A stretch of 55,531 bases of DNA, taken from IMG/VR virus record IMGVR_UViG_3300030419_002835, positions 1 through 55,531 of that record. The stretch is one strand, 5' to 3'. The notes beneath the pieces are model-generated. The model did not search any database, was not told the DNA's origin, and saw only the letters and a program-made list of their open reading frames with translations. Made by a program: the position numbers and the translations under genes. Shown piece after piece: positions 1 to 55,531 of this stretch. Each line of letters starts with the position of its first letter. The first letter of the stretch is position 1. Source of the stretch: a virus. Lineage: Duplodnaviria; Caudoviricetes.

Positions 1-14
1 ATCTAATTAACAAC

Positions 15-43
15 AAAGGAGGGCACAATTACCCTCCTTTTTT
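15..43 (+). terminator. Rho-independent terminator
   Basis: AAAGGAGGG (15-23) / CCCTCCTTT (32-40) stem, 8-nt loop, T-run to 43. Confidence 0.8.
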
Positions 44-48
44 AGTAG

Positions 49-205
49 TTTTCCACAGAATTATGCTAAAAAGTATTAAAAAAGCCCTTTTTAAATGGCT
101 ATCAGTTGTTTATAACGTTTTCCACAATACTGTTGAAAAGGTGTTAATTAGTGTGGAAATATGCTCATTAAGTGTGGAAAACTATGTGTAATCAGTTGTG
201 GAAAA
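49..205. promoter_or_regulatory. Cluster of cyanobacterial-type DnaA boxes (oriC-like array)
   Basis: TTTTCCACA at 49-57 and 118-126 (+); TGTGGAAAA at 173-181 and 197-205 (-); one-mismatch copies TGTTGAAAA 131-139 and TGTGGAAAT 152-160. Confidence 0.72.
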
Positions 206-270
206 CTTGTTACATAGTAGACTTATTAGCCCTCTTAAATGTGCTCAGATGTTGTTATCTAAGCGAGCGT

Positions 271-299
271 AGTATAACACGAAGCGAGCGATATTACAA
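271..299 (-). promoter_or_regulatory. Leftward sigma70-type promoter with extended -10
   Basis: Minus strand reads TTGTAA (299-294), 17 nt, TATACT (276-271), with TG one base upstream of the -10. Confidence 0.55.
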
Positions 300-389
300 G
301 GGATTTGTAATATTTTGTAGTGTTATACCAAACCAGTTCAGTAACAAACTAGAACCGACAGTTTAGGTTCGATTTTGTAACATAAGGTG

Positions 390-437
390 TATAAATACTG
401 ACAATCTATTGACAACAACTCTCAGGTATTCTATGAT
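390..437 (+). promoter_or_regulatory. Tandem T4 late promoter and sigma70 promoter
   Basis: TATAAATA 390-397; TTGACA 409-414, 17 nt, TATGAT 432-437; followed by RBS GGAGGT 457-462. Confidence 0.75.
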
Positions 438-468
438 ACCTTAGTAACAACCAATCGGAGGTAATCCC

Positions 469-645
469 ATGGCCGTTTCTTACTATAACCGTACAGATAA
501 TAAGTATAGAATAACCCTGGAATTATCAGTCGAAGATGACTTTAATCCAAGGCAAATTGATTGGCGTAAAGTATTAGATTTGCACCCTAATGAGGTAGTG
601 CAATGTTATACTGAAGATCTGAGTAATCCTGTCAGTGATTATTAA
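469..645 (+). CDS. Small hypothetical protein, 58 aa (MAVSYYNRTDNKYRITLELSVEDDFNPRQIDW...), not in the ORF track
   Basis: ATG 469 to TAA 643-645; strong RBS GGAGGT and sigma70 promoter directly upstream. Confidence 0.8.
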   Translation: MAVSYYNRTDNKYRITLELSVEDDFNPRQIDWRKVLDLHPNEVVQCYTEDLSNPVSDY

Positions 646-741
646 TTGGGCCCTTTAAAGTGTCCTACTAGTGTAACACAGTCCTTGGCAAGACTTTAAA
701 CTACCAGTGTTAACAATCCAACCCTAATTTGGTGTTTTATT

Positions 742-846
742 ATGTCTAAAACCTTTGCAATCTTCCTTCTAGAAAATGCAAACAATGGCAATGACATTTT
801 GGCAGTGCTCGATGATATCTCGGAGGTGACAGATACAGTCCTATAA
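742..846 (+). CDS. Small acidic hypothetical peptide, 34 aa (MSKTFAIFLLENANNGNDILAVLDDISEVTDTVL), not in the ORF track
   Basis: ATG 742 to TAA 844-846; protein-like amphipathic composition; no clear SD sequence. Confidence 0.55.
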   Translation: MSKTFAIFLLENANNGNDILAVLDDISEVTDTVL

Positions 847-890
847 GTAACACAAACTGAATACTACAGTAAGTAACACACAGTAAAGCA

Positions 891-935
891 AATAAGGGCA
901 TCGTGGTTGACACTTTGCCCTTATTATGTTAGCCT
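891..935 (+). promoter_or_regulatory. Perfect 10-bp inverted repeat enclosing a -35 box; possible sigma70 promoter
   Basis: AATAAGGGCA 891-900 / TGCCCTTATT 916-925; TTGACA 907-912 in the loop, 17 nt, then TAGCCT 930-935 preceded by TGn. Confidence 0.4.
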
Positions 936-1070
936 CTAGTTAGTAATGCGTATGGACAGTGTTTTTGTTCTTATGTGTTCCCGTGCGGCGGCGCGATGCC
1001 CGTATATAAAAAGGTTAACTACCCTAACCTACAGAGGTGACAATTCGAGAGAGCTTTATCGATATATAAA

Positions 1071-1110
1071 AAAAATCCCGCAGAAAATTTTCACCATCTG
1101 GGGGTTTTTT
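1071..1110. terminator. Imperfect hairpin flanked by A-run and T-run (possible bidirectional terminator)
   Basis: AAAAATCCC-G-CAGA ... TCTG-GGGG-TTTTTT. Confidence 0.4.
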
Positions 1111-1149
1111 AATATATACTATTAACCAACATGAGGAGGTAAAAACGTT

Positions 1150-1383
1150 TTGGATGAAACGGTAACAACATATCACATTTATGCAAAAGATAAATGTTTA
1201 TACCATAATCTAGAGAAAGAAGATTTCGAAGAGAAATGGCAACTCTTAAATGTTATGGTTGGATTAATTAAAACGGACTATGTAGAATCAGATTTATCAT
1301 ATATCGAACTAGCGCCCAAAGTGGGTATGGGAGGCCCTGGTAGGGTTATCCACAAACAAGAATGGGAAGAACATTCATATTGA
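1150..1383 (+). CDS. Hypothetical phage protein, 77 aa (TTG start)
   Basis: ORF preceded by strong RBS GAGGAGGT (1133-1140). Confidence 0.75.
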   Translation: MDETVTTYHIYAKDKCLYHNLEKEDFEEKWQLLNVMVGLIKTDYVESDLSYIELAPKVGMGGPGRVIHKQEWEEHSY

Positions 1384-1408
1384 CACTATACATATAACAG
1401 TGTATAAT
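1380..1408 (+). promoter_or_regulatory. Perfect consensus sigma70 promoter
   Basis: TTGACA 1380-1385, 17 nt, TATAAT 1403-1408, 23 nt before the ATG at 1432. Confidence 0.9.
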
Positions 1409-1431
1409 TGAAATGAAGGTTATTAAACACT

Positions 1432-2235
1432 ATGGCAAAAGGATTTACTGTAAAAACTGTTGCACCTAAGAAGAAAGAACCTGATTGGGATATAGATGCA
1501 ATTAAAGCAAGAATGAAAGGAAAGAGTATAGTCTTTTGCCTACCTGGTAGAGGATGCTCTTTTATCTTTTTAAAGAATTTTGTACAATTATGTTTTGATA
1601 TTGTACAAAACGGAATGAGTATTCAGATAAGTCAAGACTACTCATCAATGGTTAACTTTGCAAGATGTAAGTGTTTAGGTGCTAATGTATTACGTGGGCC
1701 TAAGCAAGTACCTTGGGATGGTAAACTTAAGTATGATTATCAACTATGGATTGACTCGGATATTGTCTTTGATACACAGAAGTTCTGGCAGTTATGTGAT
1801 CTTGCGTATCCTGCAGAAGCAATTAAAGAAGATGGTACAACCGATGAAGAACTATTAAAGAGTCATGCAATTGCTGCAGGTTGGTATGCCACTGAAGATG
1901 GACGCACAACCTCTGTAGCACACTGGTTAGAAGAAGATGATTTCCGCAAGAATGGTGGAGTTATGAATCATGAAACTGTGGAATCCATTTCTAAGCGTAA
2001 GAAACCCTTTACTGTTGATTATACAGGGTTTGGTTGGGTAATGATTAAGAACGGTGTCTTTGAAAATATGGAATATCCTTGGTTTGCTCCTAAGATGCAA
2101 ATCTTTGAGTCTGGTAATGTACAAGATATGTGTGGAGAAGACGTTAGTTTCTGTTTAGATGCAAAGGATATGGGACATGAGATCTGGTGCGACCCTCGGA
2201 TCAGAGTAGGCCACGAAAAAACTCGCGTTATTTAA
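1432..2235 (+). CDS. GT-A fold (GT2-like) glycosyltransferase-like protein
   Basis: Motifs VNFARCK, LWIDSDIVF (DxD), TGFGWVMIK, GEDVSFC (catalytic-base ED) and C-terminal RVGHEK, typical of GT2-like folds. Confidence 0.75.
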   Translation: MAKGFTVKTVAPKKKEPDWDIDAIKARMKGKSIVFCLPGRGCSFIFLKNFVQLCFDIVQNGMSIQISQDYSSMVNFARCKCLGANVLRGPKQVPWDGKLKYDYQLWIDSDIVFDTQKFWQLCDLAYPAEAIKEDGTTDEELLKSHAIAAGWYATEDGRTTSVAHWLEEDDFRKNGGVMNHETVESISKRKKPFTVDYTGFGWVMIKNGVFENMEYPWFAPKMQIFESGNVQDMCGEDVSFCLDAKDMGHEIWCDPRIRVGHEKTRVI

Positions 2236-2242
2236 TTAAATT

Positions 2243-2389
2243 ATGGCAAAAATTGGTGCGGGTTTAATGAAATCCGATTATTTAGAGCAAAAACCGAAAA
2301 AAACTCGTCAAGGAGCAGGCAAACATACCAAATATGCCGCTTCTTCTCGAAATAATAAGTCAAAAAAGTACAGAGGACAAGGAAGATAA
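2243..2389 (+). CDS. Small very basic protein, 48 aa, ending KKYRGQGR; not in the ORF track
   Basis: ATG 2243 to TAA 2387-2389; fills the gap between the GT gene and the terminator; Lys/Arg rich. Confidence 0.8.
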   Translation: MAKIGAGLMKSDYLEQKPKKTRQGAGKHTKYAASSRNNKSKKYRGQGR

Positions 2390-2394
2390 CTACG

Positions 2395-2418
2395 GGAGGC
2401 AGAAATGCCTCCTTTTTT
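2395..2418 (+). terminator. Rho-independent terminator
   Basis: GGAGGCA-GAAA-TGCCTCC followed by TTTTTT. Confidence 0.9.
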
Positions 2419-2454
2419 CATGTGTAAATAGAAAAAAATCGGGAAATTAGGAAA

Positions 2455-2637
2455 ATGAATGATTTTCTAGACAACTTGGGTAATCATCAACACCAAAAAA
2501 TGCTTAGAGAAATCGCAAATGATGATATAACTCCTAAAAAAAGAGATAAAAAGGTAATAAATGACTTATATGAAGCAGTTCCAGACGAAGATGGACTGGA
2601 TTATGACATCAGCCAGGTTCCTTTAGCAGAATTTTAG
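2455..2637 (+). CDS. Hypothetical protein, 60 aa
   Basis: ORF with upstream AGGA and GTAAATA late-promoter-like site; fills the gap before g25. Confidence 0.7.
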   Translation: MNDFLDNLGNHQHQKMLREIANDDITPKKRDKKVINDLYEAVPDEDGLDYDISQVPLAEF

Positions 2638-2650
2638 TAGTAAACCCTTA

Positions 2651-2657
2651 CTAAATA
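2651..2657 (+). promoter_or_regulatory. T4-like late promoter variant before g25
   Basis: CTAAATA in the intergenic region. Confidence 0.55.
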
Positions 2658-2688
2658 ACTTAGATAATAGTATTATTTTTATAATTTA

Positions 2689-3117
2689 ATGCCTGTACAG
2701 CGAGTCAGTAAATCATTTAAAGATATTAGCGCCTCTTTTAAGGTTAATCCGATTACGGATGATCTTATTGCGCTAAAAGATGAGAATGCCATTGCTCGTT
2801 CGGTGATGAACCTTGTATTTACAAATAAAGGTGAAAGAATGTTTCAGAATGATATAGGTTCACAAGTACAAAGTATACTTTTTGAAAATCTTAATGATAT
2901 TACTGCCGATTCCGTTAAGGATGAAATTGAAAATGTCATTCAAAACTATGAACCTAGAGTGAATTTAATAGATGTTGAGGTTTTAAACTCTGAAAAGTTC
3001 AATGATCTTGCATTTAAAGCTGATCGACATGAACTCAACGTCAAGATTACATATGAAATTGTTGGAATTAATGCCCAACCACAACAGTTATCATTCGCCT
3101 TAGAGCCCACACGATAA
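2689..3117 (+). CDS. g25: Baseplate wedge subunit gp25
   Basis: GPW/gp25 motifs (AIARSVMNLVFTNKGERMF, IQNYEPRV); position directly before g6. Confidence 0.93.
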   Translation: MPVQRVSKSFKDISASFKVNPITDDLIALKDENAIARSVMNLVFTNKGERMFQNDIGSQVQSILFENLNDITADSVKDEIENVIQNYEPRVNLIDVEVLNSEKFNDLAFKADRHELNVKITYEIVGINAQPQQLSFALEPTR

Positions 3118-5114
3118 TGCCACTAGTAAATTTCGCCAATCTGGATTTCGATCAGATAAAAACTTCTATTAAGGATTATCTTCGATCTAATTCGAATTTC
3201 ACTGACTATGATTTCGAAGGATCTAACCTATCCAGTATTGTAGATGTACTTGCGTATAACACGTATATTACTTCATACAATGCTAATATGGTATCTAATG
3301 AAGTTTTTATTGATAGTGCCACACTTAGAGAGAATGTTGTTTCTTTAGCACGAAACATTGGATATACTCCAATGTCAAGAAAATCTTCTCGTGCACTAAT
3401 TTCCTTTAGTATTGATACATCGGGTTATGCTACACAACCGGAAACCATTACTCTTAATAAAGGATTAGTTGCTACAAGTGCACGTTTTGGTAATACCAGT
3501 TATATGTTTAGTATTTTAAATGATATAACGGTTCCTGTATTAGATAATAAAGCCTATTTTGATAATATTACCGTTTTTGAAGGAACTTATACTACAAATA
3601 ACTTTACTATTGACTCTTATACACCAAATCAGAGATTTATTCTTCCAAATACGGGTATTGATATATCAACAATTCGTGTTATTGTAAAACCAACAAAAAA
3701 TAGTTCAGTTAAAACGACATATACAAAGGCAGACAGTCTTTTTGACGTTACATCTGACTCAACTGTGTTTTTTGTACAAGAAATTGAAGATGAAAGGCAT
3801 GAAATTATCTTTGGCGACGGTATTTTCGGCAAAAAACTAGATTCTCCCAATTATATTGAAGCATCTTACTTAATATCGAGTGGTGCTGAAGGAAATAATG
3901 TTCAAAAATTCGAATTTACAGGTAAATTAACCTCATCTAGAGAAGCTAGTGCTCTTACAGGTGGTATTTCTGTTATTACTACAAATGAACAGTCTTTTGC
4001 TGGTGCAGAAATTGAAAGTGTTGAATCTATTAAAAAATATGCAACGCGAATTTATGCTTCACAGAACAGAGCTGTAACTGCAAGAGATTATGAAACCATT
4101 GTACCGACTTTATATCCAGAAACTGAATCAGTTGCTGTTTTTGGTGGAGAAGAATTAGATCCTCCACAATTTGGTAAGGTTTACATTAGTGTTAAACCTG
4201 TGAATGGTGCATATCTCTCCAGTATGATTAAAGATAATATTAAGAGAGATATTAAACAGTATGCGGTTGCAGGAATAGTCCCTGAAATCATTGATTTAAA
4301 ATATCTTTATATTGAACCTGATATAAATGTATATTACAATACTAATTTAGCTAGATCAGCGAGTTCTATTACAAGTATTGTATCAACTAACGTTGAAAGA
4401 TATGCAGATTCTACAGAATTGAATAAATTTGGTGCAAGATTCAAATATAGTGAATTTTTACAGATAATTGATGAGAGTAATGCAGCGATTACATCCAATA
4501 TTACTACAATTGTGATGAGAAGGGATTTAAGAACTGTTTTAAATAGTTTTGCTGAGTATGAAATTTGTTTTGGTAATAGATTCCATGTTAAAAACCATGG
4601 ACATTCTCCAAAATATGGAGTTGGATACAATATTAAATCTTCCGGATTTACCGTAAGTGGAATTCCTGGTACTGTATATCTTGCTGATATGCCATATGGT
4701 GATTTACAAGAGGGAACTGTTAATTTAATAAGATTAAGTTCTCCAACTGATCCTATTATTGTCAAAAGAGATGTAGGTGAAATAGATTATATTAAAGGAG
4801 AGGTTAAACTTCATCCGATAAATATTACTTCAACAGTCCTTAATAAAGGGTTCCCTGTTATTGAAGTGTCAGCCGTTCCTTACTCTAATGACGTGATTGG
4901 ATTACAGGATCTTTATTTGCAACTAGATATTAATAACACAACCATTGCTTCCATTTCTGATCGGATATCTTCTGGTAATGATATTTCAGGATCAAATTAT
5001 ATTGTATCTTCAAGTTATGCAAACGGTGGATTGGTTCGTGGGACTCCCCAAATAGTTACATCAGGATCAACAGCATCCACAACACCTATATTAGCAACCA
5101 CTTCGTCCTATTAA
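3117..5114 (+). CDS. g6: Baseplate wedge subunit gp6
   Basis: LDFDQIK...FTDYDFEGSNLS...LAYNT, IIFGDGIFGK, SQNRAVTARDY motifs; 665 aa. Confidence 0.95.
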   Translation: MPLVNFANLDFDQIKTSIKDYLRSNSNFTDYDFEGSNLSSIVDVLAYNTYITSYNANMVSNEVFIDSATLRENVVSLARNIGYTPMSRKSSRALISFSIDTSGYATQPETITLNKGLVATSARFGNTSYMFSILNDITVPVLDNKAYFDNITVFEGTYTTNNFTIDSYTPNQRFILPNTGIDISTIRVIVKPTKNSSVKTTYTKADSLFDVTSDSTVFFVQEIEDERHEIIFGDGIFGKKLDSPNYIEASYLISSGAEGNNVQKFEFTGKLTSSREASALTGGISVITTNEQSFAGAEIESVESIKKYATRIYASQNRAVTARDYETIVPTLYPETESVAVFGGEELDPPQFGKVYISVKPVNGAYLSSMIKDNIKRDIKQYAVAGIVPEIIDLKYLYIEPDINVYYNTNLARSASSITSIVSTNVERYADSTELNKFGARFKYSEFLQIIDESNAAITSNITTIVMRRDLRTVLNSFAEYEICFGNRFHVKNHGHSPKYGVGYNIKSSGFTVSGIPGTVYLADMPYGDLQEGTVNLIRLSSPTDPIIVKRDVGEIDYIKGEVKLHPINITSTVLNKGFPVIEVSAVPYSNDVIGLQDLYLQLDINNTTIASISDRISSGNDISGSNYIVSSSYANGGLVRGTPQIVTSGSTASTTPILATTSSY

Positions 5115-5120
5115 TCGCAG

Positions 5121-8100
5121 ATGATATCTACCGATCTTCAGAGAGTACAGACTCAAGATATAGTTGAGAATCAACTTCCTGCATTTGTTAGGGAAGATTT
5201 TCCTTTATTGCCAGATTTCTTGCGACAGTATTATATTTCGCAAGAATATCCAGGAGCTGCTAATGATTTAATACAAAATATTGATCAATATTTAAAATTA
5301 GAATCTTTAACAACTAATACAGAGTCTACAAAACTTTCAGGTGATCTAAGTATACTTGATACAACAGTTAATGTTTCCTTTGCATCTACGGAAAGTATTT
5401 ACGGTACTTATCAATTTCCTGATAAGTATGGTTTGATTCAAATTGATGATGAAATTATTCTTTATAAGTCAAAAACTGATACTTCATTTGTTGATTGTCA
5501 AAGAGGATTTAGTGGTGTAACATCCTATGATAATATTGATGCAAAAGATCAATTAACTTTTAAAGAATCTTCGGTTGCTAAACATACAAATGGAGCTAAG
5601 ATAGTTAATCTTAGTGCTTTATTATTCCAAGAATTTTTAACTAAAATTAAATATCAATTTACTCCTGGATTCGAAGATAGGGAGTTAGATAGTGAATTAG
5701 ATAAAAGACTGTTTATATCAAGAGCAAACGATTTTTATACATCGAAGGGAACTGATGATTCCTTTAAAACTCTCTTTGGTGCTCTTTATGGAGAGAGTGT
5801 AGATGTTATTAAACCTAAAGAATTTCTTTTTAGGCCTTCAGATGCACAATACAGAGTAGTAAAAGATATAGTTGTTGAAGCCATATCAGGTGATCCTAGT
5901 CAATTATTAAATCAAACTCTTTTTCAGGATGCAAATAGTGCTTATGGAATTCCTAAAGCATATGCACCGATTACAGATGTTGAAAGGGTACTTTATGGTG
6001 GAAAGGAATTTTATAAATTAAGTGTCGATTTTAACTATCAATTAGATATTCCTCTTGAGGGAAGTATTTTTGGGGAATTCTCTGTTCACCCTAATACTAA
6101 AATTATTAATAATGTTTCTGCTGGTGCTACTGTTATTTCTGTAGATTCAACTGTAGGATTCCCTGCGGAGGGTGAATTAATCACTCATTTTAATGCTGGT
6201 ATAAACACTGTTGGAATTTTAACATATACATCTAAATCTGTAAACCAATTCTTTGGAGTTCAGGGTGTAGATACTGCTATTGATAATTTAAGAGATATCA
6301 GATTAAATACGAATGCATATGGTTATGTTGGTATTGGAACAACTACTAAAGTTGAAGTCAGAATAGGTTCTGTTTTATCTACCCCAATTATTGATGAAGA
6401 AACTTATTATTATTCTGAAGATGATACTATAAAAATTAAATCACTTGGTATTACTACAGCAAGTCCTAGAACATATAGTTGGTTATATAATCTTGCAACA
6501 TCATTTTCTATTAAATCTTTAACTTTAATTGATGCTTCTGATTATACTTATGAGGTTGAGACTTATACTGAGAATGATATTGGAGTAGGAGATAATATTG
6601 CAGTTGTTAATACAGCCGGTGTAGAATATACTTCTAGTGTTACTGGTGTGATTAATCCCACTACATTTAGTATTGTAGGACAGGGTGTTATTGACGGAGT
6701 ACCTGGAACAGTAAAAAGAAAATTATTAAAACCAGAAGTAAGTGCTGTTTTATCAAAATATAATTACATTGAATCTAATACTGCAAATGTTCAAAACTCT
6801 TATGTAAATTTTGATCATGATGTTTTAATTGCAGCACCTTCTCTTCCATATTATGCTGATCGGAAATTAAATTTCTATGATAGAGAACTTACCTTAAATG
6901 GCTCTTATGAAGGTGAAACCTTTACTATTACTGATAGAGATGAGCATGGATATTATACAGGAGATCCTGTTTATTATAACAATAATGTAACTGAGACTAC
7001 TGTAGACAATGTAGTTGTTAAAACTATTAGTCAGTTTGATAATATGGATCCAGGAATCTTCTATATGAAGAGGATTAATGGAACTCAATTTAAATTAGCA
7101 AGCAGTCAGGCAAATCTTTATAATGAAGAATATATTTCTGTCTCTGGTATTGTAACATCTAATACGATAATACCATCAGATTTCCATAATAAGATATTAC
7201 AGCACCAAAATTTAATAAGACAATTTAAAGAGCCTAGTAAGAAGAGTGGTATCTATGAGACAGAACCTGGTAAGACAGGTATGTTAATTAATGGTGTAGA
7301 AATACTTAATTATAAGTCTCAAGAAATAGTTTATTCTGGAACTTTAACCTCAATTGATATTGCTAGTGAAGGATCTGATTATGATGTTATTAATCCACCA
7401 ATTCTTTCAATTCAAGATGCAACTGGAGTTGGTGCAACTGGAGTTGTAGCTGTAAAGGGTGTTTTTGAAGCAATTGATATTATTGATCCAGGATTTGATT
7501 ATGTCTCAAAACCTATTTTAACAATTAGTGGGGGAAATGGTATTAATGCCACTGCCACTGTTAATACAAAATATATTGATCATTCAGTATCTTTTAATGC
7601 AACTGCTGCATCGGCAAGAGTAAACATTGATAATGATACTATTGGTTTTTCTACCTATCATAAATTTAGAAATGCTGAAAAAGTAATCTATAAAACAGAT
7701 GCACAACGTGCAGTTACTGGACTGACTACAGATGCCATTTATTATGTCAATGTAGCTACTGCCTCTACAATTAAATTATATCCAACTGAAGCAGATTTAA
7801 TAGTTGGAATTAATACTGTAGATTTAACTGGATATGGTGAAGGTGTTCATAGAATAGAAGCATTTAATCAGAAACAAATTTTATCCAATATTGTAGTTGA
7901 TAATGGTGGAGAGAATTATGAAAATAAACAGAGATCATGTTCTCCTGCTGGAATTAACACTGCATCGGATCAAGTAAACATCGTTAATCATGATTATAAT
8001 TCAAGAGATATAATAAAGTATTCTAATGATTCAACTGCAGTTAGTGGATTAACTGATGATACCTCATATATTGTTACCCGTGTAGATGCAAATAATTTTA

Positions 8101-11100
8101 GATTATCAAGTGTAGGTGTAGGTACTACAGCAAAATATCATTATTTTGATACTAAGCAGTATATCGATTTTGAAGCTAGTGGTGCTGGCAGTCATGTTTT
8201 CAATTATGAACCTATTACTTTAAGTCTTGTCGGTGAAATAGGAGTAACAACATTTAGTGGACAAGATTTTAATGCAGTTCTTCAACCAATTGTAAGAGGA
8301 TCTATTAAGAGTGTTCAGATTACGGATAATGGTTCAGGTTATGGTTCAAACATTATTAATTACAATAGACAACCACAAGTTCAAGTTCTCAGTGGAGAAG
8401 ATGCAGAACTTTTACCAATTGTAAGTAATGGAAGTCTTCAAGAAGTTTTAATAACTAAAGGTGGTAGTGGTTATAATTCTCCACCAACTTTAACAGTAAA
8501 TGGTGAAGGAAAGTATGCAAAATTAGTTCCAGTTATTTCAGGTGGACAGATTATAAAAGTTATAATTGACAGTCCTGGAGTAGGTTTTGCTACTGAAGGT
8601 ACATCTGTAGCTGTGGAAGAAAGTGGTGCGGATGTTAACTTTAAGTCAAATCTCGATACTTGGACAGTAAACTTATTTGAAAAATATAAGGATATTATTT
8701 CTGCTGATGATGGAGTTTTAGACAATCCTATTAATAGTGAATATGGTATTGAGTATACTCATTTATTTGCTCCTAGAAGTTTAAGAGAATCTGTTTATGG
8801 CAAAACTCAGGATAATGATATTAAATATGGAACATTTGATCTTCAAAAAATCAGTGAACAGGAAGTAAATTCTGGTTATCACTCTCCTATTTTGGGTTGG
8901 GCATATGATGGTAATCCAATTTATGGCCCTTATGGATTCTCTACTCCTACTGGTGGTACTATAAAACAAATGCTTACTGGTTATGAACCAGTAACTAAAG
9001 CTAATCGTCCTTCATTAAGTGCGTTCTCTCAAGGATTTTTTGTTGAAGATTTTAAATTTACAGATTGTGGAACTCTTGATAGGCATAATGGACGTTTCTG
9101 TATAACACCAGATTATCCTACGGGAACTTATGCATATTTTGCAACTATAAATCCTGGATCAGTTGAGGAAGTTCAACCCTTCAAGAACTATAGAGCACCA
9201 GTTTTCCCTTATCTAATTGGTAATACTTATAAGTCAGAACCTAATGAGTTTAATTTTAATAAGGATTCTACTCAAGCATCATATGATTTAAATGAATCAA
9301 ATTATTTTAGAAATACTACTCCATATTTTCTTACGGATAAAGATGCCCAATATAATTATGTGTTCCAACCAAATAAGGCAAAAGAGCAAACTATTAATAT
9401 TTCCGCTGTTACAACAGGTAGTATTGATTCGGTTGGTATTATAACTGGGGGAAGTGGTTATAGAGTAAATGATGCTGTTGAATTTGAAAGAGGTGTATCC
9501 AACACAAAATCAAAAATAGCAAAAGTTCTTGGTAAAGTAGTAAAGTATGTTAGTGTTGCTTCTTCTATTGCAAATGGATTAGAAATAATGCCAGTAGATG
9601 CAAGAGGATCTTATGTTGCATTTGCAGCTACTCCACATAATTTCCAAAATTTGGATCTTGTTTCTTTAGCTGGATTTAATACTTCTGTTAACCATCTTGA
9701 TAATTCCTTTAATATTGGAATTAGTACTGGTGAATATATTCTTAATGTGGGTGTTGGTACAACAGGTGTAACTGGAATTGTTACTTACTTTAATGTTGGT
9801 GGTAGATTAACAGATGATTTACTCTCTGTTAGAGAGAATGATATCTTTGCAATTGGTGATGAGAGAGTAAAAGTTCTTGCAGTTGATAATTTAAATTCTA
9901 GAATAAGAGTATTGAGAACACAGGATGGAACAGTATCTGCTGCTCATACAGCATCTACTGTACTTTATGAAGATTCTCGTAAATTTACATTTGATTCTGA
10001 ACCTGAAAATGATGTAACCTTCGAAATTAATAAGCAAATCTATTTCAATCCTGTAGAATCTTTAGCTTTGGGAGCAAGTTCTGGCGTAGGTATTGGAACT
10101 ACTATTTTCTTCTCTAATCCTGGAGCAGGAATTACTCAAGTCTTTATTGAAACTCAATCAATTTATCTTCCAAAGCATGGATTGAAGACTGGAGATACTC
10201 TTACTTATCAAGTTAATGATGGAGATTCTATAGGAGTAACTACAACTGGATCTAGTGCGGTTAATTTCTACTTACCTAATAATCAAACAGTATATGCTGC
10301 AAAACTTTCTGATGATTTAATTGGTATTGCAACTGTTAAAATTGGTTTAGGAGCAACAGGAACCTATATTGGTGTTGCTGATACTACTGCTAATGATGGG
10401 TTATTATATTTCTCTGGAATAGGAACAGGACTTTATCACAGCTTTAAGACAGTAAAAACAAATGTTGTCACTGCAGAAGCCAGTAAGAATACGGTAACAG
10501 TTTCTTGTGGATCAACACACGGTCTTAGTTTAAGAGATAATATTGATATCTCTATAGATGCGGGAATAACAACTAGTATTGTTGTAAAATATAATGATTA
10601 TAATAGAAGAATTGTTTTTGATCCTCTTTCATTTACTGCATCTAATGTTGATACTACTGAAAATACCATTACTGTTAGTGATCATGGATTGGTTAATGGT
10701 GATAAAGTAATTCATACGGCAACAACTCCTTCTGGTGGATTATCAGATCAGAAGATTTATTACATTTATAGATTTAGTAAGGATAAAGTAAAATTAACCC
10801 TTACAGATTATCAAACTACAGTTTTCACTCCCAAGTTTGTTGATATTACTTCTGCATCGGCTGGAACTCTTTCTCCAATTAACCCTAAGGTAGATGTTTA
10901 TAAAAACGATACAGTAGAATTTAATCTTTCTGACAGTTCTTTATCTTCTTTACATAATTCTACCCTATATTCTGCTTTCTCTTTAGATTTGTATAGTGAT
11001 TCTAATTTGACTGGTCTTGGACAGAGTTCTTTCCAGAGTCAATTTGATTCTTCCTTTAAAAATGATTATTTTGAAGTTTCTAAGGTTGGAAGAGTTGGTA

Positions 11101-14100
11101 TTGATACAAATGCGAAATTAGTCTTAAGAGTTACAGATCAAATTCCTGAAAACTTATATTATAAGTTTACTCCTGCTAACCCTAATAAAATTAGCGCACC
11201 TAAAGAAGAGATTTATATTGATACTGAGGTTCCTAATTATAACCAAGTTAATGTTCAATCCAGTAAATACTCTGGTTCTTTCAGTGTGGTGGGATTTGGA
11301 ACTACTTCTTTTGAATATAATTTAAAGGAGACTCCAGAAAGAGCAGAATATGATCGAACAACTGCAAGGATGGAGTATGAGACAAGTTCTACTTCTGCGT
11401 ATGGCGGCATCTCTGATATTTTAATAACTTATAGTGGCACTGGATATGAAAAGGTTGTTGGAATTTCTACTATTGTATCTACTTTAGGTGCGGGAGCTAT
11501 TCTAGAACCTTCTAGTGATACGATTGGAAAGATTACAACTGTAGAGATTGAAGATATTGGTTTTGATTGGCCAACAGATAATACTTTAAGGCCTGTTGCT
11601 AATCTACCAGAAATCTTAAGAGTAGATTCTTTAACCTCATTTAGGTTTATTGGAATTAGTTCAGTAGGTAAGGATTATACTATTGCACCTAAACTTGTTG
11701 TTCTAGATGGACTTACTGGTAAGCAAGTAACTGATGTTGATATTTTCTATAATATTGGAGATACCAGTGTAACTATTAGAAACAATACTTATGGTATTTC
11801 GAATGTAACTCCTACTATTATACCTACGAGTAATCCCAATGGAGTTGGTATTGCCACTGTTACTTATGATCTCTCAACTAATACGGTTGCTGTTGGATTA
11901 GACACTGCATTTAGTGATAGTGTTCCATTTGCTGTGGGTGATAAGGTTCTAATTGAGAATTTAAGTGTTGGTGTTGGAACAACTGGTAAAGGTTATAATT
12001 CTGAAAATTATGGATATAATAGATTTACTTTAACCGATGTTAATATTCCTCTGGGAGGAGCAATTGGTTTTGTTACTTATAGTCTTGATGGTTTTGTAGA
12101 TAGCGTTGGAGGTGAAATACCTGGTAATGTAGATTACCTCAATTCTGCTGGCCGAATGATAGCAGAAAAAGATTTCCCACAATTTGATATTCAACTTAAG
12201 AAGAATAATTACATTATAGGGGAAACTGTCACTGCTGGATCTAAAACTGGAATTGTAGAGAGTTGGAATAATGAAATCGAACTTCTTAAAACTTCTACAA
12301 TAAATGAATTAAATATTGGCGATGTCATTGTTGGAAAAACCTCTAGGACTCAAAGTAGAGTTAGAGAAAAAATCGATTTTAACTCTTATATTAAACTCGG
12401 CCCAACTTCGATAGTTAAGAAAGGTTGGAGAAAGGATACTGGATTCTTAAATTATGATACAGAGAGATTGCCTGATAATAATTACTACCAGAATTTCTCT
12501 TATTCACTGAAATCTAAAGTTTCAATGGATGAATGGAATGATGCTGTTAGTTCTTTAAATCATACATCAGGATTCTTGAAATTTAGTGATTTAACTATAG
12601 AGTCTGAAGATCCAAATTTTGGAGGCCCTTACTCAGATTATAGTGGAGCAACGGTTGATGTAGTTACCGATTTTGCTAATGCAATGGATCTTAATTCTTA
12701 TAGTAATTTTGATCTTGCTACAGAAAATGGATTAGCAATAGGAACAAAAACTATTTCGAATAACATATACTTCAATTCTAAAGTTCTTACTGATTATTAT
12801 GAATCTTTTGGTAATAGAGTTTTAGTAATTGATGATGTAAGCACACAATTCAGCAGTGAACCACGAGCTGAGAAGTTCTCTGTTGTTGATAAATTTGATG
12901 TTAAGCAAAGATCTAAAAAATATTTCACTTTTGTAAGAGATAAGAGATATACTGATCAAAGATCAGTTTCATTGGTTACTATTATTCATGATAATTTCCT
13001 GGGATATGCCAATAATTATGCTAAGTTACCAACAGTATATGATCAAGGATATTTTGATTTCAATATTGCTGGTTCCGAAGGACAATTATTATATTATCCA
13101 TCAAAATATGAAGACAATAATTACAATATAAGTGCTATTTCTTTTGATATTGATGATTCTATAAGTGGAGTTGGTACTACTGCTATTGGCCAGATTTGTA
13201 ATATTGAATCTACACAAACAGATATTGCTGCAGGAACTGCTACAACAATTGTTTCTATAGCATCTACTTACAGATCAAGTAAGATTATTGTGGAGATAGA
13301 TGGTGATAATGGTGAATTAGAATTTAATGAATTAAGTATTATTCATAATGACACTATTGCAGAAATTCTAGAATATGGACAAATGACAACTACTCCTACT
13401 CTCTGGGATAGTGGAGTAGGTTTAGGAACATTTGGTGTAGCGATGGCTGATGATCATTTGAATGTGAACTTTACTCCTGCGATAACAGGGGTTGCTATGA
13501 CAGCCAATACCGTAAGAGTTTCAATGTCTAGTAGTGAATCTACTGGTATTGGATCATTTACATTAGGTGGTGCAAGAGAAAATATTGGTTTATTAGAATC
13601 TCATTATACATCCATTGCATCTACTACAAGCCCTGGAATTCATACGGTGGCATCTTATTTCCATACCGGAGATACTGATTATGATCACTCTGGTGCATAT
13701 TTTATTGTAAGTATTGAAGATACTACAAATATGAAGTTCCAGATGACGGAAGTGGTTGTTGTTAATGATTCGAGTAATGCTTATATAACACAATATGGAG
13801 ATATCTTCACTGATGGTGATTCTCTATCTGGTATTGGAACTATAGGTGCTCTTTGGACAAGTGATCATACTTATCTTCAATATACTCCACCTGCAAGTGT
13901 TAATACTGCAGTTCGTGTATTTGGAATGGCTATTCAGTTAGTTGCTGTTGATAATACTGAGAATAGTGAGATTAATCTTAATAATGCTTCTATAACTGCA
14001 GGTTATGGATTCTATTATGGAACAGGAACTGCGGTTAAGAGAGAATTTGCTCTAAAACATAGAGAAAAGGATATCTTTAAGAGATCAGTTGATGCTTCAG

Positions 14101-17100
14101 ATACTGATGTTGTTGATTTATCTTTAGATACTGTTACAATTCCAGAGCATTTCTTTGTTAGTGGTGAAGAACTTATCTATTCTTATGACACTACTCCTAT
14201 TGGAATAGGAACTACTGATGGTTTTGTTGGTGTGGGAACTACTGATCTTCTTCCTCGTAGTGTTTTTGCAATCAAGGTTGATGATAAAACCTTGAAGTTT
14301 GCTACTACTGCTGAGAATGCTTTAAAAACCACTCCCGTTCCTATAGACATTACTGCCGTAGGTGTTGGAACTAGTCATTCATTTACTTCAACTCAACAAA
14401 ATACCAAGTGTCTTATTACTATTGATAATTATTGTCAATCACCAGTTGTTGCAACTTCTGTTACTACAGGAATTGGTAAAAGTCTTAACTTAACAGATGA
14501 TGGAGTTATATTCCAAGGTATTACATCTTTCTTTGGTGGAGATCTGGTTAAGGTTGATGATGAAATAATGAAGATTAGTACCGTTGGGTATGGATTGACG
14601 AATAGGATTTTAGTTAATCGTCCTTGGATGGGAACTGCTCTTGGTGTACACTCAGAGAATGCAATTGTAACTAAGGTAGAGGGTGATTATAATATTGTTG
14701 ATAATACACTTCATTTGATTGAGGCTCCTCAAGGACCCACTCCTATTAGTAGTACAACAAATCCTCCTGAATCGGTTGATTGGGTTGGTATCACCACCTT
14801 CTCTACTTTCCAGGGAAGAAGCTTTATGAGATCCGGTGCAGAGAATAGTGCAAAACAACCTTATGCAGAGAACTATGTCTTTGATGATATTGCTGGTAAG
14901 TTTGATGCTGTTACTAAGAGATTTACATTAACATCTGATCAAGAAAATATTAGTGGATTCTCTACTAATAATGCAGCAATATTAGTAAATGGTATTTTCC
15001 AAGGTCCAACTGGTACTTTGGATACGGATCAGGATTATTCTTTAGGTGAGAATGCAGGTATTACAAGTATCTACTTTACTGGAACTGCAACATCGGTTTC
15101 ATATGATCCTAATAATGCAAACATTCCTGTTGGTGGAATAGTTATATCGGTTGGATCTACGAAGGGATATGGATATCAACCTTTAGTTGCTGCAGGTGGT
15201 ACAGCATTAGTTTCTACTTCAGGAACTATTACATCAATTGCTATTGGAAATACTGGTTCTGGATATCGTGTTGGAGTACAAACCGTTCATGTTGGGATTC
15301 AAACTTATACTACTGGTACTGTAGTTCCTATGGGAATTGGTACTGCCCAGATAACCAATGGACATATTACTGGAGTTGCTGTTACTAATCTTTCTGTAAT
15401 TTACAAACCACGGGAAATATGGGATGTCGGTTATACCTCCACAACTGGTGTTACTACTGTAACTACTGCTACTCCTCATGGATTACTTACTGGTGATGAT
15501 GTTATCATAACTGGAATTGCATTTACTTGTGATTATGCTCCCATAGTAGGGATTCAGAGTGCAGATTATAATAATACCGCTGGTATTATGACAGTCACGA
15601 CGAGTTCTAATCATGGACTGTCAGCATTTAGTACTACAACTCCAGCTAACAGTAGTCATGTAGTTCTAGCAGGATTGGCAATGTCTTGTGCTATAGATGC
15701 TGGAGTTTCTACTCACATCTATCCAAGAAATAGGGATCCATTCTATGATACTTCAATTCCTATTGATTCTGTCGATGCCACAACTATTACTGTTGGAGTG
15801 GGTACTGCTAAGACATTACAGCAATACGCACATACATTTGTAAGCGCTGCTACTAGTGCTGTTATTGCAGGTGGTGAATATTCACACACCTTTAGATATG
15901 CTGTGGGTGGTGGAGTTACTGCAAACACTGGAATAGGATATACCCCCTCAGACGCTACATATGATCCTGTAACGGGTGATATGGTACTAACTATGGTAGG
16001 ACATGGACTTACCACTGGAAACACCGTATCCTTCGCTACAAGCGCCTTATACTTCGCATGTAGTATGGATGGGTATGGTAGTGATCATGGATATCCTCGT
16101 ACCACAGATCCTGTTGCTGGTATAGGAACTACTATTTCTTCAGTCACTACAGATACTATTACAGTTAATGTAGGAACTACTCCTGTTTCTTTCTTTGATG
16201 TAAGTGCTGCAACTTATACACAGTCTACAGGTGCTTTACAATTAACTATCGGATCTCATAGTTTAACTGCTGGAACCAGTATTAAGATATTAAAGGAATC
16301 TTTATCATTCAAGTGTTCTGCAGATAGTTATTCAAGTGTTCACAAATATCCTCGTGCAGGGGATCCTACTTATGGTGGTGTAGCTGTTGTGGGTGTTGCT
16401 AGTGCAACTCAATTCTCAGTAAATGTAGGTACTTCAACTGTTCCAACTGTTTATCAATCTGGTGGAACAATGCAAGCAGCGATTATTGCACCTAGAGCCC
16501 AGAATGCTTCTGCTAATAAGCAAGATGGTGCTTGGGATGGAACTGGAAGTATCGAAGTATTGGATAGTAAGAGATTCACATTTAATGCTGGTGTATCTAC
16601 TAGAACTCACTTCTACAATAGAGGTGGAAAGGTTAATAAGAACTTAAAGGTTGTATTTGATTCACCTCTTTCTTATTCTGATATTCCTTTAATCTATAGT
16701 GAAGACTCACCTGGTGTTGGGGTTGGTACAACTGCAACTGTTAATATTGTAGTTGGACAAGGATCAAGTATAATTGATTTCGAAATTCAAAATCAAGGAT
16801 ATGGTTATGGTGCAAATCAAATTTTAACTGTTCCTATTGGTGGGGCAACAGGAATTCCTACTGATCCTTCACTTACATTTGATGAGTTCCAACTTTCAAT
16901 TGAAAAAGTTGCATCTGATTCATTTGCTGGATGGCATTTCGGACAAGTTGAAATGCTAGATCTTATTCAGGATCAGTTTGATGGAATTAAGAAACAATTC
17001 CTCCTTAAACTTAATGGCTCATCTGTGACAATTAGAGCAGCGGCTGGATCTGCTATCGATGTTCAATCAACTCTTTTAGTATTCATTAATGATATTCTAC

Positions 17101-18458
17101 AACTTCCCATTGAATCTTATACATTAACTGGAGGAAGTGTACTTACATTTAATGAGGCTCCTAAAGGAGCTAATAGAAAAGATGGTAATGATTTTGCAGG
17201 TGATAGTTGTAAGATTCTATTCTATAAGGGTAGTGGTGATACTGATGTGATCTTCAAGGATATTTTAGAAAGTGTCAAACCTGGTGATGACTTAACTATG
17301 GAGAATCAAGATGAAAGATTAGTAATGGGTGTACCATCTTCTGATACTGCTGAAACTAATCCTTATGAGGGTATAGGAGTTGATGGAAGTCCTACTAATA
17401 AGAGAGTTGTTACCTGGACTAAACAACGTGCTGATAAGATTATTAATGGACAGGTTGTAAGTAAGAGTAGAGTTCTGAATGAAGCTCTTATACAACCAAC
17501 TACTAATATAATTCAATCTGTTGGTATTGGTTCTACTGAAATTTATGTTGAAAATGTAAAAACTTTCTTTGATTCTGATGCTGAAAATACAACTACATCT
17601 AAGAAGCAGAAGATTACATTAACTTCTCAGAATAATATTGTTGGTGCATCTGCTACCGCTGTTGTTTCTGTTGCTGGAACTGTTTCTTCTATAACGATTG
17701 GTGCAGGCGGAACAGGATATACTTCTGCTCCTAGTGTTAGTATTGAAACTCCTGTTGGATTGGGAACTACTGCAAGAGCAGAAGCAACTTCTACTCTTAC
17801 TGGGGACACAGTTTCTGCTATCACTGTTACAACTGCAGGAGTAGGATACACTAGAACTTCTATTCCTCAAGTTTTAATTCAGACTCCTAAACTTATTAGA
17901 GAAACAAATACTAGTGATACATATACAGGAGACTTTGGTGAAATTGTTGGAATAACATCAACAACGGTAGGAGTAGCTTCTACTGGATATATCTTTGATT
18001 TATTCATTCCTATTGAATCATCTCTAAGAAATACTGATGTAGTTGGAACTGCTATTACTGTAAGTACTCTAGCGGTTGCTGATTACTTTGTGGTTAACAA
18101 TAGTAATGTTGGAAGTGCGGTAACTTCACTTTATCAAGATAGTTCAATTCTTGGAATAGGAACTCAATTCCTAGATAATGTATATGAAGTTGCTGCTGTT
18201 TCTACTGCAACTACTGCAGTAGCTGGTGTGGGTATAACTTATGTTAGAAGAGTTACTGTAAGTGTTGAAGATCTTGGTGATATTAGTGGAATTGGATTAA
18301 CAGAATTCTATGGAGACTTCTCCTGGGGCAAGATTACTCTGGGATCTAGAACTAATGCAGCTGCCTTTGATGCGTATACCCGTAAGGGTGCAACAGGAGT
18401 TTCCACAGGTGCTATTGTTACCAGAGTTGAACCACTTAAATATCAAGACTATTCGTAA
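5121..18458 (+). CDS. g7: Giant baseplate wedge initiator gp7-like protein (4445 aa) with YHYH-like domain and multiple repeats
   Basis: Between g6 and g8; N-terminal QLPAFVREDFP and FYTSKGT...F..LYG; later YYQNFSYSLKS...LNHTSG motif of gp7. Confidence 0.85.
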   Translation: MISTDLQRVQTQDIVENQLPAFVREDFPLLPDFLRQYYISQEYPGAANDLIQNIDQYLKLESLTTNTESTKLSGDLSILDTTVNVSFASTESIYGTYQFPDKYGLIQIDDEIILYKSKTDTSFVDCQRGFSGVTSYDNIDAKDQLTFKESSVAKHTNGAKIVNLSALLFQEFLTKIKYQFTPGFEDRELDSELDKRLFISRANDFYTSKGTDDSFKTLFGALYGESVDVIKPKEFLFRPSDAQYRVVKDIVVEAISGDPSQLLNQTLFQDANSAYGIPKAYAPITDVERVLYGGKEFYKLSVDFNYQLDIPLEGSIFGEFSVHPNTKIINNVSAGATVISVDSTVGFPAEGELITHFNAGINTVGILTYTSKSVNQFFGVQGVDTAIDNLRDIRLNTNAYGYVGIGTTTKVEVRIGSVLSTPIIDEETYYYSEDDTIKIKSLGITTASPRTYSWLYNLATSFSIKSLTLIDASDYTYEVETYTENDIGVGDNIAVVNTAGVEYTSSVTGVINPTTFSIVGQGVIDGVPGTVKRKLLKPEVSAVLSKYNYIESNTANVQNSYVNFDHDVLIAAPSLPYYADRKLNFYDRELTLNGSYEGETFTITDRDEHGYYTGDPVYYNNNVTETTVDNVVVKTISQFDNMDPGIFYMKRINGTQFKLASSQANLYNEEYISVSGIVTSNTIIPSDFHNKILQHQNLIRQFKEPSKKSGIYETEPGKTGMLINGVEILNYKSQEIVYSGTLTSIDIASEGSDYDVINPPILSIQDATGVGATGVVAVKGVFEAIDIIDPGFDYVSKPILTISGGNGINATATVNTKYIDHSVSFNATAASARVNIDNDTIGFSTYHKFRNAEKVIYKTDAQRAVTGLTTDAIYYVNVATASTIKLYPTEADLIVGINTVDLTGYGEGVHRIEAFNQKQILSNIVVDNGGENYENKQRSCSPAGINTASDQVNIVNHDYNSRDIIKYSNDSTAVSGLTDDTSYIVTRVDANNFRLSSVGVGTTAKYHYFDTKQYIDFEASGAGSHVFNYEPITLSLVGEIGVTTFSGQDFNAVLQPIVRGSIKSVQITDNGSGYGSNIINYNRQPQVQVLSGEDAELLPIVSNGSLQEVLITKGGSGYNSPPTLTVNGEGKYAKLVPVISGGQIIKVIIDSPGVGFATEGTSVAVEESGADVNFKSNLDTWTVNLFEKYKDIISADDGVLDNPINSEYGIEYTHLFAPRSLRESVYGKTQDNDIKYGTFDLQKISEQEVNSGYHSPILGWAYDGNPIYGPYGFSTPTGGTIKQMLTGYEPVTKANRPSLSAFSQGFFVEDFKFTDCGTLDRHNGRFCITPDYPTGTYAYFATINPGSVEEVQPFKNYRAPVFPYLIGNTYKSEPNEFNFNKDSTQASYDLNESNYFRNTTPYFLTDKDAQYNYVFQPNKAKEQTINISAVTTGSIDSVGIITGGSGYRVNDAVEFERGVSNTKSKIAKVLGKVVKYVSVASSIANGLEIMPVDARGSYVAFAATPHNFQNLDLVSLAGFNTSVNHLDNSFNIGISTGEYILNVGVGTTGVTGIVTYFNVGGRLTDDLLSVRENDIFAIGDERVKVLAVDNLNSRIRVLRTQDGTVSAAHTASTVLYEDSRKFTFDSEPENDVTFEINKQIYFNPVESLALGASSGVGIGTTIFFSNPGAGITQVFIETQSIYLPKHGLKTGDTLTYQVNDGDSIGVTTTGSSAVNFYLPNNQTVYAAKLSDDLIGIATVKIGLGATGTYIGVADTTANDGLLYFSGIGTGLYHSFKTVKTNVVTAEASKNTVTVSCGSTHGLSLRDNIDISIDAGITTSIVVKYNDYNRRIVFDPLSFTASNVDTTENTITVSDHGLVNGDKVIHTATTPSGGLSDQKIYYIYRFSKDKVKLTLTDYQTTVFTPKFVDITSASAGTLSPINPKVDVYKNDTVEFNLSDSSLSSLHNSTLYSAFSLDLYSDSNLTGLGQSSFQSQFDSSFKNDYFEVSKVGRVGIDTNAKLVLRVTDQIPENLYYKFTPANPNKISAPKEEIYIDTEVPNYNQVNVQSSKYSGSFSVVGFGTTSFEYNLKETPERAEYDRTTARMEYETSSTSAYGGISDILITYSGTGYEKVVGISTIVSTLGAGAILEPSSDTIGKITTVEIEDIGFDWPTDNTLRPVANLPEILRVDSLTSFRFIGISSVGKDYTIAPKLVVLDGLTGKQVTDVDIFYNIGDTSVTIRNNTYGISNVTPTIIPTSNPNGVGIATVTYDLSTNTVAVGLDTAFSDSVPFAVGDKVLIENLSVGVGTTGKGYNSENYGYNRFTLTDVNIPLGGAIGFVTYSLDGFVDSVGGEIPGNVDYLNSAGRMIAEKDFPQFDIQLKKNNYIIGETVTAGSKTGIVESWNNEIELLKTSTINELNIGDVIVGKTSRTQSRVREKIDFNSYIKLGPTSIVKKGWRKDTGFLNYDTERLPDNNYYQNFSYSLKSKVSMDEWNDAVSSLNHTSGFLKFSDLTIESEDPNFGGPYSDYSGATVDVVTDFANAMDLNSYSNFDLATENGLAIGTKTISNNIYFNSKVLTDYYESFGNRVLVIDDVSTQFSSEPRAEKFSVVDKFDVKQRSKKYFTFVRDKRYTDQRSVSLVTIIHDNFLGYANNYAKLPTVYDQGYFDFNIAGSEGQLLYYPSKYEDNNYNISAISFDIDDSISGVGTTAIGQICNIESTQTDIAAGTATTIVSIASTYRSSKIIVEIDGDNGELEFNELSIIHNDTIAEILEYGQMTTTPTLWDSGVGLGTFGVAMADDHLNVNFTPAITGVAMTANTVRVSMSSSESTGIGSFTLGGARENIGLLESHYTSIASTTSPGIHTVASYFHTGDTDYDHSGAYFIVSIEDTTNMKFQMTEVVVVNDSSNAYITQYGDIFTDGDSLSGIGTIGALWTSDHTYLQYTPPASVNTAVRVFGMAIQLVAVDNTENSEINLNNASITAGYGFYYGTGTAVKREFALKHREKDIFKRSVDASDTDVVDLSLDTVTIPEHFFVSGEELIYSYDTTPIGIGTTDGFVGVGTTDLLPRSVFAIKVDDKTLKFATTAENALKTTPVPIDITAVGVGTSHSFTSTQQNTKCLITIDNYCQSPVVATSVTTGIGKSLNLTDDGVIFQGITSFFGGDLVKVDDEIMKISTVGYGLTNRILVNRPWMGTALGVHSENAIVTKVEGDYNIVDNTLHLIEAPQGPTPISSTTNPPESVDWVGITTFSTFQGRSFMRSGAENSAKQPYAENYVFDDIAGKFDAVTKRFTLTSDQENISGFSTNNAAILVNGIFQGPTGTLDTDQDYSLGENAGITSIYFTGTATSVSYDPNNANIPVGGIVISVGSTKGYGYQPLVAAGGTALVSTSGTITSIAIGNTGSGYRVGVQTVHVGIQTYTTGTVVPMGIGTAQITNGHITGVAVTNLSVIYKPREIWDVGYTSTTGVTTVTTATPHGLLTGDDVIITGIAFTCDYAPIVGIQSADYNNTAGIMTVTTSSNHGLSAFSTTTPANSSHVVLAGLAMSCAIDAGVSTHIYPRNRDPFYDTSIPIDSVDATTITVGVGTAKTLQQYAHTFVSAATSAVIAGGEYSHTFRYAVGGGVTANTGIGYTPSDATYDPVTGDMVLTMVGHGLTTGNTVSFATSALYFACSMDGYGSDHGYPRTTDPVAGIGTTISSVTTDTITVNVGTTPVSFFDVSAATYTQSTGALQLTIGSHSLTAGTSIKILKESLSFKCSADSYSSVHKYPRAGDPTYGGVAVVGVASATQFSVNVGTSTVPTVYQSGGTMQAAIIAPRAQNASANKQDGAWDGTGSIEVLDSKRFTFNAGVSTRTHFYNRGGKVNKNLKVVFDSPLSYSDIPLIYSEDSPGVGVGTTATVNIVVGQGSSIIDFEIQNQGYGYGANQILTVPIGGATGIPTDPSLTFDEFQLSIEKVASDSFAGWHFGQVEMLDLIQDQFDGIKKQFLLKLNGSSVTIRAAAGSAIDVQSTLLVFINDILQLPIESYTLTGGSVLTFNEAPKGANRKDGNDFAGDSCKILFYKGSGDTDVIFKDILESVKPGDDLTMENQDERLVMGVPSSDTAETNPYEGIGVDGSPTNKRVVTWTKQRADKIINGQVVSKSRVLNEALIQPTTNIIQSVGIGSTEIYVENVKTFFDSDAENTTTSKKQKITLTSQNNIVGASATAVVSVAGTVSSITIGAGGTGYTSAPSVSIETPVGLGTTARAEATSTLTGDTVSAITVTTAGVGYTRTSIPQVLIQTPKLIRETNTSDTYTGDFGEIVGITSTTVGVASTGYIFDLFIPIESSLRNTDVVGTAITVSTLAVADYFVVNNSNVGSAVTSLYQDSSILGIGTQFLDNVYEVAAVSTATTAVAGVGITYVRRVTVSVEDLGDISGIGLTEFYGDFSWGKITLGSRTNAAAFDAYTRKGATGVSTGAIVTRVEPLKYQDYS

Positions 18459-18467
18459 TTAATATCC

Positions 18468-18478
18468 CTAAATAAATA
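18468..18478 (+). promoter_or_regulatory. T4-like late promoter before g8
   Basis: CTAAATAAATA in the intergenic region. Confidence 0.65.
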
Positions 18479-18508
18479 AAAAATCTCTGTCCAACAAGAT
18501 ATAAACTA

Positions 18509-20062
18509 ATGGCTGCCATTATAACTGATCAACTTCGTATCGTAAATGCTTCGGAATTTGTTGCTAGCGTTGCTTCAACAACTAATTCGTACTATGCGTT
18601 TGTTGGATTACCGAACCCTCTCGAAGTAAGTTCTTCGTGGAATACCACTCCACTAGATCCTAGAGACAATTTCGGTGAAGAGGATAATTATTGGGATACT
18701 ATGATTGCAATGAAGAAGATTACTTCTTCTGATTGTAAGCAAGTTGTTCCCAAAACAACATGGAAGTCGGGTACGACTTACGATATGTATCGTCAAGATA
18801 TTGGACCCTCTAATCCTTCCAAACCTTCCAATGCCATTAGCCTATATGATGCTAATTATTTTGTAGTAAATTCTGATTACAGAGTTTATATTTGTCTTCA
18901 AAATGGTACTAACCCAGAGAACCCTTCTGGTAGGGCTTCTTTAGATGAACCAACTTTTACTGATTTAGAACCTAAAGAAGCAGGTAGTAGTGGAGATGGT
19001 TACATATGGAAATATTTGTACACTATTTCTCCTAGTGACATTACAAAATTTGATTCGACAAACTTTATGCCTGTTCCTGCTGATTGGGCAACTAATAGCG
19101 CTGATGCAAGTGTTAGAGATAATGCTGCAACAAGTGGACAGTTGAAGATTGTAACTATTACTAATAGGGGTGTTGGACTAGGAACTGCTAATAGAACCTA
19201 TACCAAAGTTCCTATTAATGGAGATGGTACTGGTGCAGAAGCAACAGTTGTAATTAATAATAACTCTAAAGTTGAATCTGTAACTGTTTCATCTGGTGGT
19301 TCAGGTTATACTTATGGAACTTTGGATTTAGAAGCAGGTAGTGTACCTACTGGTTCCACTTCTGCTGTTTTTAATGTAATTATTCCACCTCAAGGTGGAC
19401 ATGGTGCAGATATCTATAGAGAATTGGGTGCAAGAAATGCCCTTTTATATTCTCGTATTGAAAATGATACTGAGAACCCTGATTTTATTACAGGCAATGA
19501 AATTGCTAGGATAGGAGTTGTTCAAAATCCTAAAGCTTATAGTTCATCATCTATTCTGGACTTAGATAAAGCAAGTGCTGTTTATGGATTGAAATTATCA
19601 GGTGCGGGATATAGTTCTGCTACCTTTACTGCAGATGCTGAAATTACTCAAACTGTTGGATTAGGATCAACTGCAGTTGGAAAAGTGGTATCTTATGATT
19701 CAGTTACTGGAGTTTTAAAATACTGGCAAGATAAGAGTATGGCAGGATTTACTACTGTAGGTGCTGCAGTCACTAATCCTACATATGGGTTTAAATTAAA
19801 TAGATTTACATCAACTCCTACTAGTGATGGATCTTTAAATATTATTGGTGGATCCGTAACTTTAGGTATTGATACCTCCTTTACTGGTGTGTCAACGGTT
19901 CTAAATAGTAGGACATATTACCTTGGTCAATCATTTACTGAAGGGGTAGCACCTCCAGAAGTTGAAAAGTATTCTGGAAATATAATTTATATTGATAATC
20001 GACCCTCTATCACCAGATCGGTGAACCAAAAAGAAGATATTAAAGTCATTCTGCAGTTCTAA
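18509..20062 (+). CDS. g8: Baseplate wedge subunit gp8
   Basis: MAAIITDQLR start, YRVYICLQN, DGYIWKYLYTI, C-terminal SGNIIYIDNR...QKEDIKVILQF. Confidence 0.93.
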   Translation: MAAIITDQLRIVNASEFVASVASTTNSYYAFVGLPNPLEVSSSWNTTPLDPRDNFGEEDNYWDTMIAMKKITSSDCKQVVPKTTWKSGTTYDMYRQDIGPSNPSKPSNAISLYDANYFVVNSDYRVYICLQNGTNPENPSGRASLDEPTFTDLEPKEAGSSGDGYIWKYLYTISPSDITKFDSTNFMPVPADWATNSADASVRDNAATSGQLKIVTITNRGVGLGTANRTYTKVPINGDGTGAEATVVINNNSKVESVTVSSGGSGYTYGTLDLEAGSVPTGSTSAVFNVIIPPQGGHGADIYRELGARNALLYSRIENDTENPDFITGNEIARIGVVQNPKAYSSSSILDLDKASAVYGLKLSGAGYSSATFTADAEITQTVGLGSTAVGKVVSYDSVTGVLKYWQDKSMAGFTTVGAAVTNPTYGFKLNRFTSTPTSDGSLNIIGGSVTLGIDTSFTGVSTVLNSRTYYLGQSFTEGVAPPEVEKYSGNIIYIDNRPSITRSVNQKEDIKVILQF

Positions 20063-20068
20063 AGAATT

Positions 20069-23000
20069 ATGTCTCAGGAAACTAATCTAAACGTAGCGCC
20101 ATACTTTGACGATTTTGACGCAAGTAATGACTACTATAAGGTTTTATTTAAACCTGGATATCCTGTTCAGGCTAGAGAACTTACCGGTCTTCAATCGATT
20201 TTGCAAAATCAGATTGAACGATTTGGACAACACTTTTTTAAAGAAGGTGCAAAGGTAATTCCTGGTAATACTGCATATAGTAATACGTATGATTGTGTAC
20301 AGTTAGAGAATCGTTACTTAGGAATCGCGTTATCTGATTATGCGAGTCAACTTGTTGGCGCAAAGATTACTGGATTAACTTCAGGTGTAACGGCAGTTGT
20401 AAATAAGATTATTCTAGCAGACGAATCGGATAGAGGCAATACCACATTATATGTAAGTTATTTGGGATCCAATAGCAGTGATAATACAACTACTACATTT
20501 GCTAATGGTGAACTTATTGCAGCTAATTTAGATATTAAGAGTGCGAATACTATTATTGCATCTGGGGAAGGTTTTGCAACGACTATTGCAACTAATGCAA
20601 CGGCTACTGGATCTGCATTTTCTATAACTAATGGAATCTACTTTGCAAAAGGAACGTTTTTATCTGTAGATGATGAAACTATTCTTCTTGATCAATACGG
20701 AAGTACTCCTACTTATAGGATTGGACTTTTAATCACTGAAAAAATTATTAATGCTGATTTAGATCCTAGTTTAAATGATAATTCTAAAGGATTTAATAAT
20801 TATGCTGCACCAGGAGCAGATAGACTTAAGATAACAACATCTCTCCATAAAAAGGAAATAACTGATTTTGATGATAATAATTTCATTGAACTTGCTACTG
20901 TAACAAGTGGTGTTCTAAGATCTAAGAGAAGAACGACAGATTATAATATTATAGCCGATGAGTTAGCAAGAAGAACATATGCAGAATCTGGAGATTATTA
21001 TGTAAAAGCTTTTGGATTATCTGTAAAAGAATCCTTAAACAATAATGATGGTAATAATGGAGTATTTAATGCTGATCAATTAACCTATGGTGGTGCTACT
21101 CCTTCTAAGGATTTAGCACTTTATAAGTTATCTCCTGGTAAAGCATTTGTAAAGGGTTATGAAATTGAAACCATTGCTCCTACTTTTTTAGATGTTCAGA
21201 AACCAAGAACTACTAAACTTTTAACATCTCAACAAATTAATTATGATGTTGGCGCAACTATAAAATTAAATAGAGTTTATGGAGCTCCTACTATTGGAGT
21301 TGGTAATACTTATATTGTAAGTTTGCGTGATTCTAGAGCAGGTGCTTCTCAAACTATTTTTTCTGGAAAGGAAATTGGACTTGCTAGAGTCTATGATTTT
21401 AAATTAGACTCTGGATCTTATGATTCAGCAACTCCTGCAACTAATGAGTGGGATATTTCTTTATATGATGCTCAAACATTTACTGAAATTACAGTAAATG
21501 AGCCAATGACTTTATCTGTACCTACTCATATTAAAGGAAAGTATAGTGGTGCAAGTGCTTATATCAGATCATCAGTTGCTGCTGGTACTGCATTAACAGT
21601 TTATGATGTTTCTGGAACTTTTGTTCAAAATGAGAATTTTGTTATTAATGGTATAGAGGATCCAAGAGTTGCCATTGCTGTAACTAGTTTTGGTATGGGT
21701 GATGTTCAATCTATTTTTGGTAATAATAATCTTGACGATGGTAATGTTGGAGCCGCTGCTACTTTCTCAGCAGATTGTATTCCAAGTACTATTTCTAATA
21801 TTGGTGTTGCAACAATTAGTAATTATGTATGGAGTACTGCTCATGGAAGTATTAGTACAGTAAGAAGTACAAGTGCTAATTTCCCTGGACAAATAGCCGT
21901 AGGAAATCTTCTCCAATTCAGTGGAACTGATTCAGAAGATCCTGTACTCGCGAAGGTTGTAAGTTTGGGATCAACTCATGCAGTTATTACTGGCGTTACA
22001 ACTGTAGGTGGTGTAGCAAGCGGTTCTTTACCTGCAGCATTATTCCAGGTTGCTGACTTAAATGTAGTTGCAACTAATCTTTCGGATTCGGAAGATAATG
22101 CATTCTATACTCCCTTCCCTAAAGCTAATATTTCTAATGTAGATTTAACTGATGCTTCTTTAACTATTAGAAAAGCTTATACTGTAACTATAACTGATGG
22201 GCAATTATCATCTTCTGTTTCTTCTGGTAGTAATCAAACATTCTTACCATTTACTCCTGAAAGATATTTACTGATTGGAAGTGATGGAGCAACAGAACCA
22301 TTGACAGAAGATCAGGTTAAATTAACAGGTGGTTCTAGTACCCTTCAGATTTATAATTTGGGTGCAGATGATGCTGATGCAACTCTTATTACTACAGTTA
22401 AAAAATTAAAGCCTAAAGCAAAAAATAAGATAAAGGATAGAGTAAATACTGTCGTTATTGATAAGTCTATTAATAGTTCTTCTGGTATTGGTTCTACTAC
22501 CTTGAATGATGGATTAACATATGGAACTTATCCTTATGGAACAAGAGTACAAGATGAAGATATTTGTTTAAATGTTGCTGATATTATAGAAGTTCATGGA
22601 ATCTATGAATCAATTGATACTAGTGATCCATCTGCTCCCACTGTAACTTTGGGTTCAATTTCTGGCCCAACAGGTAAAACATCAGATTTGATAATAGGAG
22701 AGAAATTTGTTGGCCAAAGTTCTGGTGCTTCTGGTATTGTTTTAGCACGAGTAAATGATTCTAAGATTGAATTTGTTGTTAAGAATCAAACTAACTTCAT
22801 AGAAGGAGAAGTATTGGTATTTGAAGAATCAAATATTCAGGCTCTTGTAACTACAATAACAGTTGTTAGTGTAGATGCATCCTTTAAGTATACATTTACA
22901 ACAGGACAAAATTCTTCTTTCTATAACTATGGAACTTTAATCAGAAAATCTGATATTACTGCTCCAAATAGAAAGTTGAAAGCATACTTTATGAATGGAT

Positions 23001-26000
23001 ATTATGAATCTACAGATGATGGTGATATAACGACAAGTGATTCTTATTCTTCTTTCGACTTTGATACTGAAATTCAAACTATCGATTCTAATAGAAATAC
23101 TGATATTTTAGATATTAGGCCTAAAGTTTCTGATTATACTGTTTCTACTGGAGCAAGATCTCCAATGGAATTCCTTGGTAGAAGTTTTAGTGGTTCTGGA
23201 AATTCTGCATCTAATATTTTAGCTTCCAATGAGGGAGTGGTAACAGATTATCAATTCTATCTTGGAAGAATTGATAGGATTTTCTTGACTAAAGATGGAG
23301 CATTCCAGGTTAAATATGGAACTCCAGCAGAAAAACCAGAGAAACCTGGTATAGTGGATGATGCTATTGAAATTGCTTCTGTTACTTTACCACCATATCT
23401 TTATAATGTATCTAATGCATCTAAGGTTTTCTTAGAGCATAAGAGATATAGAATGGTTGATATTAAGCAACTTGAGAATAGAATTAAAACTCTAGAGTAT
23501 TATACAACATTATCACTACTTGAAACTAATACAGCAAATTTATTTGTACCTGATGGTGCAGGTTTGAATAGATTTAAATCTGGATTCTTTGTTGATAATT
23601 TTGCATCTTTACTAGCACAAGAAGATGGAATTGAATTTAATAATAGTATTGATGTTAATCGCAAAGAAATACGTCCCAAGCATTATACAACCGCAGTTGA
23701 TCTTATTCAAGGACCTGTTGTAGGTGCAGATCCTACTGCTGATTTATCGACTACTGCACCTGAAGGAACTAATATTACGAAAACTGGGGATATCGTTACT
23801 CTTAAATATACTGAGCAAGAATGGTTAAAGCAAACATTTGCTACTAGGACTGAGAGTGTAACTCCTTTCTTGGTTAGTTTCTGGAATGGATCTTTAGAAC
23901 TTACCCCAGCAACTGATACTTGGACTGATACAGTTAGATTGGAAGCAAATATTATTCAAACTGAAGGAAATTTTGCAGAGACTCTTGAACTTGCAACTAG
24001 GACTTTAAATATAGATCCACAAACTGGTTTCTCACCAACTCTTTGGAATTCATGGGAAACTAATTGGACTGGAACTGAAGTTGTTGAAAATACTCTGGAA
24101 AGAAATGAAGTTACTACTACTGGTGGAAGGTGGGGCCAAAGAGGAATTGGTAATAATGCTACTGGATTAACTGGTGGTATATGGCTTGAAGATAGGACAA
24201 CTACAGTAGTTAGAGATACTCTAAGAGAAGTTAGAGATACTGGAGTACAGACAAGAACAGGTACTAGAACTGTAGTTACTGAACAATTTGATTTAGAATC
24301 TGTAGGAGATCGTGTTGTTAGTCGAAACTTGATATCTCATATGAGATCTAGAAATATACAATTTGTTGCTAAGAAAGTTAAACCATCAACTCAATTATAT
24401 GCATTCTTCGATGGTGTAAATGTAACTAAGTTCTGTACACCAAAACTGGTTGAGATCACTATGGTTTCTGGAACATTCACCGTTGGTGAGACGGTAACAG
24501 GAACTACTAGGCCAATTGGAATGACACCTCTTGATCCGGATGTAGTAGATCCTTCAATTACATTTAGGGTAGCAACTTCTAATCATAAGGAAGGCCCATA
24601 TAATGCACCAACTAGAATATTTGGTACTAATCCTTATAATGGACAAACTTTACCACAAACATATTCTTCAACTTCTACTGTATTGAATGTAGATACATTC
24701 TCTTTAGCAAATCAACCTGAAGGAGCATTTAAAGGTTATATTTCTAAAGATATGATTTTAGTTGGTGAGACTAGTGGTGCTCAGGCAACTGTTTCAGAAG
24801 TGAGATTAGTTTCTGATTTGACAGCAACATTAATGGGTACTTTCTTTATTCCAGATCCTAATTTAGCAACCAATCCTAAATTCGAGGTAGGAAGAAGAGT
24901 ACTTACTTTTGTTAATAGTGCTGTTAATGATCAGAATAATGCATCTACTATTGCAGAAGAAGGATTTACCGCTGCTGGTACTTTAGAAACAGTTCAGGAA
25001 GATATTGTTTCGGTTAGAAATGCTCGAATTGAGAATAAGATAGAATTTGAAGAACAAGCAGTAACAAATACAACTGGTACACAAGTCATTTCCAGTGAAG
25101 CAATTTCCTCTAATACTGATACTTCTAATAGAATGATTTGGTATGATCCTCTAGCACAATCTTTCTTAGTAGAAGATGATACTGGAGTTTATTTGACTAA
25201 ATGTGATGTATTCTTTGCTTCGAAGGATGATGTGGATATTCCTATCACCTTCCAATTGAGAAGTATGCAAGGGGGATTCCCAACTCAAAAGATTCTTCCT
25301 TTCTCTGAAGTTATTCTAGATCCTGATCAAGTTAATATTTCGGCGGATGGATCAGTAGCAACTACAATTACTTTTAAAGCACCTGTTTATCTAGAACCAG
25401 CTACTGAATACTGTATTGCTCTAGCATCACTCTCTACAAAATATAGTGTTTATATTTCTAGAGTAGGAGAGCAGGATTTAATAACACAAACCTTTATCTC
25501 TAATCAACCCTATCTTGGTTCATTGTTCAAATCTCAAAATGCTTCAACTTGGGAACCAAGTCAATGGGAAGATCTTAAGTTTACTCTTTATAGAGCAGAT
25601 TTTGTTAATAATGGAACCATAGAATTCTATAATCCAGAATTAACTAGAGGAAATAAAGAAATTGCTCATTTGCTTCCAAATTCTTTAAATGTAAGTTCTA
25701 GAAAGGTAAGAGTTGGACTGGGATCTACTTTACAAGATGATGATTTGAAATTGGGTAATACATTCTCTCAATTAGGAACTAATGCAACTGGTGATTATGT
25801 TGGAAATGCTGGAATAGCAACCGGAACCTTTAATATTATTAATGCAGGTGTTGGATATACTCCTTCATCTGGAACTTTACAATTTGATGGAGTTCCTTTG
25901 ACTAATATCACAAGTAGTGGTAGAGATGCCCTTGCAGATATTACAGTTACAAATGGTGTAGCTGTTGCTGCAACTATTTCTTCCTTTAGTGCAAGTAGTG

Positions 26001-27607
26001 GTGGCCAAGGATATGTTGTAGGTGATGTTCTTGGAATTGGTACAATTGGTGCTCAATCACTAGGTACTGGTGCAAGATTATCTCTTGTTTCTATTGCTAA
26101 CACTAATGAAATAATCTTAGATAATGTACAAGGTGATTTTGTTGTAGCAGGAACAGCAAAAACTGTTCAGTATGTTAACAATGCTGGATTAACAACTGAT
26201 CTTAATGCTGCTGCAGGTGGAAATGTACAAGTTTCTGCATTGAATACTGATAATGACGGACTTCATATTGTTGTTAATCATAAGAATCATGGAATGTATT
26301 TCAATGAGAATTATGTTGCTATTTCTAATGTTAAGACTGATTTAATTCCTACTAAACTATCTGTTGCTTATGATGCAACTTCTACAGATCCATTACAAGT
26401 TGATGATCTTACCAATTTAGGTACATTTGAAAATGTTGGTGTTGGAACTACTAATGCTGGATATATTCAAATTGGTGAGGAAGTAATTTCTTATACTGAA
26501 GCAACTGATTCTACTATTGCTGGTACAATTGGTAGAGAAGTGGATGAAACTGTCTCTAAAAACTATCCTGCAGGAACTGCAGTTTACAAATATGAATTAG
26601 GTGGAGTATCGTTGAGAAGAATTAATAAGACACATAATTTAGAAAATGTGTCTGTTGCTGGAACCACTATTACTTTCGATTCTTATAATATTAAACTTGA
26701 TATGGGTTCTAGTGGAGTTGGTAGATCTACTGGAGAGAGTTTCCCTATACTCTATATGGGCCAGACGGGATCTGCTGGTGGTTCGAATATTCATGCTACA
26801 CAGAACATCCCATTTGAAATTCTTACTCCTTATATTCAGAATGTTGCTGTAAGAGGAACTGCTATTGATGCTCAGGTGAGAACGGTTTCTAGTGCAAGTA
26901 TCAGTGGTAGTGAGATTCCTTATGCGGATCAAGGATATGAAGATGTTTCTATAAACAAATCTAATTATCTTTCAACACCAAGATTGATAGCATCCAAAGT
27001 TAATGAAGATGCTAAGTTAACTACCTTACCTGGTAATAAATCTATGAGTTTGAGAGTTAATCTGAATACTTTGGATAGTAGGGTATCACCAATTATCGAT
27101 ACTCAAAGAGTAGGAGCTATCTTTACATCTAACAGAGTTAATAGTGTTATTAACAACTATATAACTGATAATAGAGTGAATACTATTGGTGAGGATCCAA
27201 CTGCTTTTAAATATATTTCTAAGGAAATTGTCTTAGATAACCCTGCAACCTCTATTAAGATTTTGGTAGATGCTTATAATAACAGGTATACTGCTATTAG
27301 AGCATTCTACGCAATAGGTGAAAGTGAGAACTTTAATCCAATCTTTATTCCATTCCCAGGTTATAATAACTTGGATGAAAAAGGACAAATTATTGATGCT
27401 GCTAATAATGATGGATTACCTGACATTTATGTTCCTCCTTCATCCTCAACTGGATTTGTAGAAATGCAAAATGAGTTTAAGGAGAATGTATTTACTGTTG
27501 ACGAACTAACCTCATTTAGAGCTTATAGAATCAAGTTGATTATGACATCAACTAATCAAGTATATGCTCCTAAGATGAGAAGTCTACGGGTAATCGCACT
27601 TGCTTGA
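20069..27607 (+). CDS. Large virion structural protein, DUF4815 / VrlC-like (2512 aa)
   Basis: N-terminal NLNVAPYFDDF...VLFKPGYPVQARELT.LQSILQNQ, APGADRLKI, LARRTYAESGDY, RFKSGFFVDNF, DPLAQSF, GSLFKSQN motifs. Confidence 0.85.
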   Translation: MSQETNLNVAPYFDDFDASNDYYKVLFKPGYPVQARELTGLQSILQNQIERFGQHFFKEGAKVIPGNTAYSNTYDCVQLENRYLGIALSDYASQLVGAKITGLTSGVTAVVNKIILADESDRGNTTLYVSYLGSNSSDNTTTTFANGELIAANLDIKSANTIIASGEGFATTIATNATATGSAFSITNGIYFAKGTFLSVDDETILLDQYGSTPTYRIGLLITEKIINADLDPSLNDNSKGFNNYAAPGADRLKITTSLHKKEITDFDDNNFIELATVTSGVLRSKRRTTDYNIIADELARRTYAESGDYYVKAFGLSVKESLNNNDGNNGVFNADQLTYGGATPSKDLALYKLSPGKAFVKGYEIETIAPTFLDVQKPRTTKLLTSQQINYDVGATIKLNRVYGAPTIGVGNTYIVSLRDSRAGASQTIFSGKEIGLARVYDFKLDSGSYDSATPATNEWDISLYDAQTFTEITVNEPMTLSVPTHIKGKYSGASAYIRSSVAAGTALTVYDVSGTFVQNENFVINGIEDPRVAIAVTSFGMGDVQSIFGNNNLDDGNVGAAATFSADCIPSTISNIGVATISNYVWSTAHGSISTVRSTSANFPGQIAVGNLLQFSGTDSEDPVLAKVVSLGSTHAVITGVTTVGGVASGSLPAALFQVADLNVVATNLSDSEDNAFYTPFPKANISNVDLTDASLTIRKAYTVTITDGQLSSSVSSGSNQTFLPFTPERYLLIGSDGATEPLTEDQVKLTGGSSTLQIYNLGADDADATLITTVKKLKPKAKNKIKDRVNTVVIDKSINSSSGIGSTTLNDGLTYGTYPYGTRVQDEDICLNVADIIEVHGIYESIDTSDPSAPTVTLGSISGPTGKTSDLIIGEKFVGQSSGASGIVLARVNDSKIEFVVKNQTNFIEGEVLVFEESNIQALVTTITVVSVDASFKYTFTTGQNSSFYNYGTLIRKSDITAPNRKLKAYFMNGYYESTDDGDITTSDSYSSFDFDTEIQTIDSNRNTDILDIRPKVSDYTVSTGARSPMEFLGRSFSGSGNSASNILASNEGVVTDYQFYLGRIDRIFLTKDGAFQVKYGTPAEKPEKPGIVDDAIEIASVTLPPYLYNVSNASKVFLEHKRYRMVDIKQLENRIKTLEYYTTLSLLETNTANLFVPDGAGLNRFKSGFFVDNFASLLAQEDGIEFNNSIDVNRKEIRPKHYTTAVDLIQGPVVGADPTADLSTTAPEGTNITKTGDIVTLKYTEQEWLKQTFATRTESVTPFLVSFWNGSLELTPATDTWTDTVRLEANIIQTEGNFAETLELATRTLNIDPQTGFSPTLWNSWETNWTGTEVVENTLERNEVTTTGGRWGQRGIGNNATGLTGGIWLEDRTTTVVRDTLREVRDTGVQTRTGTRTVVTEQFDLESVGDRVVSRNLISHMRSRNIQFVAKKVKPSTQLYAFFDGVNVTKFCTPKLVEITMVSGTFTVGETVTGTTRPIGMTPLDPDVVDPSITFRVATSNHKEGPYNAPTRIFGTNPYNGQTLPQTYSSTSTVLNVDTFSLANQPEGAFKGYISKDMILVGETSGAQATVSEVRLVSDLTATLMGTFFIPDPNLATNPKFEVGRRVLTFVNSAVNDQNNASTIAEEGFTAAGTLETVQEDIVSVRNARIENKIEFEEQAVTNTTGTQVISSEAISSNTDTSNRMIWYDPLAQSFLVEDDTGVYLTKCDVFFASKDDVDIPITFQLRSMQGGFPTQKILPFSEVILDPDQVNISADGSVATTITFKAPVYLEPATEYCIALASLSTKYSVYISRVGEQDLITQTFISNQPYLGSLFKSQNASTWEPSQWEDLKFTLYRADFVNNGTIEFYNPELTRGNKEIAHLLPNSLNVSSRKVRVGLGSTLQDDDLKLGNTFSQLGTNATGDYVGNAGIATGTFNIINAGVGYTPSSGTLQFDGVPLTNITSSGRDALADITVTNGVAVAATISSFSASSGGQGYVVGDVLGIGTIGAQSLGTGARLSLVSIANTNEIILDNVQGDFVVAGTAKTVQYVNNAGLTTDLNAAAGGNVQVSALNTDNDGLHIVVNHKNHGMYFNENYVAISNVKTDLIPTKLSVAYDATSTDPLQVDDLTNLGTFENVGVGTTNAGYIQIGEEVISYTEATDSTIAGTIGREVDETVSKNYPAGTAVYKYELGGVSLRRINKTHNLENVSVAGTTITFDSYNIKLDMGSSGVGRSTGESFPILYMGQTGSAGGSNIHATQNIPFEILTPYIQNVAVRGTAIDAQVRTVSSASISGSEIPYADQGYEDVSINKSNYLSTPRLIASKVNEDAKLTTLPGNKSMSLRVNLNTLDSRVSPIIDTQRVGAIFTSNRVNSVINNYITDNRVNTIGEDPTAFKYISKEIVLDNPATSIKILVDAYNNRYTAIRAFYAIGESENFNPIFIPFPGYNNLDEKGQIIDAANNDGLPDIYVPPSSSTGFVEMQNEFKENVFTVDELTSFRAYRIKLIMTSTNQVYAPKMRSLRVIALA

Positions 27608-27608
27608 T

Positions 27609-27833
27609 ATGGATTACATCGAAGTTGAAGGACATTCTGGATTGTACAGAGATCCAAAAACAAATTCTATTATTAATCGTAATGGATCTGAATATAATGA
27701 GTATATTAATCGCAAAGCGGTGAGAAGTGAAGAACAGCAAAAAACACAAAATATTGAAGAAGATCTTGCTAGTTTAAAGGATGAAATGAATGAGATAAAA
27801 TCTTTACTCAAGGAGCTAGTTTCTAATGGCTGA
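27609..27833 (+). CDS. Small coiled-coil hypothetical protein
   Basis: ATG at 27609 just after the upstream stop (track start 27600 is TTG); C-terminal heptads LASLKDEMNEIKSLLKEL. Confidence 0.8.
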   Translation: MDYIEVEGHSGLYRDPKTNSIINRNGSEYNEYINRKAVRSEEQQKTQNIEEDLASLKDEMNEIKSLLKELVSNG

Positions 27834-28245
27834 TAAAACTATAACAGTTGATACTTTATCTGGGGTTGCTAAAGAGTGTGATCTGACCATTTTAGGTGGT
27901 GCAGATTTTAATAATACTTTTACTATAAAGAACCCTAATGGAACTGCTCTTAATATGCAACAAGGAGCTGGTAGTACTGCTGGATTGGGAGTAACGTGGA
28001 CTGGTTCCTCTCAAATGACTAGGAGTGTTGCCGTTGGTGCAACTTTAGGTGTAACTACTACATTTAATGTAGGATTCACCAGTGCTGCAGGGGGAGTATT
28101 GAAAATATCTTTAGGATCAACTGATACTAGAAATCTAGAACAAGGTAGATATGTTTATGATATTTTAGTGGGTTCTGGAAATACTATATTTAGATTGGTT
28201 CAGGGAAATATCACAGTGCAAGCAGGCGTATCTTCTGCACCCTAA
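27826..28245 (+). CDS. Hypothetical virion protein with Ig-like/BppU-like character
   Basis: DLTI..GADF..TF ... GVLKISL...T..L..GRYVYDI ... QGNITV pattern; located in the structural operon. Confidence 0.65.
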   Translation: MADKTITVDTLSGVAKECDLTILGGADFNNTFTIKNPNGTALNMQQGAGSTAGLGVTWTGSSQMTRSVAVGATLGVTTTFNVGFTSAAGGVLKISLGSTDTRNLEQGRYVYDILVGSGNTIFRLVQGNITVQAGVSSAP

Positions 28246-28270
28246 ATAACCTTATAGGCATAGTGTGTAA

Positions 28271-29116
28271 ATGGCACAACCAGCAAGTAGAACAGATCTC
28301 ATAAATTACTGCAAACGGCAACTGGGAGCTCCAGTGCTGGAAATTAATGTCGCTGAAGAACAAGTCAACGATATATTAGATGATGCCATTCAGTATTTTC
28401 ATGAGAGACATTTTGATGGTGTAACACAAATATATCTAAAATATAAAATTACTCAAGCGGATATTGATAGGGGTAAAGGGCCATCTCAAGCTGGAGTAAC
28501 AGGGATAACAACTACTACAGCAGATGCAACAATAGATGGTGCTACAACAACATTTTCTTATGAAGAAAATAGTAATTTTCTAGAAATTCCACCAGCAGTT
28601 ATTGGTGTAAATAAGATATTCCATTACGATGGAACAAATACTGTTACTAATAATATGTTCAGTGTTAAGTATCAGATGTTCCTCAATGACATTTATTATT
28701 GGGGTGCAATGGAAGTTTTGACTTATGCAATGACAAAAACTTATTTGGAAGATATTGAATTTGCATTAACAACTGATAAGCAAATAAGATTTAATCAGAG
28801 ACAAGATAGGTTATATTTGGATATTGATTGGGGTGCAGTAAGTCCTAATGATTGGTTAATTATAGATTGCTGGAGAACATTAGATCCCAATGATTTTACT
28901 AGGGTTTGGAATGATTCTTTCTTAAAGAAATATACAACTGCTCTTCTCAAGAAACAGTGGGGACAAAATTTATTAAAATTCCAAGGAGTAAAATTGCCTG
29001 GTGGTATTGAACTAAATGGAAGACAAATCTATGATGATGGAGAAAAGGATTTAGAAAAAATCATGGAGAAAATGTCTAATACTTGGGAATTACCACCTCT
29101 TGATATGATAGGTTAG
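28271..29116 (+). CDS. g13: Neck protein gp13
   Basis: YCKRQLGAPVLEINV, HFDG, KKQWGQNLLKFQGVKLPGGIELNG; CTAAATA late promoter at 28242-28248. Confidence 0.95.
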   Translation: MAQPASRTDLINYCKRQLGAPVLEINVAEEQVNDILDDAIQYFHERHFDGVTQIYLKYKITQADIDRGKGPSQAGVTGITTTTADATIDGATTTFSYEENSNFLEIPPAVIGVNKIFHYDGTNTVTNNMFSVKYQMFLNDIYYWGAMEVLTYAMTKTYLEDIEFALTTDKQIRFNQRQDRLYLDIDWGAVSPNDWLIIDCWRTLDPNDFTRVWNDSFLKKYTTALLKKQWGQNLLKFQGVKLPGGIELNGRQIYDDGEKDLEKIMEKMSNTWELPPLDMIG

Positions 29117-29120
29117 TATC

Positions 29121-30518
29121 ATGGCGTTAAATCCCTTTTTTACCCAAGGTACTACTGGAGAACAGAACCTCGTTCAGGATTTAATCAACGAACAGTTGAG
29201 GATGTATGGTGTTGAAGTTTATTATCTGCCAAGAAGATATATAACCAAAAATACTGTTATACGCGAAGTTGTAGAATCTAAATTTGAGAATTCTTATCCT
29301 ATTGAAGCTTACGTGGATAATTATGATGGTTATGGTGATAATACTGTTATGTTATCAAAATTTGGTATTCAAGCTACCAATGAGATAACTCTTACTATTT
29401 CTAGAGAAAGATTTGAAGATTATATTACTCCTCTTATTAGCAATCTATCTAATATTGAATTATCTACTAGGCCGAAGGAAGGTGATTTAATATACTTCCC
29501 ATTAGGAGATAGACTTTTTGAAATTAAATTTGTAGAGCATGAAAAACCATTTTATCAATTAAAGAAAAATTATATCTACACTTTACAATGTGAACTCTTC
29601 CGTCCAGAGGATGAGGTTATTGATACTGGTATTGGTGATATTGATGATGAGGTAATTGATGTAAATGTAAGAACTCTAACATTACTTGGTGCTGGTACGA
29701 TAGCAACATTAGGAGATCTATCAATTGTCAATGGTGCTCTTGGTATCGCTACCCTTACTAATAGGGGACAAGGTTATACCGTTGCTCCTACAGTGGCAAT
29801 ATCCTCTGCTCCTACGGGAGGAGTCACCGCTGTAGGTATAGCTACTTTGATTAGTAATATGATTAACTGTGAAGGAACTACAGTTGGTGAAAAAGTACAA
29901 GGGGTTGAAATAACAAATCCAGGTGCTGGATATACAGTGGATCCTGGAATTGTATTCCTTACTTCATATCCTAATCCTGGAGTGGGTGCTGCTGCAAGTA
30001 CAACCATGGCAGATGGTGCTATTGGTATTGTTACTATCACAAGTGGTGGTAGTGGATATACTACTGCTCCTGCTGTTACCTTTAGTTCTCCTGGAATTGG
30101 TACTACTGCTATTGCAATAGCTGTAGTAAGTTCTGCAGGAACGATTAGCGCAATCAGATTCAGGAATGCGGGTGCTGGATATACTGGAGGAGATTCTCCA
30201 ACTGTTACTATTGGTGCTCCATATCAAGGTGGATCAGGATCCTATGTTCAAAATGAAACGATTACTGGATCTGAAAGTGGTACAACAGCACTTGTTAAAT
30301 CTTGGGATGCAGTTACAGGAGAACTTGATATTTCTCAGGTTACAGGTGATTTCATTGTTGGTGAGAATGTCACTGGAGATGAAAGTTCAGCAGTATATCA
30401 GGTTAAATCTACTGAGAAGGATAATACAGTGGATGCATTCGGAGAGAATCTCAATATAGAAACTGCTGCGGATTCTATATTAGACTTTACTGAGAAGAAT
30501 CCTTTTGGTACTCCATAA
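29121..30518 (+). CDS. g14: Neck protein gp14 with G-x-G-Y-T repeat insertion
   Basis: EQNLVQDLINEQLRMYG..YYLPR, RPKEGDLIYFP, FEIKFVEHEKPFYQL, C-terminal DFTEKNPFG. Confidence 0.93.
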   Translation: MALNPFFTQGTTGEQNLVQDLINEQLRMYGVEVYYLPRRYITKNTVIREVVESKFENSYPIEAYVDNYDGYGDNTVMLSKFGIQATNEITLTISRERFEDYITPLISNLSNIELSTRPKEGDLIYFPLGDRLFEIKFVEHEKPFYQLKKNYIYTLQCELFRPEDEVIDTGIGDIDDEVIDVNVRTLTLLGAGTIATLGDLSIVNGALGIATLTNRGQGYTVAPTVAISSAPTGGVTAVGIATLISNMINCEGTTVGEKVQGVEITNPGAGYTVDPGIVFLTSYPNPGVGAAASTTMADGAIGIVTITSGGSGYTTAPAVTFSSPGIGTTAIAIAVVSSAGTISAIRFRNAGAGYTGGDSPTVTIGAPYQGGSGSYVQNETITGSESGTTALVKSWDAVTGELDISQVTGDFIVGENVTGDESSAVYQVKSTEKDNTVDAFGENLNIETAADSILDFTEKNPFGTP

Positions 30519-30542
30519 ATATAATATAACAGGTATCTAAAA

Positions 30543-31556
30543 ATGTTTGAATATTTTTATCACGAAATACTGAGGAAAACCATTATTGCGTTTGGAACGC
30601 TTTTTAATGGGATTGAGATTCAGCATACAGATGGTGCCGATAATACTGGGAGTGTCCAGAGTATTATTAGAGTTCCATTAGCTTATGGGCCTACCCAGAA
30701 ATTTCTAGCAAGACTTCAACAATCTCCAGATTTAAATAAACCCACTCAAATTTCATTACCTAGAATGTCTTTTGAGTTTATTGGATTAACTTATGATCCT
30801 ACTAGAAAGGTAACTACAACACAAACCTTTACTACTTCTACTGTAGGAATTTCGACTCAGATTAGAAAGGCTTATATGCCAGTTCCTTATAATATGCAAT
30901 TTGAACTTTCAATATATACTAAATTGAATGAAGATATGCTTCAGATTATCGAACAGATTCTTCCATATTTTCAACCTGCATATACTCTCACTGTAAATTT
31001 AGTTGAGACACTTGGTGAGAAGAGAGATATTCCTGTTGTTTTAGAAAATGTTACTATGCAGGATGATTATGAAGGTGATTTTTCAACTAGAAGAGCATTA
31101 TACTATACATTAAGATTTACTGCAAAAACATATCTATTTGGCAAGGTTCCTTCTGCAGACGATTCAACCAGAGATATTATCAAAAAGGTTTCTGTTGGAT
31201 ACGTTGCGGATACTTCTGCCAAGACAAGAGATCTTACATATACTGTTATTCCTCGTGCTACTAAGAATTATGATGGAGATACTGTAACTAATCTTGCTCA
31301 AGATTGCTCTGCAACTCAAACTCTTATTGAGGTTGATAGTGCAAGTGAAATTAGTGCAGACGACATTATTTCTATGAATAATGAATCCATGTTTGTGGAG
31401 AAGATAGACTCTAATAAACTCTTTGTTATTAGGGGATATGATAATACCTTACCAATTGCTCATGTGTCGGGTGCGGGTATTGGTAAGATAACAACGGCGG
31501 ATAATGCTCTGATTGAGACTGGAGATGACTTTGGATTTGATGGTAGTTACGTATGA
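30543..31556 (+). CDS. g15: Tail sheath stabilizer / tail terminator gp15
   Basis: YFYHEILRKTIIAFGTLFN, VPLAYGP.QKFL, LPRMSFE, QIIEQILPYFQP; CATAAATA at 30514-30521. Confidence 0.95.
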   Translation: MFEYFYHEILRKTIIAFGTLFNGIEIQHTDGADNTGSVQSIIRVPLAYGPTQKFLARLQQSPDLNKPTQISLPRMSFEFIGLTYDPTRKVTTTQTFTTSTVGISTQIRKAYMPVPYNMQFELSIYTKLNEDMLQIIEQILPYFQPAYTLTVNLVETLGEKRDIPVVLENVTMQDDYEGDFSTRRALYYTLRFTAKTYLFGKVPSADDSTRDIIKKVSVGYVADTSAKTRDLTYTVIPRATKNYDGDTVTNLAQDCSATQTLIEVDSASEISADDIISMNNESMFVEKIDSNKLFVIRGYDNTLPIAHVSGAGIGKITTADNALIETGDDFGFDGSYV

Positions 31557-31987
31557 AGATGACTAAAAAATTAGATGATACTTTTAATATAACTCCTACA
31601 GAAGTTACTGTAGATGAAAGTGATGTTGTTGTTGGTGTAGATCGGGAAAAACCTGATAGACTGACTAAAGATGATATTGAAAAAGATTATGAATACACAA
31701 GAGGAAATTTATACTCTATCATTGAAAAAGGACAAGAAGCAATTAACGGAATTCTTGAACTTGCTCAGGAAAGTGAAATGCCTAGAGCATATGAAGTCGC
31801 TGGCCAGTTAATTAAAAGTGTTTCTGATGCGACTGATAAATTAATGGATTTGCAAAAGAAACTTAAAGATGTAAATGAGGAGTCTCCAACTAAAGGCCCT
31901 AGTACGGTTAATAATGCCCTTTTTGTAGGATCAACTGCAGACTTACAGAAACTTTTAAAAACTGGACTAACGAAAGATAATAAATAA
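31553..31987 (+). CDS. g16: Terminase small subunit gp16
   Basis: DYEYTRGNLY, ESEMPRAYEVAGQLIK, NNALFVGSTADLQK. Confidence 0.93.
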   Translation: MKMTKKLDDTFNITPTEVTVDESDVVVGVDREKPDRLTKDDIEKDYEYTRGNLYSIIEKGQEAINGILELAQESEMPRAYEVAGQLIKSVSDATDKLMDLQKKLKDVNEESPTKGPSTVNNALFVGSTADLQKLLKTGLTKDNK

Positions 31988-32035
31988 AGGCAGGGAGATA
32001 AATCCCAAAGTAAAAACTTACTAATACTTTATAGA

Positions 32036-35000
32036 ATGTCGGAAGACAACATTGAAAATTTGCCGTCAGTAAATGATTTTACTGAGAATACTGAGAGTTT
32101 ACCCTCAGTTGATGAGTTTTTAGTAGAGAAAAAGGATTTACCATCAGTTGATGAGTTTGTTGAGAAGGAAGAAGAAGATATTGTAGAAGAGACAATAGAA
32201 GAACCTGTAGTAGAAGAAACAGCGGATCTTACAGAAATAGTACGTCTTATTAATGACGTAAGAAAGGATATCCCTGATATTCCTGAAATTAAATATTATG
32301 ATGAGCCATTACAGAAACTCTCTGAGTATGTTGAGCAGATTAAAGAGAGTATTCCTGAGATACCTGAGATAAAGGAATATGATCATGAAGTAGAAGCAAT
32401 ATGTAATCAAATTGACTTAGTAAGGGAAGAGATTAAAGGCCTTCCTGAAGTTAAGTATTATGATGAGCAGGTAACTTTAATTGAAGATAGAATTGATAAT
32501 CTTCAAACTGAAGTAACTAATCTACCTGAAGTAAAATATTATGATGCTGAGATAGAAGCAATATGTGAATCAATTGATAAGGTTAGATCAGAAATTCCTG
32601 TTTTCCCTAAATGGGTTAATGAAGTTAATGAAGTTCCTGATTTTACATGGATAGGTAAGACATTTAGTGTAATTGACGAAGACTTTGTTAAGGTAAATGA
32701 TCATATTGAAGATCTTAAAACTAAATTTGATCATGATTTTGGAAGTCTTACTGAAGATCTGGATCAAAAGGATTTTGATAAGAAAGTTGAAATAAAAGAA
32801 GTAAAAGAAAATCTTGAAGGAATAAAAGATAAGATATATCAAGAATTAAAAGAAACTTCTTTAAAAATTTGGGATCATCATACTCAATTTAAAGATGATG
32901 ATAGAAAATTAAAGAAAGAAGTATTAAGTAAATTAAATGAAGCAAGACAGAAAATTGAAGCACAGTTATCTGAAGTAGATAGTAAAAATTATGAATCTAA
33001 TAAAGATCTTAAAAATTATTTTGATGGATTAAGAGAAGAAATCTCTAATCTACCACAAGTAAAATATTATGATAATCCTATAAGAGATTTGAAGAAGGAT
33101 TTATCAACCTTAAGTGAAAGAGTTGATGATAAGGTTATTAATATTGGAGAACTTTATAAGATTGTTGAGGAGTTAAGAAGTAATCAAGAAAAACTTCAGG
33201 AAATCTATAATGATCGTCCTATAGGGCCCGATCCTAAACTTAAGCAAGCTCAAGATCCCCTTACTCCAACAGATCAACAATTTGCTACTTTAGAAGATCT
33301 GTCAAAGAATTATCGCTTATTTGTCAATAGAGTTGAACAGCAATTATATACCATTGGTGGCGGTGGTGCAGGATTCCTTAAAGATCTTTCTGATGTTAAT
33401 ATCGATGGATTAGAAGATGGTGATACTCTTATATGGAATGCATCTACTGAACAATGGGATGTAGGAGAGGGTGGTGGATCTGCGGGTACTGCTGGAACTT
33501 GGACATCACAGGGCTCTGTGGGTATTCATACCATTAAGAGTGTTGGTATAGGTACTACTGCTCGTTCTCATTTCCCATTGTGGGTTGGTAAGGCAGGTGT
33601 AACTACTGTTGCTTATTTTGATGGTGATATTTCTGTAGGTGGAACTATCTTCTATAGAGAAGTTCAACACATCGATGCTCTTGGAATATCTACTTTCCAA
33701 ACAGATGTTCAGATTCTTAATAACTTATATGTTGCAGGATTAACGACATTAGGTGCTACTAACGGTATAGGAACCGTTATGGTAGGTACGGGGAATACGG
33801 CACTTTGGGTTGATGGAGATGCTAGAGTTACGGGTATCCTCACTATTGGTAAAGGATCTGTAACGATTGATGGTACTAATAATACAGTTACTATTGGTGA
33901 CGAGAATGTAAGAATAACAGATTCTTCAGTTGTTATTGGTGATAATGTTACTATTCAAGCAGGTGCATCTGGTATTAACTCCGCACCAAATGTTTTCTAT
34001 GTTGCTAAAGATGGAGATGATTCTAATAATGGAACATCAATTGATAATGCTAAATTAACTATTGCAGGTGCTGTAGGAGTTGCTACAACAGGATCAACTA
34101 TTAAAGTTCTTTCTGGAGATTATGAAGAAGCAAATCCAATTAATGTCCCTGCTTTTGTAGCAATTGTTGGAGATGATCAGAGATCAGTAAATGTAAGTGG
34201 AACTTCTCCACATAAAGATATTTTTGCAGTAAGAAAGGGATGTAAATTATCGAACATGACGTTTAAGAGTCATGTTCATCCCGCAGCTGCAGTTGGATTC
34301 CCGACAGATTCAATCGCAGAAAATACCTTGGGCGGTAAATGGAAAGGGCCCTATATTCAAAACTGTACAAGTGATACGACTACAGGTATTGGTGTAAGAA
34401 TTGATGGGGATCAAGCAAGATCACTAAAAGCAATGAACGTCGATGCTTTTACTCAATATAATCAGGGTGGTATTGGTGTTGCAGTTACTAATGGTGGATT
34501 TGCACAATTAGTATCCTTATTTACAATTTGTTGTGACAAAGCAGTTACTGCACATAAAGGTGGACAAGCAGATATTGCTAATAGTAATTGTAGTTTCGGT
34601 ACTTATGGACTTTATGCTGATGGAGTAGGAGATTTACAATATACGGGATTCGTTACTACATCTGCTGGTACTGTTTCCCAGGATAATGTCATTGTCAATA
34701 TCGGTATTACAACTTCTACTATTACTGGAGTTGCATATACAGAATCTACTGGTGAGGCAACTGTTACTACTAGTAGTGCACATGGATTCCTAGTTGGAAT
34801 GGGAGTTAGCCTTTCTGATATTGTAATGAGTTGTAATTTGGGAACAAAGACATATCCAGTACAAACTCCATATGTCTTTACAGTAGAGTCTATTCCTTCT
34901 ACTACTACCTTTACGGTGAATTTGGGAGTATCTACTACTACCCACACTTATAGTTCAGGTGGAAAGGCAAAGATAGATCTCGATCGTCCCTATGATGGCC

Positions 35001-35668
35001 AACAGGTTTATTTTGATCAATTATATCAACAAGTAGAAAGTATTGCTGTAGGATCTGGAGGTACTGGTTATACATCCACTCCCACAGTAACTGTTGACGC
35101 TCCTAGTGGTCCTAATGGTGAGACTTGCACTGCGTTTGCTACTGTTGAAGATGAATCTATTACTTCTATTAGTATTATTAGTAATGGAACTCAATATACT
35201 GGAACTCCGAGTATAACGATTGGAGGGCCTAATGTTGGGGTTAATACTGCTACTGCTACAGCTAGCATGTCGCCTATTTATTATACGATAAATAGTTCAA
35301 CTCCAGTTACGTCTGGAATTACTACATTAACATTAGCAGAAAATTTACTTAATACCGTGGGGGTTGGATCCACTGCATTCTTCCACCAATCCAGTAGAAT
35401 CGTTGCTAGTTCTCATACATTTGAATATGTAGGATCTGGTAATACAATTACTCAGGCAACACCAAAACGCGGTGGTGTTACTAACCAAGCAAATGAAGTT
35501 TACACTGCTAATGGTGGTAAAGTTCTTTACACAAGTACGGATCAGTCAGGTAATTTCCGAATAGGTGATGATTTGTCGATCAATCAGGAAACTGGTACAA
35601 TTAGTGGTAGATCTTTCAGTAAGAGTTTGTTCTCAGAAATGACACCCTTTATCTTAGCACTAAGTTAA
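32036..35668 (+). CDS. Long fibre-like protein: acidic coiled-coil N-half fused to a beta-rich fibre and beta-helix-like C-half (1210 aa)
   Basis: LPSVxxF x3 and PE[VI]KYYD-type repeats; GGGG hinge; LKDLSDV...LIWN fibre motif; FYVAKDGDDSNNG...LTIAGA beta-helix cap motif; AATAAATA at 31979-31986. Confidence 0.7.
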   Translation: MSEDNIENLPSVNDFTENTESLPSVDEFLVEKKDLPSVDEFVEKEEEDIVEETIEEPVVEETADLTEIVRLINDVRKDIPDIPEIKYYDEPLQKLSEYVEQIKESIPEIPEIKEYDHEVEAICNQIDLVREEIKGLPEVKYYDEQVTLIEDRIDNLQTEVTNLPEVKYYDAEIEAICESIDKVRSEIPVFPKWVNEVNEVPDFTWIGKTFSVIDEDFVKVNDHIEDLKTKFDHDFGSLTEDLDQKDFDKKVEIKEVKENLEGIKDKIYQELKETSLKIWDHHTQFKDDDRKLKKEVLSKLNEARQKIEAQLSEVDSKNYESNKDLKNYFDGLREEISNLPQVKYYDNPIRDLKKDLSTLSERVDDKVINIGELYKIVEELRSNQEKLQEIYNDRPIGPDPKLKQAQDPLTPTDQQFATLEDLSKNYRLFVNRVEQQLYTIGGGGAGFLKDLSDVNIDGLEDGDTLIWNASTEQWDVGEGGGSAGTAGTWTSQGSVGIHTIKSVGIGTTARSHFPLWVGKAGVTTVAYFDGDISVGGTIFYREVQHIDALGISTFQTDVQILNNLYVAGLTTLGATNGIGTVMVGTGNTALWVDGDARVTGILTIGKGSVTIDGTNNTVTIGDENVRITDSSVVIGDNVTIQAGASGINSAPNVFYVAKDGDDSNNGTSIDNAKLTIAGAVGVATTGSTIKVLSGDYEEANPINVPAFVAIVGDDQRSVNVSGTSPHKDIFAVRKGCKLSNMTFKSHVHPAAAVGFPTDSIAENTLGGKWKGPYIQNCTSDTTTGIGVRIDGDQARSLKAMNVDAFTQYNQGGIGVAVTNGGFAQLVSLFTICCDKAVTAHKGGQADIANSNCSFGTYGLYADGVGDLQYTGFVTTSAGTVSQDNVIVNIGITTSTITGVAYTESTGEATVTTSSAHGFLVGMGVSLSDIVMSCNLGTKTYPVQTPYVFTVESIPSTTTFTVNLGVSTTTHTYSSGGKAKIDLDRPYDGQQVYFDQLYQQVESIAVGSGGTGYTSTPTVTVDAPSGPNGETCTAFATVEDESITSISIISNGTQYTGTPSITIGGPNVGVNTATATASMSPIYYTINSSTPVTSGITTLTLAENLLNTVGVGSTAFFHQSSRIVASSHTFEYVGSGNTITQATPKRGGVTNQANEVYTANGGKVLYTSTDQSGNFRIGDDLSINQETGTISGRSFSKSLFSEMTPFILALS

Positions 35669-35669
35669 T

Positions 35670-36002
35670 ATGGCACAATTAGCACTTAATAAGTTTCAAA
35701 CCGAAACCTTTGTAGTCACTAATGCAGAACAGACAGTTTATACTGCTCCAACTGGTTATACTGCGATTGTGTTATATGCTCATATAACAAATATTACCAG
35801 TTCATCCACAACGGTTTCACTTTATCACAATAGATCTGGAACACAAACAGAACTTATTGTGGGAGCTACAGTTCCTGGTAATGATGCTTATATTCCACTT
35901 GATGGAAAATTAGTTTTAGAAACTAGTGATACTTTAAGTATTATTGCAGGTGCTAATAATACATTGAAATTTATATTAAGTATTCTGGAGACGGCGAATT
36001 AA
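35670..36002 (+). CDS. Hypothetical beta-rich virion-associated protein, 110 aa
   Basis: Tightly packed in the fibre cassette; VYTAP...GKLVLETSD pattern. Confidence 0.75.
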   Translation: MAQLALNKFQTETFVVTNAEQTVYTAPTGYTAIVLYAHITNITSSSTTVSLYHNRSGTQTELIVGATVPGNDAYIPLDGKLVLETSDTLSIIAGANNTLKFILSILETAN

Positions 36003-36003
36003 G

Positions 36004-36297
36004 ATGGCACGTTTATTAAGTGTTAAAAACCTGGCGAATCCGACTGCTAATGGGCAGGTATTAAAAGGTAATACTGATGGAACTCAAGAATGGGGAGCTT
36101 CATCTGGAATATCTTCCATAACTTCTTATTTGGCTATTCGAAACAGTGCTGATGATTCAAATGTAAATTTAGTCCTAAATAATTTTAGTCTTCAAATTAC
36201 GGACAGGGATGCATCTACAGTAGATATATCTAGTCTTGTTGTTAGTGGAAGGGATCAGGACGTTCCTATCAAAACAATTATAACGGCGGCATCTTAA
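36004..36297 (+). CDS. Hypothetical protein, 97 aa, with one fibre-type motif
   Basis: 1-nt gap from the upstream stop; GQVLKGNTDGTQEW resembles phage fibre repeats. Confidence 0.7.
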   Translation: MARLLSVKNLANPTANGQVLKGNTDGTQEWGASSGISSITSYLAIRNSADDSNVNLVLNNFSLQITDRDASTVDISSLVVSGRDQDVPIKTIITAAS

Positions 36298-36301
36298 ACT
36301 C

Positions 36302-37669
36302 ATGGCTAATAGATTTCCATTAATAGTTGACAGTAGTTCAACCTCACTAAAAGAAATCCCATCTGGTGATAATCTAGATTTGAATAGTGTCGGCGTTGTT
36401 AATGCTGGTGTTATAACTGCTTCAGGAGCATTTATTGGGGCTGCTGTTACTATTAATGCTACTGGTTTGAATCTGGGAGTAGGAGTATTAACTGCTGGTT
36501 CATACACAGGTGATGCAACAGGACTTAGTACTGATGCTAGTGTTAATACTACAGGAATTATAACTTGTTCGAATGCAAATATAACAGGAGTTATCACTTG
36601 TAGTTCTTTTGTTGGGGGTTTAATTGGTAATGCAGATACTGCAAGTGGATTAGCTAATGATCCTAGCGTAACGTGTAATTATATTGTTGGATCAGGTGTT
36701 AGTGTTGTTGGTGTTGTCACTGCCTCAAGTTTTGATGGTAATGCAACAGGACTTAGTGCGTCTGCCAGTGTTAATACTACAGGAATTATAACTTGTGCGA
36801 ATGCAAATGTATCAGGTATCATAACCGCAACTACATTAGTTGGAAATGTTACTGGTAACGTAACTGGGGATGTATCTGGTAATGCTGGTACTTTCACAGT
36901 TACTGCTAATAATACTACGGATGAAACTGTATATCCTCTGTTTGTAGACGGAGCAACAGGTAGTCAAGGTGCAGAATCTGATACAGGATTCTCATATAAT
37001 CCATCTACAGGAACTTTAACAGCTTCAACTTTTAGTGGTTCTGCAACTGAAGCTGCTGCTCTTGCTACTGATGCTACAGGTACTAATTTAACCTTAAGTG
37101 GAAACCTGACAGTTCAGGGAACAGAAACGATTATCAATACTGATGAATTGAATGTTCAGGATAAAACTATTGGTATTGGATCAACTAATGCACCATCAGC
37201 GTCATCTCAGGATGGTGCTGGAGCGATAATTTATGGACAAACTCATATAAACATTTTATATGATGTGGATAAAGCAGCGTTAGGAATAAGTACAGGTGTA
37301 AGTGTTTCTGGTTTTGTAACGGCAACGTCAGGAACTTATAGTGGTAACGTTGAAGCAGCTAATTTTAACTCCACATCGGATGCTGCAGTCAAAGAAAATA
37401 TAACCCCGATTGAAGATGCTTTAGATAAGATTCGGGGAATAGATGGTGTCAATTTCACTTGGAAAGAATCTGGACTTCCTTCTATTGGTGTTGTTGCGCA
37501 GAATGTTGAAACAGTATTCCCAGAATTAGTTACAGGAACGGATAAGAAAGCAGTTAATTATAATGGATTGGTTGGTGTTCTTATTGAAACTGTTAAGGAA
37601 CAGCAGCAACAAATTGAAAAATTAGAGACAAAAGTATCACAACTAGAGAAATGGGTAGGAGGCTCTTGA
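36302..37669 (+). CDS. Tail fibre-like protein with C-terminal intramolecular chaperone (peptidase S74) domain
   Basis: Gly/Thr/Ser-rich repeats (G[IV][IV]TA); SDAAVKENI...GVNFTWK...GVVAQ.VE..FPELV...VNYNGLVGVLIE starting near 37376. Confidence 0.88.
   Translation: MANRFPLIVDSSSTSLKEIPSGDNLDLNSVGVVNAGVITASGAFIGAAVTINATGLNLGVGVLTAGSYTGDATGLSTDASVNTTGIITCSNANITGVITCSSFVGGLIGNADTASGLANDPSVTCNYIVGSGVSVVGVVTASSFDGNATGLSASASVNTTGIITCANANVSGIITATTLVGNVTGNVTGDVSGNAGTFTVTANNTTDETVYPLFVDGATGSQGAESDTGFSYNPSTGTLTASTFSGSATEAAALATDATGTNLTLSGNLTVQGTETIINTDELNVQDKTIGIGSTNAPSASSQDGAGAIIYGQTHINILYDVDKAALGISTGVSVSGFVTATSGTYSGNVEAANFNSTSDAAVKENITPIEDALDKIRGIDGVNFTWKESGLPSIGVVAQNVETVFPELVTGTDKKAVNYNGLVGVLIETVKEQQQQIEKLETKVSQLEKWVGGS
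36509..36816 (+). repeat. Intragenic direct repeat of about 80 bp, 228 bp apart
   Basis: 36509-36588 vs 36737-36816; includes an identical 30-mer AGTGTTAATACTACAGGAATTATAACTTGT at 36539-36568 and 36767-36796. Confidence 0.9.
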
Positions 37670-37673
37670 ACCT

Positions 37674-37994
37674 ATGAAATGGGAAAACAAGAGTAAAGAC
37701 AAAAAAGCAATTAATGCACGCGCAAAGAATTTATTTAAAAAGGATGTAACTGGTGAAGTTCAGAGTGTAAATGAGAGATTGAGTAAAGATGGTTTTGTTA
37801 TGTCGGATTCTCAAGTACGGGCAGCGGATAGGGAAAAACAAAGAAAAGAAAAAAATCTTCGCATGAAGCATGGTAAGAATTGGAAGCAATTTACTGCTGA
37901 TGTTCTTGCCGCAAAAGAAAGAGAGAAAAAGAGATTAAAACCAGGAGAAGTTAGAAAATTGGTAAAAGGAAAGTGGATATCTAATAAAAGGTAA
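37674..37994 (+). CDS. Basic hypothetical protein, 106 aa
   Basis: ORF fills the gap; Lys/Arg rich; ends RLKPGEVRKLVKGKWISNKR. Confidence 0.75.
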   Translation: MKWENKSKDKKAINARAKNLFKKDVTGEVQSVNERLSKDGFVMSDSQVRAADREKQRKEKNLRMKHGKNWKQFTADVLAAKEREKKRLKPGEVRKLVKGKWISNKR

Positions 37995-38023
37995 CTATAT
38001 AATAAGTCTTTGCTATTTTTATC

Positions 38024-38629
38024 ATGGATAATAAATGGAAATGGATTTCAATTGGGACTATTGGAAGTCTTTTTGCATTATCTCATATTGGAATGATAGG
38101 AATGATTTCGAGGCAGAGTAGATTTCCTCAACTTAATCTTCCTGTTACTGAACATACTTCTTACAGTGTAAAAGCAGGTAGGGATGGTTATGCAATTAAC
38201 TATCGTGCCCATGACCCTTTGATCATGCATGTGGAACGGGATGTAAAAACCAAAGGTGGGTTTCTGGGACTGGCTAATAACAGGGTTAAGACTAAAGAAC
38301 AGTACACAGTCGGTAGTAAAACACATCATGGTGGACCGGTATCTAACTCTCAGACATGGATCGATCCGTCAGCAAAAGGAGGAGAACTCAGCGACAAAAC
38401 CATCAAGTGTATCGAAGCAAGAGGAGGTGGTAAGTCTACGGGAAAGATTGTCGGGGGTAGCGTTGGGGCTACTCTTGGTAGCTCCCTTACTGGTATTCCC
38501 TTTGTTGGGTGGGTTGTTGCAGGTGCTGCTTCGATGATTGGTATGGATGCCGGATCAGAGATTGGTGGTAGTATGGCAGAGTCTTATGCGGGATGTGATC
38601 CTCTTCTAGAGATTGAAGAAGATAAATAA
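38024..38629 (+). CDS. Putative membrane protein with N-terminal hydrophobic helix and C-terminal glycine zipper
   Basis: WISIGTIGSLFALSHIGMIGMI; GKIVGGSVGATLGSSLTGIPFVGWVVAGAASMIG. Confidence 0.75.
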   Translation: MDNKWKWISIGTIGSLFALSHIGMIGMISRQSRFPQLNLPVTEHTSYSVKAGRDGYAINYRAHDPLIMHVERDVKTKGGFLGLANNRVKTKEQYTVGSKTHHGGPVSNSQTWIDPSAKGGELSDKTIKCIEARGGGKSTGKIVGGSVGATLGSSLTGIPFVGWVVAGAASMIGMDAGSEIGGSMAESYAGCDPLLEIEEDK

Positions 38630-38660
38630 AGAATGGACCTAAAATCTGGAAAAGCGCACC

Positions 38661-39566
38661 ATGACTAAAAAATGTCCTCCAGGCAAATATTATTGCTATG
38701 ATAGGAAAAAGTGTATGCCTATTCCTAGTGGATATCATATAGGTGCAAGAGGGTATTTAGTGTCCGATCGTAAAAATGGAAATGGCAACGGTAATGGGTC
38801 CAATAACGGGAATGGAAATGGCCATGCTAATGGTAACGGTAACGGTACTGGGAATGGCAACGGCAATGGTGGCGGCGTTAGTGAAGGATTAATGAATATT
38901 CCACTGAAACTTGAAATTCCAGCTACTATTGGTGAATTTAAAACAGGTTTGATGTTTAGAGAAACATTAGACGAAAATACAGGAATGCTTTTTATTTTTG
39001 ATAGTGTTGCTAATCATTCCTTCCATATGAAAAATACAACTATTCCTCTTGATATTGCTTTTATTAATAGAGAAGGAATTATTGAATCTATTAAATCACT
39101 TAATCCATTAAGTCGAGAGCATGTTTTTGCTGATGCATCAGTTCTTTATGCTCTAGAAGTAAATCGTGGGTGGTTTAAAGAGAATAATGTAAATGTTGGA
39201 GATCAAATTTTGAATCCTCTCTCTGAAGATGTACAAATACATGATTCAAAAGGAAATCTTTATGCTGAAATAATTGATATTATTAAACCAGAACCTATTA
39301 AAGTTCCACAATCAAATATTAAATGGATAGAGTTGGATGAGGCGACAAGACTTCCAACTAAGACAGGAAATATAATATTCGTTTATTTGTCTTGGAGAGC
39401 AAAGAACTTCGTGTTACAAATGTTCTTCCCTCAATCCAAGAAACCTTCACGCAGAGAAGTACAGGATCAATTGGAAAAAGTATATCCTGGTGCTAAACTC
39501 TGGAATTATCAAATCTCAAGCTATGAACCAGGAGAACCACTTCTCCAAGCCGGAGAAAGTAAATAA
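38661..39566 (+). CDS. Multidomain protein: Cys-rich N-terminus, (NG)n linker, DUF192 domain and C-terminal unknown domains
   Basis: CPPGKYYC...C; GLMFRETLDENTGMLFIF...FHMKNTTIPLDIAFI...ALEVNRGWF...VGD is the DUF192 signature; GATAAATA at 38621-38628. Confidence 0.82.
   Translation: MTKKCPPGKYYCYDRKKCMPIPSGYHIGARGYLVSDRKNGNGNGNGSNNGNGNGHANGNGNGTGNGNGNGGGVSEGLMNIPLKLEIPATIGEFKTGLMFRETLDENTGMLFIFDSVANHSFHMKNTTIPLDIAFINREGIIESIKSLNPLSREHVFADASVLYALEVNRGWFKENNVNVGDQILNPLSEDVQIHDSKGNLYAEIIDIIKPEPIKVPQSNIKWIELDEATRLPTKTGNIIFVYLSWRAKNFVLQMFFPQSKKPSRREVQDQLEKVYPGAKLWNYQISSYEPGEPLLQAGESK
38776..38876 (+). repeat. (Asn-Gly)n low-complexity coding repeat
   Basis: NGNGNGNGSNNGNGNGHANGNGNGTGNGNGNGGG encoded with mixed AAT/AAC and GGN codons. 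Confidence 0.9.
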
Positions 39567-39657
39567 AGAATTAAAAAAAGAAGTTGAAACTTTGAGAAAG
39601 ATGTTAAATATGACTATGGATCATGAAGCAAAATTTGTTCGTAAAGCACAAAAATGA
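39523..39657 (+). CDS. Possible small coiled-coil protein, 44 aa (MNQENHFSKPEKVNKELKKEVETLRKMLNM...), overlapping the upstream gene
   Basis: ATG 39523 to TGA 39655-39657; explains the otherwise empty 39567-39668 gap. Confidence 0.45.
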   Translation: MNQENHFSKPEKVNKELKKEVETLRKMLNMTMDHEAKFVRKAQK

Positions 39658-39668
39658 GGTAATATATT

Positions 39669-41327
39669 ATGTCTGATGATGTATATCTTGGTAATCCGAA
39701 TTTAAAGAAAGCCAATACGCAGATTGAATTTACTCAGGAGCAAATTCTTGAGTTTATGAAATGTAAGGCGGATCCAGTTTATTTTGCAAAAAATCATGTA
39801 AAGATTGTTTCTTTGGATGAGGGTTTAACACAGTTCGAACCCTATCATTTTCAGGAAAAATTATTAACTAATTTCCACGAGAATAGATTTAATATCTGTA
39901 AGATGCCACGACAGACTGGTAAGTCTACTACTGTGGTATCTTATTTGTTGCATTATGCTGTATTTAATGATAGTGTAAATATTGGTATTCTTGCCAACAA
40001 AGCAGCTACTGCAAGAGAATTGTTGGGAAGGTTACAAACTGCATATGAAAATCTACCAAGATGGATGCAGCAAGGTATTTTATCTTGGAATAAAGGTTCT
40101 TTAGAATTGGAAAATGGTTCGAAAATTCTGGCTGCTTCTACCTCTGCAAGTGCTGTCCGTGGCATGTCTTTTAATATTTTGTTCTTGGATGAATTTGCAT
40201 TTGTCCCTAATCATGTTGCAGATAGTTTCTTTGCTTCTGTTTATCCTACTATTACTTCTGGTAAATCGACTAAAGTTATAATAGTATCAACGCCACATGG
40301 TATGAATCATTTCTACCGAATGTGGCATGATGCAGAGAGAAGTAAGAATGAATATATTCCTACAGATGTTCACTGGTCGGAAGTTCCTGGTAGGGATGAA
40401 AAGTGGAGAGAACAAACTATTAAGAATACTTCTGAACAACAGTTCAAGGTTGAGTTTGAGTGTGAATTTTTAGGATCTGTTGATACTCTTATTGCTCCAA
40501 GTAAATTAAGGAGCATGGTATATGAAAATCCCAAAATGCGTAATGCTGGATTAGATGTTTATGAAGAACCTATTAAAGGACATGATTATATTTGTACCGT
40601 AGACGTTGCTCGCGGAGTAGTTAAAGATTATTCTGCATTTGTAGTAATAGATATTACTACTTTTCCTCATAAGGTAGTGGGTAAGTATAGGAATAATGAA
40701 ATTAAACCTATGTTATTTCCTAATATAATTTACGATGTATGTACGAAATATAATAAAGCATTTATTCTTTGTGAGGTTAATGATGTAGGGGATCAAGTAG
40801 CATCTATATTAAATTATGATTTGGAATATGCAAATCTTCTTATGGCATCTATGAGAGGACGTGCTGGACAAGTAGTAGGCCAAGGATTTTCTGGTAAGAA
40901 GACTCAACTTGGAGTTAAGATGTCCAAGACAGTTAAGAAAGTGGGTGCTCTTAACCTTAAAACAATTATTGAATCTGATAAGTTAACATTTTGTGATTAT
41001 GAAATCCTTAGTGAATTAACTACATTTATTCAGAAAAGTAATTCCTTTGAAGCAGAAGAAGGATGTAATGATGACTTGGCAATGTGTTTGGTGATCTATG
41101 CGTGGTTAGTAGCACAAGATTATTTTAAAGAACTTACTGATCAAGATGTAAGAAAGAGATTATATGAAGAGCAAAAAAATCAAATAGAACAGGATATGGC
41201 ACCCTTTGGTTTCATGGATGATGGGATGGATGAGAGTAGTTTTGTGGATGCTGATGGGGATAGATGGTTCACAGATGAGTATGGAGATAAGGGTGGTGGG
41301 ATGAATTATATGTGGGACTACTTGTAA
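39669..41327 (+). CDS. g17: Terminase large subunit gp17
   Basis: YLGNPNLK, Walker A MPRQTGKST, Walker B LFLDEFAF, STPHG, nuclease VDVARG and NDDLAM. Confidence 0.97.
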   Translation: MSDDVYLGNPNLKKANTQIEFTQEQILEFMKCKADPVYFAKNHVKIVSLDEGLTQFEPYHFQEKLLTNFHENRFNICKMPRQTGKSTTVVSYLLHYAVFNDSVNIGILANKAATARELLGRLQTAYENLPRWMQQGILSWNKGSLELENGSKILAASTSASAVRGMSFNILFLDEFAFVPNHVADSFFASVYPTITSGKSTKVIIVSTPHGMNHFYRMWHDAERSKNEYIPTDVHWSEVPGRDEKWREQTIKNTSEQQFKVEFECEFLGSVDTLIAPSKLRSMVYENPKMRNAGLDVYEEPIKGHDYICTVDVARGVVKDYSAFVVIDITTFPHKVVGKYRNNEIKPMLFPNIIYDVCTKYNKAFILCEVNDVGDQVASILNYDLEYANLLMASMRGRAGQVVGQGFSGKKTQLGVKMSKTVKKVGALNLKTIIESDKLTFCDYEILSELTTFIQKSNSFEAEEGCNDDLAMCLVIYAWLVAQDYFKELTDQDVRKRLYEEQKNQIEQDMAPFGFMDDGMDESSFVDADGDRWFTDEYGDKGGGMNYMWDYL

Positions 41328-41381
41328 AGTGACTTTTTAATAAATAATTTCTAGATAACTGAGTCCTCGGAGAAAAAAAAC

Positions 41382-43607
41382 ATGGCAACTCCTCAATTAT
41401 CTCCTGGTGTAATCACGAGAGAGGTTGATCTTACTGTTGGGAGAGCTGATAATGTATTAAATAATATCGGTGCAATTGCTGGCCCATTTAAAATTGGTCC
41501 TGTTGAAGAAGCAACTGACATCACGACTGAACAAGAATTGATTAATGTATTCGGTAAACCAATTTCAACAGATACTCAGTATGAATACTGGATGTCTGCT
41601 TCTTCCTATTTAAGTTATGGAGGAGTTTTAAAAGTTGCTAGAGTGGACGGTAGTACACTTAACAATGCAAACGCTGGTGTTGGATACGCTGCTACTACTA
41701 GCGCAAAAGTAAAGAATTTTGATGACTATAATGCTAATTGGACTGATGACACAGTTAAGTTCTCTTATGCAGCAAAATCTCCAGGGACATGGGGAAATCA
41801 ATTAAAAGTTTGTTTTATTGATGATTTCGCAGATCAGACTATCGGTATTAGCACAATAGACTTATTGGCGCAAGGTGCTAGTATTGGTGCTGGTATTACA
41901 GTAGCATTAACTTCAGTAACTGTTGCAGGTGTTGGTACAACTACAACATACAGTGGTTATTTAAAAGGTATTGTTACAGGTGTATCTACTGATACATCAA
42001 ATGGTGATTCAACAATTGATGTTAAGATTGTTTCTAAGGTCTCAAGTGGGAGTACAGAAGAACAAATATCTTATAAGGAAAACGATCCTTTAGCATCCTT
42101 TACTTCAGGGGATTCAGTATACTTTATGAATTCATTGGGTGTTACTACTGGATTAACAAATACTGATGGGCCTGGTACTGCAGGAACAGTTACAGACTGG
42201 TATAATGCACAAACACTGGGATTAACCAATTCTACTGTTTATTGGAAGCAAATTGCTGTTAAACCCACCACTAACAAGTTTAGTGAAGATAGAAGTGGAT
42301 ATAACGATGCAATGCACGTTGTAATTGTTGATGATACTGGTACAGTAACTGGAATTCAAGGTAATATCCTTGAAAAGAATATTAGTATTTCTAAAGCATC
42401 AGATGCTGTATCTGCGGTTAATTCTCCACAGAAGATTTACTATAAGGATTATCTAAGTCAGTCCTCTGATTATATCTACGCGGGAGGAAATCCATCTTCC
42501 GCAGCAGATGGATACTGGGGTACTACTCCTACAGCTACTGGATTCACTACTTATTCTGGTACTGCATCTGCATCCTTTACTCCTATTACAGATGCAAATG
42601 GTATCTGGGGACAAGCAGCACAAGGAATTACCTATAGTGCTATTGGTAATAAAACTTACACCTTAACTGGTGGTAAAGATTATAGTGATACTGGTGGATT
42701 CAAGGCAACTTTAGGTAGTCTTGCTACTGCATATGATTTATTCTCTAATAAAGATGAAATTGATGTAGATTTCTTGATTAACGGCCCAGGACTTAGTGTA
42801 GAGACTGAATCTCAAGCAAAAGCAAATAAACTAATTGCTATTGCCGAGTCTAGACAAGATTGTGTTGCTGTTGTTTCTCCGCATAGAGGAAACGTTGTTA
42901 ATGTAACTAGTGCTGCTACTCAAACTAACAATGTTGTTAAGTTCTTTAGTCCTTTAACATCTTCTTCTTATGCAGTATTTGATAGTGGATATAAGTACGC
43001 TTATGATAGATTCAATAATAAATTCCGTTGGGTTCCTTGCAATGGAGACACTGCTGGATTGATGGTGAGAACGGATATTGAACAATATCCTTGGTATTCA
43101 CCTGCAGGACAACAAAGAGGCACGATAAATGGTGCTATCAAGTTGTCATATAATCCTAATAAGACTCAAAGAGACACTCTTTATGAATCAAGGGTTAACT
43201 CCATAATCAATCAACCTGGAAGTGGAGTTATACTTTATGGTGATAAGACTGCATTGAGTGTTTCATCTGCATTTGATCGCATTAATGTTCGTCGTCTATT
43301 CTTGACAGTGGAGCAGACATTGCAGAGAACTGCTAATGCTCAACTCTTTGAATTCAATGATCAGATTACTAGAGCAAACTTTGTTAATGTTGTTGAACCT
43401 TATCTCCGTGATGTTCAAGCAAAGAGAGGACTTTATGATTTCCGAGTTATTTGTGACGAAACAAATAACACTCCTGCGGTGGTTGACAACAATGAATTTA
43501 GGGCAGACATCTTCTTGAAACCTTCTAAGTCAATTAATTATGTAACACTTACCTTTGTTGCTACCAGAACTGGAGTCAGTTTTGATGAAGTAACTGGAAC
43601 TGTTTAA
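41382..43607 (+). CDS. g18: Tail sheath protein gp18
   Basis: LSPGVITREVD, PWYSPAG..RG, SAFDRINVRRLF, LFEFND, IFLKPSKSINYVTLTFVATRTG; AATAAATA at 41339-41346. Confidence 0.97.
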   Translation: MATPQLSPGVITREVDLTVGRADNVLNNIGAIAGPFKIGPVEEATDITTEQELINVFGKPISTDTQYEYWMSASSYLSYGGVLKVARVDGSTLNNANAGVGYAATTSAKVKNFDDYNANWTDDTVKFSYAAKSPGTWGNQLKVCFIDDFADQTIGISTIDLLAQGASIGAGITVALTSVTVAGVGTTTTYSGYLKGIVTGVSTDTSNGDSTIDVKIVSKVSSGSTEEQISYKENDPLASFTSGDSVYFMNSLGVTTGLTNTDGPGTAGTVTDWYNAQTLGLTNSTVYWKQIAVKPTTNKFSEDRSGYNDAMHVVIVDDTGTVTGIQGNILEKNISISKASDAVSAVNSPQKIYYKDYLSQSSDYIYAGGNPSSAADGYWGTTPTATGFTTYSGTASASFTPITDANGIWGQAAQGITYSAIGNKTYTLTGGKDYSDTGGFKATLGSLATAYDLFSNKDEIDVDFLINGPGLSVETESQAKANKLIAIAESRQDCVAVVSPHRGNVVNVTSAATQTNNVVKFFSPLTSSSYAVFDSGYKYAYDRFNNKFRWVPCNGDTAGLMVRTDIEQYPWYSPAGQQRGTINGAIKLSYNPNKTQRDTLYESRVNSIINQPGSGVILYGDKTALSVSSAFDRINVRRLFLTVEQTLQRTANAQLFEFNDQITRANFVNVVEPYLRDVQAKRGLYDFRVICDETNNTPAVVDNNEFRADIFLKPSKSINYVTLTFVATRTGVSFDEVTGTV

Positions 43608-43640
43608 CTTTATAATTAATTACGTAAGGAGCACTCACTA

Positions 43641-44285
43641 ATGGCAAACCTCAAGACTATTACACAATTTAAGTCCAGACTTTCAGGAGGAGGCGCAAGG
43701 CCCAATCTATTTGAAGTAAATATTAATGACTTTAAATTTGCAAATCCTACATTTGATAATGAGACTTTCCAATTCCTTTGCAAAGCTGCTACTCTGCCAG
43801 CATCAAATATCACCCCGATAGAAATTCCTTTCCGAGGAAGAACTCTTAAAGTAGCTGGGGATAGGACATTTGATGTATGGACTGTATCAGTTATTAATGA
43901 TGAAGATTTCAAATTGAGAACTTCATTTGAGCAATGGATGAATGGAATTAGCAAACTATCTGATAACTCTGGTGCAACAAATCCTAATTCCTATATGGGT
44001 AATGCGGTTGTCAATCAACTAGGAAGAGGGTATAATCAAGGAGCCCAATCTGTTGCGAATAGCGGAGCCAATGATGGATCTGCAGGACAAGGTGGTGTTC
44101 AACCATTAAGAACATACTATTTCGATGGTATTTTCCCAACTAATGTTGGCGCAATAGATCTATCATATGATAGTGGCGATGCTATTGAAGAATACACTGT
44201 AGAATTCCAAGTTCAGTACTGGATGGCAGGGGCTGATTCAACATCTGGCTCACCAACTGATCTGGCTAACAATATAGTGGTATAA
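43641..44285 (+). CDS. g19: Tail tube protein gp19
   Basis: GGARPNLFEV, FLCKAATLP, FRGRTLKVAGDRTFD.W, IEEYTVEFQVQYW. Confidence 0.96.
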   Translation: MANLKTITQFKSRLSGGGARPNLFEVNINDFKFANPTFDNETFQFLCKAATLPASNITPIEIPFRGRTLKVAGDRTFDVWTVSVINDEDFKLRTSFEQWMNGISKLSDNSGATNPNSYMGNAVVNQLGRGYNQGAQSVANSGANDGSAGQGGVQPLRTYYFDGIFPTNVGAIDLSYDSGDAIEEYTVEFQVQYWMAGADSTSGSPTDLANNIVV

Positions 44286-44321
44286 TAAATAGTAGAAAGA
44301 TAAATCTCTTTAAAATAAATT

Positions 44322-46001
44322 ATGGCTAAGTTGTTTGGATTCTCTATTGAGGATCAAGAACCATTATCTCCTACTGCCGTATCCCCCGTTCCTCCGAATA
44401 ACGAGGACGGGGTTGATCACTACTTAAGTAGTGGCTTTTTTGGTTCTTATGTCGATATTGAAGGGGTTTATAGAACAGAGTTCGATCTTCTTAAAAGATA
44501 TCGTGAAATGGCACTTCATCCTGAGTGCGATAGTGCCATTGAAGATATTGTGAATGAAGCAATTGTTTCAGATACAAATGATGTACCTGTTCAAATTGAT
44601 TTAGAAAATTTGAATGCGAGTGATGGTATTAAGAAAAAAATCAGAGAAGCTTTTAAATTCGTTCTAGATTTATTGGATTTTGATAGAAAAGCACATGAGA
44701 TTTATAGGAATTGGTATATTGATGGTAGATTATATTATCATAAAATAATTGATTTGAAAAATCCCCATGAGGGAATTAAGGAATTGCGTTATATTGACGC
44801 AATGAAAATGCGTTATGTGAGACAAAAAAAGAAAAGTGAAAAGGATCAGCATCGTCTGGCCAATATGAATAATGATAATCCCATGGAATTTGAATTCCCT
44901 GAGATTGAAGAATATTTTCTTTACAGTCCTAAAAATACTTGGCCTGCTTCCAATCCTTCAGCTACTGCAGGAATTAGTGGAAGTCAAGGAATTAAAATTG
45001 CAAAAGATGCAATTACATATGTTACTTCAGGACTTGTAGATAGAAATAAAGGAACTAATTTATCATATTTACATAAAGCAATTAAATCTCTCAATCAACT
45101 TCGGATGATTGAGGATAGTTTAGTTATTTACAGATTATCTCGTGCTCCAGAGCGTAGGATTTTCTATATTGACGTAGGAAATTTACCTAAAATCAAAGCA
45201 GAGCAATATCTTCGTGATGTCATGATGCGTTATAGGAATAAGTTAGTCTATGATGCTGCTACCGGAGAGATCCGCGATGACAAGAAGTACATGGCAATGC
45301 TGGAAGATTTCTGGCTCCCTAGAAGGGAAGGAGGACGTGGTACTGAAATTTCTACTCTTCCAGGAGGCCAAAACCTCGGCGAAATTACGGACATCGAATA
45401 CTTCAAAAAGAAATTATTCAAATCATTAAATGTTCCCATCTCCCGAATTGAAGGTGATGGTGGATTTAATCTGGGAAGATCCTCAGAGATATTGAGGGAT
45501 GAAGTTAAATTTAGTAAGTTTGTTGGACGTTTGAGAAAGAGATTCTCATATATGTTCAATGATATGTTGAAGACTCAATTACTTTTAACTAATGTAATTA
45601 CCCCAGAAGACTGGGAAATAATGAGTGAACACATACAATATGACTTCTTATATGATAATCACTTCTCAGAATTAAAAGAAACTGAACTTTTAAATGAGAG
45701 ATTAGCAAGTGTTCAAACAGCAGAACCTTATATTGGTACATATTTTTCTCAAGATTATGTAAGACGTAAAATCTTACGTCAAACTGAAGAAGAGATTATA
45801 GAACAGGATAAACTCATTGAAAAAGAAATTAAGGATGGAAAGATTCCAGATCCTACTGCTCCTATAGATCCAGAGACAGGAGCTCCTCTTGAGGGTGGTC
45901 CATTAGGAATGGAACCAAATGTAAATGTAAGAGATACTGAAGTAAATACTGCTTCTACGGAATTAACGACAAATATTCTTCCAAAAGGAGGTGAAATTTA
46001 A
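44322..46001 (+). CDS. g20: Portal vertex protein gp20
   Basis: SYLHKAIK, VIYRLSRAPERRIFYIDVGNLP, MLEDFWLPRREGGRGTEISTLPGG; AATAAATA at 44284-44291. Confidence 0.97.
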   Translation: MAKLFGFSIEDQEPLSPTAVSPVPPNNEDGVDHYLSSGFFGSYVDIEGVYRTEFDLLKRYREMALHPECDSAIEDIVNEAIVSDTNDVPVQIDLENLNASDGIKKKIREAFKFVLDLLDFDRKAHEIYRNWYIDGRLYYHKIIDLKNPHEGIKELRYIDAMKMRYVRQKKKSEKDQHRLANMNNDNPMEFEFPEIEEYFLYSPKNTWPASNPSATAGISGSQGIKIAKDAITYVTSGLVDRNKGTNLSYLHKAIKSLNQLRMIEDSLVIYRLSRAPERRIFYIDVGNLPKIKAEQYLRDVMMRYRNKLVYDAATGEIRDDKKYMAMLEDFWLPRREGGRGTEISTLPGGQNLGEITDIEYFKKKLFKSLNVPISRIEGDGGFNLGRSSEILRDEVKFSKFVGRLRKRFSYMFNDMLKTQLLLTNVITPEDWEIMSEHIQYDFLYDNHFSELKETELLNERLASVQTAEPYIGTYFSQDYVRRKILRQTEEEIIEQDKLIEKEIKDGKIPDPTAPIDPETGAPLEGGPLGMEPNVNVRDTEVNTASTELTTNILPKGGEI

Positions 46002-46003
46002 GG

Positions 46004-46369
46004 ATGCAAGTTGTTATTACTGATTATGATCCCAATAGGGACGAGTGGTTTCCTAATCCTCTTGATTCAATGCCTGTTGCTACTGACAAGGGTGGATTTG
46101 ACTGGGAAGATACGGCACCATCTGAGTATGAACCCCCAAATGATAATAAGTGGGCTCCTGCAGAAAAGAGAGCAGAGTTAGAATCTAATCCACGTCCTGA
46201 AGAGGAGGTGGCAGATTGGTTCGCTGAAAATCCAGATGAAAGTGATGATATAGAGAAGGAAAAAACCATGCATGAAAAGATGTATCAGATTGCCACTGCA
46301 AAGTATAATCCCTTTGCTGTAGGAGGTTCTGAAAATTTAGGAGGAGGTTCGGAACAAATACAGAAATGA
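46004..46369 (+). CDS. Acidic, Pro-rich hypothetical protein, 121 aa
   Basis: Starts 2 nt after the g20 stop; overlaps the next ORF by ATGA. Confidence 0.7.
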   Translation: MQVVITDYDPNRDEWFPNPLDSMPVATDKGGFDWEDTAPSEYEPPNDNKWAPAEKRAELESNPRPEEEVADWFAENPDESDDIEKEKTMHEKMYQIATAKYNPFAVGGSENLGGGSEQIQK

Positions 46370-46581
46370 TTGATGAAGACGAGAGAGGACAACCTTTTAT
46401 TAAAGTAGATTTTAACGTTAATGATGTACGTTTACTTTATAATGCTGTAGATTTTTATTTGGAAAATAGGGTAGAAGTTCTTGATGGTAAGGAAGAAATA
46501 AAAGATCCTACTGAAAATGTGGTTGCAATGAAGAGACTTTTATATCAAATGGTACTCGAAGCAAACTTCCACCTTCAGTAG
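46366..46581 (+). CDS. Hypothetical protein, 71 aa
   Basis: Translationally coupled (ATGA overlap); ends just before a late promoter. Confidence 0.7.
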   Translation: MIDEDERGQPFIKVDFNVNDVRLLYNAVDFYLENRVEVLDGKEEIKDPTENVVAMKRLLYQMVLEANFHLQ

Positions 46582-46583
46582 TG

Positions 46584-46591
46584 TATAAATA
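46584..46591 (+). promoter_or_regulatory. T4 late promoter
   Basis: Exact TATAAATA. Confidence 0.8.
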
Positions 46592-46619
46592 CTACAGGTT
46601 ACACTATTGATGTATTACA

Positions 46620-46919
46620 ATGCCTGAAATTAACAATGAATTAATGGATATGATCATGGCTGATGAATCTCCATCGCAAATTAGTGATAAAATAAAGGAT
46701 ATACTTTTTGCTAAGTCTGCAAAGAGAGTCGATGATTTTCGACCAACTACGGCAAATTCTTTATTTGGTGATCAGGAGTCTGCTGATGAAGTAGATGCTG
46801 AGGTTGCAGCCGCTGCTGCAGTTGTTAATGGAGATGATCCTACTGCTGCAGAATATAATGCAGGATCAGAAGAAGGAGTTGAAGCGGAAGCTGATACTGA
46901 AGACTCTTCTGACGATTGA
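46620..46919 (+). CDS. Small acidic protein, possible prohead core component (gp67-like by position and composition)
   Basis: Between g20 and g21; ISDKIKDILFAKSA helix and very acidic tail. Confidence 0.55.
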   Translation: MPEINNELMDMIMADESPSQISDKIKDILFAKSAKRVDDFRPTTANSLFGDQESADEVDAEVAAAAAVVNGDDPTAAEYNAGSEEGVEAEADTEDSSDD

Positions 46920-46923
46920 AAAA

Positions 46924-46942
46924 TATAAATAAATAAATAAAT
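46924..46942 (+). promoter_or_regulatory. T4 late promoter with tandem TAAA reiteration
   Basis: TATAAATAAATAAATAAAT. Confidence 0.75.
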
Positions 46943-46957
46943 GGAACTTTTACTATA

Positions 46958-47521
46958 ATGGCACATAGACCGGTTGGAACAGGGATTTCACTCGTCACGG
47001 GTGCATCTAGCGGAATGACAACTTCTTTTAACGTCCAAACTGACGCTGTAAGGGTTGTTTCTGTTACTGCTGATGCGTTTGTGGAAGTTGGAGGTAATCC
47101 TACTGCATTTACAACATCTTATTATATCCCAACTGGTGGAACTGGGGTACTTGATATACCAAAAGCATCAAATCGTGTTGTGAGTATGACTGCGGGAACA
47201 ACAACTTTAATTGATTGTCCCGAAGGAATGCAACAACCATTTGCGGTTGGTGATTATATTACCTTAAAAAGAGGAAGTGGTTGTGATGTAAATTGGGAAA
47301 ACTTGGTTAACCATGCATATGTAACTAATGTGAATCACACTTCTGGAGTGGGTGGATATTATGGTACAAGATTGACATGCGATGCGAATACTTCGGGTAT
47401 TAGTACTGCCTTTAGTTCCCATGATGCATCATTAGTATTATCACGCAGAGTTGCAGTAAGAACTTCTGGTTCTGCTGGAGTTGCTTATATTCAACAAGTT
47501 CAAATTTCAGGAGATCAGTGA
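46958..47521 (+). CDS. Hypothetical beta-rich virion protein, 187 aa
   Basis: Late promoter upstream; stop overlaps the g21 start; Gly/Thr/Ser rich. Confidence 0.75.
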   Translation: MAHRPVGTGISLVTGASSGMTTSFNVQTDAVRVVSVTADAFVEVGGNPTAFTTSYYIPTGGTGVLDIPKASNRVVSMTAGTTTLIDCPEGMQQPFAVGDYITLKRGSGCDVNWENLVNHAYVTNVNHTSGVGGYYGTRLTCDANTSGISTAFSSHDASLVLSRRVAVRTSGSAGVAYIQQVQISGDQ

Positions 47522-48171
47522 TGAAACTAATCAGAGAAGAAATTGAAACCGTAGAATTTCTCGTCGAAAATCGTAACGGCAAAAAGTCCATGTATATTGA
47601 AGGTGTATTCCTTCAAGGGAATATCCAAAACCGTAATGGTAGGATGTATCCTATAGAAACTCTTCGTAAAGAAGTAGCACGTTATAATGAGAATCATATT
47701 CAAAGTGGAAGAGCACTTGGAGAATTGGGACATCCTGATGGACCAACTGTAAACCTTGATAGAGTTTCTCATAAAATTACTTCTTTAAGAGAATCTGGTT
47801 CCAACTTTATTGGAAAAGCAAAGATTTTATCTACACCCATGGGTAAAATTGCATCTTCATTAATTGAAGAAGGTGTAAAATTAGGTGTTTCTTCTCGTGG
47901 TATTGGTTCATTAAGGCCAACCAAAGAAGGAGTCAATGTTGTTGGTGACGATTTTATGTTAGCAACTGCTGCTGATATCGTTGCTGATCCTTCAGCTCCC
48001 GATGCATTCGTAGAGGGAATTATGGAAGGAAAAGATTGGGTTTGGGACGGTGGAGTCCTGCGTGAAAGGTTAGCACATAAAACCTATAAGACTATTAATA
48101 CCCTAGTTGATCAAAAGAAACTCGATGAAAATAAGTTAAACTTATTTAACGACTTCCTTTTGAATTTATAA
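47521..48171 (+). CDS. g21: Prohead core protease gp21
   Basis: MKLIREE, NRNGRMYP, ALGELGHP, LGVSSRGIGS, DIVADPSAPDAFV. Confidence 0.97.
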   Translation: MKLIREEIETVEFLVENRNGKKSMYIEGVFLQGNIQNRNGRMYPIETLRKEVARYNENHIQSGRALGELGHPDGPTVNLDRVSHKITSLRESGSNFIGKAKILSTPMGKIASSLIEEGVKLGVSSRGIGSLRPTKEGVNVVGDDFMLATAADIVADPSAPDAFVEGIMEGKDWVWDGGVLRERLAHKTYKTINTLVDQKKLDENKLNLFNDFLLNL

Positions 48172-48174
48172 TTT

Positions 48175-48182
48175 TATAAATA
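48175..48182 (+). promoter_or_regulatory. T4 late promoter before g22
   Basis: Exact TATAAATA. Confidence 0.8.
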
Positions 48183-48223
48183 AATATAGATTTTAACTAC
48201 ACAGGTCAACGGAGCTGAACAAA

Positions 48224-49342
48224 ATGTCTCGTGGAACAACCCTACAAAGAATGGAAGAAGAAGTGAAGCAATCCAAGACTGCTGTTAATGCAAATGCAGC
48301 ACCTGGAGATCAAGCACTTCCACCAGAGTTAAAAGGAACTCCTGGTAATGAACCACCATTTGAAGATCTTGGTGGGCCTACTCCCGAAAATTATAGTCCA
48401 ACTAATGATTCAGCTAAGCTGAAGACACCTGGCAAGACTATTAAGCAGGTAAAAGATGTAGTTAACAAGAATGCTGGTAAAGCAGATCCCATGCAAAAAT
48501 TAACAGGTGCTATTGCTCAGTCTGAGGAAGAAGAAATGGATGCCGAAGCCACTTTAGAAGAAGCTCCTGAAGTAACCGATGAGGTTGTGGAAGAAGAAGT
48601 TGTCGAAGAAGAAATCAACATCGAAGATGATGTTAATGCACTTCTCGGTGGCGAAGAACTTTCCGAAGAATTTAAAGAGAAAGCAAAAACCATCTTCGAA
48701 GCAGCGGTTAAGTCCAAAGTTGCTGAAATGAAGGAGCAACTACAGGCAGATCACGATGCTAAACTTGCTGAAGAAGTAGAAGAAGCAAAACTTGCTCTTA
48801 CAGAGCGTGTCGATTCTTATCTTGAGTATGTTGCTGACGAGTGGTTCGAAGAAAATGCCCTCGCAGTCGAGCAAGGACTTAAGACAGAAATGACAGAATC
48901 ATTCCTCAGTGGAATGAAGAATCTTTTTGAAGAACATTATGTAACAATCCCTGAAGACAAATATGATGTACTTGAGAGTATGGTAGACAAACTAGATGAT
49001 ATGGAGACCAAGCTCAATGAGCAGCTCGAGAAGAATATCTATTTAAACAGTCGCCTTGGCGAATCTGTTGCTGATGGTATCCTTTCCGATGTATCTGAAG
49101 GATTAGCGTCCACTCAGAAAGAAAAGCTCGCCTCACTTGCCGAAAGTGTTGAGTTTGAAAGTGAAGAAGAATATCGTGAAAAGTTGGAAACACTTAGAGA
49201 GTCATATTTCTCCTCTAAAGCACAATCTCCAGCTGCTAAAACAGAAACCCTTTCTGAAGGATTAGATAACTCAGGTGCTGGTTCAGTATCTAGTTCAATG
49301 GAATCCTATCTCAGAACTATGGGCACGTTTGGCAAATCCTGA
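48224..49342 (+). CDS. g22: Prohead core scaffolding protein gp22
   Basis: Glu-rich coiled coil; LSEEFKEKAKTIFEAAV, VDSYLEYVADEW; between g21 and g23. Confidence 0.94.
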   Translation: MSRGTTLQRMEEEVKQSKTAVNANAAPGDQALPPELKGTPGNEPPFEDLGGPTPENYSPTNDSAKLKTPGKTIKQVKDVVNKNAGKADPMQKLTGAIAQSEEEEMDAEATLEEAPEVTDEVVEEEVVEEEINIEDDVNALLGGEELSEEFKEKAKTIFEAAVKSKVAEMKEQLQADHDAKLAEEVEEAKLALTERVDSYLEYVADEWFEENALAVEQGLKTEMTESFLSGMKNLFEEHYVTIPEDKYDVLESMVDKLDDMETKLNEQLEKNIYLNSRLGESVADGILSDVSEGLASTQKEKLASLAESVEFESEEEYREKLETLRESYFSSKAQSPAAKTETLSEGLDNSGAGSVSSSMESYLRTMGTFGKS

Positions 49343-49390
49343 ATTTAATATTAATTCAAACGCAAAAAATCACACTATTAGGTAAACGCA

Positions 49391-50821
49391 ATGTTTCAAT
49401 CAGAAGCACTGCAGGAAAAGTGGAAGCCGCTTCTAGAGTATGAAGGTCTTGATCCAATCAAAGACAATCATCGTAAAGCAGTTACCGCTGTCCTGTTAGA
49501 AAACCAAGAAAAATTCCTTAAAGAGACCTCTGCATTTGAGCAGGGTGGTTCTCTATTATCTGAGCAACCAACTAACTCATCTGGTACAGGTGGTTTTGGT
49601 AGTGACGCAACCGCCACTGGCCCAGTTGCTGGTTTCGACCCAGTATTGATTAGTCTAATTCGTCGCTCAATGCCTAACCTAGTCGCTTATGACTTGGCTG
49701 GTGTTCAACCAATGAGCGGTCCTACTGGACTTATCTTTGCAATGCGCTCCATGTACGGTACTGATAGAGTACCTTCTACTGGAACAGAAGCATTCTACAA
49801 CGAAGCAGACTCTGCCTGGTCTGGACAAGACTTCGGTCGTGATCTGACTGGTGGATTTACCGATACCGCTGCTGGTATGGGTACAACTGCTCAGTCCGGT
49901 ACTAACCCTGCTGTTCTTAACCCAGTTGCAACTGCAACATCTGAGTCCTACAACGTAGGCCAGGGTATGAACACAGGTGATGCTGAATCCCTAAACACAG
50001 GGCAGGATGCATTCAACCAGATGGCATTCTCGATCGAGAAAGTCACTGTTACTGCTAAGTCTCGTGCCCTTAAGGCTGAGTACTCACTTGAGCTTGCTCA
50101 GGACTTGAAAGCAATCCACGGATTGAACGCAGAAGCAGAACTTGCTAACATCCTTTCTACTGAAATCCTTGCTGAAATTAACAGGGAAGTCATTAGAACC
50201 ATCTATAAGGTTGCTGAGCAAGGTGCTGTACAAAACACCGCTACTGCTGGTGTGTTCGACTTAGACATCGACTCCAACGGTAGGTGGTCTGTTGAGAAGT
50301 TCAAAGGACTTCTATTCCAGATCGAAAGAGACGCTAACGCAATCGCACAAAGAACTCGTCGCGGGAAGGGCAACATCATCCTCTGCTCTGCAGACGTTGC
50401 ATCCGCCCTCACAATGGCAGGAGTTCTGGATTATACTCCAGCACTTAATGCCAACCTCAACGTTGACGACACTGGTAACACCTTCGCTGGTGTGCTCCAA
50501 GGTAAGTATAGAGTCTACATTGACCCTTACTCAGCTAACCTCACCAGTGCAAACGCTGCACCTACAGGTGGCAACCAGTACTATGTTGTTGGTTACAAAG
50601 GTTCCTCACCTTATGACGCAGGACTATTCTACTGTCCTTACGTTCCACTACAGATGGTACGTGCAGTCGGAGAAAACTCCTTCCAGCCAAAAATCGGCTT
50701 TAAGACTCGTTACGGTCTTGTTGCCAACCCATTTGCTGAAGGAACTACTCAAGGCAGTGGTGCTCTTAACGTTAACCAGAACCGCTACTATCGTCGCGTT
50801 GCTGTTAAGAACCTCATGTGA
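49391..50821 (+). CDS. g23: Major capsid protein gp23
   Basis: DPVLISLIRRSMPNL, GVQPMSGPTGLIFAMR, AKSRALKAEYSLELAQDLKAIHG, FQPKIGFKTRYG. Confidence 0.98.
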   Translation: MFQSEALQEKWKPLLEYEGLDPIKDNHRKAVTAVLLENQEKFLKETSAFEQGGSLLSEQPTNSSGTGGFGSDATATGPVAGFDPVLISLIRRSMPNLVAYDLAGVQPMSGPTGLIFAMRSMYGTDRVPSTGTEAFYNEADSAWSGQDFGRDLTGGFTDTAAGMGTTAQSGTNPAVLNPVATATSESYNVGQGMNTGDAESLNTGQDAFNQMAFSIEKVTVTAKSRALKAEYSLELAQDLKAIHGLNAEAELANILSTEILAEINREVIRTIYKVAEQGAVQNTATAGVFDLDIDSNGRWSVEKFKGLLFQIERDANAIAQRTRRGKGNIILCSADVASALTMAGVLDYTPALNANLNVDDTGNTFAGVLQGKYRVYIDPYSANLTSANAAPTGGNQYYVVGYKGSSPYDAGLFYCPYVPLQMVRAVGENSFQPKIGFKTRYGLVANPFAEGTTQGSGALNVNQNRYYRRVAVKNLM

Positions 50822-50842
50822 TTCATATTCACATTTCAATAC

Positions 50843-50870
50843 AAAGGGAACCGCAAGGTTCCCTTTTTTT
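50843..50870 (+). terminator. Rho-independent terminator after g23
   Basis: GGGAACC-GCAA-GGTTCCC followed by 7 T. Confidence 0.92.
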
Positions 50871-50904
50871 ATCTAAATAAATATGTAAAGTAATGTTACG
50901 AACC

Positions 50905-51057
50905 ATGTTTTGTAAATTCTCTAAAATGACTCTAGAGGAACGCCGTGAAAAGAAACTAAAGATGTATAATTTCTTTGAGGAGTCTCTAGAAGAAAGACTA
51001 GCAGGAGTCAAAGCTGCTAAAGCAAAATTAGAAGAGCAGATGTCAAAAGAGGTCTAA
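50905..51057 (+). CDS. Small helical/coiled-coil protein, 50 aa (MFCKFSKMTLEERREKKLKMYNFFEESLEERLAGVKAAKAKLEEQMSKEV); not in the ORF track
   Basis: ATG 50905 (alternative 50893) to TAA 51055-51057; preceded by late promoter CTAAATAAATA 50873-50883. Confidence 0.7.
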   Translation: MFCKFSKMTLEERREKKLKMYNFFEESLEERLAGVKAAKAKLEEQMSKEV

Positions 51058-51084
51058 ATATATAAAGGAGACCTGCGAGAACTA

Positions 51085-51639
51085 ATGGCATACGGGAATG
51101 CGTTTCAAAATCAGATAAAGAATAGAAATTTTCTATCACCTACAGGATTTAAATTCACTTTGAATAGAGCTCCTAAGGTTTCCTTTTTTGGAAATACTGC
51201 AAATATTCCTGCACTCACATTGGGTGTAGCGGAACAACCTACTTATCTGCGAGATCTTCCTACACCTGGAGATAAGATTATATTTGATGATTTTACAATC
51301 CGTTTCCTTGTTGATGAGGATCTTAAAAATTATCTAGAGCTTTCTAATTGGATTCGGGGATTAGGATATCCAGAAACTCTTCAAGAAATTAGAGATCTTC
51401 AAACAGGTAGTGATCAACCTGAAGATAGTGGAATGAATATCTTTTCAGATGCAACATTACAAGTTTTAACAAGTTCACAAGTCCCTAATTTTAAAGTTGT
51501 TTTTAATGATTTGTGGCCTTATACATTAAGTGCATTGGATTTTGATGCAACAAATACCGACATAGAATACTTTACAGCAGAGGCATCTTTCAAGTATACT
51601 ATGTTTAATATACAGGATTTAAAAGGCAATAACTTATGA
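51085..51639 (+). CDS. g3: Tail completion / tail tube terminator gp3
   Basis: NFLSPTGFKF, PGDKI.FDD..IRFLVDEDLKNY, FSDATL; position after g23; CTAAATA at 51054-51060. Confidence 0.88.
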   Translation: MAYGNAFQNQIKNRNFLSPTGFKFTLNRAPKVSFFGNTANIPALTLGVAEQPTYLRDLPTPGDKIIFDDFTIRFLVDEDLKNYLELSNWIRGLGYPETLQEIRDLQTGSDQPEDSGMNIFSDATLQVLTSSQVPNFKVVFNDLWPYTLSALDFDATNTDIEYFTAEASFKYTMFNIQDLKGNNL

Positions 51640-52073
51640 GCATTGATCTTGAAGCAATTCAAGAGATGTGGGAAAAAGATGCAAAGATAGACAGAGATAA
51701 TCTACACGAAGAATCATTGAACATCCCTTCTCTTCATGCGAAATATTTTGAATTATATAATACTGTATTTCTTCTAAGAAAGAAAGCAGAACAGCAAAGA
51801 AAGAATATCCGTCATGAACGGTATGAGTATTTTAGTGGGAAAGCAGATCCAGAAGTCTATGTAGAGAATCCCTTTGGAAAAAAGATTAGGGATAAAGATA
51901 CAATGACAAAATATCTTGATGCAGATGAAAAATTATCTAATTCTTCACTAAAAATTGACTATTATGATACAGTACTGGTATACTTGGAGAGTATATTAAA
52001 AGTAATTCAGAATAGAACTTATCAAATTAAGAATGCAATTGAATTTATGAGATTTCAATCTGGATTGGGATAG
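51636..52073 (+). CDS. uvsY: Recombination mediator UvsY
   Basis: W.KDAKID, IPSLHAKY, YLDAD, RTYQIKNAIEFMRFQSG. Confidence 0.93.
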   Translation: MSIDLEAIQEMWEKDAKIDRDNLHEESLNIPSLHAKYFELYNTVFLLRKKAEQQRKNIRHERYEYFSGKADPEVYVENPFGKKIRDKDTMTKYLDADEKLSNSSLKIDYYDTVLVYLESILKVIQNRTYQIKNAIEFMRFQSGLG

Positions 52074-52672
52074 TGGAAATTGTTAGACCATTTGCTCCTG
52101 TTTTAGGTGCGATGATTATTAAAGAAGATCATGAAAATGTATTGCATCAACTTATACATTATAGGAAAGCTAGTGGTTCAGTTTTAGTAAGTAGTGATAA
52201 AAGAATTCTTAAAAAATATTCCAAACTGGAGTTAATACTGATAAATAAATTTTATGAATTTATAAATGCTAGCAATCTTTTATATCCTAATGATTTTATA
52301 ATTACAACTTCTTGGGTTGTAAAAACTCCACCAAGACAAAAATCTGAATATCATTTTCATAAAAATTGTTTTTATAGTGGAATTTATTATTTTGAAGATC
52401 ATTATGAATCGGAATGCGGTAATTTATCCTTTCAAAATCCCCTACAAAAACTTACTGATTTTGAAATAACTCCAGAAACATTTAATGAGATAAATTGTCA
52501 GGAATGGGTTGTTTTTCCCAAACCCCATCAATTAGTATTTTTTCCCAGTTATCTTACACATAGAATTTTAGAGAATAAAAGTTACAAAGATAGATATTCT
52601 TTAGCCTTTAATATTGTTCCCACTGGCGAATATGGTTCAAATGATTCAACTTATAATACGGATTGGACATGA
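52073..52672 (+). CDS. Putative 2OG-Fe(II) oxygenase (TIGR02466-like)
   Basis: SW...HFHKNCFYSGIYY ... LVFFPSYLTHRI ... RYSLAFNI; GTG start. Confidence 0.82.
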   Translation: MEIVRPFAPVLGAMIIKEDHENVLHQLIHYRKASGSVLVSSDKRILKKYSKLELILINKFYEFINASNLLYPNDFIITTSWVVKTPPRQKSEYHFHKNCFYSGIYYFEDHYESECGNLSFQNPLQKLTDFEITPETFNEINCQEWVVFPKPHQLVFFPSYLTHRILENKSYKDRYSLAFNIVPTGEYGSNDSTYNTDWT

Positions 52673-53367
52673 CTGATAAAATACCCAATAATATACCTCC
52701 AATAGATCCACAAGATAAGTCGGAGATTAAGGTAATTCGTCCTCAAAATTTGGGATGGTTAGAAGCTAAACTTCCTTCCGATGCTATGGAGAGATTGTGG
52801 CAATATATTGAAAAAGCAGAGGGTGATTATAGACATCATTTGGCTGGAAATCTTGGTAAAAGTTCAAAAATAAAAGATAAGGATAATTGGTTTAGGGATA
52901 ATGTTTTAGAAAAGTTATGTGAAGTTTATTTTAATGAGTTTAAGAATCCCATGGAATGGGATTTTGCTGGAAATGGCCATCATAACTATGTTTTAAATTC
53001 TTTTTGGGTAAATTTTCAAAATCAATATGAATTTAATCCTCTTCATAGACATTTAAGGGCATTTTATTCTTTTGTAGTATGGATGAAAATCCCTACAGAT
53101 TGGAGAGAACAGCATAAATTACCTTTTGTAGAAAAGTCAAATTTTCATACCGCATCTAATTTTGCTTTTGCTTATACAGATATTCTTGGTAATCTTACAG
53201 ATGAGCAATATCATCTTGATAAAAGTATGGAAGGAACCATTTTATTTTTTCCAGGAAAATTGCAACATCAAGTTTACCCATTTTTTAATTCAGATGAACA
53301 AAGAATTTCTATTTCGGGAAATATTTGTGCAGATACCTCTTATTGCTTGGGAGTAGATAAATACTGA
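52669..53367 (+). CDS. Putative 2OG-Fe(II) oxygenase (cyanophage type)
   Basis: WVNFQ..YEFNPLHRH...SFVVWMKIP ... FFPGKLQHQVYPF ... RISISGNI; ATG 52669 overlaps the upstream TGA. Confidence 0.8.
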   Translation: MTDKIPNNIPPIDPQDKSEIKVIRPQNLGWLEAKLPSDAMERLWQYIEKAEGDYRHHLAGNLGKSSKIKDKDNWFRDNVLEKLCEVYFNEFKNPMEWDFAGNGHHNYVLNSFWVNFQNQYEFNPLHRHLRAFYSFVVWMKIPTDWREQHKLPFVEKSNFHTASNFAFAYTDILGNLTDEQYHLDKSMEGTILFFPGKLQHQVYPFFNSDEQRISISGNICADTSYCLGVDKY

Positions 53368-53383
53368 TAGATGCATGGGATAG

Positions 53384-54859
53384 GTGATTGATACATCAGC
53401 TAATGTTGTTATATCTAAAGCAAACGAAGTATTTTTAAGAATTAACGCAGAACCTCATATTGAATATGAATTAAGGGATCATTTTACGTTTGAAGTTGAG
53501 GGTGCTAAGTTTATGCCTCAATATCGAAAACGTAATTGGAATGGTGAGATCCATTTATTCGATATGAGATCGAAACAAATTTATGTTGGTCTCTTAGATA
53601 GGATTATTGCTTTTTGCGAAAGAAACGATTATACCTATAAGTTTGAAGATAATAAGTATTATGGACTTCCCTTTGAAGTCAATGAAGGGATTTCATATGA
53701 AGGTGTTAAAGATTATATGCAATCTATTTGCCGTCATTCGCCTCGGAAGTATCAAATAGAGGGCGTATACGATGCATTAAGACATAATCGAAAGCTATTG
53801 ATAAGTCCCACTGCATCAGGCAAATCTCTGATGATTTATTCGTTAGTGAGATACTACACAGATAAGCACGAAAAAATACTTTTAGTTGTTCCCACGACAT
53901 CTTTGGTAGAGCAGATGTATAAGGACTTTTCCGATTATGGTTGGGATTGTGAGTCATATTGTCACCGTATATATTCTGGTAAAGAAAAGACAAATGAATA
54001 TCCAGTCACAATTACCACGTGGCAATCTGTATATAAACTTCCTCGTTCATTTTTTGAGGATTATAATGTAGTCATAGGAGATGAAGCACATCTCTTTAAG
54101 AGTAAGTCATTAATATCTATAATGACAAAATTGCATCATGCCAAATATCGATACGGTTTCACCGGAACACTTGATGGTACTCAGACACATAAATGGGTAT
54201 TGGAAGGATTGTTTGGACCTTCGTATAAGGTAACAAAGACTGATGAATTAATGAGGCAAGGACATTTGGCTCGATTGAATATTCAATGTTTAGTCCTTAA
54301 ACATTCTCCTCAAAAATTTGAAACTTATCAAGATGAAATTCAATATCTTATAGAGCATGAACAAAGAAATAACTTTATAAAAAATTTGACTTTGGATTTA
54401 AAGGGTAATACACTGGTATTATTCTCCAGAGTGGAAGCACATGGAGCAGTCTTATATGATTTAATAAATACAAATAAGACAAGTGATCATAAAGTATTCT
54501 TTGTCCATGGTGGTGTCGATACTGAACAAAGAGAATTAGTTAGAGAAATTACTGAAAAGGAGGAAAATGCAATCATTGTTGCGTCCTATGGCACTTTCAG
54601 TACTGGTATTAACATTAAGCGGTTGCACAACATCATCTTTGCTTCTCCCTCTAAATCAAGGGTTAGAAATCTACAAAGTATTGGTAGAGTTCTTCGAAAA
54701 GGAGCAGATAAAATAAAAGCAATTCTTTATGATGTTGCCGACGACTGTACCCATAACTCTAAAAGGAATTATACTTTAAATCACTTTATTGAAAGAATTA
54801 AAATCTATAATGAAGAAAATTTTAATTATGAAATAATCTCAATACAATTAAGGAAATAA
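53384..54859 (+). CDS. uvsW: UvsW SF2 DNA/RNA helicase
   Basis: SPTASGKS, VPTTSLVEQM, DEAH, GFTGT, STGINI, QSIGRVLR; GATAAATA at 53356-53363. Confidence 0.96.
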   Translation: MIDTSANVVISKANEVFLRINAEPHIEYELRDHFTFEVEGAKFMPQYRKRNWNGEIHLFDMRSKQIYVGLLDRIIAFCERNDYTYKFEDNKYYGLPFEVNEGISYEGVKDYMQSICRHSPRKYQIEGVYDALRHNRKLLISPTASGKSLMIYSLVRYYTDKHEKILLVVPTTSLVEQMYKDFSDYGWDCESYCHRIYSGKEKTNEYPVTITTWQSVYKLPRSFFEDYNVVIGDEAHLFKSKSLISIMTKLHHAKYRYGFTGTLDGTQTHKWVLEGLFGPSYKVTKTDELMRQGHLARLNIQCLVLKHSPQKFETYQDEIQYLIEHEQRNNFIKNLTLDLKGNTLVLFSRVEAHGAVLYDLINTNKTSDHKVFFVHGGVDTEQRELVREITEKEENAIIVASYGTFSTGINIKRLHNIIFASPSKSRVRNLQSIGRVLRKGADKIKAILYDVADDCTHNSKRNYTLNHFIERIKIYNEENFNYEIISIQLRK

Positions 54860-54862
54860 TTT

Positions 54863-55276
54863 ATGGAAGATGATTTTTACGCAACAATAAAATTAATATC
54901 GGGTGAAGAAATATTTGCCAAGGTCGCTGCCTCGGAAGAAGAAAATAGGACAATGTTAATTCTTCATCATCCTATTATTATTTCAGAAGTCAAAGGAAGG
55001 AAAGGAGTAATAGGATACAAAGTTGAACCATGGTTAAAAACCACTAAAGAAGATATGTTTATTATGAATATTGATAAGGTTGTTACTCTTTCAGAATCTA
55101 GTGATATAGAAATGATGATGATGCATCAAAGATACTTAAGAGATACTCAAATGGATGAGGAATTCAATAAATCCAGAATTAATCGTAAAATGGGATATAT
55201 TGGTAATGTACATGATGCAAAAGAAATATTAGAAAAACTTTATAAATTAGATACTAAAAAGAATACTAATAGCTAA
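54863..55276 (+). CDS. Conserved hypothetical protein between uvsW and g55
   Basis: IKLISGEEIFAKV N-terminus (Sm-like pattern); syntenic position. Confidence 0.75.
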   Translation: MEDDFYATIKLISGEEIFAKVAASEEENRTMLILHHPIIISEVKGRKGVIGYKVEPWLKTTKEDMFIMNIDKVVTLSESSDIEMMMMHQRYLRDTQMDEEFNKSRINRKMGYIGNVHDAKEILEKLYKLDTKKNTNS

Positions 55277-55302
55277 TCCTCCTCACGAACCCTGACAGAG
55301 TT

Positions 55303-55330
55303 ATTCTACTCGTATTTCGTAACTTGTCAA
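55303..55330 (-). promoter_or_regulatory. Possible antisense sigma70 promoter
   Basis: Minus strand TTGACA (55330-55325), 16 nt, TAGAAT (55308-55303). Confidence 0.5.
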
Positions 55331-55352
55331 CTATAGATAGAAATGTTATACT
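55324..55352 (+). promoter_or_regulatory. Sigma70 promoter for g55
   Basis: TTGTCA 55324-55329, 17 nt, TATACT 55347-55352, with TGn extension. Confidence 0.75.
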
Positions 55353-55377
55353 ATCTACATAATAGTGACAAAGACTT

Positions 55378-55531
55378 ATGCCAATAATACCAGGTAAAAC
55401 TATGGGACGACCTAGAGGTAAGCGGTCTGAACACTATGTTAATAATAAAGAGTTTCTTGCGGCATTGATTAAGTATCGTGAGGATGTCGAAATCGCAAAA
55501 TTGCGCGATAAACCTAAGCCTGTTATACCTC
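55378..55531 (+). CDS. g55: Late-transcription sigma factor gp55, 5' part (runs off the window)
   Basis: MPIIPGKTMGRPRGKRSEHYVNNKEFLAALIKY...; HYVNNKEF is the gp55 N-terminal motif; syntenic after uvsW; start may be the second ATG at 55402. Confidence 0.88.
   Translation, partial: MPIIPGKTMGRPRGKRSEHYVNNKEFLAALIKYREDVEIAKLRDKPKPVIP

Follow-up and report, generated by a model that had tools for sequence, protein, structure and literature searches.

Cyanomyophages are among the most abundant viruses of the ocean, and T4-type phages encode their own helicase, loader and primase. Such phages are not known to rely on host initiators for the start of replication. The locus described here raises the question of what a tight array of sites for the host initiator DnaA is doing in a phage of this type. 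The original prediction had called the array oriC-like and proposed either an early phage origin assisted by host DnaA or a sink that titrates this protein.

The window, by which we mean the whole stretch of DNA analysed, is linear, 55,531 bases long and identical with an entire IMG/VR viral record that represents approximately 26% of a genome (CheckV). As the window is the whole IMG/VR fragment, the array begins just 48 bases into the contig. The assignment to a T4-like phage was borne out by the structural and recombination genes found with Pfam among the 36 window ORFs. On the plus strand, gp25, gp6, gp8, a neck protein, gp15, the gp17 terminase and the gp18 sheath were matched, together with the gp20 portal, the gp21 prohead protease, a scaffold protein, gp23, UvsY and UvsW. 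No tRNA was found in a search of the whole window. The closest cultured relatives, by both DNA and protein, were Synechococcus and Prochlorococcus myophages of the Kyanoviridae, and the host is taken to be a marine picocyanobacterium because these nearest relatives infect Synechococcus and Prochlorococcus.

The DnaA-box array and its surroundings

The 9-mer TTTTCCACA is the published cyanobacterial DnaA box according to the available part of PMC4674748, in agreement with the identification made at the outset. It was found four times in the window, and all four copies lie inside positions 49–205, against 1.08 copies expected window-wide. The motif search recovered every box that had been predicted, that is, four perfect boxes (49 and 118 on the plus strand, 173 and 197 on the minus strand) and two boxes with one mismatch (131 and 152) within 157 bases. 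The reverse boxes start at 131, 152, 173 and 197, in steps of 21, 21 and 24 bases, also as predicted. When 1000 windows were simulated with a first-order Markov model, none matched the observed density of four perfect boxes and six boxes with no more than one mismatch per 160 bases; the maxima reached per 160 bases were two perfect boxes (3 of 1000 windows) and four boxes with no more than one mismatch (1 of 1000 windows). The features of the locus are the following.

15–43, no strand assigned: hairpin terminator with flanking A/T runs (stem 15–40 found on the minus strand; T-run 38–43 read on the plus strand)
49–57, plus strand: distal perfect DnaA box TTTTCCACA, exact match
73–98, no strand assigned: AT-rich motif with an A6/T5 tract pair of the ATTAAAAA type, homologous to S-SM2 sequence
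118–126, plus strand: core perfect DnaA box followed by AT, exact match, identity 1.00 across seven aligned relatives
131–139, minus strand: one-mismatch box TTTTCAACA; a 4-base gap separates it from box 118, its dyad partner
152–160, minus strand: one-mismatch box ATTTCCACA, the same variant at the same place in relatives L038, L048 and L055
173–181, minus strand: perfect DnaA box, exact match
197–205, minus strand: perfect DnaA box, exact match
229–264, minus strand: conserved first 35 bases or so of the putative leftward transcript, common to SynMITS9220M01 and many relatives
271–299, minus strand: leftward sigma70-type promoter by sequence match, TTGTAA-17-TATACT, with TG before the second hexamer
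409–437, plus strand: rightward sigma70-type promoter for small early genes, TTGACA-17-TATGAT, 11/12 matches
From 469, plus strand: 58-aa ORF, from the ORF list
2689–3117, plus strand: g25, by its Pfam gp25 match

Box spacing was found to be quantised by approximately one helical turn. Boxes of the same orientation lie 12 or 21–22 bases apart, and inverted boxes lie 13–14, 24–25 or 34–35 bases apart. Counterparts of box 49 were found in five relatives (L013, L038, L048, L055 and L058), where they are paired with a reverse box approximately 15 bases further on, a partner that the window lacks. The dyad of boxes 118 and 131 also occurs in relatives, in some of which (L066, L068) the second arm is perfect. 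Box 173 is missing from shorter variants from other runs, in which positions 161–261 are replaced by approximately 31–34 other letters. A TAGTAG at 215–220 was considered as a DnaA-trio and rejected, since relatives do not conserve it and, judged by the host module, it falls on the opposite side of the box.

The array had been placed in non-coding DNA after a terminator, and both parts of this description stood. The hairpin at 15–43 terminates the rightward gene that precedes it, and the boxes that follow lie in non-coding DNA despite a 5'-open frame at 3–191 that formally spans five of the six boxes. This frame was read as non-coding, and as a probable read-through extension of the preceding gene, because relatives show stops and indels not divisible by three within it. 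The AT-rich stretch noted at 58–100 was found to contain 75–78% A+T, but the description needs tempering, since the window itself contains approximately 65% A+T and the nearest-neighbour duplex instability of the stretch reached only the 93rd to 96th percentile in the window, many intergenic tracts among the late genes being less stable.

A conserved leftward unit with optional boxes

The leftward (299–271) and rightward (409–437) promoters are divergent and stand back to back, and the leftward one is directed into the non-coding AT-rich element, which is the arrangement of a T4-type R-loop origin. The promoter, the boxes, the AT-rich motif and the terminator form a leftward unit that is conserved and non-coding. 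In 49 distinct related cassettes, the first hexamer of the leftward promoter was TTGACA in 37 and the spacer was 17 bases long in 45, with a spacer sequence that varies freely; conservation of the second hexamer was not counted because TANNNT was imposed by the search pattern. The boxes occupy positions +25 to +240 of the unit, and the 300 bases upstream of the promoter were free of boxes in 37 of 48 cassettes. A T5AAT/T6AA motif at +95 to +209 was present in 22 of 30 cassettes compared to 1 of 40 upstream controls, and the AT-rich motif at 73–98 is a candidate unwinding or protein-binding element. A strict hairpin with a T-run at +157 to +242 was found in 10 of 30 relatives compared to 2 of 40 upstream controls, and the hairpin at 15–43 probably closes the leftward unit as well.

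In positions 1–270, the minus strand contained no ORF of at least 20 aa, and in 29 of 30 relatives no ATG frame within the unit's first 250 nt exceeded 33 aa. An untranslated leftward transcript of approximately 220–250 nt would run through the boxes and the AT-rich motif. Covariation in a 5' hairpin of this RNA was considered as well and rejected, the stem present in the window not being kept in most relatives. The place of the boxes in the transcribed part of a conserved leftward promoter had been missed when the array was first described.

Conservation at the syntenic site, which had been proposed as a check of the array, was found in independent cyanomyophage assemblies and in cultured S-SM2. 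Eighty related loci were gathered via a neighbouring 267-aa ORF, and in 13 of these at least two perfect boxes were found upstream of its gene. Six relatives (L013, L038, L048, L055, L058 and L075) have site by site the same layout as the window, and three carry shorter versions of the array (L066, which lies within a 106.8-kb contig, L068 and L072). The core pattern built on box 118, TTTTCCACAAT-NN-TGTKGAAAA, was present in 33 IMG/VR stretches, most of them with 3–9 boxes close by. Mean pairwise identity was 0.81 in box columns compared to 0.63 in non-box columns, and the core box was invariant; the excess is modest, since it was reached by 245 of 5000 random blocks (approximately 5%). Cultured S-SM2, whose cassette lies at approximately 57.95–58.2 kb of its record, shows the same order of parts: the terminator, the AT-rich motif, the core boxes, of which one has a single mismatch, and the promoter block. 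When positions 1–1400 of the window were compared with cultured phages by BLAST, positions 1–223 were unmatched. In the S-SM2 annotation, a tiny 'hypothetical protein' overlies the boxes.

The array is a single-copy element, with one cluster per genome. Among 40 related contigs, those with at least three perfect boxes had all of them, or all but one, within 600 bases or less. All boxes fell in a single cluster in G001 (4/4), G024 (5/5), G025 (4/4), G026 (3/3), G029 (3/3) and G032 (4/4), as did five of the six in G011. The four boxes of the 106.8-kb contig and four of the six boxes of a 204.8-kb relative lie within 64 bases. Two clusters, separated by 209.7 kb, were found in a 284-kb record that is probably longer than a single genome.

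In the conserved cassette, the boxes are an optional module. For this comparison, an unbiased set of 29 cassettes was used, consisting of loci found via the neighbouring gene and of cultured genomes, each extending 300 nt or more past the promoter; the window, which has 263 nt there, was left out of the count. At least two boxes were present in 14 of these cassettes, and none or one in the remaining 15. Among 18 whole cultured genomes, three (S-SM2, P-TIM68 and DSL-LC02) had at least two perfect boxes within 100 bases, and the S-SCSM1 cassette had one perfect and one near box. Relatives without boxes retain the terminator, the AT-rich motif and the promoter. In two of them (L039 and L043), other dyads were found at the homologous places, concertedly changed to TTCTCAATA / TATTGAGAA / TGTTGAGAA. 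These concerted alternatives indicate that the bound factor could be other than DnaA in some relatives, which is the main caution in what follows. A third type of cassette carries four repeats of approximately 35 bases (L019, L025 and L070).

No neighbouring ORF family was significantly associated with the boxes in the flanks examined, where power was low; the best of 47 families was present in 4 of 17 loci with boxes compared to 0 of 15 without (p = 0.10, uncorrected). Two families were weakly tied to box-less loci (0/17 compared to 6/15), which was not significant after correction for 47 families. Phased box pairs were found in at least 116 IMG/VR stretches, and since some of these contigs are not cyanomyophage-like, viral boxes for host DnaA are not confined to this cassette. 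Among the matches listed, other cyanomyophage contigs carried larger arrays of 7–9 boxes, and some carried larger arrays between back-to-back promoters (L306, L358). In L058, a box lies inside a promoter spacer.

The ligand and the role of the array

The host was represented by genomes of the family of a marine Synechococcus genome, with 30 dnaN loci, and DnaA was encoded in 30 of 31 of these genomes (above the NCBIfam cut-off). Upstream of dnaN, between –390 and –140, up to six boxes with no more than one mismatch were found at recurring places in most of the 27 loci with upstream sequence. Perfect boxes in these regions numbered one at most in 29 of 30 loci, and the phage array exceeds all of these 29. 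The phage array consists of clustered 9-mers of the host consensus, taken from PMC4674748 and from the 30 host dnaN loci, which is what characterises a DnaA-box array. The variants found in phage arrays (TTATCCACA, TTTTCAACA and ATTTCCACA) appear to match the known degeneracy of DnaA boxes. The arrays use single sites, both strands and both dyad polarities, a pattern compatible with an asymmetric site for a monomer. Given how tight and conserved this group of perfect host DnaA sites is, the virus probably docks DnaA there, and in this phage we consider DnaA quite likely to be the ligand of the array.

The best explanation, towards which we lean tentatively and with a little less than even confidence, is that the array docks host DnaA and thereby modulates an early leftward transcript, possibly as part of an R-loop origin. 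A modulator acting in cis best accounts for an array that is single-copy and dispensable and that keeps its place, order and phase within a unit running from promoter to terminator. DnaA would bind the helically phased array at 49–205 and, once bound, would act on the leftward transcript over the AT-rich motif at 73–98 by pausing, blocking or stabilising it. Since DNA binding by cyanobacterial DnaA follows ATP and the photosynthetic state, an early decision of the phage would be tied to the replication and energy state of its host. In S. elongatus, binding of DnaA to oriC was reported to be down by two thirds in darkness and nearly nil with DCMU, at a constant level of DnaA (PMC6478999, available part). 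By extension, the array could report the photosynthetic state of the host to the phage.

The decision would most plausibly be a T4-style start of replication from a promoter plus unwinding element, by way of an R-loop, or else early transcription from the divergent promoters; oriC-style opening of the DNA by DnaA at the array would not be part of it. In the available part of the T4 review (PMC3016281), T4 origins are described as a promoter plus an unwinding element, with oriE using an early promoter and short repeats, and as located where the direction of transcription changes. Because the cassette has the anatomy of such an origin, with a promoter and a downstream unwinding element, the role that appeals most is an R-loop start of replication; we rate it as somewhat less likely than not, and control of the divergent early promoters is the alternative. 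DnaA binding, the leftward transcript and the replication role are all points that we infer from sequence. Against this explanation stand the dispensability of the boxes, the alternative dyads, the moderate instability of the AT-rich part, a monotonic skew, the phage's own replisome and the modest conservation of box columns. We know of no link between DnaA and the helicase, loader or primase of T4-type phages.

A pure DnaA sink and a strict DnaA-dependent origin, the two roles originally proposed, are weaker rivals of this docking and modulation. That the array is a datA-like decoy without any role in cis is unlikely. Multiplying phage boxes would absorb host DnaA, and so stop new rounds of host chromosome replication or release host genes controlled by DnaA. 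The boxes are indeed of perfect consensus and more numerous than at a typical host origin, they come without an unwinding module, and among the matches listed there are the still larger arrays of 7–9 boxes in other cyanomyophage contigs. One host genome of 1.9 Mb was found to contain 24 perfect boxes in total, which tens of phage copies with 4–6 boxes each would outnumber. By box counts, then, the phage has a cluster of putative high-affinity boxes able to compete with the origin, as a datA-like site should. However, a sink needs no fixed place, order or phase inside a promoter-to-terminator unit, and the array is absent from about half of the relatives. Moreover, because host DNA is in any case degraded or shut off during cyanomyophage infection, it is hard to see what a sink would gain the phage. 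Some sink effect would follow from mass action, but a sink alone would fail to explain the fixed geometry.

It is rather improbable that the 9-mers are sites of another protein, encoded by the phage or a different host factor, and that their match to the DnaA box is convergent or coincidental. The concerted change to other dyads at homologous places (L039, L043, L081 and L063) and the third cassette type with its four repeats of approximately 35 bases would suit this explanation, and the constant 4-base gap of the dyads recalls the operator of a dimer. On the other hand, the match to the host DnaA consensus is 9/9 and, among the matches listed, recurs in 4–9 copies per phage in many lineages. 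Single sites are used along with both dyad polarities, the variants tolerated are those that DnaA tolerates, and no neighbouring ORF family goes with the boxes, although that comparison had low power and covered the flanks only.

A true DnaA-dependent phage origin, at which bound DnaA would open the AT-rich stretch and recruit the helicase, as at oriC, P1 oriR and the origins of iteron plasmids, appears improbable. Boxes of both orientations flank a conserved AT-rich element in a single-copy, intergenic array, and their helical phasing is as in arrays of DnaA oligomers. However, the basal unwinding system described in the available part of PMC8287927 consists of one or two boxes, a short spacer and a run of DnaA-trios beside an AT-rich tract. 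At host origins, this takes the form of two boxes that abut, a spacer of 4 bases and then a CTACNAC run. A box followed by CTACNAC within 45 bases was found at 16 of 30 host dnaN loci and at none of 132 phage loci, the window included; the regular expression was our own strict version of the published pattern. The absence of the host unwinding module from the phage loci makes DnaA-driven opening as at oriC unlikely, and from its sequence the array would be a double-strand docking array rather than an unwinding module.

The remaining evidence also disagrees with the term oriC-like. The AT-rich part is not exceptionally unstable, and homology to oriC was lacking. The GC/AT skew, a check that the original prediction had proposed, was positive throughout the window and monotonic in the 204.8-kb relative, without a turn at the cluster (44.8 kb), a weak test because nearly all genes lie on one strand. 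No Rep, DnaA-C, HTH or other DNA-binding family was found with Pfam among the 36 ORFs of the window, which covers about a quarter of the genome. The boxes are dispensable (none or one in 15 of 29 cassettes), which argues against an obligatory DnaA-dependent origin, and the available part of the T4 review (PMC3016281) makes no mention of DnaA.

Action of the repeats at the RNA level, by pairing of UUUUCCACA with UGUGGAAAA in the leftward transcript or through an RNA-binding protein, is very improbable. The putative 257-nt RNA was found to fold better than 200 of 200 shuffled sequences (z = –4.06), mainly by box-to-box pairing and the terminator, and boxes near the promoter are mostly of one orientation (57 on the same strand compared to 26 on the opposite strand). 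Inverted repeats, however, fold well by construction. Boxes also occur outside the transcript and on both strands, in a promoter spacer of L058 and between the divergent promoters of L306 and L358, and no relevant Rfam family was matched in positions 1–3000.

An assembly artefact, in which the first 250 bases or so would be host origin DNA fused to a phage contig, has a negligible probability: the array does lie 48 bases from the contig end and many related contigs stop near it, but the identical join was found in independent assemblies and in cultured S-SM2, contigs of two other sequencing runs span 1–260 and 10–128 and extend past the window start, and BLAST of positions 1–300 against 32 host loci gave box-sized matches only (the best of 17 bases, E = 0.45). 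The chimeric join with host oriC that had been raised as a concern is thus contradicted by the contigs that cross the start and by the lack of host homology beyond the boxes. The run with most of the words of this stretch may be the window's own source sample and is not counted as independent support. Contigs break near the array because co-occurring phages share positions 236–376 at very high depth, the summed contig depth of this segment reaching thousands in four marine runs.

Significance and comparison with known systems

Docking of host DnaA beside a leftward promoter would connect a lytic phage directly, at the molecular level, to the replication and energy state of its host, and would bear on the light dependence of cyanophage replication. 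In its strongest form, T4-like cyanophages would use DnaA occupancy as a sensor that gates a leftward primer or R-loop transcript at the start of phage replication; we regard this as speculative and rather unlikely. If it were true, phage replication would be licensed only in an energised, replication-competent host, and the coupling would be gained and lost as a module. The cassette is a concrete, single-copy candidate for the start of replication in cyanomyophages, and the element is present in the cultured phages S-SM2, DSL-LC02, S-SCSM1 and P-TIM68. There is also a consequence for annotation, in the 'hypothetical protein' that S-SM2 carries over the boxes. No description of DnaA boxes or of a mapped origin in T4-like cyanophages was found in the full-text literature covered, which leaves out most subscription journals. 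Host-initiator sites on a mobile element are of a known kind; a T4-like cyanophage as their carrier is unexpected and apparently undescribed in print.

Other mobile elements also have host DnaA boxes in regions of replication or early control, as at P1 oriR, in the lambda pR/ori region and in iteron plasmids. These elements are temperate phages or plasmids, and they have their own Rep or O protein and iterons. In contrast, the array described here is carried by a lytic T4-like phage that brings its own replisome, and neither an initiator gene nor a second set of iterons, as in an iteron-type origin (P1 oriR, R6K), was found in this fragment of approximately 26% of the genome.

The datA and DARS sites of E. 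coli and the DnaA-box clusters of B. subtilis are chromosomal and titrate or recycle DnaA, and datA needs IHF. The phage array resembles datA and DARS in being a cluster of high-affinity boxes away from the origin, and those sites, as the phage array may, act by DnaA occupancy and not by unwinding. The chromosomal sites differ from the phage array in acting on the cell's own initiation.

At host oriC next to dnaN, the 9-mer of the phage array recurs several times, in either orientation and close to an AT-rich tract (PMC4674748 and PMC8287927, available parts). The phage site has no dnaA or dnaN neighbour, its neighbours being phage early genes and g25, and no homology to oriC beyond the boxes.

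The T4 origins share the anatomy of the phage cassette. The T4 repeats are 12-nt iterons with no DnaA link given in the available part of PMC3016281, and the repeats of the phage cassette are the 9-mer of the host initiator. In that anatomy, T4 oriF (uvsY), oriG (gene 34) and oriE (PMC3016281, available part) are like the phage cassette in being sited where the direction of transcription switches, a place marked here by the divergent promoters.

Reading frames over the DnaA boxes

A frame open at its 5' end was found at window positions 3-191 (+), running from the upstream gene across the terminator hairpin and five of the DnaA boxes to a stop at 189-191. In related phages, for example locus L048, the corresponding frame stops ahead of the hairpin region. 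Because of this difference, the frame in the window looks like the result of a lost stop rather than true coding sequence. In the cultured cyanomyophage S-SM2, an annotated 34-aa 'hypothetical protein', SSM2_086 (NC_015279.1, 57997-58101), covers both the AT-rich motif and the boxes, and it is probably not a gene.

Cassette layouts among related phages

The leftward unit of the window opens with a module of approximately 25 bases of the TTAAATGTGCTCAG type (229-262). In several relatives this module has undergone tandem duplication, two or three times, between the promoter and the boxes (L043, L021, L026, L059 and L063).

In four box-less relatives, other dyads replace the DnaA boxes at the homologous places of the cassette:

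L039, approximately 3020-3130
L043, approximately 2740-2850
L081, approximately 3780-3850
L063, approximately 1300-1360

Examples are TTCTCAATA / TATTGAGAA / TGTTGAGAA, TTTTCTACT / AGTAGAAAA and TTGATAA..TTATCAA, and the dyads of any given phage are altered in concert. They represent either weak DnaA sites or a change to another factor. A third type of cassette, found in L019 and L025 and similarly in L070, carries instead of boxes four copies of a repeat of approximately 32-35 bases, spaced approximately 100 bases apart; in L019 and L025 these iteron-like repeats lie 40-400 bases upstream of the homologue of the 58-aa ORF, one of the small early genes to the right of the cassette in the window.

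Boxes were also found in other placements. Directly beyond the stop codon that ends their 58-aa ORF homologue, three relatives carry two perfectly palindromic pairs of boxes approximately 52 bases apart, each pair consisting of a reverse box, 4 bases and a forward box, which in RNA would form 9-bp hairpins:

L026, 1419-1493
L031, 424-497
L083, 4502-4575

In L058, a consensus sigma70 promoter (TTGACA ... TATAAT, 720-755) holds a perfect box within its 17-base spacer, an operator-like position.

Other features of the window

Many cultured cyanomyophages share the short segment at positions 976-1087 as conserved DNA (77-94% identity by BLAST), and contig depth there exceeded 1000 in four marine runs. 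This segment overlaps weak ORFs at 946-1125 (+) and 1024-1176 (-), and may represent a regulatory element or a conserved RNA; an Rfam search of window positions 1-3000 gave no match for it. Two giant ORFs lie downstream of gp6 and gp8, the larger occupying the place of gp7:

5121-18458, + strand, ORF of 4445 aa
20069-27607, + strand, ORF of 2512 aa

Box arrays in other viral records and in host origins

Among the matches listed, three viral contigs unlike the cyanomyophage cassettes (L342, L312 and L320, one of them with 52% G+C) also contained 5-7 perfect boxes in an array. Such arrays may be replication origins belonging to plasmid-like elements or to other kinds of phage. The viral record G073 (284,050 bases, rated 100% complete) has two differing box clusters 209.7 kb apart, at 29317-29434 and 239066-239129. 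This record may extend over more than a single genome length, or it may be a fusion of two phages that are related.

In picocyanobacteria, the origin unwinding module is very regular and lies approximately 140-170 bases upstream of dnaN: two boxes abut each other, and after a 4-base gap come a CTACTACTAC run and an AT-rich tract. By the strict pattern, it was present in 16 of the 30 host dnaN loci (L208-L237).
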